Below are positions 1 through 64,000 of a DNA stretch of 64,000 nucleotides, one piece after another. The stretch is from Octopus bimaculoides. Its lineage: Eukaryota. Where the stretch lies: contig NC_068999.1 in assembly GCF_001194135.2 (NCBI RefSeq), positions 52,202,959-52,266,958 of the forward strand, given 5' to 3'. The notes beneath the pieces were generated by a model that was not told the origin of the DNA, did no database searches, and worked only from the letters and a program-made list of their open reading frames with translations. Every line of letters begins with the position of its first letter. The first letter of the stretch is position 1. The translations under genes and the position numbers were made by a program.

Positions 1-998
1 TTTTTGTTTTTCTTTTCTTTTTTATGAACTAATTCTCTTTGATTGACCTTTACAATTCAAGTCACTGTCTACCAGTCTCTCACACGTTACATTCTCTCCT
101 GGAGTTTGCATCATTCATGCTCACTACTTGTCCATACCACTTTAGTCTCGTCCTGCTTAAATGAATGGTTTGTGCTGAAAGTGGAGAATAGGAAAGCTAT
201 CATTTCATAAACAGTTTCATTATTATGTAGGAGTTAAAGTGCATGCTGTTAAGTGCTTTTATGTGTGTGTGTGTGGAGAGAGAGAGTTTGGGTTGCATTT
301 TATTCTAATTGCATTAACAATACAGATAAAGTAGGGTACAGTTAATGTCAACAAGGGATTGGGATTGTCAACTTTTTTGTTTTTGTTTAGGGATATCAGG
401 TGATTGGGGATAACATCAGCAAATAACATTATGATATTTTCAATAATCAAGAAAAAAAAAAATTCTGCTAAGTTATGCATTTTTACGTAGGAAATATCGC
501 TTTCAATGCTTCTGGGAGCATTGTTTCTATTTAAATATTTATAGCCTTGTGCAAATTCGAGAAATTAATATATTAAAGATCAGGTTGACTGGCTCTTCAA
601 GCTTCACCTGGCCTTGCTCAACTCGTTATTATTAAAAGTGTTTTCAAATGATATTATTTTAATATGGAAATTAATATTAAAATTTTGATGTATTTGGAAT
701 TTAATCTTCTTTAATGCTGCATGGGGTGGAGTCTACCATTCACCTTTAACCATGGGCAACTTGTAGCAAAATGGATTTGACCTTACTTCTGCTCCATCAC
801 ACTACTAGAAGTCAGTGCCATAGTAATACTAAGGCCATACTACTACTACTACTACTACTGTTGCTTCTTTAATACAGTTAAACCAGGACTATGTATGTTC
901 TGTTCATTTCCTCGAAGTGAAGAGAAACTGTAGCCAAATATTCCATCTAGTGGTGGTAGGGTTTACTGCTTTGGAATTCTGCTGACTTGGCTGTAGAG

Positions 999-1210
999 CA
1001 GGGGTTCTCAACCATTTTTTTTTTTATCTATGGACCCCTTTGATTACTATTTTATTTTGGTGGACCCCCATAGCCATTTGATGTTTAAAAACTAGTTTTA
1101 TAGAGACTGCTTTCAAAATTCCTATTTTGTTTCTCACTTGTGTTGGTTTGAACTCTGTAAAATGTTAGAGAAAGGAATCCAGCTGTTTCTTGCAATACAT
1201 ATCAAACTAA
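999..1210. mobile_element. hAT-like non-autonomous DNA element end (caggggttctcaacc...); related ends near 15540-15592, 40262-40320, 55240-55265
   Basis: The CAGGGGTTCTCAA terminus is typical of hAT/Charlie-type MITEs, and the reverse form ggttgagaaccactg recurs. Confidence 0.5.
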
Positions 1211-1274
1211 AGTAAACTTTTTTTCAGGGACTTTTAAAATATTGTGGCTCCTCAATTTACTATTTTGTTTGCAT

Positions 1275-1823
1275 NNNNNNNNNNNNNNNNNNNNNNNNNN
1301 NNNNNNNNNNNNNNNNNNNNNNNNNNNNNNNNNNNNNNNNNNNNNNNNNNNNNNNNNNNNNNNNNNNNNNNNNNNNNNNNNNNNNNNNNNNNNNNNNNNN
1401 NNNNNNNNNNNNNNNNNNNNNNNNNNNNNNNNNNNNNNNNNNNNNNNNNNNNNNNNNNNNNNNNNNNNNNNNNNNNNNNNNNNNNNNNNNNNNNNNNNNN
1501 NNNNNNNNNNNNNNNNNNNNNNNNNNNNNNNNNNNNNNNNNNNNNNNNNNNNNNNNNNNNNNNNNNNNNNNNNNNNNNNNNNNNNNNNNNNNNNNNNNNN
1601 NNNNNNNNNNNNNNNNNNNNNNNNNNNNNNNNNNNNNNNNNNNNNNNNNNNNNNNNNNNNNNNNNNNNNNNNNNNNNNNNNNNNNNNNNNNNNNNNNNNN
1701 NNNNNNNNNNNNNNNNNNNNNNNNNNNNNNNNNNNNNNNNNNNNNNNNNNNNNNNNNNNNNNNNNNNNNNNNNNNNNNNNNNNNNNNNNNNNNNNNNNNN
1801 NNNNNNNNNNNNNNNNNNNNNNN
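1275..1823. other. Assembly gap (others: 2405-2414, 8147-8467, 26867-27181, 28434-28507, 56129-56428, 57479-57513, 61833-61842)
   Basis: Runs of N. Confidence 1.
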
Positions 1824-2100
1824 AAGGCGAGTGTTTTTTACTCTTCTCTATTGTTTTTTGTTCTGTGTGTATCAAAAATATCGCTATCAATCTGGAGTAA
1901 TAATTTGTAGTTTTGAAATCAGTAGTTCTTTGACTGCTATTTCTGAATTCTCAGTATGTTGGAGAAGCAGGTTACTGTCAATCCCTATATATTTATGATT
2001 ATAAATTTTACCGAAAAAGGTTTTTTTCATACTGAGCTACCCGGCAGAATCGTTAATTATTAATTTTATTACTAATTGATGATTCCCTGCCCTGCATATC

Positions 2101-2144
<44 letters not shown>

Positions 2145-2146
2145 GT

Positions 2147-2300
2147 GACTGCAAATGTACCGCCTGCACTGACTGTAATCCTTATACTTGCATCATCTGT
2201 AGGCTTCTTTGCAAATCATTGGCAGGACTCAAATGTCACCTTTAACTGTCAGAAAGTGTAGGCTGCTGGATCCTCATACGTCAAAACCAACAAGAGTCCA
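2147..2300 (+). pseudogene. 3' remnant of an RTE-type LINE (C-terminal Cys/His finger)
   Basis: Frame from 2147 reads DCKCTACTDCNPYTCIICRLLCKSLAGLKCHL*, similar to the YxCxxCxRxCxSxxGLxSHxR C-terminus of RTE ORF2. Confidence 0.5.
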
Positions 2301-2575
2301 TTATATCTTCGAAACGTCTAGTTAGAATAGAGGCAGCTGATGAATAATTCCAAGTGGCTTTCTGTTTTCCTATGTGTTTGTTCCATTGTCTGTAGTTCAT
2401 TGTTNNNNNNNNNNCTATGTGTTTGTTCCATTGTCTGTAGTTCATTGTTCTAACGTCCTGTACCCTGATATGCATCTATATACACATGTAGATGTAAGTA
2501 TATACATATATGTGTGTAAACATGCATATATATTTGTTGTATTATATATATATATATATATTGGTAAAAAATTAA

Positions 2576-2735
2576 GGAGTGGCTGTGTGGTAAGTAACTT
2601 GCTTACCAACCACATGGTTCCAGGTTCAGTCCCACTGCGTGGTACATTGGGCAAGTGTCTTCTACTATAGCCTCGGGCCGACCAAAGCCTGTGAGTTGAT
2701 TTGGTAGATGGAAACCGAAAGAAGCCCGTCGTATA
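2576..2735 (+). mobile_element. SINE family B (ggagtggctgtgtggtaag...gaaagaagccc); other copies near 3983-4140(-), 4499-4640, 9420-9570(-), 15375-15495(-), 15825-15980, 29075-29230(-), 48120-48260, 52617-52780
   Basis: Recurrent tRNA-like head (tggctgtgtggtaag / ggttcagtccc) and shared 3' body ending in (TA/TG)n. Confidence 0.8.
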
Positions 2736-2896
2736 TTTATATAGGTGTGTGTGTGTAACTTACCTGTTATTCCTTCACCTGTCTTTGTCTATTTTTGTCT
2801 GTAAATTTGAATTTTATATATATACACACACACACACACATATATATATGATTGTATCATATATTTTTTTTGTTTATTTTTCAGAGCTGCCTCACA

Positions 2897-3181
2897 ATGC
2901 TAAGAGATAAACGCTATGCGACTAGAAGTATCCAGTCTGAAATGCCTGGGACGTCATCGGATAATGTCAACTGCACCTCCCTGGATTCGGGCCAGGCAGA
3001 AGCAACCAGCCAACTACCTCCGTCACAGTTTTTAACACATAATATAATTGGGAATTCTCTTGGCAATGAGCAGTTTAAGGAGCTGTCAAATGCAAACAAG
3101 TCACCATCAGATGTATTATTCAACGACGAGAACAATGGACGACACAACATACAGATGAGGAAATTTGACTGCTATAATCAT
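2897..3181 (+). CDS. MGA: MGA-like coding exon 1 (exon begins at acceptor 2885; first ATG 2897; MLRDKRYATRS...FDCYNH)
   Basis: tttatttttcag acceptor ends at 2884, cat|gtaagt phase-0 donor at 3182, open frame matches ORF 2852..3331. An upstream exon must exist (outside the window or in gap 1275-1823), so the true start could lie further 5'. Confidence 0.75.
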
Positions 3182-6100
3182 GTAAGTTCATTGTTATTGT
3201 TTTTAAAGGTATTGGAAAGGCTGAAATGGCAATGGTATCAAATTATGGCTTTCATCTTTTATTTGTTTCATTCATTCGACTGTGACTATGCTGAGGTGTT
3301 CGAACAAATTGGCCTCAGTGCTTATTTTTAAGTTTTGTACTTATTGTATCAGTTTCTTTTACCAAACTTTTAAGTTACAGAGACATATACAAAAAAACCA
3401 ACATCAGTTGTCAAGTGGTAGAGGCAAACACAAATGCAAAGAATACACATTTATACACAATGGGCTTCCTTACAGTTTCTTATTTCTTTACTGCCCACAA
3501 GGGGCTACACACAGAGGGGACAAACAAGGACAGACAAATGGATTAAGTCGATTACATCGACCCCAGTGCGTAATTGGTACTTATTTAATCTACCCCGAAA
3601 GGATGAAAGGCAAAGTCGACCTCGGTGGAATTTGAACTCAGAATGTAACGGCAGACGAAATACTGCTAAGCATTTCAACCGGCGTGCTAACGTTTCTGCC
3701 AGCTCACCGCCTTACAGTTTCTGTATACCAAATTCTGTCACTGGGCATTAGTCAGTCTGGAGCTATAGAAGTCTAAGGTGCCAAGCAGTGAGACTGAATC
3801 CAAAACTATGTGGATAGAAAGCAAGCTTCTTAACCACAACTGCCATGCTGGGGCACCACTGTGAGGAATTTTAGTCTGGTACTTATTCTATCAGTCCCTC
3901 TTGCTGAACTACTAAGGTACAGGGACGTAAACTAACCAACATTAGTTGCGAAGCAGTGGTGGGGGACACACCCATATACACACACACACATACGATGGGC
4001 TTCTTTCTGTTTCCACCTATCGAATCCACTCACAAGGCTTAGGTCAACCTGAGGCTATAGTAGAAAACACTTGCCCAAGGTGCCATGCAGTGGGACTGAG
4101 CCCAGAACAACGTGGTTGGAAAACAAGCTTCTTACCATACAGCAAGGTAAGGTAAGGGTTGACAACAGGAAGGGCATTCATCAACAGAAAAATTCCCCCC
4201 CCCCCAAATTCTGTCTGACCCATACCAGCATGGAAAAGTAGTGTTGAAATGATAATGATTTCTGTTTGTGACTAATGCTCATAAGAAAGAAATGAATTTT
4301 ATAATTAGCATTTCTGCTCTGTCATTGTCCTTTTTACATCCACTTTCTCTCTGTGTCTTAGGTTGGGAAAGTATTTTTGAGATCGTGTTCTGCAGTTGGA
4401 TGCTATTCCTATTGACAGTCCTTATTTGTTTTACAAGTAAGGTGTTTTTTTATTCCCTGGTCGCCACATCAATGTCCCTTAAATTGTGTCATACAAAAGG
4501 CATGGCTGTGTGGTAAGAAGTTGACTTCCCAAGCACATGGTTCTGGGTTCAGTCTTACTGTGTGGAACCTTGGGCTATTGTTTTCGAAAACTTTGTGAGT
4601 GGATTTGAGAGACAGAAACTGAAAGAAGCCCATTGTATATATATATGTGTGTCTTTGTATCTGTGTTTGTCCCCACCACTGCTTGACAGCTGGTCTTGGT
4701 TTGTTTATGTCCCCATGACTTAGCAGTTTGGTAAAAAAAGACTAATAGAGCAAGTATCAGGCTTAAAAAAATTTCCTGGGGTTAATTCATTTGATTAAAA
4801 AGTCAGGGCAATTCTCCTGCATAGCTCCAGTCTAGTGAATGATACAAATGAAAGATAATTGTTGCAAACTCTCTCTCTCTCTACTTTTGCCTACCAATTT
4901 CACTGACCAGACTTTGGTCAGTCCAAGGACACTTGGCCTAAGTGACAACAGTACCCATGCGGTGGATTCAATGTTTACAACACAGCCATGTTTGTGTCTT
5001 CTTTATACCAAGGTTAATAAACATACATATGATGGATGTTCAGTGGTTATAAAAGGAAAATTTATCAATTCAACTCCCTCCCACATCCTTTTCCTTTGTT
5101 AGTGTTTCTGCATTCATTACCACATTTTCCCCACTTTCTACAGTTTAGTTCAACTGTGCAGATTTATGTGGCTATATATAGCCATGTATGTAACTGACAC
5201 TTCAAAGTATTTAAGCTATGGTCCTAATATTCCTGTCTATTAGCAACAGAAAACCAGTCCAGGATATAGTTTTTCTCAAAATTTGATATGTGCAATAATG
5301 GGAAGGATGATGATCTGTCCTTCAGCAAAGAGTTAGCATGTCCAGCTGCATAGAACAGTGTCAGTCAATGAGAAAACCGCTATGTGGTTGTTCGACTTGC
5401 TAGAAATAGTAACCATATTTCCCTTAAAGCTTTTGTTACCATATTTCTATTGAAATACACTACTTTTGTTTCAATTAATTTTGAATAATTTAGTTGAGCA
5501 ATTTTATCATTATCAAGCTGGTATTTGGATCATAAATTGACATGATATTTTGTGAAAGGTTTTAATTTGGATCAGTTTAAACAAGAAGTGTGTATCTTAG
5601 GATCAGGGCAGTTTCAGGCTACTATCTTGAAAAGAGGTCACATTACATAATGAAACAAGAATGAGATTATATCTATTCAATGACAAACAGCCAGGATTGA
5701 ACATTGGAGGGCGGGTAGTATTTTAATCATGAGACAAGAAACCCAAATCCTTAATCTTTTTGATGCCAAACTTCTTGAGATTGTTCTTGTTCATTTTTTA
5801 AAGTGAACAAAATATAATATTTATGTTCCAAACACCTGCTTAATAATGATAGTCATTTTACTATGTTTTTCACTGTATTTAAAATCAATGGAAGCTGTGA
5901 ATTCCATCTGAAATATGGTAGCAAATGGAATAAACAGTTGGTTGTAAATGTACCCTTAACGTAGTTCTCGGGGATATTCAGCGTGACACAGTGTGACAAG
6001 GCTGACCCTTTGAATTACAGGCACAACAGAAACAGGAAGTAAGAGTGAGAGAAAGTTGTGGTGAAAGAGTACAGCAGGGTTCGCCACCATCCCCTGCCGG

Positions 6101-8107
6101 AGCCTTGTGGGAATCGAAACCGCGAGTCCGCTGCCCTAACCACTGGGCCATTGTGCCTCCTGAGCGACTACACAGAGGTACTTTTGACACTTGTGACAAA
6201 AGGTTCATGCATTGGTTTTTAACATTTTCATGTTTTAAGTAGGTGTTTCTCAAATTATATCTTATTACCTACATTCCTCATTAATTGTCCAAACAATTTG
6301 TAGCCTTCAAGAAGCATACTGCTTATAGTTGTCAGAGCATGGTAGTAGGAACATAGTCGAACTGTTGCAATTGCTTAATATTTAGAGGGAGGGATATGTC
6401 AAGGCAAGGAAGCAATGAGATTTGTTTGTCCCAACTGATATACTGAAAATTTGTCAAAAACATTTCTCTGGAATGACATTTCAGTGAATTTACAAATAAC
6501 CAAAAATCATGATAAAAATAGTCCTTGGAAGTTTTTTGTCTTTTCCTTTAATATGTATTTAGTTTTGCTTCGTACTTTTTCCTTTCCTCTGCCTCATGTC
6601 TTTTTTTTTTTCTCAAGAAACATTGTTTAAGACCTTTATTTATCCCTACCCACCACTACCACACAATGCAAATTCTTTTGTATTTCAGATAAGGGGTAAA
6701 CGGAGCATTAGTAAAATTCACAAAACTTTTGACAATCTTACTATTTTGACCTAGAAAATTCTGGGCTCTGAATACTAGCATACATATCCAGTTATATTTA
6801 CATGTGTGTATACATTCCCATTTAAACCCACACACATACATGTGTTTAACCTATGTAATAGTGCTATAATTTGACCTTTGAAGATCAGAGGTATCTATTA
6901 AGTGACAAGCTGTATTGATTTCCAGGAATCCGAGCACTAGAAGTTGTGGCAGTTATGCTTTTCTTACAGCCAATTGTAGGGAGAAAATGAAAAAATAAAC
7001 ACAGCTAGAAATTGGGTCAACTAAGTCATTTTATTGGAAAATAATTGGAAACTTGACAACATTGCTGGTATCTCCAAAAACATGATGGCATCTTTTGTGT
7101 GTCCATTGTTTGCACTGAGTGCAAAACGAGTTCCTACCTACTCCTTTCTTAAGCCATTTCTCAGATGACACTTGGACTGACTGCTATAAGTCTTTGGACT
7201 CTCTGATACCCCAGTACTGGGTATTATGTTCCCTCTACACCCTGCTCTCCTGCACACAGGTGGTAGCAATCACTCTAATTTGTGTGTTATCCCTTTATTG
7301 TTGGTGATGTTTGTTTACACACACACACACATTATTATTATTATTCCAAAGGTGGTAAGCTGGCAGAATCATTAGCACACCGGGCAAAATGCTTAGTGGC
7401 ATTTTGTCTGTCTTCATGTTCTGAGTTCAAATTCTGCTGAGGTCAGCTTTGCATTTCATCCTTTTGGGGTCTATAAAAAGAAGTGCTAGTTGAGTACTGG
7501 GGTCAGTGTAATCAATTTATCCCTCACCTCCCCCCAGATTTGCTGGCCTTGTGCCTTTGAGTAGAATGGATCTTTTTTTATTATTTCTCTACTTTCTATT
7601 ATATATCCTCTGTTGTCTTTTAATGTGGTAGGATCTCCCCTTGATCGATGTTAACACCACATGTTTTTGTAATTTTTGTTTTGTTCTGTTATTTTTTGTG
7701 TGCTATAACTCGTCCTTTGATACTGTCCCCCATGTCTTTAACCCTTGTGGCCAATAAAAGAAATCATTATTATTATTGCTAGGAAAAGGTCAATTGACTT
7801 ATTAGGTTTTGAATTAGTTGCCTTCATGAGACAATCAGGTAAATGCAACTTATCTGCAACTTTGTCCTTAACCCTTTAGTATTCAGACTACTGTCAAATG
7901 TAATGCATATTTATTCATATTGTTTCAAACTAATCCTGCATCATCTTGTAACTTTGAGATTTCAATTATATGATTGCTTAGGGTAGGTTTGAGAGGCCAG
8001 ATATAGCCAGTTTGAACATAAAACAAGTAGAATATTAGGGCCAGATATGGCCAGTTTAAATTCTAAAGGGTTAAATATAGTGAGTGATTCTTCAGCTAAT
8101 GCTTTCA

Positions 8108-8146
<39 letters not shown>

Positions 8147-8467
8147 NNNNNNNNNNNNNNNNNNNNNNNNNNNNNNNNNNNNNNNNNNNNNNNNNNNNNN
8201 NNNNNNNNNNNNNNNNNNNNNNNNNNNNNNNNNNNNNNNNNNNNNNNNNNNNNNNNNNNNNNNNNNNNNNNNNNNNNNNNNNNNNNNNNNNNNNNNNNNN
8301 NNNNNNNNNNNNNNNNNNNNNNNNNNNNNNNNNNNNNNNNNNNNNNNNNNNNNNNNNNNNNNNNNNNNNNNNNNNNNNNNNNNNNNNNNNNNNNNNNNNN
8401 NNNNNNNNNNNNNNNNNNNNNNNNNNNNNNNNNNNNNNNNNNNNNNNNNNNNNNNNNNNNNNNNNNN

Positions 8468-8501
<34 letters not shown>

Positions 8502-11500
8502 TGGCCATTCATTGTGTTGGTGTGTGTATTCATTCGTACCAGTAATTATTGGTTGTAGTAAATACTATAGTATTTTGTATATGTGCATTTACACATGTAT
8601 GCATACATACCCCTCATACTCCTTTGTATTGGCCAGTGACCGGTTGTTTTCACATGTACTGATTATTGACCTGTGCTACTAGTTGTGTAGATTTAGTGAC
8701 TGTTGCTACTTCTGTAATAGTCATTTAACCCTAAGTCACTTGCATTGCTAGTAATGTGTGTACTAGTACTTCACTATTGTCTTGTATTGGTACCAGTCAT
8801 TTACTGCTTTACATTAGTATTAACCCCTATTTGTATTAGTGATAGTAACAGTTTCTGTTGACTGTTAAATTATAGTAGTAATAGTGAAGGTGCATGACTC
8901 AATGGTTAGAGTGTCAGGCTCACAATCATGAGGTAGTGAGTTTGATTCTTGGACCGGGCTGTGTGTTGTGTTCTTGAGCAAGACACTGTATTTCACGTTG
9001 CTCCAGTTCATTCAGATGTAGGAATGAGCTACAGCATCACTGGTGCCAAGCTGTATTGGACCCTTTACCTTTCCCTTGGACAACATCGGTGGCATAGAGA
9101 GGGGAGGCTATGATGCATCGACAACTGCTGGTTTTCCATAAACAACCACCTTGCCTGGACCTGTGCCTCAGAGGGTAATTTTGTAGGTGCAATTCCATTG
9201 TCGTTCAAGACTGATGGGGGTGGGTTGTAGCTAAACCCTATCCTTAGACCATGGGGTGGTTGTAGGTGGGGAGGCATGCCTTCTCAACTCTAGCGAAAAT
9301 ATCCCTTATAAGAAGTTGGGTACTTTAAATAAACTGACTGCAAACAAACATCTCTGCTTGTCTGACCAAAGTTTAACTGTTAATGTATGACGTCAAAACT
9401 AGATGCACACACAAACTTCTTTTCAGTATCCATCTACCAAATTCCACTCACAAAAGGTGGTTGCTCCAGGGTTACAGATCAGAGAAGACACTTGCCCAAA
9501 CTGCTGCACATTGGGATTGAACCCAATACCACATGGCTGCAAAGCAAACCTCTTAAATCACACTGAATCATGCTGCCCCAAATTAAGTATCTGCCCAACC
9601 TATGGAAAATGGACGTAAATGAAAATACACATTGTGTGTGTGTGTGTGTGTGTGTCTGTATGTGCATGATTATTTAGTTACATAGGCTAGTGGTACTAAT
9701 TATAAAGATTTTTAACTTTGTCCCAAGACCTTACGAAATTGGCTCCAAGTTGTAAATGAAAAACAAGATGAACTCCAGAATGATGTGAACTCAGAATGTG
9801 GAGATGTAGCTGAATAATGCAAACTATTTCGTACACCAGCATTTTTGTCATCCAACTGCCCTAGCAGTACTAATAATAATGACCCTCCCTATTTATAAGC
9901 ACATGGCCTGAAATTTTGGCAGAGGGGCCGACACGATTACATTGACCCTCAGTGCTTAACTGGTACTTATTTCATCGACCCTGAAAGGGTGAAAAGCAAA
10001 GTTAGCCTCAGCTGAATTTGAACTCAGAATGTAAAGATGAAGAAGTGTCGTTAAGCATTTTGTCCGACATGCTTACGATTCTGTCAGCTCACTGCTTTAC
10101 TACTACAACTACTACTACTACTGATGATGACGATGATGACAATCCTCTCCACTATAGGCACAAGGCCTGAAATTTTGCGGGAGGGGACTAGTTGATTACA
10201 CCGACCCAAGTGTTTCACTGGTATCTTGATTTATCAACCCTGAAAGGATGAAAGGCAAAGTTGACTTCAGCAGAATTTGAACTTAGGACAAGGACAGACA
10301 AAATGCTGCTAAGCATCTTTGCCTGGTTTGCTGATTATTCTACCAGCTCGTCACCTTCAACTAATAATGATAGTAATCTGTACATGTTCTGACTATTGAC
10401 AGTTATGTATGAAAGTTTAAACAATTTATTCTATTTCCATTTAATTTGTTAACATGGAATTTTTTTTTTTTTTTTTGACTTTACAGACCTTAGAGAATGG
10501 TGAAATGGTATTGTTGCCTCAGACAAATCTACACCAAAGCTACCAGCAGCAACAGCAACCTCAAGATAACACTGTCTTACTCTCAGGAACACCTAATAAT
10601 CAAGAACTGATTAAGGATTATTTTCATGATAGCCTGCCCAGCAGTTGCTGCTGCTCACATGTCTATTCTCAGAAAACTTCCTCATTTGGTAACGCTACTC
10701 AAAGACGTCCAGAATTCTGTGAGGCTATAATGAAGTCAAGTTGTAGTGGTACTATTTCTACTAGTATTACTAGTAGTAGTAGTATTAGTAGTAGTAGCAG
10801 TGGTGGCAATATTAGTAATTCAATGTCTAATCATGTACTTCAAATGGATTCTAATTCAAAGAGTACCAACGAATTTCTCAGTCTAGCACCAAACAGTATA
10901 AGTTCTCTGGAGACTTGTGGAGGCATGTACTGTGATTGCCCAATGAGTGCTTGCCAAGATATCTATTGTGATGGTTCGATATGCAGTTGTCAGAACATGA
11001 ATTGTGATAGTGCCATGAGTGCATGCCAGGATGTTCATTTTAGTAGTTCAATGAATATTTGTTGTCGTGACATGTCTTGTAGCAGCTTTGCACCTCCAAA
11101 CTTAAAGTGTCAAGGACAAATGATGCTTCCTAAACCAAATGCTTATGAAAGAAATTCCTACAAGAGCAATCAACCATTATCTAATGTTAATTCTAGCAAG
11201 GCCCAGGCCAATAGATTCTGGGATAAAAGAACATCTTTACAAACTCAAAAAGTCCCAAATACTTTTATATATGATTTATCATACAACAATGTAAATGAAC
11301 AAATGGATAAGTGTATGGCTGTTAAAAGTGAAGACAATGAAAAGCTAATTTACTCTGACAAAAACCAAATTTGGCAATATACAACATGCCACCAGACTTT
11401 CCCATCAATTAAACATCAAAACAAAAATCCAAACTGTTGCTCTTTTCAAAATTCCCCAAACTCCATGCTTAAAGTAGAAAAATCAAAAATGTGGAATTGT

Positions 11501-14500
11501 GCTCACCAACCCCTCTCTGAAAATTTTGTCTATCAAGAACAACTTTGTAAAGCTTGTAACCCAACTATGGAATCTCAAGAAATAAGTGGTTCCATGCCAG
11601 CTATTAACTATTTACACACAAATATGAAATCAAGAAGGCCTGTGAATAATATGATTTGTAAGAGTTCAGCTGATTTAGTACCATCTCAAAAATATATGCA
11701 CAATGGTCAACTTTTTTTCAATTCTGCCACCACTACTTCTACTAGTACTCTTACCACCACTTCTACCATCACAATGACAGCAACCACATACACCACTGCT
11801 ACCACCACCACCACTGCTGCCTCCAGTAACTCCTTCTCACCTCATTGCTGTTCCTCCTGTTCTGTTCAACCTCTTAACTATAAATTATTTCCACCTAAAA
11901 CTTCGGAATGTTCAACAACTGAAGTAGTTGACAGCAAAGTCTCATTACAATATGACCAACATTCTGTGATAAGCTTCATGTCTTCAGACTCCGAGAGTGA
12001 TAACATGACTTGGTCAGCTAGTGAAGGAGGGAAAGAAGAGATGAACAAATCAAACAGTTCAGGTCGCAGCCTCCCAAGTCCACCTGTCTTCAAGAATGTT
12101 TCAGAGGCATTACATCGATTACCAGAAAGTCCTAAGGTGCCTTTGGTGTGCATGGAAGATGTTATTGTTATAGACTCCTCTCCTGGAAGTGATAGTTCTT
12201 CAAATGACACCCCAAATAATTCAAATACATTAAATAGTTCTGTCAAACCCCCAACTTCACAGCAGCAGTCTTTTAGAGCAAAGACAACTACGAACCCGAA
12301 ATCAGTTAAAAAATTGTGTTTTGATGGAGAAAAATGTGAAAGCCAGTTTTCTAAGAATTCTAAAGAGAGTTCTAAAAATCACAGATCTCAAGAAATAACG
12401 AAAGAAAATCCAGCAAATTCTACAAGCAAAACGTCAGCATCACGCTCAAGTCAGAAAAATTCCATTATAAATAATAAACCCAATCCAGTCTTTTCAAGGA
12501 GTAACAGAATTCGTTCACCAAGCATCCGTTACAAGGATGATGTCTTGTCTTTTCCTTTAGTCTTTCCTAGTCGTTCAAGTCAGTCAGCTTCAAATAGAGT
12601 GAGTGAAATTGTACAGAAGTCCAGAGTGACCAATCGACGACGCCAATCAGATTTGGAAAAAGTTAAAGAGAAATCATCTGTGAAACCAGATGAAACAGTA
12701 ACTTCCAAAAATTTAAAACGTCAAACAAAATATACTCCAGATACTAAATCTACCAGTTTACCTTTAGATCGGAGGAAAATGCTGCGGTCTTCAAATAAAG
12801 TAGAGGAAAAATCTCCAGTTAAATTGGAGAAAGATATCAAAATAGATGATAAAAATCCTGTACAAAATAAGGAAGTAGTTTTGAAACAGGAGCAGGAAGA
12901 TCAAGTGGAATTTAAACAACCTGAAAATTTGCTAAATAAGATCTCACCATCTCTTCAAAATGAAGATGGATCTGATAAGTGTCACCAAGCAGTAGAATCT
13001 CCACCTAAGATTGTGGTGCAATCACACAAGGTCAACAAACCATGTAGTTTTGAAGACAGAGCAAAGAAACTTCATACAGCCACTGCATCAACTTGCCATA
13101 CTAAAACGGAAAGAAAGCACAATTCTCATAACACTGCCACAACAACGTCTTTTACTAGCAACCAAATTCAGCCATCAACTAGTTCTGTAACTGCCAATTT
13201 TCCTTCAACCGTTAATACAGTCATTAGAGAGCCATTACCTCTTAGTATTTTATCAAGACCAGAAAAAGCAATATCCGAATGTAAAAAAAATTCTGCGTTT
13301 GTAAGCTCTGAATTGGACAGGTATCTTGCCGGAGAAGCTGAGTCAATTAATTCAAATGTGGATTTATCCTTTTCAAAAAATAAAGCGATTCTTCCCAAAA
13401 GTGGGCCATTTTTACCAACCAAAACAACTCCTTTCTGTGATAAAACTTACGCTTTTGAAGGTAATGAAAAGTCAAATGAGAAAACTCTTCAAAAGACAAC
13501 TGGCATTGTTTATAATACAAGAAGTAAATGTAGCAGTAGTTCTGTTGCTGTCCACGATAGTGATAAGATTATTGTTGATAATCATCTTCATGTTGATGTT
13601 TTTGATATGGATAATGACGCAAATGATAAAACTGGTAATGTTACTAACGATAATAGAGATAATGTTAACAAAAATACTGGCAATATTATAAATGATAATC
13701 CTGATTATGTTACAAATGGAAATAATGATAATGTTACAAATGATAATTCCAATATTGTTACAAATAAAATTACTGTTAATTTTACAAATGATAATGTTAC
13801 AAACGATAATAACTTTAGTGTTACTAATGATTATAATGATAATGTTATTAGTGATAATATCGATAATGTTACGAACAATTACACTGATAATGTTTGTAAT
13901 GATAATATCGACATTGGCAATGTTAATGTTAAGGATACTGTTAATAATTCTGTTAATAATAATACTGTTAACAAAACTTATGATAATAATAATAATAATA
14001 GAGAAAACAATCATAACAATGATAATGCTGAAAGATTATCATTGCCATGTAATAGTTCAGTGAAAGATAGAGTCGATTCAAGTGTTAATGAAACCAAGGC
14101 AGGTAATTCATTTAGTTCAGTATATAGCAATCACCTGATTGAGTTGACTGCTGTAAGTAAAAAGATTTCAGCTAACAATTTACCTGAATCTAGTCAGTCC
14201 AAGTCATACTCTTCAGGGACTTCAAGTCTGTACGAACCAGACTTTGATGAAGTTGATGGCATTTTGTTTATGTCCTTCCCATCTGAGGAATCTTTACAGG
14301 CTCACATTGCTGTTGAACGTAAGGATAATTGGGAATCTACTACTGGTCATATGTCTAGTATTTCTAATATTCTCAGTTTCCATCGCTGGAAGGAAACTCA
14401 TCAAGAGGAGAAGTTTCCTAGGCCAGCATTCGACAAAAACATGAACCTTCGGGGCTTACACATGCGATTAAAAAGATACTGCAAACTTCTACGGTCTGAA

Positions 14501-17500
14501 TGGCTCAAAATTAAACAGAAGAATTTAACCAGAAATAACCACAGAAAAGCTTTCAAGTTCAGTCGATTCCAGATGGCCACAAGAAGCAAGAGATGGACCA
14601 GGACTAATAGTGCTCTTTGTGCAGGCAGGAGCATAACATCGCGGAACAAAACTGCTGGTAAATTTCAAAAACTTCACTGGCGAACAGAAGCTCGGCTTCT
14701 TCGAGGTTTGAAACCGGAAGAAGTCCGACAAATGGGAATGAAGAAGAAACGTAGAAAGAAGTTCATTTTTACTCACCGCAAGGGTTGCAAAAGACAGGAT
14801 GCTTCCGGAAATGAGGACTCTGATAGTGGCAGTAGCAAGAATTCTATGGAAGAAGATGCTGTTAGCCATACTTCAGTAGTAAAAGAGGTGAAGGAAGTGA
14901 AATGTGGAAAGAATGGTTACATCCATCCTATGCGCAGCTGTTGTAGGAAAGAGAAGGTGGTATCAGTTGAAGAGAAGATGTCAAAAGCTGTTAGAAGTTG
15001 TAAATCTCATTCTGATGAAGAAAAACCTGTAAGTATATGATGCCTTTTCCATAATTCCCCTCACGTATACATATGAACGTCCATACATACCACTTTGCCA
15101 AACTCTCTCCCTACTACATGCACACACACACACACACACACACACACTCTCTCATTCTGTTTCAGTTGTTGACTGTCGCTGAGGTACTGCTTTGATGAGT
15201 TTAGTTGAACAAATGAACCCCAGTACTTTGTTTCTTTTAGTCTGGTGCCTGTTTTATTGGTTTCTTTTGCCATACTGCTATGGTATGAGAATGTACAAGT
15301 AATGGGGGCACAAACACAGACATATATACACATCCACACGTGTGTGTGCATGCACACTCACACACACAGACATGATGCGCTTCACAAGGCATTGGTTTAC
15401 CCAGGGCTAGAAAACATTTGCTCAAGGTGTCATGCAGTGGGCCTGAAACAAGCCTTGTGATTGCAAAGTGAACTTCTTCAGTAAACAGCCATGCTAGTAA
15501 TATATAAATATTTACACATGTATGTTACTGGGTCAGGACTAAAAGAGGAATGAAAGGGGTCCATAAGTAAAAAAAATGGTTGAGAACCACTGCACTATCA
15601 TAAGTAATAGCAACTCAATAGTTATTACATATTTTGTTTGTTTCTAATCTTGAGCTTGAAACAGTCCTTTTATTGACTTGGATGAAGTTCACTGTGTATA
15701 TATACAGTGTATATATATACAATCCTTACATGACATGCATGAGTGTTAGTGATGCCCTTATAACTTGATGAGTTGCAGGTTATCAGTGAAGTGGTCCTTT
15801 TTTAAAGGGCATATTTATTTGCAGCCATGGATGTGTGGTTAAGAAGCTTGTTTCCCAACCACATGGTTTCAGATTTAGTCCCACTCTGCAGTGCTTTGGA
15901 CATGTTTTCTACTATAACCCAAGCCAACCAAAGCTTTGTGAGTGGATTTCATAGAAGGAAACTGAAAGAAGCCCATCATAATAGATATATATGTGTGTGT
16001 GAGTATGTTTGTGTCTTTTTGTCTTGACATGGTGTGATTGTTGTAAATTAATATCATTCATTTCTCATATTTGGCAAAAGCATGTTTTGTTATGGGGAAA
16101 ATATGACCTTGCTTGGAAACAGATGAGGATTAACCACAAGAAGGGTATCCAACCATGGACAATCTACCTCAATAAACTGCATCCAACTCATGCAATCAAT
16201 AGCAAGGCTGATGTTAAAACAATGATAGATTGATTTGTGTATGACACATGCTTTCCCCTACAGATTTTTGTACCTAATTATAAGGTTGCATGCATTATAT
16301 TTGTAAGAAGTATTCCCCACTCCTTTTTTATATTTATTTATCCAGTCAAGTGTGCCACGATATTCAGGATGGTATGACAGAAGTAGATTAGTTATGTTGT
16401 CCAAGCTAACTGATGTGTAATGAGGAGTTATGATCATTATAATAATGTTAAATTTTTCTTTTTGTCATAGTAATAACGCTTAGCTCAGTTGGCTGGCAAG
16501 TCTCATTAAATTATTACCTTCAGCTTTCAATATAGAGGGCCAGAATGTAATATTACCTTTATTGAAAAGTACTACTTGAATTATTTAACATGAAGATTAA
16601 ATTAATGCTTTGTTTTTGTACTCGGTTTGCAAGATTCTTTATGTGAATTTGTGTATTGAAACAAATTTTGTTGTTGTCTTGGGAGAGTTGTAACGCCAAT
16701 ATTAATAGCACATGCACTGGTTCAGTTCCACTCCATTATTAGTCAATTGTTTAAATATCCATCCAATTAACTAATCAATTGTCTGTTTAACCCTTTAGCA
16801 TTCAGATTACTCTGTCAAATTTAATACTTGTTCTCATTGTTTTGAATTAATCATGCATTATCTTATAACTTCAAGATTTCAATGATGTAATTGTTTAGTT
16901 TTAAGAATGACATTGTAGAGTAAGTATGAGAGGTCAGATCTGGCCAGTTTGAACATAGAACTAGTAGACTTTTTGGCCTGGATATGGCTGGTTTAAATAC
17001 TAAAGAGTTAACTTAGTTAAACAATCTTTTTTTTTTTTTTTTTTTTTTTTTTGTTCATCAGGCAAACAAACACGGCTTCTGTAACTAAGTGGGAGAAATA
17101 TACTGAAAAGGTTACAGATGGCAAAGAAAGAACTTTGATGAACAAAAAAGACAAAAAAAAAAGATTGCTTAACCAACTAGTTAAACGATTGATTAGTTAA
17201 CAGTTGACTAATAATAGAGGAGTGAAATTGAATCTGTGTGTGTGTTATTAATATTGGGGTAGTGTCTCTCTCAAGACACAGCATAAATTAATAAATTTAA
17301 TCAATAAATGTAAATATAAATTGAGGAAGAACATTCTTTAATTATCTTTTATTTGCTTCATTCATTGGACTGCAGCCGTACCAGAGCATCATCACCTTGA
17401 AGGTTTTAGTCAAACAAGTCAAAAGACCAGCTTTGTCCCATTCTGCATCAAGCTGAATCTCCTTGAGAATCACATTAAGGGTACACGTGTCTGTGGAGTG

Positions 17501-19637
17501 CTCAGCCACTTGCATGTTAATTTCATGAGCAGGCTGTTCCGTTGATCGGTTCATCTGGAACTTTTGTCATTGTAGCTGACACAGCGCCAGTTAGTATATA
17601 CATTTCTATTGAATGAACAAAAGTATTTTAACTCTTTAACATTCAGATTACTTTGTCAAATTTTACAATGCTTATTTATTCACATTGTTCTAAAGTAATC
17701 TTGCATTATCTCACATGTAGCTTTGTATATTTTTAGAATGATGTTGTATGGTATGTGCGAGAGGCCAAATCTGGCTGGTTTTGACCATAAAATCAAGTAA
17801 AATATTTGGGCTTGATATGGCCTGTTTCGATGCTAATGGGTCAAATGGAAATGTTTATATTGTTATATTCTGCATTCGCCTTTTCATCCTTCCACACTGG
17901 TATCTTATCGCTTGTTGACTTTACAGCCTACAGGAAAGTTCAAAGGTCACTTCTGAATTTGTTTGTCTTTAGAAGTCATGAACTTTTCCAATGTATTTTA
18001 AAAGGACTAAACAGTTTTGTTTATGCATCCTAATACGTTTTTAAAAAATGTATTTTATACACAAGATTTTTTTCCTGAGATTTAGCAGCTCAAATTTGTA
18101 GTGCTTATTTATACACAAATGTATGTTATATGCAAATAAATTTGGTTAAAGGTGGGTCAGTGTGTTCTCAAACACGTGCTAATATATGCTTCATTTAACT
18201 TGTTTACATTGACAACTCTCACAAAATGTTGTTAAGTTAAGCTTTCTTACAGACATAGAGTAGTTCAGAGGGAGACAAGTTTTGCTTTGCTTTTTTTTTT
18301 CATAAAATATAAACCAAGATAGTTTTCTAACAATACTGGTTTATTAATCTTGTTTTTAATGAGTTTATTATATTTCTTGCAGGTCATTGAAAAATCAGCT
18401 CATTTGTTGTATCAGTCAGATGAAATGCATGCCATTAGGAAACTTGGAGGTAAATCTTTGTGCTTTCTCTTCTCTTTCATTTAAATATAAAAAGATCCTT
18501 AATAGCTTATTAGTATTGTGCCCCTTTTTTTACTGTGATTTGTATTCTACACAAAGAAACTGTTTTGTTTTGCTGCATTCAGAATCTGTATTTATTTTCT
18601 AAGCTAACCATTGTGAAATACTTAGGATCTCTTTGGTGACCATATTAAAACACTTATCTTTTCTGTACCATTGTAAATTTGGATAAAATGTGACGTTTGA
18701 TAGGACTAAATAGTTTGGCAAAAGCTTTCAGTTTTAAACGAAATAAAGGAACGGAGTTCTGTGATGTTTATTATGCTTTGTCATGGGTATTGGCAAGGAC
18801 ATAGAGGCATAAACATAAAATTTCATTGGTTTATTAAGAAACGTTTGTTGTTATCAAATATTTTAGGCATGCTTTCTATAATGCCCTCCATAATGCCAAA
18901 CCATTTTACAGAGTGTATGTTACCTTGTGCTTTTTACATGGCACCAGCACCAAAATAGATGTTGATAATTAGATACATGTACACACATTTGAAAATATAA
19001 ATTTTGTTATGGTTTTATATATTACCATACAGTAATGAGGACTTGCATTCACAATTTGCTTTATTAACCCTTTAGCATTTAATCTGGCCATATCCAACCC
19101 AAATATTCTGTACATTTTAAGTTCAAACTGGCTGTGTCTAACCTCTCACACCTACCCTAAGATGTCATTCTAAAAATAAACAATCACATGATCAAAGTCC
19201 TGAAACTATGAGATGATGCATGATTGATTCAAAAAATGTCATTTGACAGGAAAAAGATTAACCATGAGCTGTTAATGGAGCTTGGTTTTGTTGGAGAAAC
19301 CATGCGAAACAAGACTGGAGTCTGGTGCAGCCCTTCAGCTTACCAGCCATGGTCAAACCATCCAATCCATGCCAGCATGGACAACGGGCATTAAATGATG
19401 TTGATGATACTCTGTCAAATTTAATGCGTATTTCTTTACATTGTTTTGAATTATGCATTATCTTGTAGTTTTCAGATTTTGGTGGTGCCATTGTTTATTT
19501 TTACAATGACATTATAGGGTAGGTGTGAGAGGCCAGTTTGAACGTAAAACACAGTAGAATATTTTGGCTGGATACAGCGGGATTAAATGCTAAACGGTTA
19601 ATGCCTATCCTGTTTATTTGCTCAAGGAATATCCCTG

Positions 19638-19668
<31 letters not shown>

Positions 19669-22600
19669 TGTCTCACATACGCACAGATATGAACAAATAA
19701 TAAATAACTGCATGGGCAGTACACATACATACACACTCAGACACATAAAGAAGAGTGTTTCTAAAATGAAATTGTTTTTGATTTGATATAAAGTAAAGAT
19801 TAGCCATGAGATGTTGATGGAGCTTGTTTTTGTTGTAGAATTTGAGCTGAATGAACCTTCAATACGGAAAAGGACAAGAAGTCAGGTAGAATATTTCAAA
19901 GACCAACAAACAAAGAACCAACGTCCCAATAATAGTCTGCCGCTGACTACTTTTACTCAAAGTATGGCCCAGGCAGCCACATCAGCTCTCCATGACAACT
20001 TCATCAGAAAGAATGGTTCTGCTGCCACATTGGCTGCTTTCTCTGATGGCAAACACGACACAGATATGTTCACACAGGTGGACTCTGTGGTATGTAGAGT
20101 CCATTTAGGATTTTTTTCTCTCTTCTTAATCTATAATAATAATAATGATTTCTTTATTTTTTAATAATGAATGACAATAATAATAATAATAATAATCCAA
20201 AGTTCATCGATAACTTTTTTGTCAAGAATCTTTAGAATTTGGTACAAATACTAAGATTTGTAGAAAATGGTTTTCTCTTGTGTATTAGGAAAAAGTATCT
20301 TTTTACTATGATATCTTCTGTTGCTATTTTGATTATTATTATTATTATTTCCAAATATATCATCTAATACTACAATCCTTATTTATTAATTAATTTTTTA
20401 ATCTTGGTTAATACTATCCCATTGGTCACCAAATTGTGTGTGCTGTTTACGGAATGCTGCTTCTGCTAAGTGACTTACACGTGTTCTAGTACTTAGCTGC
20501 CAAAAATTTGACGCTAGCCAAATGCTTCTCACTAGCCAGCAACTGAACTGCTTTAACAGAAGCTTTTTTAAAATTTATTTAGCAGCTAGTTATGTTTATG
20601 TGTGATATTTTCCACCATTTTTTTTGTATCCCATTTATTTTTTTCTTCATATTTCAATATATATTTTAATTCCATGATTATATTTGTAAGAAATAATTCA
20701 CTTATATTATAAATTCTTCATTATTGACTTTATTACTTGTGTTTAGAATGAAAATGCTAATATGCATAAAAAGATACTTCGAAGAGCAATTCTTTTTCTA
20801 ATACTATTATTGAAGATACTTCGAAGAGCAATTCTTTTTCTAATACTATTATTGAATGCGAGCTAAAGGAAATTTAGCTGTTGCTTCTAACAAGGTGACC
20901 AGATAGACTACTCTTGTTGACCTGGAGTAAAGTTTAAGTAGGCGAGTGTTATTGGTTTGAGGTTAACTTTCGACAAGTTGGATCCTCAGCCAAGAAGTTT
21001 CAATGACTGGCTTTCTTTATCATTTCCTTTCACTTGTCATTGAATACTCTTAGTAACATAGTAAGTACACCAAGTGTTATTTTGACTGTACTCTGTATGT
21101 GAACATATCTTAATGGAAAGAATATTAGGAAAATAAAAAAGCTTGAAAGCTGAGAAACTAAACATTTATTTATAATTTAGTTACAAGATGCTTCTCTCAG
21201 TGTTGTGTTGGCACTGCGTCGCTTACGACGTCGAAGGTTCCAGTTGATCCGATCAACGGAACAGCCTGCTCGTGAAATTAACTTGCAAGTAGCTGAGCAT
21301 GTTAATTTCACATGTACCCTTAACATAGTTCTCGGGGATATTCAGCGTGACAGTGTGACAAGGCTGACCCTTTGAATTACAGGCACAACAGAAACAGAAA
21401 GTAAGAGTGAGAGAAAGTTGTGGTGGAAGAGTACAGCAGGGTTTGTCACCATCTCCTGCCGGAGCCTCGTGGAGCTTTAGGTGTTTTCGCTCAATAAACA
21501 CTCACAACACCCGGTCTGGGAATCGAAACCGCGATCCTATGACCGCGAGTCCGCTGCCCTAACCACTGGGCCATTGTGCCTCCACGTTTCTCTCAGTAAC
21601 ATTGCAGAAAAGAAGTTTCTTGGTGGAGTGGGGTTATTTTCTGTTAGTCACTCTTTGTTCTAATCAAAGGAAAAGTAAAAGGTAACCAATCAAAAGCTTT
21701 ATACTGGATCTATGGGTTCAATAGACCGATGGTCTTGAGTTTGATTGCATAAGCCACAATATTTAATCATAAATGAGTCTTTAGTTTTTACATCAACAAC
21801 ATTAACCCTTTAGCATTCAGATTGCTCGTCAAATGTAACGTTTATTTATTCACATTATTTTGAATTAATCCTGTATTATCTTGTAACTTGGAAATTTTGA
21901 TGATGTGACTGTTTATTTTTAAAATGCCATTGTAGGGTAGGTGTGAGAGGCCTGATATGGCCAGTTTAAATATTAAATGGTCAAGTAGCTGGGAAATTAC
22001 TGTAACCACTGGACTGGGTGTCAGCCCCTTAGAAGCAGCATTCCTTTAGCTAAGTAAATCAGAGCTCATAAAATTAACTGCCCATAAAATGCCTGTGGTG
22101 AATATGAGCCACATCTTGAGTTAGTCCAGTAATAACCATTTCACCACCTTATTTATGCCAGTTAGCAAAATAAATCAAGTATTTTATAACTATACTAACA
22201 GTGGTTGTAAGGGTTAAGCCAATATGAATGGAATCATAATTTAGCAAGTATAGTCAAAATCAATACTCCCTTTAAGTGTAGTTTTCTGGTTCTAAGCATT
22301 GCTACTTGGTCAATTTTTGTCATTGTGATCATTTTGTCTGTGTTAGCTGTTTGGTCGTGAAGTTTAGGACATGAAACAAGTGATTTCAGCTGACATAATT
22401 TTGTTGGGAAAACTTGGCTGCTATTTTTGTTTAATGAAACTCTTGTGGAATATCCAACCTCCAAATAATTTCCATTGAGTTTTCAAGTTTTTTGAAAGAT
22501 TTTTTAAAAAGTTGTAACAATATGAAAATTTTAATCGTTTATGACAAAATTTGATTCTGTTTAAAAATGAAAGTTTGAAAATTTAGTGTTAATATTGATG

Positions 22601-25600
22601 TTGTTATATCGTCAGAGAAAAATGAGTATTTAAAACTGTGGTTAAGCTTACTTCACTACAAAGCTGTTTGTTATTTTACCTCCTGCTTTACTTAAAAGAT
22701 CGTATTGTGTTGGAATAACTTCCAGTGTAGTTCTATCTGCAGGAGTGAAAAACTTTATAAAATGTATATACTTTTTCTGTCTGGTTTCTTTTGTAGTTTG
22801 CCTTTTTATCCATTCCTCATCTCATTTTGGTATACTGTTTACTTTTGTTATAAACTTATATCTAGAACTTTCTGAATAATGTCCTATCCATTTAATTAAA
22901 AGCTGAAGTTTTTTGTCTTAGCAGTTTTTTTATGCTGTAGTCTCAAATATTTCCTGTTCCTTGGGGAAAAAAAAAACTGCATTAAAATAGCTTATAGCTG
23001 TTTTCTATATTGTGCTCTGTTTTCTCCAATCATTGCATATCATCCACATTTCTGGTTGTTTGCTTCATTATTATTTCTATCATCCTTTAGTGACTTGACT
23101 TAAATACCTTCCCATCCATTCCATTCATGTCTTCTCACTACTTCTGTTGTGACTTTTGCATAGAGAAGTTGATGTCACCTTCATCTCTGTTTAATCCTCT
23201 TAAAAAAAAAAAAAAAAACACTAGAGAGCAGCATAATTGTTATTTTAACTTTGAAGCGTTCATAAATTTCTGAAAAGTGTTTTTGATGGTTCTTCATTCT
23301 TTTAAAATAATGAAATGAAAGATTCATGCTAAATGTTCAAGCTTGGGTTAAACTGACATGTAAAGAGTCAAATTTGACTTGTTTTGTTTCAATATCTTTC
23401 TTTAGGTGACATCGTTAACTATGGCAACCTGATTTCCTTCAACTGGTAACTTAGGAGCTAACCCCACTACCTTTGCTAAACGGAACGAAAATCTTAGGCC
23501 TGTAAGTCAAGTCACACTTCTGTAGGTAGTCAGCAAACATGATTTCAAAGCATTAAAGAGACGTGTCTTCACTGCTGAAGAAGAACTAGTTTGTTTATAG
23601 CTAGCTGCTTAGCTTCTATCTGTGTGCTGACAATATCATTCTTATTTTGTCACTTAAATTTTAACACTTCCATTAACTTGATTCAAATGCTATAGAATTT
23701 ACACATTTATATGCAAGCTACTAGAGTATCTCCACACCAAATGTTTGTTTATGTTTAGACTAAACTGAATACTGTTGAATGTTTATTGTATTGTTTGTAA
23801 ATAGTTCATCAACTTGGCATATAGCTTATTTATAGATGCATCTCAAGTTTTCTTTGTGCATTTCTTTTGAAATATTAAGATACCTTAGTTCATTTGATTC
23901 TTGAGAAAGAAAAAAAAAGATCCATATATGGATGTGAACTTAACTTAGAGAGCTTAGGGCATTCAGTGGACTGATTGGCTGATATTCTTGCATGTTTCTT
24001 CTTCGTTGTATGAGTTATGTCTTGCACTGTTTCAAGTAAATATTTGTGAAATATAAGTGATATCCTATATCAACAGAGGGTACAGACAATAACCTTTTTT
24101 TAGTAGGTAAAATATTAAGTCATTTCTTGCTTTATATGGAGAGGTGGTGATGGGGGAGACTGTTTGCCCCTCCCCCCCTTTTTTTTTATAGATTTAAAAA
24201 AGACATCCGGATCATATAATCTGTAGGGTAACTTTTTTGTTGCATCTGATTTTTAACTTTTTCTTTTTATATGGTTTAGGGAGAAGGAGGGCATCCTATG
24301 ATGCTTTTCAGAGCCTCAAACTCTGGTGGGGGGGGGGGAATGATGCACTTATTCTCAGATCAGATATCTGGTCTGAATGTTTGCTATTGAGTGGATTCTG
24401 CCAAAGGTACCCAAGGGCCAGGTGGTGGAGTTTAACTGGGTTGTATATTAAATCTGCCATTCCAAAAGCAGAAATAGGCCCTCTGATAGGCTTCCACACA
24501 GTTTCCACTTACCAGATTTCACGAGGCTTTATTGAACCCAAAACTATGTCTGAAGACATGTAAACCTATGCAGTTGTGGGCATCTTCACTAAACAACCAA
24601 GCCTACACTGTTAACCTGATAGTTTTTTTTTTAACAGGTCTATAGAATAGATATTGTTCATCAAATACTTCTAAACAAAGATTCAAGTTTTCATAGAAAC
24701 AGATACGGATACAGATTTATTTGTGTTATTTTGGATAAAAGCTTAGCATCTGACCATTCCCTCTTGTCATGGCTCATAAAGTAATAATAATATTGAACAG
24801 CTTTTTTTTGTCCATCTTCATATTCTGAGTTAAATTCTGCCAAGGTCAACTTTGCCTTTTATCCTTTTGGGATTGATGAAAAAAAAAAGACACCGGTGAA
24901 GCACTTGGGTCAATGTATTCAACTCACCTCCTTCCCCCAAATTGCTGGCCTTGTGCCAAAATTTGATACCAATATCGAACAGCTTTGTGATGAAGTGAAC
25001 TTGATTACCATAATATGTAGTATTAAAGTCTGGGACTTACATTATGTGCTCCCAATTGAAAAAAACCCAACAAAAAACACTACAAAAAAGCAATAGTTTT
25101 TCTAGTGACATTCCCTGACTTGTCATTATGTTTGCATGAGTTGTTGATTTCAAATCTGGATCAACATAATTTTTCTGTCAACATATAACTGTCTTATTCC
25201 TTATACATACCCTATAATAATAGTTGTCCCATGGATTAACAAACTCCTTAAAAGTTTTCCCCTCTCACAGTTCTAATCCAGCATGGGATGGATCTACAAA
25301 GCCAGACATGTTTAATGGTGGCAGGATTACTGGTAACAACTGAATTTATGAAGTAAAAGTGGCAGGTATTTTATTTTTTCTACAGGAGCTTGTAAAATTC
25401 ATGTAACTTGTCTAAAGGAAAATCAATACAATAGCTGTAACAGTTTTTGGACCTACTTCAGTCACTTTAGCTTCTTCAAATATTCCACTTGATTAATTTT
25501 AGTTAGAGATATTCTGGATTCTCATGGCATTGTTTCCACACGTTGATATTTTCAAATCTAAAAGTCTCTGAAAGGCATTAGACATAGAGGAATACATTTT

Positions 25601-26805
25601 TAAGGATTATTAGTATATAAATGTACCATCTTTGAGAAGAATGGGTTTAATCTTTCTTTTGAAGCATAAGATTATGTCTTGACATTACTTAGTAGTAATC
25701 CTGGTTCATATTTTTTGACAAGGACATGTCATTCAAAATACTTCTAATAACCTATAGACAATATTCCCTTAAAGTACTTTGCTACGTCAGATTTGTCTTT
25801 ATATTACGCAATGAGATGGTTGTGCCGTATGGAGTTTTTTAGTCAGTGTTTGTTAACATTTGTGTTGTGGAAAACTGTTTCATTATTTAGGCATTCATGA
25901 CTGTTCATCTATTAATATTAAAGTCTTTCCATTTCATATATATGTATGTATATATATATATATATAATATATACTGTCTACAGACAAGACTGTAAACATA
26001 CATTAATTCAATACTCTAAGATATTATGAGAGAATGTAGCTCATTGGCAAGCAGTGTAAGTACAATGTAACTGATGGATATTTTGTCAGCTTGCCCTATT
26101 GATTGTTAAAATGCATCATCAACAGTCTACTGGGTTATACTCCAATACCCATATTACTTTCAAACAGCTTTCTAGAAAAGTACTGATAATACAGTTCTAC
26201 ATGATTATTCCACATTTTCTACTGTAGCTATACGCGTAGTATACTTCTCATTCTAAGCAAAATATACTTTTCATCATAACCACTATATACTTTTCATTAT
26301 AACCACTACATACTTTTCATTATAACCACTACATACTTTTCATCATAAAACAGTATACTTTCATTATAAACATAGTATCTTATTGTTTAAAGAAATATAT
26401 TCTATACACTGAGGTTCAAAAGTACTTTACAAAATTCATCAGGCATAACTGGTTCACCTCACTTACTTGCATGGTTTTCTACTAGATTTATGGTCACCTG
26501 CATCTTGTTCACATAGTAACTGACAATCTGCACTATTTATTTTTGTAGTGATTAACTTTCTGTGTCTCTCTTGTGCATCATGTTAATATGTTAAACTTTT
26601 GCATACTGTCTCAGATGGACATTTCCTTTCATTCTGTGTTAAAAGTTGCACCAATATTACATTGATTATTCATATTTTCTATTATCTCATACAATCTGTA
26701 ATAATGTGCCTTCCTTGTACAGCATGTAACAATTTGTGTTTATATTTGCATGATGTGTGACAGCATCTACTCTGTCACTTGTAGCAATAGTCACTTGTTT
26801 ATATT

Positions 26806-26866
<61 letters not shown>

Positions 26867-27929
26867 NNNNNNNNNNNNNNNNNNNNNNNNNNNNNNNNNN
26901 NNNNNNNNNNNNNNNNNNNNNNNNNNNNNNNNNNNNNNNNNNNNNNNNNNNNNNNNNNNNNNNNNNNNNNNNNNNNNNNNNNNNNNNNNNNNNNNNNNNN
27001 NNNNNNNNNNNNNNNNNNNNNNNNNNNNNNNNNNNNNNNNNNNNNNNNNNNNNNNNNNNNNNNNNNNNNNNNNNNNNNNNNNNNNNNNNNNNNNNNNNNN
27101 NNNNNNNNNNNNNNNNNNNNNNNNNNNNNNNNNNNNNNNNNNNNNNNNNNNNNNNNNNNNNNNNNNNNNNNNNNNNNNNNNAAACTAGTTTTGTTCTTAC
27201 CCAATGTTTGCACTATTTAAAAAAAAAAAAAAAGAAAATTCAGTCTTTATAAATGGGCCTTATAATGTATATTTATGCTGATATTTTTTTTTATACATGA
27301 AACAGTCTAAAGGAAATGAGTTTCTGTTATATCTCTAATTTATCTATTAGCTATGAAGTAAAAAATAAAATGAAGATTAAAAGAAAAAAAAAATGTGTTT
27401 GAAAAGCTTTCAGGTGTGTTGGTTTTAAAATGTTTGCCTGTGGATGTCTGCATTTAAAATATTGAGTTGATAACATTAGTAACATTATCGTTCATATCCA
27501 TTGTTAGATAGAAGATATAACTTAATACAGTTATTATTTACTGTGTTTAAAACACCGAGCACAAATTACTTATATATGTATATATGTGTGTATGTCCCAC
27601 TGTGTAGTACCTTGGGTAAGTGTCTTCTGAAGCCTCGTGAATAGATTTGGTATATGGAAACTGAAAGAAGCACATCATGTGTGAATGTTTTACATTTGTG
27701 TTTCCTCAAAAGATCACTGAGCTGCATGCTGTGATGGTGTCATATCTCGTGTCAACTTATCTTCCGCTGGCTTTGTATTTTGAAAGCCAGTGAAATAATG
27801 AGGTCCTTCACTTGAAAAACAAAGTAATGATGGGTGACAGGAAAGCCATCCAACTATAAAACAATGCCTCAATAATGTATCTGTCTTACACGTGGTAGGA
27901 TGGGAAAACAGGCATAAGAATGAATGAAT

Positions 27930-27965
<36 letters not shown>

Positions 27966-30379
27966 AGTAAATAGTGTGGTTGTGTTAACCGCACATGGAG
28001 AAATAATAGGAAAATGAAGAATAAGGCAGAATGCTAAACTGGAAGCATATTTTAATAAAGATTTCAAATTGGAAGCATATTTTAATAAAGATTTCTAACC
28101 GGCTTTCATTGTGAAGCAAATTTTCAAGAAGGAGAATGAAAATGTTTTTTACAAAGAAGTACAAAATGAAGAAAATAATATATAAAAAAATAAATATACC
28201 AATACATTATATTGTCTTTGAGCTTTTGAACTTCAATGGTAATCCATGTATATAATGGTTGGAAAAATAAGGATGCATGAGAATTGAGAGTTGTGTTAGG
28301 TTTAAAAAAAGGGTTAAAAGTTTGTGTTAAGCAGGAAGTGTGGTGTCAAAACAGGAAGTGTGTGTAAGGGGAGATAAATGTTTTTAGTCTCTGTTCCTAG
28401 AGAAATAAGGTCACAGACATAAACTTCCTGTTTNNNNNNNNNNNNNNNNNNNNNNNNNNNNNNNNNNNNNNNNNNNNNNNNNNNNNNNNNNNNNNNNNNN
28501 NNNNNNNTATCTCCCCTTACACACACTTCCTGTTTTGACACCACACTTCCTGCTTAACACAAACTTTTAACCCTTTTTTTAAACCTAACACAACTCTCAA
28601 TTCTCATGCATCCTTATTTTTCCAACCATTATATACATGAACTACCATTGAACTTCAAAAGCTCAAAGACAATATAATGTATTGGTATAGTTATTTTTTT
28701 TATATATTATTTTCTTCATTTTGTACTTCTTTGTAAAAAACATTTTCATTCTCCTTGAAAATTTGCTTCACAATGAAAGTCGGTTAGAAATCTTTATTAA
28801 AATATGCTTCCAATTTAGCATTCTGCCTTATTCTTCATTTTCCTATATATATATTTTATTCTTCATTTTTTTACTTGTTTCAGTCATTTGACTGTGGCCA
28901 TGCTGGAGCACCGCCTTAAAGGGGTTTTAGTCAAAGAAATCGACCCCAGGACTTACTCTTTGTAAGCCTTATTCTGTTGCTCTCTTTTGCTGAACTGCTA
29001 AGTTACGGGGATGTAAGCACACTAATATCGGTTGTCAAGTGGTGGTGGCAGGGACAAACACACACATAGACATATGATGGGCTTCTTTCAGTTTCTGTGT
29101 ACCAAATCCACTCACTACTATAGTCAGCCTGAGACTATAGTAGAAGACACTTGTCCAAGGTGCCACATGGTGGGACTGAACCCGGAACCATGTGGTTGGG
29201 AAACAAGCTTCTTACCACACAGCTATGCCATGGTTTGTCCAATTTAATCAGTCTTGTCTCTTCAGAACACCTTCATCTGTTGTTGATACACCACTCACAG
29301 CATTTTCAGTTTTGGGTAGGTTTTCAAGGATATTGTGCTGTTCTCATGACAAATCATCTGAAATTATCAGCTTATCATGGTAGATTTCAACCTTGCTCCA
29401 CCCACCCTTAAGTCCACATGAGCTATATCCAGAGATTAGGGTTGCTTATGGAATGTAAGTTATCTTGTGCTTTGTCAAAAAGTCGATGATAATGATTGGT
29501 AGAAGTGCAGGTGTGTTTTCATGGTGTAGCACTCAGTTTTTTTTTTGTCTGCACATACCTCAGGCTTTGTTTGCACTGCTTCTCTCAAATGCCTCAAGAC
29601 ATCCAAGTTAACCCCTTTCTTTATTGATCATCCAGCCACACAAAACAACCTCTTGTTTAACTACATACCACCAAACAAAAGCCAGTCATAACCTTTACAG
29701 TTAAGCAATTCTGACATGTGTGTTTTTGGCCAGAGAGAGAAATATCTAACCCAATCTGACAGCTGCCCATTTGTTTTACCATCCAACCATGCACATATGG
29801 GTTTCATTACTTGTTGCAATGCATGCTTTTTCAGGAGGTTTTCATCGACATTTGAGCAGTCAGGTAGCTTTTGATAGACTATAACTGTTCTCCTCCTGTT
29901 CATTTGCCAGTTGACACGGCACAAATTCTACAGCGACATGCTATATCACCAATTTTTCTTTTAAAATTATGTGGTACAATCTTCTACAGATGCCCGTTTC
30001 TTTGGAAATTTCACTAACAATCAGGTGATGATTTTCCTGAATTCACAGCGCATCTTTTTGCTATGCGATTGTTGTTTGTTTCCATGGAATGTCATCTGGA
30101 TTTGTGATTGTTTTCAGTGGATTTCTTAATACTGGTACCACTTATGACTTTACATTTGGATATATATATATGTATATAATTTCTCTACTGGAAAAATGCA
30201 GTCTCTATAGAGACATGGAAGATAAACTGAGGTTAGTAAATCAAACTAACTGGAGTTTTTTTTATACACTCATGGAAATTAGCTGGCATTAATAACCAGT
30301 ACATGTAACTATGGTACCCACTTGGATTCTATATCCCTACCACCCATAATTTGGAAACACACACACACACATGTATGTA

Positions 30380-30412
<33 letters not shown>

Positions 30413-32437
30413 ATGTAAAGGCCTCATTATAAGCTTGTTGCAACATTAGAAAAGTCTCCATTAATGCTTTTCTCAATCTCAAACAATTTCATATAAACCC
30501 AATGCTCTTAAAAAGGTCCTTTTAAAAAGTTCAGTTTCTTTATAGACAGTCCTTATATTGTATGCTTATAGTGCAATTTTTTTTTTTACATATTAAATAT
30601 GAACATTCGTTTTTTCGTGAAGAAGATTAAGATCTAAGAAACTCTTTGTTAGTGTCATCTTGTGACCTTGCATCTCGATACTTCCAGTATCTCACTTTTA
30701 GATTTTATTGAGAATTTGTGTATGGCTAATACATTATTCTATTAAATGAGTCAATTTTGAAGTTTAAATTCTTCTAGGAGGAATCAGATTTTGAATGTAA
30801 GATGAGACATAGTAAAAAACTTCTGCATAAGCAGGGCTTCTGTTTTGTCTTAATGTTATTTCTGTTGCTGGATTGAGTGAGTGTTTGGTAGTACTCGTTT
30901 CTGATGAATTAGAGAATTGGTGATTGATCACCGAGAGAAAGAGTATGAACTGAACTTCAGTTTTTTGGTTGTATGTCTCTAGTAAATTTTGTAAATATTT
31001 GAGGTAAAAGATTGTTTTTAAAAAATGTAGTAGTAAAACTGCGTATTTATTTAGTGTGGTATTTAAAGAGAGGAATTTCTTTTTCAAAACCAAAACTAGT
31101 TTAGTATAACAAAATTTAGGAATTTTAAGTTGAAAGCTCATCCAAAATTGTTTACTAAGTAACTTAAAGAGTTTGTATTCAACAAAAATGCTTATTGGCA
31201 TGTTAACCACCATAATGTAACTGGATAGGAGGTTATTAGAGCTGGGGCTGAGGAATGTCGTTGTTGAAGTAACTGAAGCTGAAGAAAATGTTAGCTGTTG
31301 GTGGCACCGATTTTTTAAAATGTCAACATTGGAATGGGGGAAACTGGTAATGACTTTCTTTACTTAGGGTACTACATTACAAATCAATTAGGGAAGGGAA
31401 AGCAGATTGTTTGACATGACATTCATACCTTTGTCGAAGACATTAGCCATTTAAGTTTTACAATTACAAAGCTGCATCTAAGTATTGAAATCTGGCTGCA
31501 CATTAGGAGCTTACCTCTTATTTAATCCTTTAGCATTTAACACAGCCTTACCAGGCCCAAATATTCTACATGCTTTATGTTCAAACAGGGTAGATCTGGC
31601 CTCTCATACCTACCCTACAATGTCATTCTGAAAAATAAACAATTACATCATCAAATCTCAAAGCTACATGATAGTGCATGATTAATTTAAAACAATGTGA
31701 ATAAATAAGAAATGCATTTGATAAAGTGATCTGAATGCAAAAGGGTTAAAGCATTTATAAGTGGCAAAGAAAACTGTTGTTTGACCTTTCATACCTCTCC
31801 ATGTTTACAATTTGGTAGCAGTAAATTATATATCTTAATTGTTCCAGTAACTCATGATGAGTATTTTAACCCAAGGTTGTTAACATTTACTGGAGTAGCT
31901 GAAGTGATAAATAGTCTTTTGCTTTGAGTTTCAATATTTTATCCTCTATTGGTTATATTAACAAACGTTTATTCCTGAATTGTGTAAATTGTTCAGCTTG
32001 GAGGTTTGTCTTCTTGTTCTATAATGTTCTTTGTATTTGAAGTTCTGAATATATTGTAATGGGCAATTCACATTGTATGATATTGTGGCTGTTGATCCCA
32101 TCGGTGTTCCATCGTTAATTGTTTTTATGGGATTGATTACCTCTCATTTGTTTGTAGCTTAGAAAATAAATACCACTGAAGTATTGGGCCTCAGTAAATT
32201 GACTATACTTCTTGCCTAGATTTCGGCATCGATCCAGTACCGGACACGGATTCTGGATTATTTTTCCTGTTTTTTTTACCTAATTTTTGAGAGCTGTCAG
32301 ATTCATTTTTAGTATTCTCATTTGTGAGAGAGCAGTCGAGTTTATTTCAAATATTCTTATTCTAAAAAGCATCTCTGGCTAATCGTTAAGAGAACATTGG
32401 TATTGCTTTGGTGGAGGTTTGCGCTCTCTGAGTGCTC

Positions 32438-32474
<37 letters not shown>

Positions 32475-35400
32475 GTGGTGAGCTGGCAGAATCGTCAGCA
32501 TGCCGGACACATTCCGAGTTCAAATTTCGCCAAGGTTGACTTCGCCTTTTATCTTTTCGGGCTTCATAAATTAAGTACCAGTGAAACACTGGGGTCAATG
32601 TAATCAACTAATCCCCTCCCCCAAAACTTCAGACCTTTTCTCTATAATAGAAAGGATTATTATTATTATTATTTCTATTTGACTTGCTCTGGTTAATTCT
32701 GTAAGCGTGGTCAACAACTTGTCAAGGGTCTCACTCCACAATATTTAAGACCCAAATATCAATTTCAAAATCTTCACGGTCTCCTATGAACCAATTTTCT
32801 GAGCACCTTAATAAAGTGGTTTTCTTAGCCTCACTGTCTCCAACAAAGTAACTTTCTGAGCCTCGCTATCCCCTATTATTATTATTATGATGATAAATGT
32901 GAAAATATTGGAGTGGTAGAAATAGAACACCAAATTGTCTTTCAGATACAACTACTAGTCGTGTACTGATGTTATTTCAATTGGCTACCCTCCTTTTGTA
33001 TAAGGTTGTGACAATCAATGTGCTTCTGTAATTATAGATATTACTTGTGCTATTATGATGCACACAATATAATGTATTATCAATTTTTGTTTATATGGAA
33101 TGTTATGCTACTCCTGTAACAACACAGACTTGTTGAAAGGAGCTTTATGTTCATTTCATCCATTTAAACAATGTTCATCTTAAGCCCCCCCCCCCCACTT
33201 AATTTTACTTTGTAATTATCTATCTTTGAAACTGAGAAAATGTTTGCATTTGCTGTTTCTTAAAGCGACATTATTTTTGCATCTATTCCTGTTTAGATGG
33301 ATGAGAAAAGGAGATTGGAGGAGGCTTCACAGTTGATACCCCTAGGAGGCTGCAAAGGTTACAAAGAAAAACACCCCAGTCAAGCACCTGCAGTCCGTCT
33401 CTGCAACACTTCTGAGGAAGAACTAGATAAGGAAACTGTCCGCATTCTCCTGGCTCGTCAAAAGCTGAAAGCAAAAAATGAGAAATGTAATAAACCAGGT
33501 TTGTAATCAGATATGGACTTTGATAATCTGTGTAAAATTTGTCTCCAATGGGAATTTATCGAGCTGTTCCTCACACTAAACACTGTCTAGGCCTTGTGAG
33601 TGTGCTCTGTTCCTTAACCCTAACCAAAGACAAGCCATGTTGCCTATCAGAGGTTGGTCTCACTGGTTAGTTAAGAAAGACTCTCTCTCAGGTTCACTCT
33701 GCATATCCCATGCGTTATATTTAATCTTATTTCACTTCAGCTGCTATATTGTAATTGTTGAGTATCATGGTATTCCTATCGTTCATTTATTTTTATAACT
33801 AAATACATCAAAATCATTTAAAGAAAATGGTAGAGATATTTTGATATTCATGTATGTTTGTCACTTCAGCAATTAATAAACAACTATTCACTTTTTTTTC
33901 CCTCCCTTCTTTCAAGCTTATTATTTGGTAGTTTGTTAAATAATATGCTTAACTAAAGAAAGAAACAATAGAGAACCCAACAATATCCATTTTAAACATG
34001 ATTCCTGACCAGAAAATATAGAATAGAGATGATTGTTGGCAAAAAGTAATTTTCAAAAATGAAATCTTGTATCTTAGTTGGGTCATTTTAACAAAAAGAA
34101 ACAAATACACTGGATTCTATTTGATTTCTTTTTATCATCATTTTTTATTATTAATGTGGCAGGCTGGTAGAATCGTTAGCACACCAGGAAAAATGCTTAG
34201 TGGCATTTTATCCATCTGTATATTCAGAGTTCAAATTCCACTGAGGTTGACTTTGCCTTTCATCCTTTTGGGGTTGATGAAAAAGTACCAGTTGTGTACT
34301 GGGGTCAATGTGATTGACTAGCACCCTTCCCCAAAATTCCAGGCTTTATGGCACTGGTAGAATCATTAGCACATTGGGGAAAATGCTTAGTGGTTTTTCT
34401 TTCAGTGTCCTTAAAATTGCTGGCCTTGTGCCAAAATTTCTAGGAATTATTATTGGTAAATAATTAATCAATTAATTGTTTGATTAATTGTTTGATCCTC
34501 ATCAATAACATGACCTCATTACTCCAGGTTTGTCTCATCTCCAACATAAATGGCAGTGAAAGAACTGTGACAAATGGGCTGATTGATTGATTAATCAAGC
34601 AGTTGATTAGTCTACTGGTTGACTAAGTTGACTAATAATAAAAACAAATGAAATATAACCAGTGTGTGTACTTGTGTGTTTATTGACAAAATGATTCGCT
34701 AAACAGCTGTTTCAACACAGGATTTTTCAACACATCAAGAATTTTGCGAAATGAATATAAAAACAAAAATATTAAATCTTGGATCTTGGATTTAAAAAAA
34801 AAACTTAACCTTTGTCTTGAATTAATAATTACATTATCTTGTAGCTTTGGGATTTTGACAATGTGATTGCTTATCTTTAGAAGGTTGATGTAGGATTGGT
34901 GTGAGAGGCTGGATCTGGTTGGTTTGAATGTATAACAGTTAGAATATTTGAGCTAGATATGGCCAGTTTAACCCTTAAGCATTTAGATTACTCTGTCTAA
35001 TGTAATGCTTGTTTATTTACATTGTTTTGAATTAATCATGAATTATCTTATAGCTTTGAGATTTTAATATGATTGTTTATTTTTAGAATGACATTGTAGG
35101 GTAGGTGTGAGATGCTGGATCTGACCAGTTTGAACATAAGAGGCAGAACATTTTGGCTGAATATGGCCGGTTTAAATACTAAAGAGTTAAAGAGAAAGGA
35201 AAGATAAAAATCAGACTTTTCTTTTCATTTTTGATTTGTAAATTTAGACAACTTTAGTTGATCTTGTCTGGTATTTTTCTTTTCCTTTCTATTTTTTTAT
35301 TTTATTTCTATGCCTAGGTTGCCGGTATGGCTGTATCTGTCACTTGTGTTGGATTTCAGAGAATAATGAAGAATTAACTAAGCCTTGTGCAATTTCTACT

Positions 35401-38400
35401 AAGGCCTGTGATAAAGAATATTGCCGTTTAGGTTGCATCTGTGATAACAATGAAAATACGAAGTTGAAAGTAGACTGTGCTAAACCTTGTTGTGAGTTGA
35501 CCTGTTGCTGTGATTCCCCCACTAAGAACTTGCCAACCGAGTCCAATAAATCAAGCCCCCCTAAAAATTTAGATTGCAACAAGACCGATACTGCCAAGAG
35601 TCCATTGACATCACCTGTATCTAACGAGTGTGTCGATGAAAATTCTTGTTCTTCTGTGCAAGACAAAGACAAGCTAACTTCTGCTGACGATACACCGTCG
35701 AACAAAGAGGATACCAATTCCAACAAAAGCAAACTTCCCAAGAAGGACAAATATGCTTCGCTTCCCAGACGGCAAATGACTCATCGAACAGCCAAGAATT
35801 TAGATGCTATCAGCAGAAAAGCAATGATGTTTTATGAAACAAGTGAAATGTATCATTTGAAAAAAAAGAGGAATGTTAGTATCTTCCTGAATTTCTTTCC
35901 ATCTATTCTTTCAATTTCCTCTGTTGGAATTTGAAACACTTAAAGGGTTGTTATTAAGTTTACTAGGGTTGAGCTAAGCAATTCATTTGTAACTATTTCA
36001 CTTTGTATCACTATTTCTTTCACATCATTCCTTTTAGAAATCTGAAAAATTTGTGTCACCGTCTTTATCATCATTGTTTTAACATCCACTCATCCATGTT
36101 TGTATGGGTAGGACAATTACCAAATCATATCCTATAACATTTATCAATGTGCTAATATTGACAAATTGTTTAGCCTTTTAGCTTGGGTCATTCACTCCTT
36201 AGAGTTTGCTGTTTTTAAAAAAACATAATTGCTAATTGAAATATGATGTTATTTAAATGCTATATTGAGTGACAATACATTTGGTCTCTTTTTCTCATAT
36301 TTATATCATATGACATCATTATAATAGATCAACATTATTCATAATTTAGCTTTCAAATCAGAGGGGTTTGAGCCCTGTGGTCTTTTAAAATTACTTAATG
36401 TTACTTCAGTAAGGAAATCTTGGCACTTTTATAAACATAAACTGTATTTGAACTCCCATATTTATCATCATCATCATTTGATGTCCATGTTCCAAGCTGG
36501 CATGGGTTGGATAGTTTGCCAAGGATCCAGTGAGCTAAGGACTGCATCATACTCCAGTGTCTGCTTTGGAATGGTTTCTACGGTTGGATGTCCTTCCTTG
36601 TGCCAATCACTTTACAGAGTGGACTGCGGGCTCTTTCCATGCCACTATTGAGGTCATTATGCAGCTCACAAGTCAACAAACCCAGAAAGGGAGTATGTTG
36701 CCTCACTTTATGGTAGATGGGGGTTAAAAGTGTGAAGGAAGAGGGTTAGAATAGAGCAGGTTCTTGCTGTAGAGGAGCTACATGGCTACTCACATTTAGG
36801 AAAGTGAGTGAGAATGAATTAGAAGTATCTCCAAAGAGGTAGACAGTAGTGATGAGATGTCCCGTTGGCGGGTAGAGGGAAATGGAGGTTTGAAAGAGTG
36901 TGTGGTGGGGAAGAGGAGATAGGCAACATCTGTAAAGATTGAGGGGACGGGGTGCATGAGTTGGAGAGGTTACAGGGATACTAGGAAAATGGTAGGAATG
37001 GTAGCTTGACAGTGGCGAGAAGAGAAAAGAGAGCTATATATTGTGTTTGTGTAGGCTGCTGGTGCAGACTAGAGAGTGCCAAGATTAGATAGACGAAGTA
37101 CCTGACATGTCAATTTTTCAGTTATGTTGTGGCTGTTCAACTTAAATGGACCATTTAAAAATATGTTAAACTTAAATCATTGAGTAGAAACAAATGGCTA
37201 GTAGAAAAAGCACCAAACTTTGGTTTCATTTGCTGCTCTGCATATTAATTCTTCTTTCCTAACAAAACAGCTATTTCCTTGAACAGCGACAGGTATGTTA
37301 AGTAATAAACTAGGTTTTCAACTGTGTTCTCATATACAATTAGAATGTATTTTAATTTTCCTAATTCACTTGGCAAAGACATGTACATTACATTATATCT
37401 CTCTTTCAACTAGAAACCATGGGGTTCTTACCTACATAAAAAATAATTAACTTTGCCAGAATGATTTTCCTTTCCTTACTTGGCTTATTTTTATCAAGTT
37501 ATATTGAATATGACATTATTATTCAATATATTTGTAAATAATATCATTCAGTTTACTGCATAATAAACATAATGTCATTATTTAATTGGTGGACCAAGCA
37601 TTTCTTGGTAACCCTAATACATGGCTTCCATTCCTCTCTGTCTTTCAGGATGGCACATTTAAGCTCTTGAATAGTGCATCCTATGTCTTTTAGTATTCTC
37701 TACCCTGTTTACCACGACAAGGTTTCCACAGAAAAATATTACCAAGCACTAACAAATAAATCTTAGTCGGTGTTTTTGTACTGTCTCCGTGATAGTCACG
37801 TGTTTAGGGTAAATATAAATAAAATGAAATATATTAATTACTGTCTCCATGATAGTCACGTGTTTAGGGTAAATATAAATAAAATGAAATATATTAAATA
37901 CTGTCTCCGTGATAGTCACGTGTTTAGGGTAAATATAAATAAAATGAAATATATTGAATACTGTCTCCGTGATAGTCACGTGTTTATGGTAAATATAAAT
38001 AAAATGAAATATATTAAATACTGTCTCCGTGATAGTCACGTGTTTAGGGTAAATATAAATAAAATGAAATATATTGAATACTGTCTCGTCACATATTGAA
38101 TGTATAAAAATTGATTTTAAAAGAATATTTACCCTTCACATTAATTAATTACATAATATTTAATGACCAGAGGTAGAGAAAGAAGGCAATAGGAGTTATT
38201 TTTGCCATTCACAAATATATTCGCTGTGTTAAGTGAAATGGCAATGACAAACATCAAACCGAGATCATGCAATCAATTTGTGAGGAACTCACCACCTTTG
38301 TTTAGTGAATAAAGCATTATTAGATATCTTGAATAAAACGAGTGTTAATATATTGGATAAAGCATCAGATATGGTATTGGATATGATATGAAATATAGTA

Positions 38401-38742
38401 TTACTAAACATGTTGCATAGAGAATCATAAAAATATATTGGATATCTCAACTCTAAATAATATATAAAATAAAGTATTATATCACCATAAACATTTAGAA
38501 TTCTCATTCAACTTTAAATCTGCTGAATTTAGAAGTCTTTTATCATTGGTATTTATCTTGGCTCTTTACATTTTTGAATCTATCTACAATGTACATTGTA
38601 CGTTGTCTTTCTCCAGTCTTCTGTGGCATGTTATCTTCTTTTTTAAATGCATGAAATGTGTCAATTCGTCTGCATGAATTAGTATGCTAGCATGGTATTT
38701 TGAGAGTTAGGAGTTATATTCATTAGGCATTAGGACTGTTTT

Positions 38743-38776
<34 letters not shown>

Positions 38777-41700
38777 TCACACAAAGCAGTGTTGAATAAA
38801 ATACATGCTTGTACAATGATATTTATTTACCTCATTTGTGTACATTCAAAAGTGGGAAGAAACCTCGTGTCCCATAAATAGCTACGAGACAAATTTCTCC
38901 TCTTAGAAAACATGTCTGTACATACATTAAGGTTGTCTATGAGGAGAAATTCCATTTAAGACTAGAGACTTTTCTCGGTGAAAGGTCTTCCTACATTGGA
39001 ATGTACATGAATGTATAAGATATCACTATTTGTGCACGCGCGCACACACACACTTTATTTGTGGCTTAAGGCTACCATTGTTTTTATGGTAAGGAAGCCC
39101 TTAACAATTATCGTACCTATTACATTGAACATCAGTGTTTGTCTTGATTTCTGATTAAAGCACCAAGACTTGATAAGTGTTAAAGGCTTTCATAACATGA
39201 AACCAATGGTAGCCTGAATCAACAAACCTTTATCCACCAATGCTGTGTTGAGCACTCATTCTTATTGTTCAATATGTATAGTGTGTGTTTGTGTATGTAT
39301 ATAAAGCACAGTAATCTCAATCATGTAGCATCTTCTACTCAAATCTTTTAAGTACTTGTTCTTAACTACCATGTAAATAGCTTGTGATTCAACTTTGAGT
39401 AAAATAAAAGTGACAACCGTAATTTGTGTTGCATTACAAACATGTTTTTACTTTTCTTGTGAATAACAGTTTACACTTTTAAACAGCAGTAAAACAATTT
39501 GTGTGCTGGTTTACTCTTAAGAGATCCAATAAGTCAGCAACTAGCTGTACTCATGCACATTATTGTGCTAAAGTTTGAAGTGGCTGATGACACCTCCAAA
39601 AGGTTGGAACAGCTAGCGTGCCGACAATATCTTACTTGGATTGTTAAAATTGTAGCTTACTGTGCCTTATGTATATGTGTGCTAATGTATTGATTGACAA
39701 ATAGTTTATACAGTTTTCAGAAAGTTCTTAAAGTTCTTTTCCCTCATCTCAAACTTCTTTTTTCTTTCTTTTTTTCTTTTCTTTTTTTTTATGCTTTTGT
39801 TTTCTGAAACCAGCAATCTTCATTGCGCTCGCATGTTGCTGGATCCAGGAGAAAGTTTTCTTGTAAGAGCACAAAGTCAGTGCAAGGCAAGGTAATGGAA
39901 TGGTTAATTTACATAGATACACTAGCTGTGTTTACTGAGGGGTAACAACACAAACATTTTTTTCTTTTTTTTTTTTTGCCACCTACCTATCATATAAAGA
40001 AAAATTAGTTTAAAATACTGTCATAGCAAATCACATAGTTTACAACATACATAACATCCAATGTTTAAACAGTTTTGTATACCAGAACAACATAATGACC
40101 TTCAGATAATTAAGAGTTACAAAATTACAAGAACAATTTTACTTAATCACTAATATAAAGATGTAATTTGATTTCAAAATAAATAATCTTAAGCCCATAA
40201 TACCATCTTGTTCTCAAAATGAATTTCAACAGCCTGAGTTAAAGCAGCTTAGTTTCTCTAAGCTAGTGATTCTCAATCATCAGTGTCCTTATGGCCCTTG
40301 GGGGTCCATATAAGATTTTGTTGTTAAAATTTAAGTGCACCTTGTAAAGAGCATGCACTAGGCTCAGTGGATTAGGATGCTTAAATTCAGCTTAAGACTA
40401 TGTATATATCACTCAGTAAGACACTTGGTGATGATTGAACAGCAAACCAATTGAAATCTAGTTTAGATATAAATATTGTAATAAGATTTTTGGGTGAGAG
40501 TTTTATGAAATCCACATAGATTAATTTACTGTAGGTTGATACAAATGAAATAATTCATACATCTGCTTGTGTGTGTGTGTGTAATTTTAAGAGTTTGCAT
40601 ATATGTATGAATATGGATGTTATAATATTTGGATGCCAGTTTTACAAACAAAATGAAGGACACTGAATATGTCAAGTAAAGATTATTATCACCAACTCCT
40701 ACATTTTCTATTTCATGAGATTTTTGTGTCAAAGAGACTTTAAAAAAAATGCTTTAACATCCAGCTGGGTTCATTGTTTATAGGAAGAGCATTGTGTGTG
40801 TGTGTGTGTGTATATGAACTAGTCAGTGTTGTGTTAGCTTGCATCCTGATATACAGTATATATAAATCCCACTTAGTGCCCTGATAAAGGTAATAGAAGA
40901 CAAAATCAAACTTCTGTGGTGTATCCACCCTTGAATCAGTGTATGACAAGAAAGCTCTCAGTGTAAAGGTGCTTGCTTTTATTTGTATCACTTATGTATG
41001 TTTGTATGCACATATTACTACTCTGCTGTCTGGGGTAGGGGTATGGTTCTCCCCAGCTATATATTTTTTCTTCAGTGTGTATGGACGTGGGTAGTAGTTA
41101 TCTTTATATATCTCTTCAGAGTGTATGATAATGGGTGAATCTCCCTGTTTCTATATCTTTATTCAGGGCATATGCTTGCATGTAAACAAGGAATAACAAA
41201 TAATATCATTAATTTCATGAAGCATTATTTTTCATCGTTTGACAATTCTATATTGGTAACTTTTCCACTTCTTGCTTCAGGCTTCTGGCAGTGAGAAGGA
41301 GAATTCCAAATCTTCAACACCATTTAAACGGTATACCAATTATTTATCCTCCCAACTGCAAATACTTGTCACTTGTTCTGATAACCTTTCTACAGTAACG
41401 AAGCTACTGACGATGTTGTACTGCAATGTCAGTTAATTTGCTGATTAATATATTTCAATGGTGGTTTTTTGTTGCAACTGTCTTGAGTTGCTTCAGAATT
41501 CACTTTGGCTTTTTTTTTAATATGCATCAATTAACTCTGTTGTTGAAGGGTTTCTGAAATTGATTTGGTTTCTAATCTACCCTTAATGGGAGAAACATGA
41601 TGACACTTAGCGCTAGAGGAAGCCTCTTCCGGTGTAAGATGGTGAGGCAGAGCTTTTACATATAGACTTAGAAACATTGAAAGGTTCTGTATATAAGACA

Positions 41701-42307
41701 TTCCTGTTCTTATAAGATGGCCAGCTTGCTGATTTTGAATCAACATAGATTGTTCAGAAGTTTTTCGCCCATGGCCAGCTTCTTTTGTAGCTATACTTTT
41801 CAAAAACATGTACCTATTTTAAAAATAAATGCTAAAAAGTTTGTTGAAGTAGATTTAACTACTTCATTTATCAGATCAAGTGACTACATAGAATCACTCT
41901 TGTTAACTTGAACCTCTTATCCTTAGAAACTCACAATGAAATTTGTTTTCTTAACCAGTTTTGCTTTCAAAATACCTAGACTTGAATCTAATGGTCTTAT
42001 TTTGATGAGCATTGTGATGAATAGAGCAAAACAAGACTGTCTTTGCTTACTTTAATTATTCAATAGATCACAGACATTGCAGAAATGCCTTCCATTCTCA
42101 TCTGCAGAGAATAAATCTATAGCCTGAGATGGCTGGATTAAAAGAATTAGGAAGCAATATTTATCAAATGGTGTTGTCACTATTCTATGTTGCTGTTCAT
42201 AAAAAATAAATGTAGTCGACTATTATCAGAAATGACTTAAATTTTCCTTTCCACTGACTTTTATGTTTTGAGGGTAGGGGACAAGTGTAGTGACTCAATG
42301 TCCAGGT

Positions 42308-42348
<41 letters not shown>

Positions 42349-45300
42349 GTCACTGTTCCCTTTCCCCCTCCAACATACAACTGGTACGCTATCCCAGTTG
42401 GATGTACAGTGAACTCTGACAAGACTTAAACTCATCACCATCATCATCATTGACATATCATTGTGACCATCACCATTTCATTTATTGTTTGTTTTTCCAT
42501 GCTTACATGGCTTAGATAGGTTTGCCTGGTCACAACTGCCATCATAGCAACACTTCTGAGCTATGGTGACATTTTGTGAGTGAGCCAGTGCTTGTGTAAC
42601 TGACAACCTTCCACAAACACCAACCACAGAATGTGAAGACTTCACACCATAAAATAGTAAGTTCAGAATTATAATACCACTCAGCTACCTTTTTTTTCTC
42701 GTTTTAAACTTCATTTTCTGTTAACAATGTGTGTTGGTTTTTTTTTTTTTATAATGTTTAGTGTCAGCTAAGAACAATGGTGAGTGTGTGATGGGATGTA
42801 AACTGTGCTATTCATAGCTTCTAGACAGTTCTCTAAGTGTCAGTGCCTGATGGGATGTAAGACTGTCACTGTTGTGGTTATTATGTGATGAGATATAAGC
42901 ACTATGTCACAGATACCTACTGTACTGGTCTGCAGTGGTCAATATAGAATGGTATGGCTACTTTATTGTTGGTTATTTCTTAAAAATCTGTTGCACTCTA
43001 AACATACCTATATATATTTCTTTTTCTGTTTGTTTATTTCTGTTCTTAGAACGTATTCTCTTCGAGGAAGCAGCAGCAGACATCTGAGTACTGAAAATAG
43101 TGAGAGATCAAGTGAGCACTCTGGCCACACATCAGATCCTTATGCATACCCAGGCCAGAGTATAGAAAACTGTGTTGTTGAAATTGACCAAGTTAATGGT
43201 AATAAGCACTGTAAGCAGTTTGGTGTTGTGACAAGAAAAATGGTACCCAAGGAAGATACAGAAAATTATGTACGTCATCTGTTCACTTCTTCTTTCATGT
43301 CTCTAAGTTCAGTAAAATAACATCCAACTAAAATACCTCAATGTGGTTGCTTGACGATCACCAAAGAGGATTTAAACTGGCCATGTCCAGCTTCAATATT
43401 CTATTTGTTTTGTGTTCAAACCAACCAGACCTGGCTTCTCACAGTAATGTCATTTTAAAAAACTAAACGATCATATCATTGAAATCTCAAAACTATGAGA
43501 TGATACATGGATTCAAAACAATGTGAATAAATAAGCATTTCATTTGATTGAGAAATCTGAATGCTAGAGGGTCAAACAGCAGAGGACTCGGAATGAAGCC
43601 CAGTATATACTACTTGCAGACATCACCTCTTCATTGGTTACACATATCTCACAAGACATTTATGTATCTGTAGTTTACTTAGCAGCCACCAGACTCTGGA
43701 ATGAGGATCTGTCAAACGGTTAAAAATACTATGTAGAGTGGTTTACTCTTAGCTAAATATCTCTGCTTATTTAAAAAAGAGAGCATCACTGGTTCCCTAT
43801 CCAAACATGAAGCACCTTACATTTAACAGGGTAATCTGAATACTAAAGGGTTAATCACTTGAGATGCTAACTATGATTCTAAAGGTACTTGACATAACTG
43901 AGGTGGATCCTCTATTTAACAAAAAAGCTAATACAGTGTTTATATGGTAATTAGAAATGCTTCTAATCAGGTTGATATTCTGCCCAATTTTCTTAGAGAA
44001 TTAACTATATTCAGATCAATGACAACCACTAGAATTTTATGTATTAAAAAATTTATTATTTTTTATGGTTTTAGAATGTTGGGAATAAAGAATTACAGCA
44101 AAATGCTAAGGAAACAAGCATAGCGAAAAGATTACGTATGACCAGTAGAAAGCCCGTTTATCACAAAAGTTGGTCTCTCAGATCAAAACAAGTAAAACTG
44201 CTAGACGCACGTACCCAGTCAATGAGACGGAGTAATCAAGAAATGAAGGAAGGAGCATACATTACTCAGTCTGGCTGGCTGCTAAGGTCAAAAGAGAGAT
44301 TAGCAAAGACAGTGAAGAAAGAACCAGTCCAGGAATTACCTGTTAGAAGGTGCCATACTCGATTGTCTGAAGCAGGAAATGAGGTAATTCAATTTTTATG
44401 TTTGTCACATCTTACACATTTTAATTTAGTAGTAATAGTAGTAGTAGTAGTAGTATATCTATTTTGTAGTTTTATATCAATATGTTCATTATTTTGTACT
44501 TTGCTTTCTCCATGCTGGCGTGAACCAGGTGAGAATACCTAAGTCAGTATGGCCAGTGCTCTGTTCTTTTTCTCTTTCTTTCACTGGCTTTTGTGTAGGC
44601 GCCTAGCCTAGTGGTTAAGGTGTTGCAGTCTTGATCGCCTGAATTGTGGCTTGGTTCCTCGACTGGGCAGCGTTATTTTGTCCTTGAGCAAAATACTTCA
44701 TTTCATGTTGTTCTAGTGCTGTGTGGGAACCGGCATGCTAAAGAATAGACCCAGTGTTTCTTTTGTGTGTCTTGAAAGGTGACTGAAAGAGGTTGAGGTA
44801 AGATTTGCGCTCTGACCTCATAACACCCTCACCAGCAACAACCTACCCAAAAGAGACCCGTGGGTCGTCACCTAAGTGGTGCAAAGGTGCCATCTGCTGG
44901 GAGTAGTAGGGAATTACCAACAAATGCTGGATGCAGTGACATGCTGTGACAACACATACCACCATACTACTACTGCTACTAATGGTCTCCACATGTCACA
45001 AAACTAGGACATTATTTTATCATCATTGTTTAACATCCGCTCTCCATGCTGGCATGGGTTGGATGGTTTGACATGAAGCTGGCGAGCAGGGAGCTGTCCA
45101 GACTCCAACAATCTGTTATGGCATTGTTTCTGAGGTTGGGTACCCTTCCTAATACCAACCACTTGAGTGTGCTGGGTGCTTTTTAAGTGACATTGGCACT
45201 TGAATGGACAAGCCTGTATGTGAGGAAGAGAGAGATTTTACTTAGCTTGACATGCCTTATCAAGTACAGTAAATTGCCATGAGACACAAACAAGGTCGCT

Positions 45301-48300
45301 GCTTTTACGCTCAGTGATTGATTGTTTGAAGACACCTGGAAACATAGAAACACACATAGACATACAAGTACCCACAACAGGCATGAGGCATTTTGGTATA
45401 GGTGTTTTGGTGCCACTGATTTGACACTGACATATTTAGCATCAAAAGCTTTATTTCCAGGACATTTTGGCACTGTAGCAAACTCTACTCCCAACTCCTG
45501 CTTCTTTGGCAATACCCTACTATCTATATTATGGCCTGCATACCTTGATAGTTTACTCTGGCACTTGCTCTCAACTATCTCTTTCTTCTTTTATTCTTCC
45601 ATCCCATTTATATTCTGATCCCTGTTCCTTTGTGTACGCCCTAACACTTCAACACCATCTCTATCTTGCACTCTTGCTGTCTTTATCTCTCTCTCTCTCC
45701 TCCCACCTTTCTCTCTCACTATTCCCTCTCGCTGGGTAACCATCTCATTCTTGATTCCTCTCTCCGGCCAGGTAACCATGTACCTCCTCTACAGCAAGAC
45801 ACCTGATTCTGCCTCTCTGTCACGCTCTAACCTTTCATCATCTGGCTCAAGATCACTTCCTCCAATGCCCTCTCCTCTTTCAATGGATCTTTGGTAACCC
45901 TGCCAGTGCTGGTGCCCCGTAAAAAGCATCCAGTCCACACTGTAAAGTGGTTGGCATTTGGAAGGGCATCCAGGTATAACTGAGCTTGTGTGTGCTGGTG
46001 CCATGTAAAAAGCACTCAGTCCACACTGTTGGGTGGTTGGTGTTAGGAAGGGCATCCAGCCATAAAAACCATCCCAAAACAGACTCAGAAGTCTGGTGCA
46101 GTCTCCCACCAGGCCAGCTCCTGTCAAACCATCCGACCCATGCCAGCATGGAAGGCAGACGTTAAACGATGATGATGATGTGTGTGTCTTTGTGTCTGTG
46201 TTTGTCTCCCACCACTGCTTGACAACTGGTGTTGGTTTTTGTTCTGCATCAGATCACTACCCCTGGCTGGAGAATCCATAATTTTTCCACCTTTTTAATG
46301 ACTGATTCCTCGCCACATAGATGGGATCTTTCAGTTCTGTTTTCTCTCACTGTTATCAGCTAACCATTGTTAAGGTTGTGTTTGCACACATTTTGACGTC
46401 TTAAATAAGGAAATAACCTTGTTTAATTTAGTCCTAGTTACACAGTATTAAAAAAAACTATATATTCATGTTCTTTTAATCATCAGCTTGTTCAATCTGG
46501 GGTTGATAGTAGATACAGTAAGTTAGGGCATTGAAATTATGACAGTATTGATGCATGTATTTTTATATAGGAAAGGGACAGATAGCATAAAGGTCAGACA
46601 CCTTAGAGATCAGGAGTGTCTGTAGTAGATTAAATCTTCAGAGAGGAATAATGTTATATCAGTAACGATATATGATGTGTGTGTGTAATAATATATCACA
46701 GTACCAAATATAGCTGTATGACAATAAGCAATGTAACAAGAGTTGGTTATCTTATAACCGTTCAGGCATTAACAATCCAATACTCCAGTGTAGAATTAAT
46801 AATGAGACTAACGTCCTCAGAGTTTGACCTCAACTGTCTCATCTCTTTATAAGACTCTTCCAGTTCATTGACAGTCACGTGCAGTGGGGGTGTCAGTTCA
46901 CTCCACAACAAATAGTTTGATTGGTAAATAGTTTAGTGTTGATACATTCAGTATCAATACTAAACTTTTGATTATAGTATAATTTTGCAATATTTTAGTA
47001 GATATTTAATGAAGTGATCACATTTGGTGAAGATCTCTGATCTGACATTGTCTGCAGATTTCTAAAAGTTTATTAAGTATGAGTCTATTTTTTGTTACAC
47101 ATAGCCCACATTTTGTATTATTTCTCTATGGAATGTATATTTTGGAATCTCCCACTTGATTTTGAATGTGGATACTATGTTCTTGAAAGCACCAGATGTA
47201 ATTTGATAGTTGTGTTGCATTCTTATTATATTATTTCTGAAGGAAAATGTAATCAAAGTGTTTATTCTTGATGTTTAGGTTTGGTTTAGTTTGTGGAGGT
47301 GTCTTCTTCTTAGATAAATCTTTGAGTGTTCCATGATTGTTTAAGGAAACATGTATTTGTATTTCGGGACATGTGCATTTAGCATTGGTTTATATATTTA
47401 GTTTATGTTGGTGGAACAGCTGTTACCCACTTAAATGTTATTACTAGTAGATGGATATTTGTATTGTTGGTTGATAGAGAAGTGCTTATTTTATTTAGGC
47501 TAGGAAATTTCTAGCAATGTTAGACTGGACATTTAAGGAGACAGAAGGTGTGAACCAGATAAGATCGTAATAATTTTTTACCATTGCATAGCAGAAGGTT
47601 AGCAACATATGTGATCTTACCTAAGTCCACTTTGTATCGTTGTAGCTGAGGGCTACATTATCATAGATATCTTATGATATTATTAATCAGGTTTTGGTAA
47701 ATAATGGGTGGATGGTAGAAATCTATATTAACATGTTTTTTATTAGGTATGTTATATGGTTTGTATTCTATCTATGGTTATGTATATGAAACTATATTTT
47801 TATACTAATAGATATCATTTGATATGTTTCACTCAACTATGTTGTGAGAACTCTGATCAATGAGTTTGTGTAAATACCTATTATCTGATATATATATGTG
47901 TGTGTGTGTGCCATTGTCATGTTAAAAGTACTCAACACTCACTGTAAAGTTGGTGTTTGGAAAGGCATCCAGCCATAGAAACCAAACAGATCAGACTGGA
48001 AGCTGGTGCAGCTCCCTGGCTTGCTAGCTTTAGTCAAACTGTCTGATCCATGCCAGCATGAAAAACAAACATTAAAGGAGTTTGATGGTGGTGATGATGA
48101 TATGTATGTAGGTGTATGGTGCAGGCATGGCTGTGTGGCTTAAGAAATTTGCTTTTGCAGCCACATAGTTATGAGTTCAATCTTGCTGTTTGGCATCTTT
48201 GTCTTCTTCTGTCATTGGTCAATGTCTTGTGAGTGGTAAATGGAGTGGTAAATGGAAACTCCGTGTGTGTGTGTGACTGGTTGCATTTTGCAATGTCTTT

Positions 48301-50639
48301 GTGTGAAACCGCTGAAACAAAGGAGTGCCATTACGTTGACATTCCCTGTCATCATGGTGTAGCTTTTAGCTTTTGCAGACAAGTACGATAAAAAAAAACA
48401 AAAAACCTCTTACTTGAAAACAGGTAAGGGCTAGTAGCAAGAAGGGCGTCTAGCTGTAAGATAATACCCTATAGTGGTAGCATGGAAGAAGGCATTAAAC
48501 ATATGAGTTAATGAATGGATGGCATCTAAAGGTGCTTGAAGAATACCTTCATTGAAATCTGCAGTTAGAAACAAATCTCAAATTATCCTAGTTTTAAGTT
48601 TTGTTTTAAATTTTATATATTTTGTAGAAAATAAAATCTGAATACAAGAGAACTATGAAAATTAGGTCCAGAAAAGCAAGTTCAGGTGTAAACTGTACTA
48701 ATAAAGCAGTCAAGATGAGGATGAAGACAGAAATAAGAGAGTCCCCACAAACATATCACAAAATTTTACCCACACTTTACAAAAATAATCAATCATTAAA
48801 TGATGCGATGTCAAATAAGTCCCAATCATCATCTCCAAACACATTCCAAAACTCTGGAATAGTAAATAATTCTGATTTGGTTTCTGCAGTTTCAGAATAT
48901 GATGGAAACACTATCATTCCTAATTCTTCTAGCAATGTCTCCAACAATCATGTTCAGTTGGTTTCCATCCCCTTTCCAACGAAACATACAAACCAAAACC
49001 CTGCAGATATTTCTGAATGGAATTCTGATGTAGTTGCACTTCCTTTGTCAATTCCAAGCAACACCTCTTCAGTGTCCGATAACTGTACTATGGAGAATTC
49101 CACTTGCAATTTACCAAACTCTGTGAGAAACAACATTGTTGTTACTGCTGTCAATCAAAATAACACAGATGTGAATGACATGGTAGCAACTAATTCACAA
49201 CTCCTTCCTCAGAATTTGTTAACTGCTGAAAGCAAACACGGGTCAGTTTTAATACCCTATGACACCTCACTTTCTAGCAGTGAAGCCATAGTTGCTGACC
49301 CATCTACTGACAGTCCTGATGACAAACAATGTGTCACTAGAACAAGTATAAGAGAAGATAGTCATTTGGCTGAGGCTGCAATGACAGCATCTAGCCAACA
49401 ATATGAGAACTTGGATAATAAATTTTCAACAGAATTACATCAGCTGAAAATAGAAAAAGTTGATCCAAATTCAGAATCACAGTCATTGATAAAATACAAA
49501 CATGTGAGTGTATATATTTTAATTTCATTTATGCATAAATTAACCCGAATTTGTTAGAACAGATGCTACATATACTCTGCATGGTTATTTTTATTTAGCA
49601 TGATATAGTTTGTTGCTGACATCATGTGAGTTGAAGTATGCATGTAGTAAGAATTTAAAAGCTACTTTCTTAGTAACTTTTTCCTTTGAATCGATTACTG
49701 CAGAAATGAATTGTCGTGCAGGACATTAACAAAGAAGGAGAAAATTACCTTTGGTTTATTTTTATACACCTCTAAGACGTGTGACAAATTTTCATTAATT
49801 TGTATTGTGCATCATTATTGTATGTGCTTCTGTATATTTATGTATGCATGTGAGTTAGTGTGTGTATTTCGTTTTCTAGTTTCTTCAAAGTTGAATTCCA
49901 GTATTTATGGTATACCTGTCTATTGTGCATGAAGTTCAAATGATAATCCAATAATTTGCACAATTCTTTTATATTAAAATTTTGTTGTACAATTATGCAA
50001 TAGATTTAGTTAAGAACCTTTTGTTAAATTGTTTTCCAAAAATTACATTAATATGATGATACATAAAAACGTTATAGTTGTTTTATGAAACCAGTCTAAA
50101 TTCACAATTATTTTAGAATTTAATTGAAACACATAATGGTTGTATTTTGGTTCATATAGTAACAAAAGGGTTAAATGAATGCCAAAGTAGGCATGGTTGT
50201 GTGATTAAAATGTTTGTTCTGTAATGGTGTGTTGTTTAAGTTTCAAATACTTGCATGTGTTAGAAGAAATTTGTTGAGGTAGTTGTTCATACATGTACTC
50301 CCGTGTCAGGAGGATTTTTGAAGGATTTCCTGTAATTCAATATGTTTTGGTAAGGACTAGCATATTCTCAATATATCGAAATCTTTCCTTCTTTACTAAA
50401 TCGATGTGGTTTGGATCCAGAGTTTTCGTGCTCTTTGATTACACTGAATGTGTGTTCATTCGTATGTTTAACATTCATTATTTATTTGAGGCTGGGATAT
50501 TATTAGAAGGCCCTTACTCATTGTCCCATGCAATGAATCTGAAACCATGTGTTGGTGATGTAAACTTCTTGACCACACAACCGTGTGTGTATGTGTGTGT
50601 TCATACACACACATGTATATAAACACATATACTTACACA

Positions 50640-50711
<72 letters not shown>

Positions 50712-53700
50712 CTACCTATTAGTTTAATTATTCTAAGTAAAATAGTTAAAAAGAAAGTAGCTGCCACTCCATTTATTAAATGTATGCTTTGTAATAGAGT
50801 TGCTATTCAGTTTTGAAGCCCCTCTTCCAGCAGTTCATACAAATTTTGATTTCACAAAACATACTTATTTTTCATACATGAATTTGTATCACTTTGTATC
50901 TCTTATTTGTGACTTGTAGAACTCCTTTATATACCTTGTAAATTTACAATGTTTTTGTTTCTTTTTAATAATCTTCAGATTGACAATCTAAGTTACAAGA
51001 ATGATTCAGGAAACAGTTCAGCTACATCAGTGCCAAATGGCGTATATTTGGATGTTCATTGTTATGAAGACATAGTTGCTGATGATGAAGGATACCACAA
51101 TGCTTGCAACTCTAGTGTAAGTCTCTGGAATAATCTTCCATGTAACATCTCCAAATTTCATTAAGTAAAAGAAGAAAAAAAATATATCTATGTGTCTGTG
51201 TTTGTCCCATACCACCACTTAACAACTGGTCTTGGTGATCCTACATCCCTGTTACTTAGCAGTTTGGCAAAAGAAAGTGATAGAACAAGTTCCAGGCTTT
51301 AAAAAACAAGCCCCGGGGTTGATTCATTCCACTAAAATTCTTCAAGGTGGTGCCCCAGCATGGCCACCGGTTAATGGCTGAAACAAAAGATGAAAAAAAC
51401 TGGTTGTATGGTTGAGAAGCTTGCTTCCCAACAAGTCCAGTCACACTGTACAACACATTGTGCAAATGTCTTCTATTATAGCCCCAGGCCATCCAAAATT
51501 TTTATAGGTTGCTTTGGTAGGCACCAACAGGAAGAAGCTCATTGTGCATGCATGTGTGTGTGTGTGTACCCTTGTCTTGACATCATTTGATGGTTGCAAA
51601 TGAGCATCACCATTATACAAACAATGTTGTTCATTTTTAGTTTTCCATGAAAAACATGTCTGACCATGGAGGAAATATTATCTTACTTGGAAATGAGACA
51701 GAATTGGTGACAAGAAAGGAAACAAAATGAAGAATATATGCCTTAACAACTCCATCCGACCCATGCAAACATGGAAAAATGAATGTTAAAATGATAATTA
51801 TGATTATTTGTTATTTAATAATTAATAATAAGGATTACCATTAATAATTATGTAACTGTTCTCTTTAATTTTCCAGTCCACAAAAGACAAGAGAAACAGC
51901 AAAAGGTTCAGGAATGATATCCAGCGTTCACGTCATATGTCTCGGTTGGTGATATTTCCTCTTTTATGAAAAATTTTTTTGGTTTAAACCGAATTATTGC
52001 AACAACTCAATACCAGTAATACATAAAGGTTGTCAGACTTTTACATTAACTCGCAGTAGATTGGTTCATAGACATATGGTAAAAACATTGATGTGCTTAT
52101 AAATATAGGCAAATCATCATCATCATCATTTAACGTCTGCTTTCCATGCTAGCATGGGTTGGACGATTTGACTGAGGACTGGCAAGCCAGAAGGTTGCAC
52201 CAGGCTCCAATCTGATCTGGCAGAGTTTCTACAGCTGGATGCCCTTCCCAACGCCAACCACTCCGAGAGTGTAGTGGGTGCTTTTTACGTGCCACCGGCA
52301 CGAGGGCCAGTCTGGCGATACTGGCAACGGCCACGCTCAAATGGTGTTTTTACATGTCACCTGCACGGGAGCCAGTCCAGCGGCACTGGCAACGACCTCG
52401 CTTGAGTGTTTTTTCACGTGCAACCGGCATAAGTGCCAGTAAGGCGATGCTGGTAACAATCACGTTTGAAAGGTGCTTTTTATATGCCACCAGTCAGCTG
52501 CTCTGGCAATGATCATGTTCGGATGGTGCTCTTAGTGCTCCACTGGCACAGGTGCCAGTCATCGAATTTGTGAATTTGATTTGATTTTGGTATATATATT
52601 TAAGTGTGTATGTAGGTGCAGACATGGCTGTGTGGCCAGAAGCTTGCTTTCCAACCACATGGTTCTAGGTTCAGTCCTTCTGTGTGACATCTTGAGCAAG
52701 TGACTTCTATTATAACCTCAGGATGACCAAAGCCTTGTGAGTGGATTTGGTAGTCGGAAACTGAAAGAAGCCCGTTGTATATATGTATATATTTATGCGT
52801 ATGTGTCTTTGTGTTTGTCCACCCAATAAAAGAATGTATGGATGTGCATGTGTGTGTATGCACATCTATGCATATTTATACATGATTGTTCACAATTGTA
52901 TAGCTATCATGTTTTTCTATGGTCATAATCTATTCTACAGTTATTCTTCCAATCCTGTTCTCCTATGCTGGATCAAGATGTTATAAAAATTAAAGGGAAT
53001 TAAGATGTTCAAACTGGCCAGGTTCAGCCTCTCACACCAACCCTGTATAATAGCATTCTGAAAATGAACAATCACATAATCAAAATCTCGAAGCTACAAG
53101 ATAATGTATGATTAATTCAAAGCAATGTGAATGAATAAGCATTACATTTGATAGAATGCTACAGGGTTAAACCAACCATATCTAGCCTAAATATTCTAGT
53201 TGTTTATATTCAAATCAGTCAGATCTGGCCTTAGACACACCTTCCCTACAATGTCATTCTAAAAATAGACAATTGCATCATTGAAACTTTGAAGCTACAA
53301 GATAGTGTATGATTAATTTAGAATAATGTGAATAAAGAAGAATTATATTTGACAAAAAAAAAATGAATGCTAAAGGGTTAAAGAAATATTTTTGTCATTT
53401 TCATCAGAGAAAGGGAACGTCGTCTTCAAATACTGAGCAAAATGACCATATTACAGTTGGTAGTGTATGAAAATGATCCAGAGAATAGGAATAAGATTCT
53501 TCCAAAGCAAGTTATTTTGGATACAGTAAGTATGTTTGCAACTTAGGTTTGCTTCAACTTTAGCACACTGTAGGTGCATCATGTCACCACATGAGTTTTC
53601 TCTCCTGTTGTAGCAGAGCAGTGGCAGGAAAAACAATTCTAAAGAAAATGCACTGTGCTAAAGGTTAAACAGCGCCCCCTTTCCCACCAAAATAATTGTG

Positions 53701-55899
53701 CTCTGTACAAGCAGACAGCAATTGTTTAAGAGTACCCAGTCATCATCATCATCATTGTTTAACATCCACCTTCCATGCTGGCATGAGTTGGACGGTTTGA
53801 CAGGAACCGGCACCAGACTCCAGTCTGTTTTGGCAGGGTTTTTACGGCTGGATGCCCTTCCTAACATCAACCGCCCAGCAAAGTGGACTGAGTGCTTTTT
53901 ATGTGGCACAAGCACAGGTGAGGTCAGTTTAGGCAAGGTTTTTACTGCTGGATGCCCTTCCAAATGCCAACCACTTTACTGTGTGGACTGTATGTATGGA
54001 AATAAAGAAAAAAAAAATATATAGAAATGGATCTTGGTTATAGTTTCTGACTATAAGTGTTAAGATATTCAAAAAAATTATACAAGGCAAATTGAATAAG
54101 CATGTAAGTAGTTGAGTATTCTATGGACATATATACCTTTTAATGTAATTCTTGGGGGTAGAATTAAGTATACTGTAACTAGGCTGTGCCTTTGAATTCC
54201 AAGTACAGTACATCGAATGAGCTTCTACACAGTTATCACCTATGCAATTTCACTTACTAAGTATGGGTCAACCCAAGTTCAAAGAAAATGACAATTGCTC
54301 ATCATGCTATGAAGTGGGATTGAACATGTGACCTTGTGACTGTGAATTGATCTTAATTGTTTAACCAACTGTGCCTACAAGTTTCACTTTATGAATTCAT
54401 GCAAATAGAGTTGGCCTTATTTGGTCTTGTTAAACTAAATCACTTAAATTGACCTGTTTATCTCCTTTGTTATTGGGGTTATTTGAACAATTTTTTTCTT
54501 ATTACTGTATATCTCCTCATATATCTTAGTGCAACGTTCTCTTATCAGAGAGATCTCAATGTTCTCAGATTTCACTTTTTTACCAACAAGTCCGGTTACT
54601 CTTAGTCCGCATTTATCATCCATTTGCTTTACATGTCCATAACATTGTAGCCAGCCATGTGTAACCATACATGGACAAAGACATGCTTGCGATTGGTATG
54701 ATATTTTTATCAGGAGCTGAGTATATTTTGGTTTTATAAAACATGAATAGACAGTAATAACTAGTTGTGAATAGAGAAAAGATTTCCATAAAGGATTGAT
54801 ATTATTAACAAAAATAGGAATAAATGAATAATAGCACATGTCCAATAAATGAAAACTGATTTAGCTTTTTATTTTGACAGGCAATAGAACTCGTCCATTC
54901 CTTAAAGATTGGTGAAGATTATTTAGTATCAGTGATAAGTTCTTTGTATACAAAAAATGACTTTCTCTGGGAGAAGTTATCAAAAGTTAAAGGTAATTAT
55001 TTTCCCTTCACTTTTGAATTCATTAAAATCTTTTTAATCAAGTGTTGAAGCATATCTATAAATTTTGGCAATCATATATCTGTGAGTGTATGTATGCTCT
55101 ATTTGCATAGCTACAAAGTGTTTTTAAAATTTGTATACATGCTAATTGTTGAGGCAGGAGCAAATTATATTATTGATGGGGATTTCTTATGAAATTTTCT
55201 CAGTGAAATCTGATAGATGCAAACTGTGTGTTAGCCTATAGGTGAAAAATGGTTGAGAAACACTGTTCTAAGTTTAGACCTTATTGGGTCCACTTTGCTT
55301 TCCACTTTTCTACAGTCAATAACAAATACCATTCATATGTTGGTCTCTGTTCATATTCCTTCCTTATCAATGTTTTTTTTTTCAAACTTTATTGAAGTGT
55401 GTTGTTCTTTTTTTAAACAGGAGAATTATATGAAATTGGTTACGTCGAATCAGAGATCAATAAAATTCTTGATGATGCTGGCTTACCATTTGACATGTAC
55501 AAACCTCCAGTGATATCTACGGCACAGACGTATGAAGACATGGGATCTCCTCTCAAGTTTGTTCCATCAAATCATCCCTCAACTTTCGAATGTCAGATCA
55601 TTTCTGACGAAGACTGTGAAGTCGATGTGGTCTCAGAGACTACAACAGTTCCCCAGAAGCAAATTCTGATTGCACAGTCTCACCAATCTACACCAAACTG
55701 CAACGAGCCCATTAGTAATGACGACGATGTAATTATACTATCGCCACAATGGGATACAGAAGAGAAAATATCAGACGTCGACACTACTTCCTCCACTCTT
55801 ATGATTGATAGTGTTTACAGCCTGGCTCCAGAAAACTACGAGAACTTCAGTACTTCATATAACATCACTGATGATACACAGATCATCCAACTGGATTAA
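2897..55899 (+). CDS. MGA: MGA-like bHLH-leucine zipper transcription factor (MAX dimerization partner), 16 coding exons, about 2783 aa, no T-box seen
   Basis: Manual splicing: all 15 introns are GT-AG and phase-compatible, and the CDS sums to 8352 nt (multiple of 3) ending in TAA. Motifs resemble vertebrate MGA as I recall it: EVDGILFMSFPSEESL, SSELDRYLAGE, CDKEYCRLGCIC, and basic region RSRHMSRERERR (H-x3-E-x3-R) followed by helix-loop-helix and a heptad zipper. Orthology is from motif recall, not a database search. Confidence 0.88.
3488..3711 (-). mobile_element. SINE family C (ggcggtgagctggcagaa...gagttcaaattcc...ctggggtcgatgtaatc); other copies near 7350-7560, 9900-10100(-), 10150-10340(-), 24810-24970, 32473-32640, 34158-34350
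   Basis: Shared A/B-box-like head and body across the listed copies. Confidence 0.8.
5946..6160 (-). mobile_element. SINE family A partial copy
   Basis: Shares gtacccttaacgtagttctcgggg...ccattgtgcctcc with 21199..21584; has an internal deletion. Confidence 0.8.
7868..8074. mobile_element. piggyBac-type MITE (TTAA-CCCTTTAG...CTAAAGGG-TTAA, about 210-230 bp); other copies near 16787-17011, 17628-17844, 19064-19261, 19409-19601, 21802-21984, 31522-31749, 34805-35190 (two), 43370-43575, 53005-53381 (two), 60560-60758
   Basis: Terminal inverted repeats begin CCCT inside TTAA, the established piggyBac signature; the non-coding internal sequence is shared across at least 12 copies. Confidence 0.8.
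8883..9245 (+). mobile_element. tRNA-headed SINE, distinct family (related copy near 44596-44870)
   Basis: tgactcaatggttagagtg A-box-like and gtttgattcttggacc B-box-like motifs, followed by ttgtgttcttgagcaagacac, which is shared with the 44.6-kb copy. Confidence 0.6.
10487..15028 (+). CDS. MGA: MGA-like coding exon 2 (4542-nt giant exon)
   Basis: Poly-T tract plus ttacag acceptor at 10486 (phase 0), cct|gtaagt donor at 15029 (phase 0); lies inside the 1528-aa ORF and contains the ELDRYL and EVDGILFMSF motifs. Confidence 0.92.
17430..17590 (+). mobile_element. SINE family A 3' fragment
   Basis: ttaagggtacacgtgtctgtggagtgctcagccacttgca is shared with 58383-58420. Confidence 0.75.
18383..18449 (+). 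CDS. MGA: MGA-like coding exon 3 (VIEKSAHLLYQSDEMHAIRKLG)
   Basis: tttcttgcag acceptor and gag|gtaaat donor; 67 nt, phase 0 to 1, exactly bridging exons 2 and 4. Confidence 0.75.
19839..20089 (+). CDS. MGA: MGA-like coding exon 4 (EFELNEPSIRKRTRS...TQVDSV)
   Basis: tttgttgtag acceptor (phase 1) and gtg|gtatgt donor (phase 0); inside ORF 19811..20164. Confidence 0.85.
20773..20856. repeat. Perfect 42-bp tandem duplication
   Basis: gatacttcgaagagcaattctttttctaatactattattgaa occurs twice. Confidence 0.95.
21199..21584 (-). mobile_element. SINE family A copy, near full length
   Basis: Reverse complement of 58120..58513 over most of its length. Confidence 0.85.
23406..23501 (+). other. Candidate 96-nt cassette (poison) exon with an in-frame TGA at 23430-23432
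   Basis: tttcaatatctttctttag acceptor and cct|gtaagt consensus donor; phase 0/0 like flanking exons 4 and 5. Confidence 0.45.
26263..26371. repeat. 23-bp minisatellite (tatacttttcatcataaccacta), about 4.5 copies
   Basis: Direct inspection. Confidence 0.85.
28007..28845. mobile_element. Foldback/MITE-like element with about 340-370-bp inverted arms flanked by TA (Tc1/mariner-type target site)
   Basis: 28009..28376 is the reverse complement of 28508..28843 apart from several substitutions/indels and a 30-bp tandem duplication in the left arm; TA at 28007-28008 and 28844-28845; the centre contains a 74-N gap. Confidence 0.75.
29260..30090 (-). pseudogene. Decayed mariner-family transposase remnant
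   Basis: Minus-strand translation across stops and frameshifts gives LIVSEISKETGI...ILKEKL...HVAVEFVPCQL, then KVM..., LDVLRHLREAVQ and VLHHENTPA, matching the mariner HTH and catalytic-domain motifs (RRVAAKFVP, LHHDNAPAH). Confidence 0.75.
31950..32200 (-). pseudogene. Possible Penelope-like reverse transcriptase fragment
   Basis: Minus-strand KTINDGTPMGST resembles the RT motif Q..GT.MGSP; the surrounding sequence is heavily degenerate. Confidence 0.35.
33297..33498 (+). CDS. MGA: MGA-like coding exon 5 (MDEKRRLEE...EKCNKP)
   Basis: cctgtttag acceptor (phase 0) and ccag|gtttgt donor (phase 1); ORF 33297..33506. Confidence 0.85.
35318..35874 (+). CDS. MGA: MGA-like coding exon 6, Cys-rich MGA conserved domain (GCRYGCIC...CRLGCIC...CCELTCCC)
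   Basis: tttctatgcctag acceptor (phase 1) and aat|gttagt donor (phase 0). CDKEYCRLGCIC resembles vertebrate MGA CNNDFCRLGCVC (recalled). Confidence 0.92.
37780..38087. repeat. 60-bp minisatellite, 5 full units plus a partial unit, each with GTCACGTG
   Basis: Unit actgtctccgtgatagtcacgtgtttagggtaaatataaataaaatgaaatatattaaat is visible at a 60-nt period with 1-2 variants per unit. Confidence 0.97.
39814..39891 (+). CDS. MGA: MGA-like coding exon 7 (QSSLRSHVAGSRRKFSCKSTKSVQGK)
   Basis: Polypyrimidine tract plus ccag acceptor, aag|gtaatg donor; 78 nt, phase 0/0, open frame. Confidence 0.75.
41281..41330 (+). CDS. MGA: MGA-like coding exon 8 (ASGSEKENSKSSTPFKR)
   Basis: cttgcttcag acceptor and acg|gtatac donor; 50 nt, phase 0 to 2, which the phase-2 acceptor of exon 9 requires. 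Confidence 0.78.
43050..43269 (+). CDS. MGA: MGA-like coding exon 9 (TYSLRGSSSR...EDTENY)
   Basis: tgttcttag acceptor (phase 2) and tat|gtacgt donor (phase 0); inside ORF 42904..43320. Confidence 0.82.
44075..44383 (+). CDS. MGA: MGA-like coding exon 10 (NVGNKELQ...SEAGNE)
   Basis: ggttttag acceptor and gag|gtaatt donor; phase 0/0; inside ORF 44138..44542. Confidence 0.85.
46990..47700 (-). pseudogene. Decayed Penelope-like retroelement, C-terminal/GIY-YIG-side remnant
   Basis: Minus-strand peptides LIWFTPSVSLNVQSNIARNFL...NKHF...SC..NI and RSEIFTKCDHFIKYLL resemble Penelope-like motifs IIWFNPP..NV.TNIG..FL...KHF and RSE..SKCRH..K.LL (recalled); many stops. Confidence 0.6.
48628..49503 (+). 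CDS. MGA: MGA-like coding exon 11 (KIKSEYKRTMKIRSRK...IKYKH), Ser/Asn-rich
   Basis: ttttgtag acceptor and cat|gtgagt donor; phase 0/0; 300-aa ORF 48655..49557. Confidence 0.88.
50979..51116 (+). CDS. MGA: MGA-like coding exon 12 (IDNLSYK...ACNSS)
   Basis: atcttcag acceptor and agt|gtaagt donor; phase 0/0. Confidence 0.83.
51877..51944 (+). CDS. MGA: MGA-like coding exon 13, start of the bHLH basic region (STKDKRNSKRFRNDIQRSRHMSR)
   Basis: ttttccag acceptor and tcg|gttggt donor (phase 2); joins exon 14 to give RSRHMSRERERR. Confidence 0.85.
52114..52560 (+). mobile_element. Interspersed repeat family D ((cat)n-tttaacgtc...ccatgctagcatgggttgga...ggatgcccttcc); other copies near 19270-19405(-), 36465-36650, 45015-45200, 45880-46175(-), 47935-48100(-), 53740-53990
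   Basis: Recurrent shared segments in both orientations; probably a SINE read antisense with a (GAT)n tail. Confidence 0.75.
53408..53525 (+). CDS. MGA: MGA-like coding exon 14, basic region, helix 1 and loop (ERERRLQILSKMTILQLVV...PKQVILDT)
   Basis: ttttcatcag acceptor (phase 2) and aca|gtaagt donor (phase 0); contains the K-x-x-I-L helix-2 signature. Not in the ORF track. Confidence 0.9.
54881..54992 (+). CDS. MGA: MGA-like coding exon 15, helix 2 plus leucine zipper (AIELVHSLKIGEDYLVSVISSLYTKNDFLWEKLSKVK)
   Basis: ttttgacag acceptor (phase 0) and aag|gtaatt donor (phase 1); heptad L8-L15-L22-L29-V36. Confidence 0.9.
55421..55899 (+). CDS. MGA: MGA-like terminal coding exon 16 (GELYEIG...EVDVVSE...IIQLD*)
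   Basis: ttttaaacag acceptor (phase 1), in frame with ORF 55495..55899, TAA stop. Confidence 0.87.
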
Positions 55900-56804
55900 A
55901 TTTTCTATGCATTGGCCCACTGTTGAGTGACTTTTTCCAAATTTTACATTTAGTGTGTGAATAAGGAATAACAGCTTGCATATGTATAACATACACAAGC
56001 ACAAACCAAAAAGTAGAATATTAACTGACCGAATATAAAACATGCCACTGCATTCTGTCATTCTTAAGAAGTCATAATATTGTAACAATTTGACATCTCT
56101 CCTTGATTATATATATATATATATATATNNNNNNNNNNNNNNNNNNNNNNNNNNNNNNNNNNNNNNNNNNNNNNNNNNNNNNNNNNNNNNNNNNNNNNNN
56201 NNNNNNNNNNNNNNNNNNNNNNNNNNNNNNNNNNNNNNNNNNNNNNNNNNNNNNNNNNNNNNNNNNNNNNNNNNNNNNNNNNNNNNNNNNNNNNNNNNNN
56301 NNNNNNNNNNNNNNNNNNNNNNNNNNNNNNNNNNNNNNNNNNNNNNNNNNNNNNNNNNNNNNNNNNNNNNNNNNNNNNNNNNNNNNNNNNNNNNNNNNNN
56401 NNNNNNNNNNNNNNNNNNNNNNNNNNNAACAGCAGGTTACAACCACTTTCATCAACTCGTAACTCGCATTCATCCAAGTCATTAACATTAAACTAATTGT
56501 GTTAATTGTAAATTAAAAGTAAAAGAAACTAAAACGATAAAACAGAATGCAAACAATTTTATTTTAATTGTTTTGATTTAAGAGGTTATTTTTCGTAGTT
56601 CTGTTTTTTTTTTTCTAAGTAAATATTTTTAATGTGGATCTGGCAGCAATATAATGAATGGATAAACTGTTAACTACTTGTTAAAAGACCCTTTATCATT
56701 GTTTACTCCTCAAAAATGCTGTTAATAATATGAACTTTTTACTCATCAAATTCTTTGTTGCTATAAAAACTACTCTATTGTTATACACAACACCTCAAGG
56801 ATTG

Positions 56805-57075
56805 CTCACTCATTGCTACAAGGACTGTTCTTCATCACACACCATTGCCACAAGGACTATACTTCATGACAGGGAATGTCTTCATCATATACACCATTGC
56901 TACAAAGACCTCTTTGTTACCTATCATATATACACCATTCCATAGAAAGGACTCCATTATCCATCCTAAACGCACCATTGCTATAAAGACTTCAGATCAT
57001 CATTAATACCATTCGTACATACAAGGACTATACTTCATCTTCTCCAATATATCATACACACTGTTTCTATAAGTA
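56805..57075. repeat. Degenerate minisatellite of about 33-40 bp (acaccattgctacaaggac...catcat) in the putative 3' UTR
   Basis: Recurrent caccattgc / acaaggacta motifs, about 7 copies. Confidence 0.65.
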
Positions 57076-57180
57076 TTGTTCTTTACCAACCCTCATACTA
57101 CTCATGAAACATTTAATTACTGTTTCATAACTAAACAGTTTAACTGTATGGTGATCGTTGCATACTCTAGTTAAAATGTT

Positions 57181-57186
57181 AATAAA
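57181..57186 (+). promoter_or_regulatory. Candidate polyadenylation signal (AATAAA) for the MGA-like gene
   Basis: Canonical hexamer about 1.3 kb after the stop; gap 56129-56428 lies in between and there is no transcript evidence. Confidence 0.3.
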
Positions 57187-58119
57187 GTTTACAGTTTCAA
57201 TCGGGAAACTTCAACAACATATACAGCAGTAGTATATACTGTAATTTATTAGCAAGAAACGTTTGTTAAATTATAAAAAAAACAAAGCAAAATATTTCTT
57301 TTAGCTGTTGTCTTTTATTATTTCAATAAGTACTTGGAAGTTTCAAATATAGGAGGCTTGTAAAAAAACAGAAAATTCCATGACCTGCAGTTATTTTCAA
57401 TGGATCTGAGTTAATCTTTGACAATAATGCTGGATTGTGGTTGATGTTCTAGTGAAACTAAACCCCCCCCCCCCCCCCNNNNNNNNNNNNNNNNNNNNNN
57501 NNNNNNNNNNNNNACCTTATAATATCAGAATGCACCATCAGTAGAGTTTTAGGATCAGTTTCTGTCCTTACATCTTATGTTCCAGTTGCTAAAATATACC
57601 TCCTCCTCTTGCTACTGTTACAACCACCACCACCTCTTTGCTTTCCTCTTTCTCTGTTCCTCCTTTTGGCATGTAATCACTTGTTCAGCTTTTCAACAGA
57701 AGTCATTCTCTCTCTCTGTCTCTCAAATACCAGTAATTTCTGGTTGTAAATGCTAGAGTAGATATACAAGGCTCTGATAATAATTGTCTGGCATCAAGCA
57801 TAATGAACTATTATTCATGCAAGAATTGCTTTTGGTTTAAAATGTCTACTTAGGATTCCTTTTATCTTTTATAACTTGAATTCTCTCATCTAACAAATTC
57901 TTTTTTTTTTTTTTCAATCCCAGGAAAAATAAATATGGCAGCTATCTTTGTTTTCAGCTTCAATTTGAAAAACTGAAAACAAATTAAAAAATCAATACTT
58001 TAATGTTATTCATCTACATTTTAGAAAATGGAAATATCTTCAAATTAATAATACATCATTCTTCATCGATTCATTTTCTTAGATTTGATATTTCTCTTCT
58101 TTATACTCAATTAATATGT

Positions 58120-58513
58120 GGAGGCGCAATGGCTCAGTGGTTAGGGCAGCGGACTCGTGGTCGTAGGATCGCAGTTTCGATTCCCAGACCAGGCGCTGTG
58201 AGTGTTTATTGAGCGAAAACACCTAAAGCTCCATGAGGCTCTGGCAGGGGATGGTGGCGACCCCTGCTGTACTCTTCCACCACAACTTTCTCTCACTCTT
58301 ACTTCCTGTTTCTGTTGTGCCTGTAATTCAAAGGGTCAGCCTTGTCACACTGTGTCACGCTGAATATCCCCGAGAACTACGTTAAGGGTACACGTGTCTG
58401 TGGAGTGCTCAGCCACTTGCACGTTGATTTCACGAGCAGGCTGTTCCGTTGATCGGATCAACTGGAACCCTCGACGTCGTAAGCGACGGAGTGCCAACAA
58501 CAACAACAACAAC
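58120..58513 (+). mobile_element. Full-length tRNA-derived SINE (family A) with (CAA)n tail
   Basis: Pol III A box tggctcagtgg (58130-58140), B-box-like gtttcgattcc (58174-58184), body shared with other copies, (caa)n tail. Resembles octopus tRNA-derived SINEs; family name not verified. Confidence 0.85.
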
Positions 58514-58964
58514 TCTATTAATATAATGAAAGGAAATGGAGAGATGGACACTGGTGAGTATTGGACAAAATACTTCACTATTTTAAAATATTATCTCTCA
58601 ACTCTGTTCTGATTTGAGTATCTTTAATATGTCCAGACCAGTAAAATATCAGTAATATATAATGAGTGAAAGGAAATGAATATTGGTAACGGTGATTGTT
58701 AACACCATAAAGCAGAGTTAAGCTCTCTCTATGAAGTGAAGAACTGTTGACTGAATAGGCAGTGAAATTAAGTGTAAATACAACAAATAGGAAGGGTGAA
58801 ATAACATGTAGCAGTACCTCTCTTTATATATATATATACATACACACATACATATATACAGTGATTTAAAAATCATTTCAAAACAACATTTTATCTTAGG
58901 CAATTCTGTGTAATATTAAAAGTGATACCATAAACAATGGTCGTAATTAATATTTATAGTTCCA

Positions 58965-59397
58965 TTACTCTTAGTCAGCATTTATCATCCATTTGCTTTA
59001 CATGTCCATAACATTGTAGCCAGCCATGTGTAACCATACATGGACAAAGACATGTTTGCGATTGGTATGATATTTTTATCAGGAGCTGAGTATATTTTGG
59101 TTTTATAAAACATGAATAGACAGTAATAACTAGTTGTGAATAGAGAAAAGATTTCCATAAAGGATTGATATTATTAACAAAAATAGGAATAAATGAATAA
59201 TAGCACATGTCCAATAAATGAAAACTGATTTAGCTTTTTATTTTGACAGGCAATAGAACTCGTCCATTCCTTAAAGATTGGTGAAGATAATTTAGTGTCA
59301 CTGATAAGTTGTTTGTATACAAAAAATGACTTTCTCTGGGAGAAGTTATCAAAAGTTAAAGGTAATTATTTTCCCTTCACTTTTGAATTCATTAAAA
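58965..59397 (+). repeat. 433-bp direct duplicate of 54596..55028, including a complete copy of exon 15 (59250..59361) with intact AG/GT sites
   Basis: Manual alignment: offset 4369 nt, 6 substitutions, no indels; ORF-track entries 54444..54845 and 58975..59214 are also near-identical. Confidence 0.95.
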
Positions 59398-62300
59398 CAA
59401 TTAGTAAAAAAAAAAAAAATTTTTCAGGTAGTTTTTGTGAATTGTGGTTTAGATGAAAACGAAGAAAGACTTACAAATTATAGTTTTGCAGTGTAATAAT
59501 AACCTGAGGTGTTGTAAACGTTGAAATAAGATTTACAATGCATGTTGATTAATCTACATTTATGTTTATGCACCACATGCCAACTTCTAATGGTCATAAA
59601 TTATTTTGAATCATTTGTCTTCAAATAGTGATTTAAAATTATGAAAATAGTTGGTCCTAAAAAAGAAACACACACACACAAAAGTACATCAAACTCCTCC
59701 CTCCTCACTTTCCTGCAACATTAATCATCACTTTTCACATCTCCCACCATTCCTTAACAAAGTAGCGTCTTCTTTGCTCTCTCCATACGAATTCAAGGCT
59801 TAGTATGTTTAAGAAGGCAACATTAATTAATGTAATTTGACATGAATGATCAATATATTTCGTGAAAATTTTGTGTATTTAGGCATATCCCCATTTCTCT
59901 ATGTATGTAACAAGTTTTTGGTGTCCAGAGTTAAATTACATTTACCTGTTCCTCCCAAACTATTGTAGCATTTGTAGAAAGATGTGTAATTTTCTGACAG
60001 CTTTTATAACTCACCTTGTTCCAGGTGCCATTTAGCTAATTAACAACATTGATTATTCATGACACTATCAACCATTCTTATGTTATTGCTGCTGCCTTAA
60101 GTCCGAAAACTCATGCTCTTGTAAATAATTTATTTCTCCTAAGTCCATGTGTTGTCAGCTCTTCTTGTATGAGCTTAAATAGACTAAATGTGAGAATCTT
60201 GATGTAATTTCTGTAAGGGCCTCCTTTTTTTAAAAAAATTAACTCGCAAAAACTCTTCTCCCATTAGGACATATTGTACAGAATTCTTCATATTACATAT
60301 TTCATTTCATTAGTTTCTGTTTGTAAAGATGTTTTGGTTTATCACAAATTTCAATGAGAAACAACAAACAGAAAGTCAGAGAATTAAATTTATTATTTTT
60401 GTATCATGAACCCTGTACATCATCCAGTTTACTCTTGGCAGGAGTTTACCCCTGATGCTCTCTTTTCCTGTTAACTAATTAATTTTTACTTTAATTAATT
60501 TTTTACTGTAGCTTAAGAACAACAAATTGCAAAATGGAGGGGCCTTTTTTGGCAAACTGAAATGTAATGCTTATTTTTTCTACATTATTTTGAATGGACT
60601 GTGCATTATCTTGTAACTTCAAGATTTTGACAATGTAATTGTTTGTTTTTAAAATGACATTGTAGGATAGGTGTGAGAGGCTGGATCAGGCCAGTTTGAG
60701 CATAAAATAGGTAGAATGTTTCGGCCAAATATGACCGGCTTAGATACTAAAGGGTTAAACATATGCTTAGAATTTTCATTTTGTATTTTTTTTTTAATTA
60801 CTCGATTAAGTAAATTACATTAATGAATTCACTGCCTCGGTTTAATACACTATGAAATAGTTCATGGTTGAGTGATTTAGTTTCAGAAGTTATATCCAAT
60901 CAGGAATGACAAGTTTTATAATTGTTTGAGCAAGTTTTGTTCTCTTTAAAGGATTTGTGTTCAGTTTTACAAGCTAACAAAACACTCGAGATAGACAACA
61001 CTATCAGTATTTTAGCCATTGAACTAATAATCCTTTAAATTTCAGACAACTGTGGCTTCTGTAGCCATGGAACTTCTGTGCTGGCATTTTGAGTTAAATG
61101 CTTGAATTTCCAGGCTATCCGATCAATGCTAATCTGGGAAAAATAGATATAAATTTTTCTTTTTTTGTTTTGAATCTGTTGCCATTAATGGAAGATTTCA
61201 AACTTATGAATTATATACATATATATATATATTTAAAAACAAAACAATACAAAAAAAAATCAAACCAAACAGATCGTCTTATATTTCTATGTGGAATAGA
61301 AGCTCCTTCTGATGACTGAAATCTATTTTTTATCCTGAGTCTCATACTGATTCATTCCATTTGTAATTAGTATGGTCCTTATGACAAGCTTAAATGTTAA
61401 ACAGTCTCATCTTCCTCATTCATTTCAGCTTGGACATGTGTGCCCAGACTTTGCATATAATAGTGGAGTAGGAGGTGGGGAGCACCCAAGCACATCTTGC
61501 TAAAAAAAATCATTCTAATTTCTTGATAAACCTCTCAAATACAGCAGTCAAGTGTTGTTAGATTGTTGGACAAAAATGCCTTGTGGTATTTATTATGTTA
61601 TTATGGTTCTTTATGTGCTGAGGTTCACTTTGCTGTTCATCCTTCTGGGGATTAATAAACTAAAGTAACTGGAGTTAATTAAATTGACTATCTCCATCCT
61701 CCAAATTTCTGGCCTTGTGCTTATGTGTGTGTATATATATAAATTGTTCTTAGTTGTTTTGTTTATCCATTATAGAAATGTTTAACCTAATGTTCATAGA
61801 TTCAATGTATATATATATATATTTTAAAAATTNNNNNNNNNNAAAAAAAAAAATTGGGGGGAAGGGGGGGGGTCTGTGTGATATACCCCCTTTGCATTTT
61901 CAATTTAAAGATATATATTATCTGGCTGTAAACATGTTGAATAAGGATGGCATTGTTTTTGATTTGGTTTATTCTATGAATAAATATTGGAAATTCTTAT
62001 TTAGAACAGCCAAAAATATTGAGGTGGATGGGGAGTCTATATTACCTGATCTCTGTAATGGAAAGGTGAGGGGGGGGGGTGACAACTTTGGTAAATATTG
62101 TTTTCAAGTCTTCAATACCCAACAGTCCTCTTATTAGACACACACACCAAAACATGAAATAAACTATAAAAAATCTATGTAGTTGATTGTCTGGCTTTTC
62201 ATTCGATATGCATTCTATCTCTTTAAAGTTATTTTTTACTCGTTTCAGTCATTGGATTGCAGCCAGGCTAAGGCTCCATCTGGAAGAACCTTTTCTTTTT

Positions 62301-62639
62301 GTGGTATTCTATTCAAGCTTCTTAACCACTCAGTCATACCTGCACCTAACAAAATAAAAAGGATGGATGGCAAGGCTGGGATGCCATTCATCAAAGGTCT
62401 ACACAAGGTTAGAACTAAACACCAATAATAGCATTATCAAAAATAGTGGCTTAAAAAAGATTTATTTCATTAAGTCCAGAAGTTGAAAATGTAGACATTT
62501 TTTATTTTAAATGACAATCTCAGCTGAGGTATTTTAGCATCCAATTAAATAAGGAATATAATAGTAATTTGTACACAAATTTAATTTTTCTCAATTTTTA
62601 TGTCATAAGAACTTAACCTAAATTCTATTTTGAGGCCAC

Positions 62640-62980
62640 TACTAGAATATGTATACATATGTATATATATACACACACATATATATATGTATATATATAT
62701 ATATACGCACATAAATAATTGTATGTACATACATATATACGTATATATATACACATATGTATACGTATATGTGTATACGTATATATATTTATATACGTAT
62801 ACATATGTGTATATATATATATACGTATGTATATATATGTGTGTGTGTATATATGTATATATAAACTTACTTGGAAATAGATGCCTGGCCTTCAATCAAA
62901 TAATATAAATTATATATAAACATATACATACACACACACATACATACGTGTGTATATACATATATATATATATATACATT
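62640..62980. repeat. Compound (TA/CA/TACG)n microsatellite; (TA)n tracts also flank the gaps at 8110-8500, 26812-26866 and 56107-56128
   Basis: Direct inspection. Confidence 0.9.
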
Positions 62981-63357
62981 CTCCACATCGGTTAATATTC
63001 TAACAGCTATAGAAGAATAAGAGACTCATCTAGTAGATATGAAATATTATAAATAGTTATCTTATGATAATTATTCTCTTACTTGAAAAAAAAAATCTTA
63101 ATTGAATATCTAAACAAGGTAAGAAGTTCTGTACAATAAGACCGTTAATGATATGGGCTTAACGATAAAAATAAGAATCAAGGAATATGATTTCTATGAT
63201 CCATTAACTCATCTAAGTAAATGATGAAAAATTGGAACATATAAATATTACATATATATGCAGTATAAAATGTAAAATAATGTTCCACAGGTTTATATGA
63301 TGGTATTGTCTGTGTATAAAAGACAGCTAGCTGTGTATATGTAGCTACCTAAAGCGA

Positions 63358-63506
63358 TCAGGAGATCTCCATGCTAGATTTTAGCAATGATGCTACATCG
63401 ACTGCTTTCTGGTGCATGTCACTCTTCTCATTCTCCATGAATGGTGTCAGGCTGTTGATCAACTCTTCAGATAATTTCTCTGTCAACAATGCTCTGTTAT
63501 CCAAGT
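63358..63506 (-). CDS. Terminal coding exon of a convergent unidentified gene (...DLDNRALLTEKLSEELINSLTPFMENEKSDMHQKAVDVASLLKSSMEIS*); amphipathic helical, possibly ARM/HEAT-like
   Basis: On the - strand a long pyrimidine tract plus ttag acceptor precedes 63506, the frame is open to TGA at 63360-63358, and composition is protein-like. Upstream exons are not seen in the window. Confidence 0.7.
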
Positions 63507-63918
63507 CTAAGAGGAAAAAAGAAACAAACGCGATAAACAACATAAGATCTGTAGCATGTTTATATATTACTTTACCTTTTCATTGGTGGAAGGTTACAAA
63601 AGAAAAGAATTATGATCGGTTGGGAAAGTGTGTGAGATATAGAGCGGCTGCACTCATTCAATGATAATAGTATTGCAGTTTCAAATTTTGTTTAGATTCT
63701 CAACAGCTTTGATGTAGCCGACATTACATGCTCTCTACGTAAGTAGGAGGAAGAACTGGGCATCATATTAATGCAGGGGAGGGTTAACCACAACTAGAAA
63801 GACAAGTAGGGTGGAGGTATGAGACCAATGTTGCTATAAGAGTGACATAGAGAAAAAAACAGTATGTTTGTCAGTAACTAAATGCAAATCAGCTCTATGG
63901 CTCCTCTGAATGTGGTTC

Positions 63919-64000
63919 TACAGGGTGTCCACAAAGTCTGGGTACATGGGGATTAACACATACTCTAAGAAATTATTATTTCTTATATTCAATGGTGATG
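63919..64000. mobile_element. Probable Tc1/mariner-type element end truncated by the window edge
   Basis: TA followed by CAGGGTGTCC, a common Tc1/mariner TIR start. Confidence 0.4.

What the first reader, a model, noticed from the sequence alone, without database searches (positions are those of the whole stretch)
37780..38087. Intronic 60-bp x5 minisatellite carries five regularly spaced CACGTG E-boxes inside the gene for an E-box-binding factor
Seen: every unit contains GTCACGTGTT (CACGTG at 37797, 37857, 37917, 37977, 38037). In four of the five units it overlaps a perfect inverted half-site CGTGA-tag-TCACG, and the rest of the unit is a very AT-rich spacer. The variants between units all fall outside the E-box core. 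Seen: the encoded basic region has H-x3-E-x3-R (HMSRERERR). Established: that H5-E9-R13 signature marks class-B bHLH proteins that bind CACGTG, and vertebrate MGA:MAX recruits the repressive PRC1.6 complex at E-boxes. Inference: the array may be a copy-number-tunable autoregulatory element for MGA:MAX, or a site for MYC:MAX, USF or MiT/TFE, which also bind GTCACGTG.
Basis: partly seen in the sequence, partly recalled or inferred. Interest (0 to 1): 0.7.

Follow-up and report, generated by a model that had tools for sequence, protein, structure and literature searches.

The report
Young intronic minisatellite carrying copied E-boxes
A 60-bp sequence that happens to contain one CACGTG E-box has recently been copied five times in tandem inside an intron of a mollusc MGA-like bHLH-zipper gene, so the "five regularly spaced E-boxes" are one site duplicated, with no evidence here of regulatory function.

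Summary
A 60-bp x 5.2 tandem array lies at 37779-38087, with CACGTG at the five stated positions. It sits in a roughly 7.2-kb intron of a + strand gene. The gene encodes an MGA-like protein with a Cys-rich MGA_dom and a C-terminal bHLH-zipper whose basic region reads HMSRERERR after splicing. No T-box was found in any homologue scanned.

The functional reading has no support here.
- The five E-boxes are identical by descent. Only 4 of 60 columns vary, and units 3 and 5 are identical.
- "All variants miss the core" is expected 66% of the time by chance.
- The chance that one of the window's 15 minisatellite units carries CACGTG is about 2-6%.
- The array has CpG o/e 1.65 in a gene body at 0.30, which fits youth.
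- The orthologous regions fetched from two distant mollusc relatives show no E-box cluster.
- The 60-bp spacing is not in helical phase.

The best explanation is a young, probably neutral and probably copy-number-variable intronic minisatellite. Any binding of bHLHZ factors would be incidental. A human precedent exists: the hTERT intron-2 VNTR also carries CACGTG in many repeats. Genome-wide dispersal and close-relative orthology could not be tested, because the source species is not in the searchable collections.

The parts
37779..38087 (.). Minisatellite: 60-bp unit x 5.15 (TACTGTCTCCGTGATAGTCACGTGTTTAGGGTAAATATAAATAAAATGAAATATATTAAA). It ends with a 9-bp partial unit, TACTGTCTC.
   Evidence: TRF gives period 60, 5.2 copies, 96% matches, score 583. 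Unit table: 4 variable columns, units 3 and 5 identical. The unit is not found elsewhere in the window.
37797..37802 (.). E-box CACGTG, unit 1. The same site recurs at 37857-37862, 37917-37922, 37977-37982 and 38037-38042.
   Evidence: Exact pattern search.
37788..37800 (.). 13-nt palindrome CGTGAtagTCACG overlapping the E-box. It recurs every 60 bp and is broken in unit 2 (CCATGA, a CpG transition at 37849).
   Evidence: Sequence read. Single-strand DNA folding of two units is not exceptional (z = -1.06).
35318..35874 (+). Upstream flanking exon encoding the Cys-rich MGA_dom (CRYGCICHLC...CDKEYCRLGCICD) and the conserved LPRRQMTHRTAKNLDAISRKAMMFYE block. The 3' end is approximate (donor at 35875 or 35879).
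   Evidence: Pfam MGA_dom E = 0.0011. tblastn to P0005 aa 1611-1811, E = 1.9e-28. The orthologous exon in L001 hits MGA_dom at 8.5e-12. Splice sites read.
35875..43065 (+). Intron of about 7.2 kb that holds the array. The array starts 1.9 kb from the 5' splice site. The intron also holds a SINE-like dispersed repeat at 36464-36645. Boundaries are approximate.
   Evidence: None of the 51 homologue proteins aligns here. SINE copies found by self-BLAST.
43066..43311 (+). Downstream flanking exon (…SSSRHLSTENSE…ENCVVEIDQVNGN…). Boundaries are approximate.
   Evidence: Weak tblastn match to P0005 aa 1877-1912 at 43147-43251. ORF and splice signals read.
2897..3169 (+). First coding exon of the same gene (MLRDKRYATRS...).
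   Evidence: tblastn to P0005 aa 1-97, E = 3e-9.
10454..15040 (+). Giant exon of the same gene (1528-aa open frame).
   Evidence: ORF list. Homologues P0001-P0003. 51 homologues found with its C-terminal 271 aa.
51877..51944 (+). bHLHZ exon 1: the start of the basic region (…RNDIQRSRHMS + CG).
53408..53525 (+). bHLHZ exon 2: the rest of the basic region, helix 1, the loop and the start of helix 2 (R-ERERRLQILSKMTILQLVVYENDPENRNKILPKQVILDT).
   Evidence: tblastn to P0005 aa 2781-2816.
54881..54992 (+). bHLHZ exon 3: the rest of helix 2 plus the leucine zipper (AIELVHSLKIGEDYLVSVISSLYTKNDFLWEKLSKVK). A naive exon join skips this exon.
   Evidence: Found by comparing the frame translation with P0005 'AVDHIKSLHISQEELSTEKELLVQINHQLWEQLKRVKE'. 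Splice phases fit. Adding it brings Pfam HLH to a full-length alignment, E = 0.013, and a MYC bHLHZ PDB match.
55421..55899 (+). Last coding exon (…ELYEIGYVESEINKILDDAGLPFDMYKPP… then the stop codon).
   Evidence: tblastn to P0005 aa 2856-2973, E = 1.9e-11. Sequence read.

Best explanation
The feature is a young, lineage-specific intronic minisatellite (a likely VNTR). A single 60-bp stretch that happened to contain one CACGTG was amplified head to tail by replication slippage or unequal exchange.

The alternating A/G at unit position 58 suggests growth in more than one step. The last step looks like the duplication of a two-unit (120-bp) block: units 3 and 5 are identical, and units 2 and 4 differ only by one private change each.

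The regular 60-bp spacing, the identical flanks (GTCACGTGTT) and the intact cores are all by-products of that duplication. They are not products of selection. The array needs no function. Any occupancy by bHLH-zipper or bHLH-PAS factors would be incidental, and its effect on the host MGA-like gene is unknown.

- **Shown:** the array's anatomy, its uniqueness within the window, its intronic position, and the host gene's identity.
- **Inferred:** the mechanism of origin, neutrality, youth and copy-number variability.
For: - **Near-identical units.** The 5.2 copies match at 96% with no indels. Only 4 variable columns exist, pairwise differences are 0-2 per 60 bp, and units 3 and 5 are identical.
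- **The variant argument is empty.** Variants missing the 6-bp core is expected with P = 0.66, or 0.48 for the 10-bp GTCACGTGTT.
- **Modest coincidence.** The chance that at least one of the window's 15 minisatellite units carries CACGTG is 0.024-0.057.
- **CpG pattern fits youth.** The window's CpG o/e is 0.30, which indicates long-term CpG loss. The array's is 1.65, with 9 of 10 CpGs intact, and the one lost is a CpG transition in unit 2. This fits a sequence too young to have decayed.
- **No conservation signal in distant relatives.** L001 has no CACGTG in the 4.7 kb of orthologous intron fetched, and L003 has none at all. L001 carries an unrelated 74-bp minisatellite at the equivalent exon/intron boundary. 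This shows that minisatellites arise freely in this part of the gene.
- **Spacing is not in helical phase.** 60 bp is about 5.7 turns, a rotation of about 257 degrees between neighbours.
- **No structure or RNA family.** The fold z-score is -1.06 and there is no Rfam hit in the window.
Against: - The coincidence of a canonical class-B E-box array inside a gene whose product has the class-B H-E-R basic region has a prior of only a few per cent, so it is not nothing.
- The retained CpGs could also reflect protection from methylation by bound factors rather than youth.
- The very AT-rich spacer could keep the sites free of nucleosomes.
- Eight non-array CACGTG in the window exceed the shuffle mean of 3.3 (largest shuffle value 8). 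However, two lie in copies of one dispersed repeat and one lies in a (CA)n/(TG)n junction.
- No close relative or second individual could be examined. Conservation and polymorphism at the relevant evolutionary distance are therefore untested.
Confidence: 0.8

Rival explanations
1. The array is a working cis-regulatory module. Its five CACGTG sites are bound by the MGA-like protein with MAX (negative autoregulation, possibly through a PRC1.6-like complex), or by MYC:MAX, USF, MiT/TFE or bHLH-PAS factors. Output would then depend on copy number.
For: - Five canonical CACGTG sites are present.
- The host protein's basic region has H-x3-E-x3-R, and its bHLHZ aligns with MYC's.
- MGA/MAX recognises CACGTG in mammals (PMC5806899).
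- An intronic minisatellite carrying MYC-type CACGTG sites has a precedent in hTERT (PMC2915984).
- The array's CpGs are largely intact in a CpG-poor gene body.
Against: - Every feature cited for function follows from recent tandem duplication.
- There is no E-box cluster in the orthologous regions of two distant relatives.
- The spacing is not helically phased.
- By established knowledge, not tested here, MYC:MAX disfavours a 5' T next to CACGTG. One half-site is TCACGTG and the other is ACACGTG.
- The window's bHLH is divergent and falls below the Pfam HLH threshold. MAX pairing and Polycomb recruitment are unverified outside vertebrates.
- There are no occupancy, chromatin or expression data.
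Confidence: 0.12
2. The unit belongs to a dispersed repeat: a satellite family, or the internal tandem-repeat region of a transposable element such as a MITE or Helitron. It would then have landed in this intron by chance, and similar E-box arrays would be scattered over the genome.
For: - The window is rich in SINE-like dispersed repeats, one of them 1.1 kb upstream at 36464-36645.
- Weak inverted repeats flank the region at 37486-37536 and 38409-38444 (70-88% over 17-27 nt).
- An 11-nt inverted copy of AGGGTAAATAT lies about 40 bp downstream of the array.
Against: - No second copy of the unit (up to 3 mismatches) or of the 1.5 kb around it exists anywhere in the 64-kb window.
- The flanks resemble the unit no more than shuffled sequence does (93/500 and 488/500 shuffles reach the observed score; the inverted 11-mer, 33/500).
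- The flanking inverted repeats are at chance level for AT-rich DNA.
- A 27-mer scan of the metagenome contigs and a protein search with both open frames of the array found nothing. These collections evidently lack the source species, so the negatives carry little weight.
Confidence: 0.1
3. The array is a coding exon encoding a 20-residue tandem repeat (YCLRDSHVFRVNINKMKYIK x5) of the host protein. One sense-strand frame stays open through it.
For: A 109-aa open frame runs at 37770-38099 on the gene's strand.
Against: - An antisense frame is equally open. For an AT-rich 60-mer, an open frame is expected roughly half the time (own estimate).
- All four variable columns change the amino acid.
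- No homologue, including the transcript-derived 2995-aa P0005, has any matching segment.
Confidence: 0.01

Closest known systems
hTERT-VNTR2-1st, the intron-2 minisatellite of human telomerase reverse transcriptase
   Same: It is an intronic minisatellite in which many repeat units carry the canonical CACGTG site of MYC-family bHLHZ factors. It has been discussed as a possible copy-number-dependent modulator of the host gene (PMC2915984).
   Different: The host gene there is a MYC target, not itself a bHLHZ factor. It is a human VNTR with documented population polymorphism. Here polymorphism, binding and any expression effect are all untested, and the unit sequences are unrelated.
Ordinary intronic minisatellites / VNTRs
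   Same: Unit of 10-100 bp, head-to-tail copies, high identity between units, a partial terminal unit, and traces of growth by duplication of unit blocks. A relative's copy of the same gene has an unrelated 74-bp array in the equivalent position.
   Different: Nothing structural. The only distinguishing point is that the unit happens to include CACGTG.
MGA/MAX E-box targets of the non-canonical Polycomb complex PRC1.6 (mammals)
   Same: The CACGTG motif, and the host gene encodes an MGA-like bHLHZ protein (PMC5806899).
   Different: The mammalian sites described in that paper are promoter sites and are not described there as tandem arrays. This site is 1.9 kb inside a mid-gene intron. The mollusc protein family shows no T-box (0 of 16). 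Whether a PRC1.6-like complex exists in this animal was not examined.
Vertebrate MGA (T-box plus bHLHZ) versus invertebrate Mga-like proteins
   Same: MGA_dom followed much further downstream by a C-terminal bHLHZ with the H-E-R basic region, in a giant protein of about 3000 aa.
   Different: No T-domain is present. The same was reported for the amphioxus Mga-like sequence. The vertebrate T-domain is thought to be a later, intron-less insertion (PMC3177325). The NCBI and UniRef names of the four mollusc homologues looked up are only 'uncharacterized protein', 'hypothetical protein' and 'BHLH domain-containing protein'.

Membership tests
Minisatellite / VNTR | Head-to-tail copies of a 10-100 bp unit | tested here: met
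   TRF: period 60, 5.2 copies, 96% matches, 0% indels, score 583.
Minisatellite / VNTR | Copy number varies between individuals or alleles | not testable with these tools
   Only one assembly is available. No other individual or read set of the species is in the searchable collections.
Functional E-box cluster (bHLHZ-bound cis-regulatory module) | Canonical CACGTG cores present | tested here: met
   Five exact sites.
Functional E-box cluster (bHLHZ-bound cis-regulatory module) | The sites are independent or selectively maintained, with substitutions avoiding the motif more than chance predicts | tested here: not met
   Only 4 variable columns exist, and P(all miss the 6-bp core) = 0.66. The sites are copies of one another.
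Functional E-box cluster (bHLHZ-bound cis-regulatory module) | Conserved at the orthologous position in relatives | tested here: inconclusive
   No CACGTG occurs in the 4.7 kb of orthologous intron in L001, and none at all in L003. These relatives share only 34-38% protein identity over the conserved region, so an intronic element would not be expected to align. No close relative was available.
Functional E-box cluster (bHLHZ-bound cis-regulatory module) | Factor occupancy, open chromatin, an unmethylated central CpG, and a reporter effect | not testable with these tools
   This needs experiments. The only indirect hint is array CpG o/e 1.65 against 0.30 for the window, which youth explains equally well.
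MGA (MAX gene-associated protein) | MGA conserved domain (Pfam PF16059) | tested here: met
   The window exon scores 19.4 bits (E = 0.0011), below the 27-bit cut-off. The orthologous exon in L001 scores 45.4 bits, and 16 of 16 long homologues carry the domain. The window exon aligns to them.
MGA (MAX gene-associated protein) | C-terminal bHLH-zipper with the class-B basic region (H-x3-E-x3-R) | tested here: met
   HMSRERERR appears after splicing. Pfam HLH gives a full-length alignment at E = 0.013, 15.7 bits, below the 20.7 cut-off. Homologue P0005 scores 25.5 bits, and 7 of 16 homologues pass. The best PDB match is the MYC bHLHZ, covering basic region, HLH and zipper.
MGA (MAX gene-associated protein) | N-terminal T-box DNA-binding domain | tested here: not met
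   No Pfam T-box hit at E <= 0.001 in any of 16 long homologues. This includes P0005, a full-length ORF from 9.4-kb Logan contigs (taken to be transcripts) whose N-terminus aligns with the window's first coding exon. The window upstream of 2897 was only inspected by eye.
MGA (MAX gene-associated protein) | Heterodimerises with MAX and binds CACGTG | not testable with these tools
   Extrapolated from mammalian MGA (PMC5806899).
Dispersed repeat / transposon-borne satellite | Further copies elsewhere in the genome | tested here: inconclusive
   There are none in the 64-kb window. The metagenome scan and the protein search were empty but lack the species.
Dispersed repeat / transposon-borne satellite | Terminal inverted repeats or target-site duplication around the element | tested here: not met
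   Only chance-level AT-rich inverted repeats were found. The flanks are not unit-like beyond shuffles.

The most novel reading that the evidence does not exclude
In this mollusc (probably a cephalopod), a recently born, copy-number-variable array of five CACGTG sites inside the MGA-like gene is bound by that gene's own bHLHZ product with MAX. The array would then act as a dosage-tunable negative-feedback or Polycomb-nucleation element. This would be a case of a regulatory module created in one step by minisatellite expansion.
Probability: 0.04. Interest if true: 0.5.

Novelty: new member of a known kind. Interest (0 to 1): 0.15.

Why it matters
As it stands it matters little. It is an ordinary young intronic minisatellite whose unit happens to include an E-box.

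It would matter only if binding and copy-number-dependent feedback on the MGA-like gene were shown. That would be a clean example of a transcription-factor site array born by tandem duplication inside the factor's own gene.

The by-products are modestly useful for annotation.
- There is now a splice-consistent exon map of a mollusc MGA-like gene, including a helix-2/zipper exon that is easy to miss.
- The mollusc MGA_dom + bHLHZ family shows no T-box in any of the 16 homologues scanned.

Tried and rejected
1. **Contiguous search for HMSRERERR.** It is absent as a contiguous peptide and was resolved by splicing.
2. **First bHLH join.** Joining 53525 directly to 55421 gave no Pfam HLH hit and no PDB hit. 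The join was wrong. The helix-2/zipper exon at 54881-54992 was found later by comparison with P0005.
3. **Protein search with the whole 1528-aa exon.** It found nothing, probably because the sequence is low in complexity and fast-evolving. A cleaner concatenated query found three unnamed homologues.
4. **Spliced peptide to the representative search.** A contiguous 271-aa stretch was used instead.
5. **Flanks as decayed older units lacking the E-box.** By eye, TAGTCGGTGTTT upstream and GTCACATATTGAAT downstream looked unit-like. Local alignment against shuffles shows no excess similarity, so the idea was dropped.
6. **Hairpin or cruciform as a driver.** The fold is unexceptional (z = -1.06).
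7. **Rfam scan of the window.** No family reached its threshold.
8. **Dispersal tests.** A 27-mer scan of the metagenome contigs found 0. A protein search with both open frames of the array also found 0. Both are uninformative, because the species is not represented.
9. **Coding-exon reading of the open frame.** Rejected.
10. **T-box exons upstream in the window.** None was seen by eye in the three-frame translation, and none occurs in the homologues.
Full report
**1. Observation**

- Tandem Repeats Finder gives one array at 37779-38087: period 60, 5.2 copies, 96% matches, no indels, score 583.
- CACGTG occurs at 37797, 37857, 37917, 37977 and 38037. The window holds 13 sites, against 3.31 +/- 1.96 in dinucleotide-preserving shuffles.
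- Each unit is TACTGTCTCCGTGATAGTCACGTGTTTAGGG (48% G+C) followed by a 29-nt spacer of 3.4% G+C.
- The palindrome CGTGA-tag-TCACG is perfect in four units. In unit 2 it is broken by a G>A change at a CpG.
- Only four of the 60 columns vary (positions 11, 29, 58, 60). Units 3 and 5 are identical. All other pairs differ at two positions.
- The array ends with a 9-bp partial unit, TACTGTCTC.

**2. Statistical weight**

The array itself is far beyond chance. The five E-boxes are not five events, though. They are one E-box copied by tandem duplication, which also explains the exact 60-bp spacing and the identical flanks.
- With four variable columns, the chance that none hits the 6-bp core is 0.66. 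For the 10-bp GTCACGTGTT it is 0.48. The claim that the variants avoid the core therefore carries no information.
- The non-array frequency of CACGTG is 1.3e-4 per position, or 5.3e-5 from the shuffles. A given 60-mer then contains the motif with probability 0.003-0.008.
- At least one of the window's 15 minisatellite units contains it with probability 0.024-0.057. The coincidence is mild.

**3. Host gene**

HMSRERERR is not contiguous in the DNA. It arises by joining exon 51877-51944 to exon 53408-53525, with canonical splice sites and matching phase.

A search of 1.84 billion representative proteins with the conserved end of the giant exon (window 14225-15037) found 51 homologues.
- One is P0005, a 2995-aa ORF carried on 9.2-9.4-kb Logan contigs. 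I take these to be transcript assemblies, judging from the contig length relative to the ORF. The source species of P0005 is unknown.
- P0005 orders the window's exons as follows:

| Window coordinates | P0005 residues or content |
|---|---|
| 2897-3169 | aa 1-97 |
| 10454-15040 | giant exon |
| 18392-18451 | aa 1438-1457 |
| 19859-20086 | aa 1464-1541 |
| about 33390-33500 | from aa 1575 |
| 35318-35874 | aa 1611-1811 (MGA_dom exon) |
| about 43066-43311 | aa 1877-1912 (weak match) |
| 51877-51944 | bHLHZ exon 1 |
| 53408-53525 | bHLHZ exon 2 |
| 54881-54992 | bHLHZ exon 3 (helix 2 and zipper) |
| 55421-55899 | last coding exon and stop |

Evidence for MGA_dom:
- The exon at 35318 hits Pfam MGA_dom weakly (E = 0.0011, 19.4 bits against a 27-bit cut-off).
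- Its orthologue in relative L001 hits clearly (8.5e-12, 45.4 bits).
- All 16 long homologues carry MGA_dom.

Evidence for the bHLHZ:
- My first join skipped the helix-2/zipper exon and gave no HLH hit.
- With exon 54881-54992 added, all splice phases fit.
- The domain then aligns over the full Pfam HLH model (E = 0.013, 15.7 bits, below the 20.7 cut-off). P0005's bHLHZ passes at 25.5 bits.
- The best solved structure is the MYC bHLHZ, aligned through the basic region, HLH and zipper (E = 0.033).
- Seven of the 16 homologues pass HLH.

Other points:
- None of the 16 has a T-box. This agrees with the report that amphioxus Mga-like lacks the T-domain, and that the vertebrate T-domain looks like a later insertion (PMC3177325).
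- The four named homologues looked up come from abalone, scallop, a freshwater mussel and a whelk. Their sources call them only 'uncharacterized protein', 'hypothetical protein' or 'BHLH domain-containing protein'.
- The window therefore comes from a mollusc. I infer a cephalopod from the closest hits and the genome style, but this is not verified.

The gene is an MGA-like MGA_dom + bHLHZ gene. That its product binds CACGTG with MAX is extrapolated from mammals (PMC5806899).

**4. Position of the array**

No homologue aligns anywhere between 35884 and 43146. The array is thus about 1.9 kb into a roughly 7.2-kb intron.

One sense frame and one antisense frame stay open through the array. This does not make it an exon:
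- all four variable columns change the amino acid;
- nothing similar exists in any homologue or in the protein database.

The exact donor (35875 or 35879) and acceptor (43049 or 43065) could not be fixed without RNA data.

**5. Is it a dispersed element?**

- Neither half of the unit (up to 3 mismatches) recurs in the window. The surrounding 1.5 kb does not recur either.
- A SINE-like repeat lies 1.1 kb upstream (36464-36645) but does not include the array.
- The flanks are no more unit-like than shuffled sequence.
- The flanking inverted repeats are at chance level for AT-rich DNA.
- A genome-wide test was impossible, because the source species is absent from the searchable collections. No self-hit appeared. 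The metagenome scan and the translated-array search were empty.

**6. Age and selection**

- The window's CpG o/e is 0.30 and never exceeds 0.43 in any 4-kb bin. This is the signature of long-term CpG loss, as in germline-methylated gene bodies.
- The array's CpG o/e is 1.65, with 9 of 10 CpGs intact. The one substitution at a CpG is a transition.
- The simplest reading is that the array is too young to have decayed. Protection from methylation is the alternative and cannot be excluded.
- Position 58 alternates A/G across units 2 to 5, and units 3 and 5 are identical. This suggests that the last expansion copied a 120-bp two-unit block (inference).

**7. Relatives**

Only distant relatives could be fetched (34-38% identity in the conserved region).
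- L001 has the MGA_dom-region exons at 17290-17439 and 18413-18610. It has no CACGTG downstream of 7819.
- L003 has no CACGTG at all.
- L001 carries an unrelated 74-bp x 6.3 minisatellite at 18587-19050, at the equivalent exon/intron boundary. Minisatellites seem to arise readily here without any E-box.

These relatives are too distant to test conservation of an intronic element properly.

**8. Other properties**

- Adjacent sites are 5.7 helical turns apart, so they do not face the same side.
- Two units fold no better than shuffles (z = -1.06).
- No Rfam family matches in the window.
- One half-site is TCACGTG and the other is ACACGTG. From established knowledge, not tested here, a 5' T suits USF and MiT/TFE and disfavours MYC:MAX.

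**9. Comparison with known systems**

- The closest precedent is the human hTERT intron-2 minisatellite VNTR2-1st. Many of its repeats carry CACGTG, and it has been discussed as a modulator of the host gene (PMC2915984).
- The present array is the same kind of object in a different gene and phylum. Its polymorphism, binding and effect are all untested.
- It is not a PRC1.6 target of the type that paper describes in mammals, where the sites are at promoters.

**10. Verdict**

- The autoregulation idea is unsupported, though not refuted.
- The best explanation is a young, probably neutral intronic minisatellite (confidence 0.8).
- A functional E-box cluster of any kind gets about 0.12.
- Self-regulation by the MGA-like protein gets about 0.04.
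- Interest is low (0.15).

Noticed in passing
window 54596-55028 and 58965-59397: A 433-bp segment that includes the whole helix-2/zipper exon (54881-54992) is duplicated at 98.6% identity, 4.4 kb downstream and beyond the gene's stop codon (55897-55899). It could be a real recent duplication, an alternative 3' exon, or an assembly artefact.
   Followed up: partly
window 54881-54992: The bHLHZ is split over four exons. The 112-bp exon for the rest of helix 2 and the leucine zipper is easy to miss, and skipping it abolishes the Pfam HLH hit.
   Followed up: yes
homologues P0005-P0048 (alignment A1): The mollusc MGA_dom + bHLHZ giant proteins show no T-box: 0 of 16 scanned, against MGA_dom in 16 and HLH in 7. 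The four named examples looked up are called 'uncharacterized', 'hypothetical' or 'BHLH domain-containing' in NCBI and UniRef. This fits the T-domain being a vertebrate-lineage addition (PMC3177325).
   Followed up: partly
L001 18587-19050: A distant mollusc relative carries an unrelated 74-bp x 6.3 minisatellite (95% matches, no CACGTG). It starts at the 3' end of the exon orthologous to window 35318-35874, the same gene region as the window's array.
   Followed up: partly
window 13620-13993: There is a cluster of overlapping coding tandem repeats (periods 15-69 bp) inside the giant exon, encoding N/D/V/T-rich repeats (…NDNVTNDN…). The cluster lies in the stretch 13523-14230, to which homologue P0005 does not align.
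   Followed up: no
window 17416-17561 and 58325-58468; 52277-52491: The E-boxes at 17484 and 58391 lie in two copies of one dispersed repeat (85% identity over 146 bp). The E-box at 52415 lies inside a 65-bp x 3.3 SINE-like tandem array, in the intron that splits the basic region. Part of the window's apparent E-box excess is therefore repeat-borne.
   Followed up: partly
whole window: CpG depletion is strong (o/e 0.30; 0.15-0.43 per 4-kb bin) at 34.8% G+C. This is consistent with a historically methylated gene body. Several N-gaps are flanked by (TA)n runs, at about 1.27-1.88, 8.15-8.47, 26.87-27.19 and 56.1-56.4 kb.
   Followed up: no
window 37740-38130: Both one sense frame and one antisense frame remain open through the whole array (20 codons per unit). 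Prokaryote-style gene callers could therefore report spurious repeat proteins here.
   Followed up: yes

What the first reader, a model, noticed from the sequence alone, without database searches (positions are those of the whole stretch)
58965..59456. A second, variant copy of the helix2-leucine-zipper exon lies 3.3 kb downstream of the stop codon with intact splice sites
Seen: 54596..55028 is duplicated at 58965..59397 (433 bp, 6 substitutions, no indels), carrying the branch/acceptor region, the whole 112-nt exon (59250..59361) and the donor. Only 2 differences fall in the 285 nt of upstream intron, but 4 fall within about 22 nt of the exon and 3 change amino acids (EDYLVSVISSL to EDNLVSLISCL: Y14N, V18L, S21C). 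The heptad leucines 8/15/22/29 are untouched and V18L is at a g position. Established: e/g and a/d zipper positions set bHLHZ partner choice (MAX versus others). Inference: exon 14 (phase-0 donor 53526) could splice to 59250 instead of 54881, giving an alternative-last-exon isoform with a variant zipper that lacks the exon-16 tail (including EVDVVS). Read-through of the donor gives GNYFPFTFEFIKTISKKKKNFSGSFCELWFR* (stop 59454-59456). This would be a dimerization switch created by exon duplication. With only 6 differences the clustering could be chance.
Basis: partly seen in the sequence, partly recalled or inferred. Interest (0 to 1): 0.78.

Follow-up and report, generated by a model that had tools for sequence, protein, structure and literature searches.

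The report
Stray duplicate of one MGA exon
A 433-base piece of a mollusc MAX-gene-associated (MGA-like) gene, carrying one leucine-zipper exon and its splice sites, is repeated almost exactly 3 kb past the end of the gene; it is most likely a recent, unused copy or an assembly error, not a new protein-partner switch.

Summary
Window 54596-55028 recurs at 58965-59397: 433 nt, 6 substitutions, no indels, and flanks that are unrelated on both sides. The copy carries the whole 112-nt exon (59250-59361) with an identical acceptor and donor.

The gene is a 53-kb MGA-like gene on the + strand, about 2.9-55.9 kb. It is colinear with a 2995-aa cephalopod-type transcript product and related to gastropod proteins named MAX gene-associated protein. 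The duplicated exon encodes the end of helix 2 plus four zipper heptads of a divergent bHLHZ.

Four of the six differences lie within 23 nt (simulation P about 0.006), so the clustering is not chance. It still does not look like selection:
- Non-synonymous to synonymous is 3:1, the neutral expectation.
- The changed residues sit at heptad positions c, g and c.
- All three changed sites vary between orthologues.

A genomic relative has one copy of this exon, and seven relative transcripts show one version.

An isoform using the copy would lose the conserved start of exon 16. Copy 2 lies in a 4.3-kb contig separated from exon 16 by two gaps. No transcripts or reads of this species could be reached.

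Best reading: a recent DNA-level duplicate that is a neutral pseudo-exon (0.55). Rivals: assembly artefact (0.28), functional alternative last exon (0.07).

The parts
51877..51944 (+). Exon 13 of the MGA-like gene. It encodes the basic region ...KRFRNDIQRSRHMS(R) and ends in phase 2.
   Evidence: tblastn with the orthologue's basic region. The sequence shows acceptor ttttccag| and donor CG|GTTGGT. The frame was checked and the exon end set at 51944. It gives H-x3-E-R-x-R-R when joined to exon 14.
53408..53525 (+). Exon 14. It encodes (R)ERERR, helix 1, the loop and the start of helix 2, with a phase-0 donor GTAAGT at 53526.
   Evidence: The Pfam HLH match runs across the exon 13/14/15 joins.
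54596..55028 (+). Source copy of the 433-nt block: 285 nt of intron 14, exon 15, and 36 nt of intron 15.
54881..54992 (+). Exon 15 (112 nt, 37 codons + 1 nt). It encodes the end of helix 2 and the zipper heptads: AIELVHSLKIGEDYLVSVISSLYTKNDFLWEKLSKVK.
   Evidence: The frame is continuous from exon 14 to 16. An orthologous exon with the same boundaries lies at L002 8020-8130, and P0001 matches it.
55421..55899 (+). Exon 16 coding part: further heptads, the conserved GLPFDMY motif, an acidic tail, and stop TAA at 55897-55899.
56129..56427 (.). Assembly gap (299 N) between exon 16 and the duplicate. The contig before it ends in (TA)n.
57479..57513 (.). Assembly gap (35 N). The contig before it ends in a poly-C run. 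Copy 2 lies in the 4.3-kb contig 57514-61832, which ends at another gap (61833-61842).
58965..59397 (+). Duplicate block: 433 nt, 98.6% identical to the source, same orientation, sharp unrelated flanks.
   Evidence: There are no target-site duplications, no terminal inverted repeats and no RNA-family or tRNA hit.
59250..59361 (+). Exon 15 copy with Y14N, V16V (silent), V18L and S21C. Acceptor and donor are identical to the original.
59362..59456 (+). Read-through of the copied donor: (G)NYFPFTFEFIKTISKKKKNFSGSFCELWFR, then stop TGA at 59454-59456. It contains ATTAAA (59391-59396) and an A14 run (59406-59419).
   Evidence: AlphaFold2 gives pLDDT < 50 for this tail (low-confidence model).

Best explanation
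A short piece of the MGA-like gene was copied at the DNA level, in the same orientation, into non-coding sequence about 3.1 kb downstream of the gene's stop codon. The piece comprises the last 285 nt of intron 14, exon 15, and the first 36 nt of intron 15. The event is recent (1.4% divergence).

The copy retains introns and lacks both target-site duplications and an abutting poly(A) tail. The likeliest route is therefore a template switch or break repair that copied nearby DNA (a templated insertion of the FoSTeS/MMBIR or synthesis-dependent repair type), not retroposition or a transposon.

The tight cluster of four substitutions is best read as one multi-nucleotide mutational event, either error-prone synthesis during the copying or a later complex mutation or conversion patch. 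It is not best read as selection on the zipper.

The copy lies beyond the terminal exon and beyond consensus poly(A) hexamers, so it is rarely or never spliced into mRNA. It is a neutral pseudo-exon.

Shown: the duplicate, its boundaries, the gene identity, the heptad positions, and single copy in relatives. Inferred: the mechanism of origin, the single-event origin of the cluster, and the lack of use.
For: - The block is sharp: 433 nt, 6 mismatches, no indels, unrelated flanks.
- Only exon 15 is duplicated, not exons 14 or 16.
- Introns are retained. There is no TSD, no TIR, and no other copy in the window.
- Clustering has P about 0.006, yet replacements to silent changes are 3:1 against a 72%:21% neutral expectation.
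- The changes fall at positions c, g and c, and at sites that vary among orthologues.
- The genomic relative L002 has a single exon 15, and seven transcripts of the other relative carry one version joined to exon 16.
- AATAAA or ATTAAA hexamers lie at 56487, 56512, 57181 and 57928, between the stop codon and the copy.
- The gaps flanking the intervening contigs sit at (TA)n, poly-C and poly-A runs. This is the usual reason for short-read contig breaks, and it fits correct local order.
- SINE copies of 94-98% identity in the same window show that sequence of similar age is common here.
Against: - No reads, long-read assembly or transcripts of this species could be reached, so neither reality nor non-use is shown directly.
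- Both splice sites, the polypyrimidine tract and the reading frame are intact. This is expected for so young a copy, but it also allows use.
- Cephalopod 3' UTRs can be long (own knowledge), so transcription through the copy is not excluded.
- The same window contains artefact-like duplicates at gaps.
Confidence: 0.55

Rival explanations
1. Assembly artefact. The genome has one copy. Copy 2 would then be the other haplotype or a mis-assembled or gap-filled segment, or the 4.3-kb contig that carries it belongs elsewhere and was pulled next to the gene by read pairs mapping to the shared 433 nt.
For: - Copy 2 lies in a small contig (57514-61832) bounded by gaps on both sides, and two gaps separate it from exon 16.
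- The window has other artefact-like duplicates. One is a 35-nt exact repeat on both sides of the 10-N gap at 2405-2414. Another is a 97%-identical inverted 312-nt repeat whose right arm starts exactly at the edge of gap 28434-28507.
- Divergence of 1.4% with a tight cluster of SNPs could be a divergent haplotype.
Against: - Neither end of copy 2 abuts a gap; the nearest is 1.45 kb away.
- Both junctions run into unique, unrelated sequence with no shared k-mer that could cause a graph mis-join. A haplotig would share its flanks.
- The three well-separated variant positions or groups would form separate bubbles, not one 433-nt block.
- If the contig is merely misplaced, the second copy still exists somewhere in the genome.
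Confidence: 0.28
2. Functional alternative terminal exon. Exon 14 splices to 59250 instead of 54881. This gives an MGA-like isoform with a variant, shortened zipper and no exon-16 tail, changing dimer partner or strength or acting as a dominant negative.
For: - Acceptor, donor, phase and open frame are intact.
- The substitutions cluster inside the zipper-coding part (P about 0.006), and none makes a stop.
- An ATTAAA hexamer follows the exon.
- In mouse, Mga does use alternative splicing around its bHLHZ as a regulatory device: a germ-cell variant lacking the bHLHZ acts as a dominant negative on PRC1.6 (PMC8102552).
Against: - The changes are at c, g and c positions and are conservative or at variable sites.
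- 3:1 is the neutral ratio.
- An identical acceptor lies 4.4 kb nearer to the exon-14 donor and would be met first.
- Exon 16 and consensus poly(A) hexamers lie in between.
- The only nearby hexamer after the copy (59391) would cleave before the stop codon at 59454, inside or next to an A14 run. That would give a non-stop message.
- The isoform loses the conserved GLPFDMY segment and further heptads.
- The read-through tail contains Pro and is modelled with pLDDT < 50.
- Relatives have one copy and one isoform.
- Functional tandem-duplicated exon substitutions are overwhelmingly ancient (PMC9741552).
Confidence: 0.07
3. RNA-mediated or transposon-mediated capture. A fragment of unspliced pre-mRNA was reverse-transcribed and inserted, or the block was carried by a mobile element. 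It may be part of another transcript, such as a lncRNA.
For: - An A14 run lies 8 nt after the end of the copy, and the block ends 2 nt after an ATTAAA hexamer.
- A young tRNA-headed SINE lies 450 nt upstream at 58119-58516, with 94-98% identical copies elsewhere in the window, so retro-elements are active in this genome.
Against: - There are no target-site duplications.
- The A run does not abut the copy. The 8 nt between them (CAATTAGT) match nothing downstream of copy 1.
- There are no terminal inverted repeats and no further copies in 64 kb.
- There are no convincing ORFs or RNA-family hits downstream.
Confidence: 0.07

Closest known systems
Tandem exon duplication giving mutually exclusive or substituted homologous exons (Kondrashov & Koonin type; reviewed in PMC9013439 and PMC9741552)
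   Same: A single internal coding exon is duplicated in the same orientation within a few kb, with its splice sites. Length and phase are identical, and there are a few conservative replacements.
   Different: The copy is not between the same flanking exons. It lies beyond the terminal exon and the stop codon, so it cannot substitute for exon 15 and could only act as a new last exon. It is very young (1.4% divergence) and absent from the relatives examined, whereas functional cases are mostly ancient. No transcript evidence is available.
Mouse germ-cell Mga splice variant lacking the bHLHZ (PMC8102552)
   Same: It is the same gene family, and the bHLHZ end of the protein is altered by alternative exon use as a regulatory device.
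   Different: The mouse variant inserts a new exon 19a with a premature stop upstream of the bHLHZ and removes the domain. Here the hypothetical isoform would keep a slightly altered, shortened zipper. The mouse case is shown experimentally; this one is not.
Templated insertions and small segmental duplications from break repair or replication template switching (FoSTeS/MMBIR; named from own knowledge)
   Same: A few hundred bp are copied from a site a few kb away, introns included. The junctions are sharp, with no TSD and at most a few bases of microhomology. A cluster of mutations fits error-prone synthesis.
   Different: The mechanism is inferred from what is absent. No pre-insertion site or polymorphism data are available to confirm it.
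Uncollapsed or misplaced duplicates in short-read scaffolded assemblies
   Same: There is near-identical local duplication in a gapped scaffold, the contig carrying it is small and flanked by gaps, and other gap-associated duplicates occur in the window.
   Different: The duplicate does not touch a gap, and its flanks are unique and unrelated to those of copy 1.

Membership tests
bHLHZ transcription factors (Myc/Max/Mxd/MGA network) | Basic region with the E-box contact pattern H-x3-E-R-x-R-R directly before helix 1 | tested here: met
   Exons 13 and 14 give RSRHMSRERERRLQIL. The orthologue P0001 has AHKTRERERRCTIF.
bHLHZ transcription factors (Myc/Max/Mxd/MGA network) | Pfam HLH (PF00010) match at or above the gathering score | tested here: not met
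   The score is 15.9 bits (E 0.011), covering profile positions 1-52 of 53, against a cut-off of 20.7. The orthologue P0001 scores 18.2 bits. The best PDB sequence match is the Myc bHLHZ, but E is 0.97. The domain is divergent and supported by pattern and context, not by score.
bHLHZ transcription factors (Myc/Max/Mxd/MGA network) | Heptad leucine repeat continuous with helix 2 | tested here: met
   The d positions are L8, L15, L22, L29 and V36, and the a positions are E12, I19, N26 and L33 of exon 15. I43, I50, L40 and L54 follow in exon 16. The d positions and N26 are conserved in P0001 and L002.
bHLHZ transcription factors (Myc/Max/Mxd/MGA network) | Fold of a bHLHZ dimer; dimerisation with MAX | not testable with these tools
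   The single-sequence AlphaFold2 monomer is low-confidence (pLDDT 69), and Foldseek against the PDB gave only non-significant helical-bundle hits. Partner binding needs experiment.
MGA (MAX gene-associated protein) | MGA conserved domain (PF16059) in the middle of a roughly 3000-aa protein | tested here: inconclusive
   The octopus-type exon 35248-35931 scores 18.4 bits, below the cut-off of 27. That region matches molluscan proteins at E 1e-22 to 4e-42. Two of these score 50-54 bits for PF16059, and two are named MAX gene-associated protein by their sources.
MGA (MAX gene-associated protein) | N-terminal T-box DNA-binding domain | tested here: not met
   There is no T-box hit at E <= 0.01 in the full-length orthologue P0001 or in P0002 and P0004. 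P0001 starts at the same exon 1 as the window gene. The window's small exons were not scanned one by one.
MGA (MAX gene-associated protein) | bHLHZ located C-terminal to the MGA domain | tested here: met
   The order is colinear: MGA_dom exon at 35.3 kb and bHLHZ exons at 51.9-55.4 kb. The same order holds in P0001 (1637-1679, then 2776-2826).
Tandem-duplicated alternatively spliced (mutually exclusive) exons | Two homologous exons of the same length and phase with functional splice sites | tested here: met
   Both are 112 nt with identical acceptor and donor.
Tandem-duplicated alternatively spliced (mutually exclusive) exons | Both copies lie between the same upstream and downstream constitutive exons | tested here: not met
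   Copy 2 is 3.35 kb past the stop codon of the terminal exon 16.
Tandem-duplicated alternatively spliced (mutually exclusive) exons | Both copies conserved in related species | tested here: not met
   There is one copy in L002, with 10 kb downstream covered, and one version in seven transcripts of the P0001 cluster. These relatives are distant (about 40% identity), and no close relative was available.
Tandem-duplicated alternatively spliced (mutually exclusive) exons | Transcripts containing each copy | not testable with these tools
   No protein or contig of this species is in the searchable collections.
LINE-mediated retrocopy / class-1 templated insertion | Target-site duplications and a poly(A) tail abutting the 3' end | tested here: not met
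   The flanks share no k-mer of 7 or more. The A14 run starts 8 nt after the end of homology. Introns are retained.

The most novel reading that the evidence does not exclude
The copy is a newly born alternative last exon of an MGA-like gene. It would give a lineage-specific isoform with an altered, shortened zipper and no conserved C-terminal tail. That isoform would modulate or poison MAX/PRC1.6-type complexes, and it would have been caught within about 1% divergence of its origin, with its first substitutions concentrated in the zipper.
Probability: 0.06. Interest if true: 0.55.

Novelty: new member of a known kind. Interest (0 to 1): 0.2.

Why it matters
If real and unused, this is an ordinary young micro-duplication. 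It is useful mainly as a warning for gene annotators, because a gene predictor could wrongly extend or fork the MGA model, and as a small example of templated insertion with a mutation cluster.

If it is an artefact, it flags local problems in the assembly.

Only if transcripts use it would it matter biologically. It would then be a very young case of exon duplication creating an alternative C-terminus in a MAX-network repressor, whose bHLHZ is a known regulatory target of splicing in mouse germ cells.

Tried and rejected
1. Word-indexed protein searches with the C-terminal 239 aa and with the 1516-aa giant exon returned nothing. The exhaustive representative search later found relatives sharing 7-mers, so those negatives reflect the tool, not absence.
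2. Exact look-ups of two ORFs of this window (exon-16 ORF and giant-exon ORF) found no contig. No second assembly or transcript of this species could be reached, and the decisive test was not possible.
3. Retroposition was rejected: no TSD, and the A run does not abut the copy.
4. A DNA transposon or Helitron-like carrier was rejected: no TIRs and no other copies.
5. An older, larger duplication with only the core kept similar was rejected: no residual flank homology.
6. A second copy of exon 14 or 16 downstream was not found.
7. Rfam and tRNA scans of 52-64 kb gave nothing.
8. Stop-free stretches downstream of the gene are all low-complexity.
9. Polarity of the three replacements could not be inferred from orthologues, because the sites are too variable.
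10. AlphaFold2 single-sequence models were low-confidence, and Foldseek against the PDB gave meaningless helical-bundle hits.
11. I tried to use the 3' UTR length of the relative's transcript as a guide. The contig ends in CT-rich low complexity, so it is uninformative.
12. The species could not be verified. The relatives found are molluscs, and the closest are unnamed Logan and ENA contigs.
Full report
**1. Observation**

Reading the sequence and comparing it at offset 4369 shows that 54596-55028 and 58965-59397 are collinear over 433 nt. There are six substitutions and no indels, and identity drops to background immediately outside.

A self-blastn of the whole window finds this as the only match of either region. 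A sensitive search of the flanks (word size 7, plus local alignment against shuffles) finds no weaker extension.

Two differences lie in the 285 nt of intron (54608, 54686). Four lie in the exon (54920, 54928, 54932, 54942), within 23 nt. In 200,000 random placements of six differences on 433 nt, four fell within 23 nt in 0.6% of trials, and four or more fell in the exon in 4%. The duplicate is real in the sequence as given, and the clustering is more than chance under independent, uniform substitution.

**2. The gene**

Pfam gives only weak hits in the window:
- HLH scores 11-16 bits across the exon 13/14/15 joins.
- The MGA conserved domain scores 18 bits in the exon at 35248-35931.

The exhaustive representative search with these two regions found 46 proteins. 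The best, P0001, is 2995 aa with E 4e-42. It is the product of a 9.4-kb Logan transcript contig and maps colinearly onto the window from 2897 to 55782. The whole gene therefore lies in the window on the + strand.

More distant hits are 2.5-3.6-kaa molluscan proteins. Two are named MAX gene-associated protein by their sources (Plakobranchus, Elysia). Others carry PF16059 at 50-54 bits. No T-box was detected in P0001, P0002 or P0004.

I located the basic-region exon at 51877-51944. With exon 14 it reads RSRHMS-R-ERERR, the H-x3-E-R-x-R-R pattern of E-box-binding bHLH proteins. P0001 has AHKTRERERR.

The C-terminal exons are:
- exon 13: 51877-51944
- exon 14: 53408-53525
- exon 15: 54881-54992
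- exon 16: 55421-55899

All are in frame.

**3. The duplicated exon**

Exon 15 encodes AIELVHSLKIGEDYLVSVISSLYTKNDFLWEKLSKVK. A second relative, genomic contig L002 from an ENA assembly, has an exon with exactly the same 37-codon boundaries at 8020-8130. Its exon 16 lies 1.85 kb further on. The exon is therefore genuine and its structure is conserved.

The alignment is:
- copy 1: AIELVHSLKIGEDYLVSVISSLYTKNDFLWEKLSKVK
- copy 2: AIELVHSLKIGEDNLVSLISCLYTKNDFLWEKLSKVK
- P0001: AVDHIKSLHISQEELSTEKELLVQINHQLWEQLKRVK
- L002: ATNHIKSLQSAEESLCSEKTSLVNTNHQLWEQLNKVK

The conserved residues are the heptad d positions (L8, L15, L22, L29, V36), N26 at an a position, and LWE.L..VK. Using the alignment to the Myc bHLHZ for the register, the changed residues are 14 = c, 16 = e (silent), 18 = g and 21 = c.

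**4. Does the pattern point to a new dimerisation specificity?**

It does not.
- Y14N and S21C are on the outer face.
- V18L is a conservative change at g.
- No charge at e or g and no core residue changes.
- All three sites differ between the three species.
- For this exon, 72% of all possible single-base changes are replacements, 21% are silent and 7.5% make stops. The observed 3:1 is therefore what neutrality predicts.

Four substitutions within 23 nt, three of them transversions, fit one complex mutational event. Multi-nucleotide mutation and error-prone synthesis during break-induced or template-switch copying are established sources of such clusters (own knowledge). This is inference.

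**5. Could it be spliced?**

The acceptor and donor are identical to the original, so it could be recognised if transcribed. Several features work against productive use:
- It lies after the terminal exon.
- An identical acceptor lies 4.4 kb closer to the exon-14 donor.
- Consensus hexamers lie at 56487, 56512, 57181 and 57928 between the stop codon and the copy.
- After the copy, the only nearby hexamer (59391) would direct cleavage before the stop codon at 59454, next to a genomic A14 run.
- Splicing exon 15 to the copy would shift the frame, since each is 112 nt.

The isoform would also lack the start of exon 16. That stretch is the best-conserved part of the C-terminus (NK(I/M)LD..GLPFDMY) and continues the hydrophobic heptads. 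The read-through tail contains a proline and is modelled at pLDDT < 50, though both models are low-confidence.

In the relatives, one genomic copy and one transcript version are seen. These relatives are distant, so this only shows that the duplicate is not ancient.

**6. Origin**

The copy keeps intron sequence, so it is not a processed retrocopy. It has no target-site duplications. The A14 run starts 8 nt after homology ends, and those 8 nt match nothing at locus 1. There are no terminal inverted repeats. No other exon of the gene is duplicated.

A young tRNA-headed SINE lies 450 nt upstream, with 94-98% identical copies elsewhere in the window, but nothing links it to the block. A DNA-level templated insertion by template switching or break repair is the simplest mechanism. 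It is inferred, not shown.

**7. Assembly caveat**

Copy 2 lies in a 4.3-kb contig (57514-61832) bounded by gaps, and two gaps separate it from exon 16. The window holds two artefact-like duplicates at gaps:
- a 35-nt exact repeat on both sides of the 10-N gap at 2405-2414
- a 312-nt, 97%-identical inverted repeat whose right arm begins at the edge of gap 28434-28507

Against an artefact:
- Copy 2 touches no gap.
- Both of its junctions enter unique sequence.
- The contig breaks nearby sit at (TA)n, poly-C and poly-A runs, which suggests ordinary short-read breaks in correctly ordered sequence.

I put the artefact at about 0.28.

**8. What could not be done**

No protein, contig or transcript of this species is in the searchable collections. 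Read support, a second assembly, close sister species and RNA evidence were all out of reach. The species itself was not verified. The relatives are molluscs, and the nearest are unnamed contigs about 40% identical.

**9. Comparison with what is known**

In form this is a tandem exon duplication. It fails one defining feature of the mutually exclusive or substituted-exon class, because the copy is outside the exon chain. Known functional cases are also mostly ancient (PMC9741552; PMC9013439).

Regulation of MGA through splicing around the bHLHZ is known in mouse germ cells (PMC8102552).

**10. Verdict**

The anatomical interpretation is correct. The functional interpretation is unsupported and mildly disfavoured.

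| Reading | Confidence |
|---|---|
| Recent neutral duplicate that is an unused pseudo-exon | 0.55 |
| Assembly artefact | 0.28 |
| Functional alternative last exon | 0.07 |
| RNA- or mobile-element-mediated capture, or part of another transcript | 0.07 |

Interest is low (0.2). In kind, this is a new member of a known class.

Noticed in passing
window 28066-28376 and 28508-28816 (gap 28434-28507): A 312-nt inverted repeat, 97% identical, whose right arm starts exactly at the gap edge. It is either an assembly artefact (a fold-back contig end) or a real palindrome.
   Followed up: partly
window 2370-2404 and 2415-2449 (gap 2405-2414): An exact 35-nt repeat sits on both sides of a 10-N gap. This is the signature of two overlapping contig ends that were not merged.
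   Followed up: partly
window 58119-58516 (+), 5948-6110, 21312-21472: A SINE-like element with a tRNA-like head (GGAGGCGCAATGGCTCAGTGGTTAGGG...) and an (AAC)n tail. Copies in the window are 94-98% identical, so the family is young. ARAGORN and Rfam do not call it.
   Followed up: partly
P0001, P0002, P0004 (relatives); window gene 2897-55899: The molluscan MGA-like proteins show the MGA domain and a C-terminal bHLHZ but no detectable T-box at Pfam E <= 0.01. Vertebrate MGA has one. The window's small exons were not scanned individually.
   Followed up: partly
window 55421-55530 (start of exon 16); L002 9977-10100: A short motif, E(I/L)NK(I/M)LD(D/E)xGLPFDMY(K/M/I)PP, is the best-conserved C-terminal element across the three cephalopod-type sequences. 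Its function is unknown.
   Followed up: no
window 10445-15037: A single giant coding exon with a stop-free stretch of 1531 codons. It is Ser/Asn/Thr-rich, with long N-rich low-complexity runs (about 13.5-14.0 kb), and is colinear with P0001 residues 225-1383.
   Followed up: partly
window 37752-38135: An intronic minisatellite of about 60-nt units, 97-98% identical between units. It appears as repeated ETVFNIFHFIYIYPKHVTIT in translation.
   Followed up: no
window 52113-52259 vs 53742-53872 and 53910-53972; 53005-53357 vs 60575-60675: There are further dispersed repeat families (67-85% identity) in introns 13 and 14 and downstream of the gene, in both orientations.
   Followed up: no
tool behaviour: The word-indexed protein search returned no hits for queries that share 7-residue words (GLPFDMY, GSPLKF) with P0001 and P0022, which are in the collection. 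Its negative results for this window should not be read as absence.
   Followed up: partly
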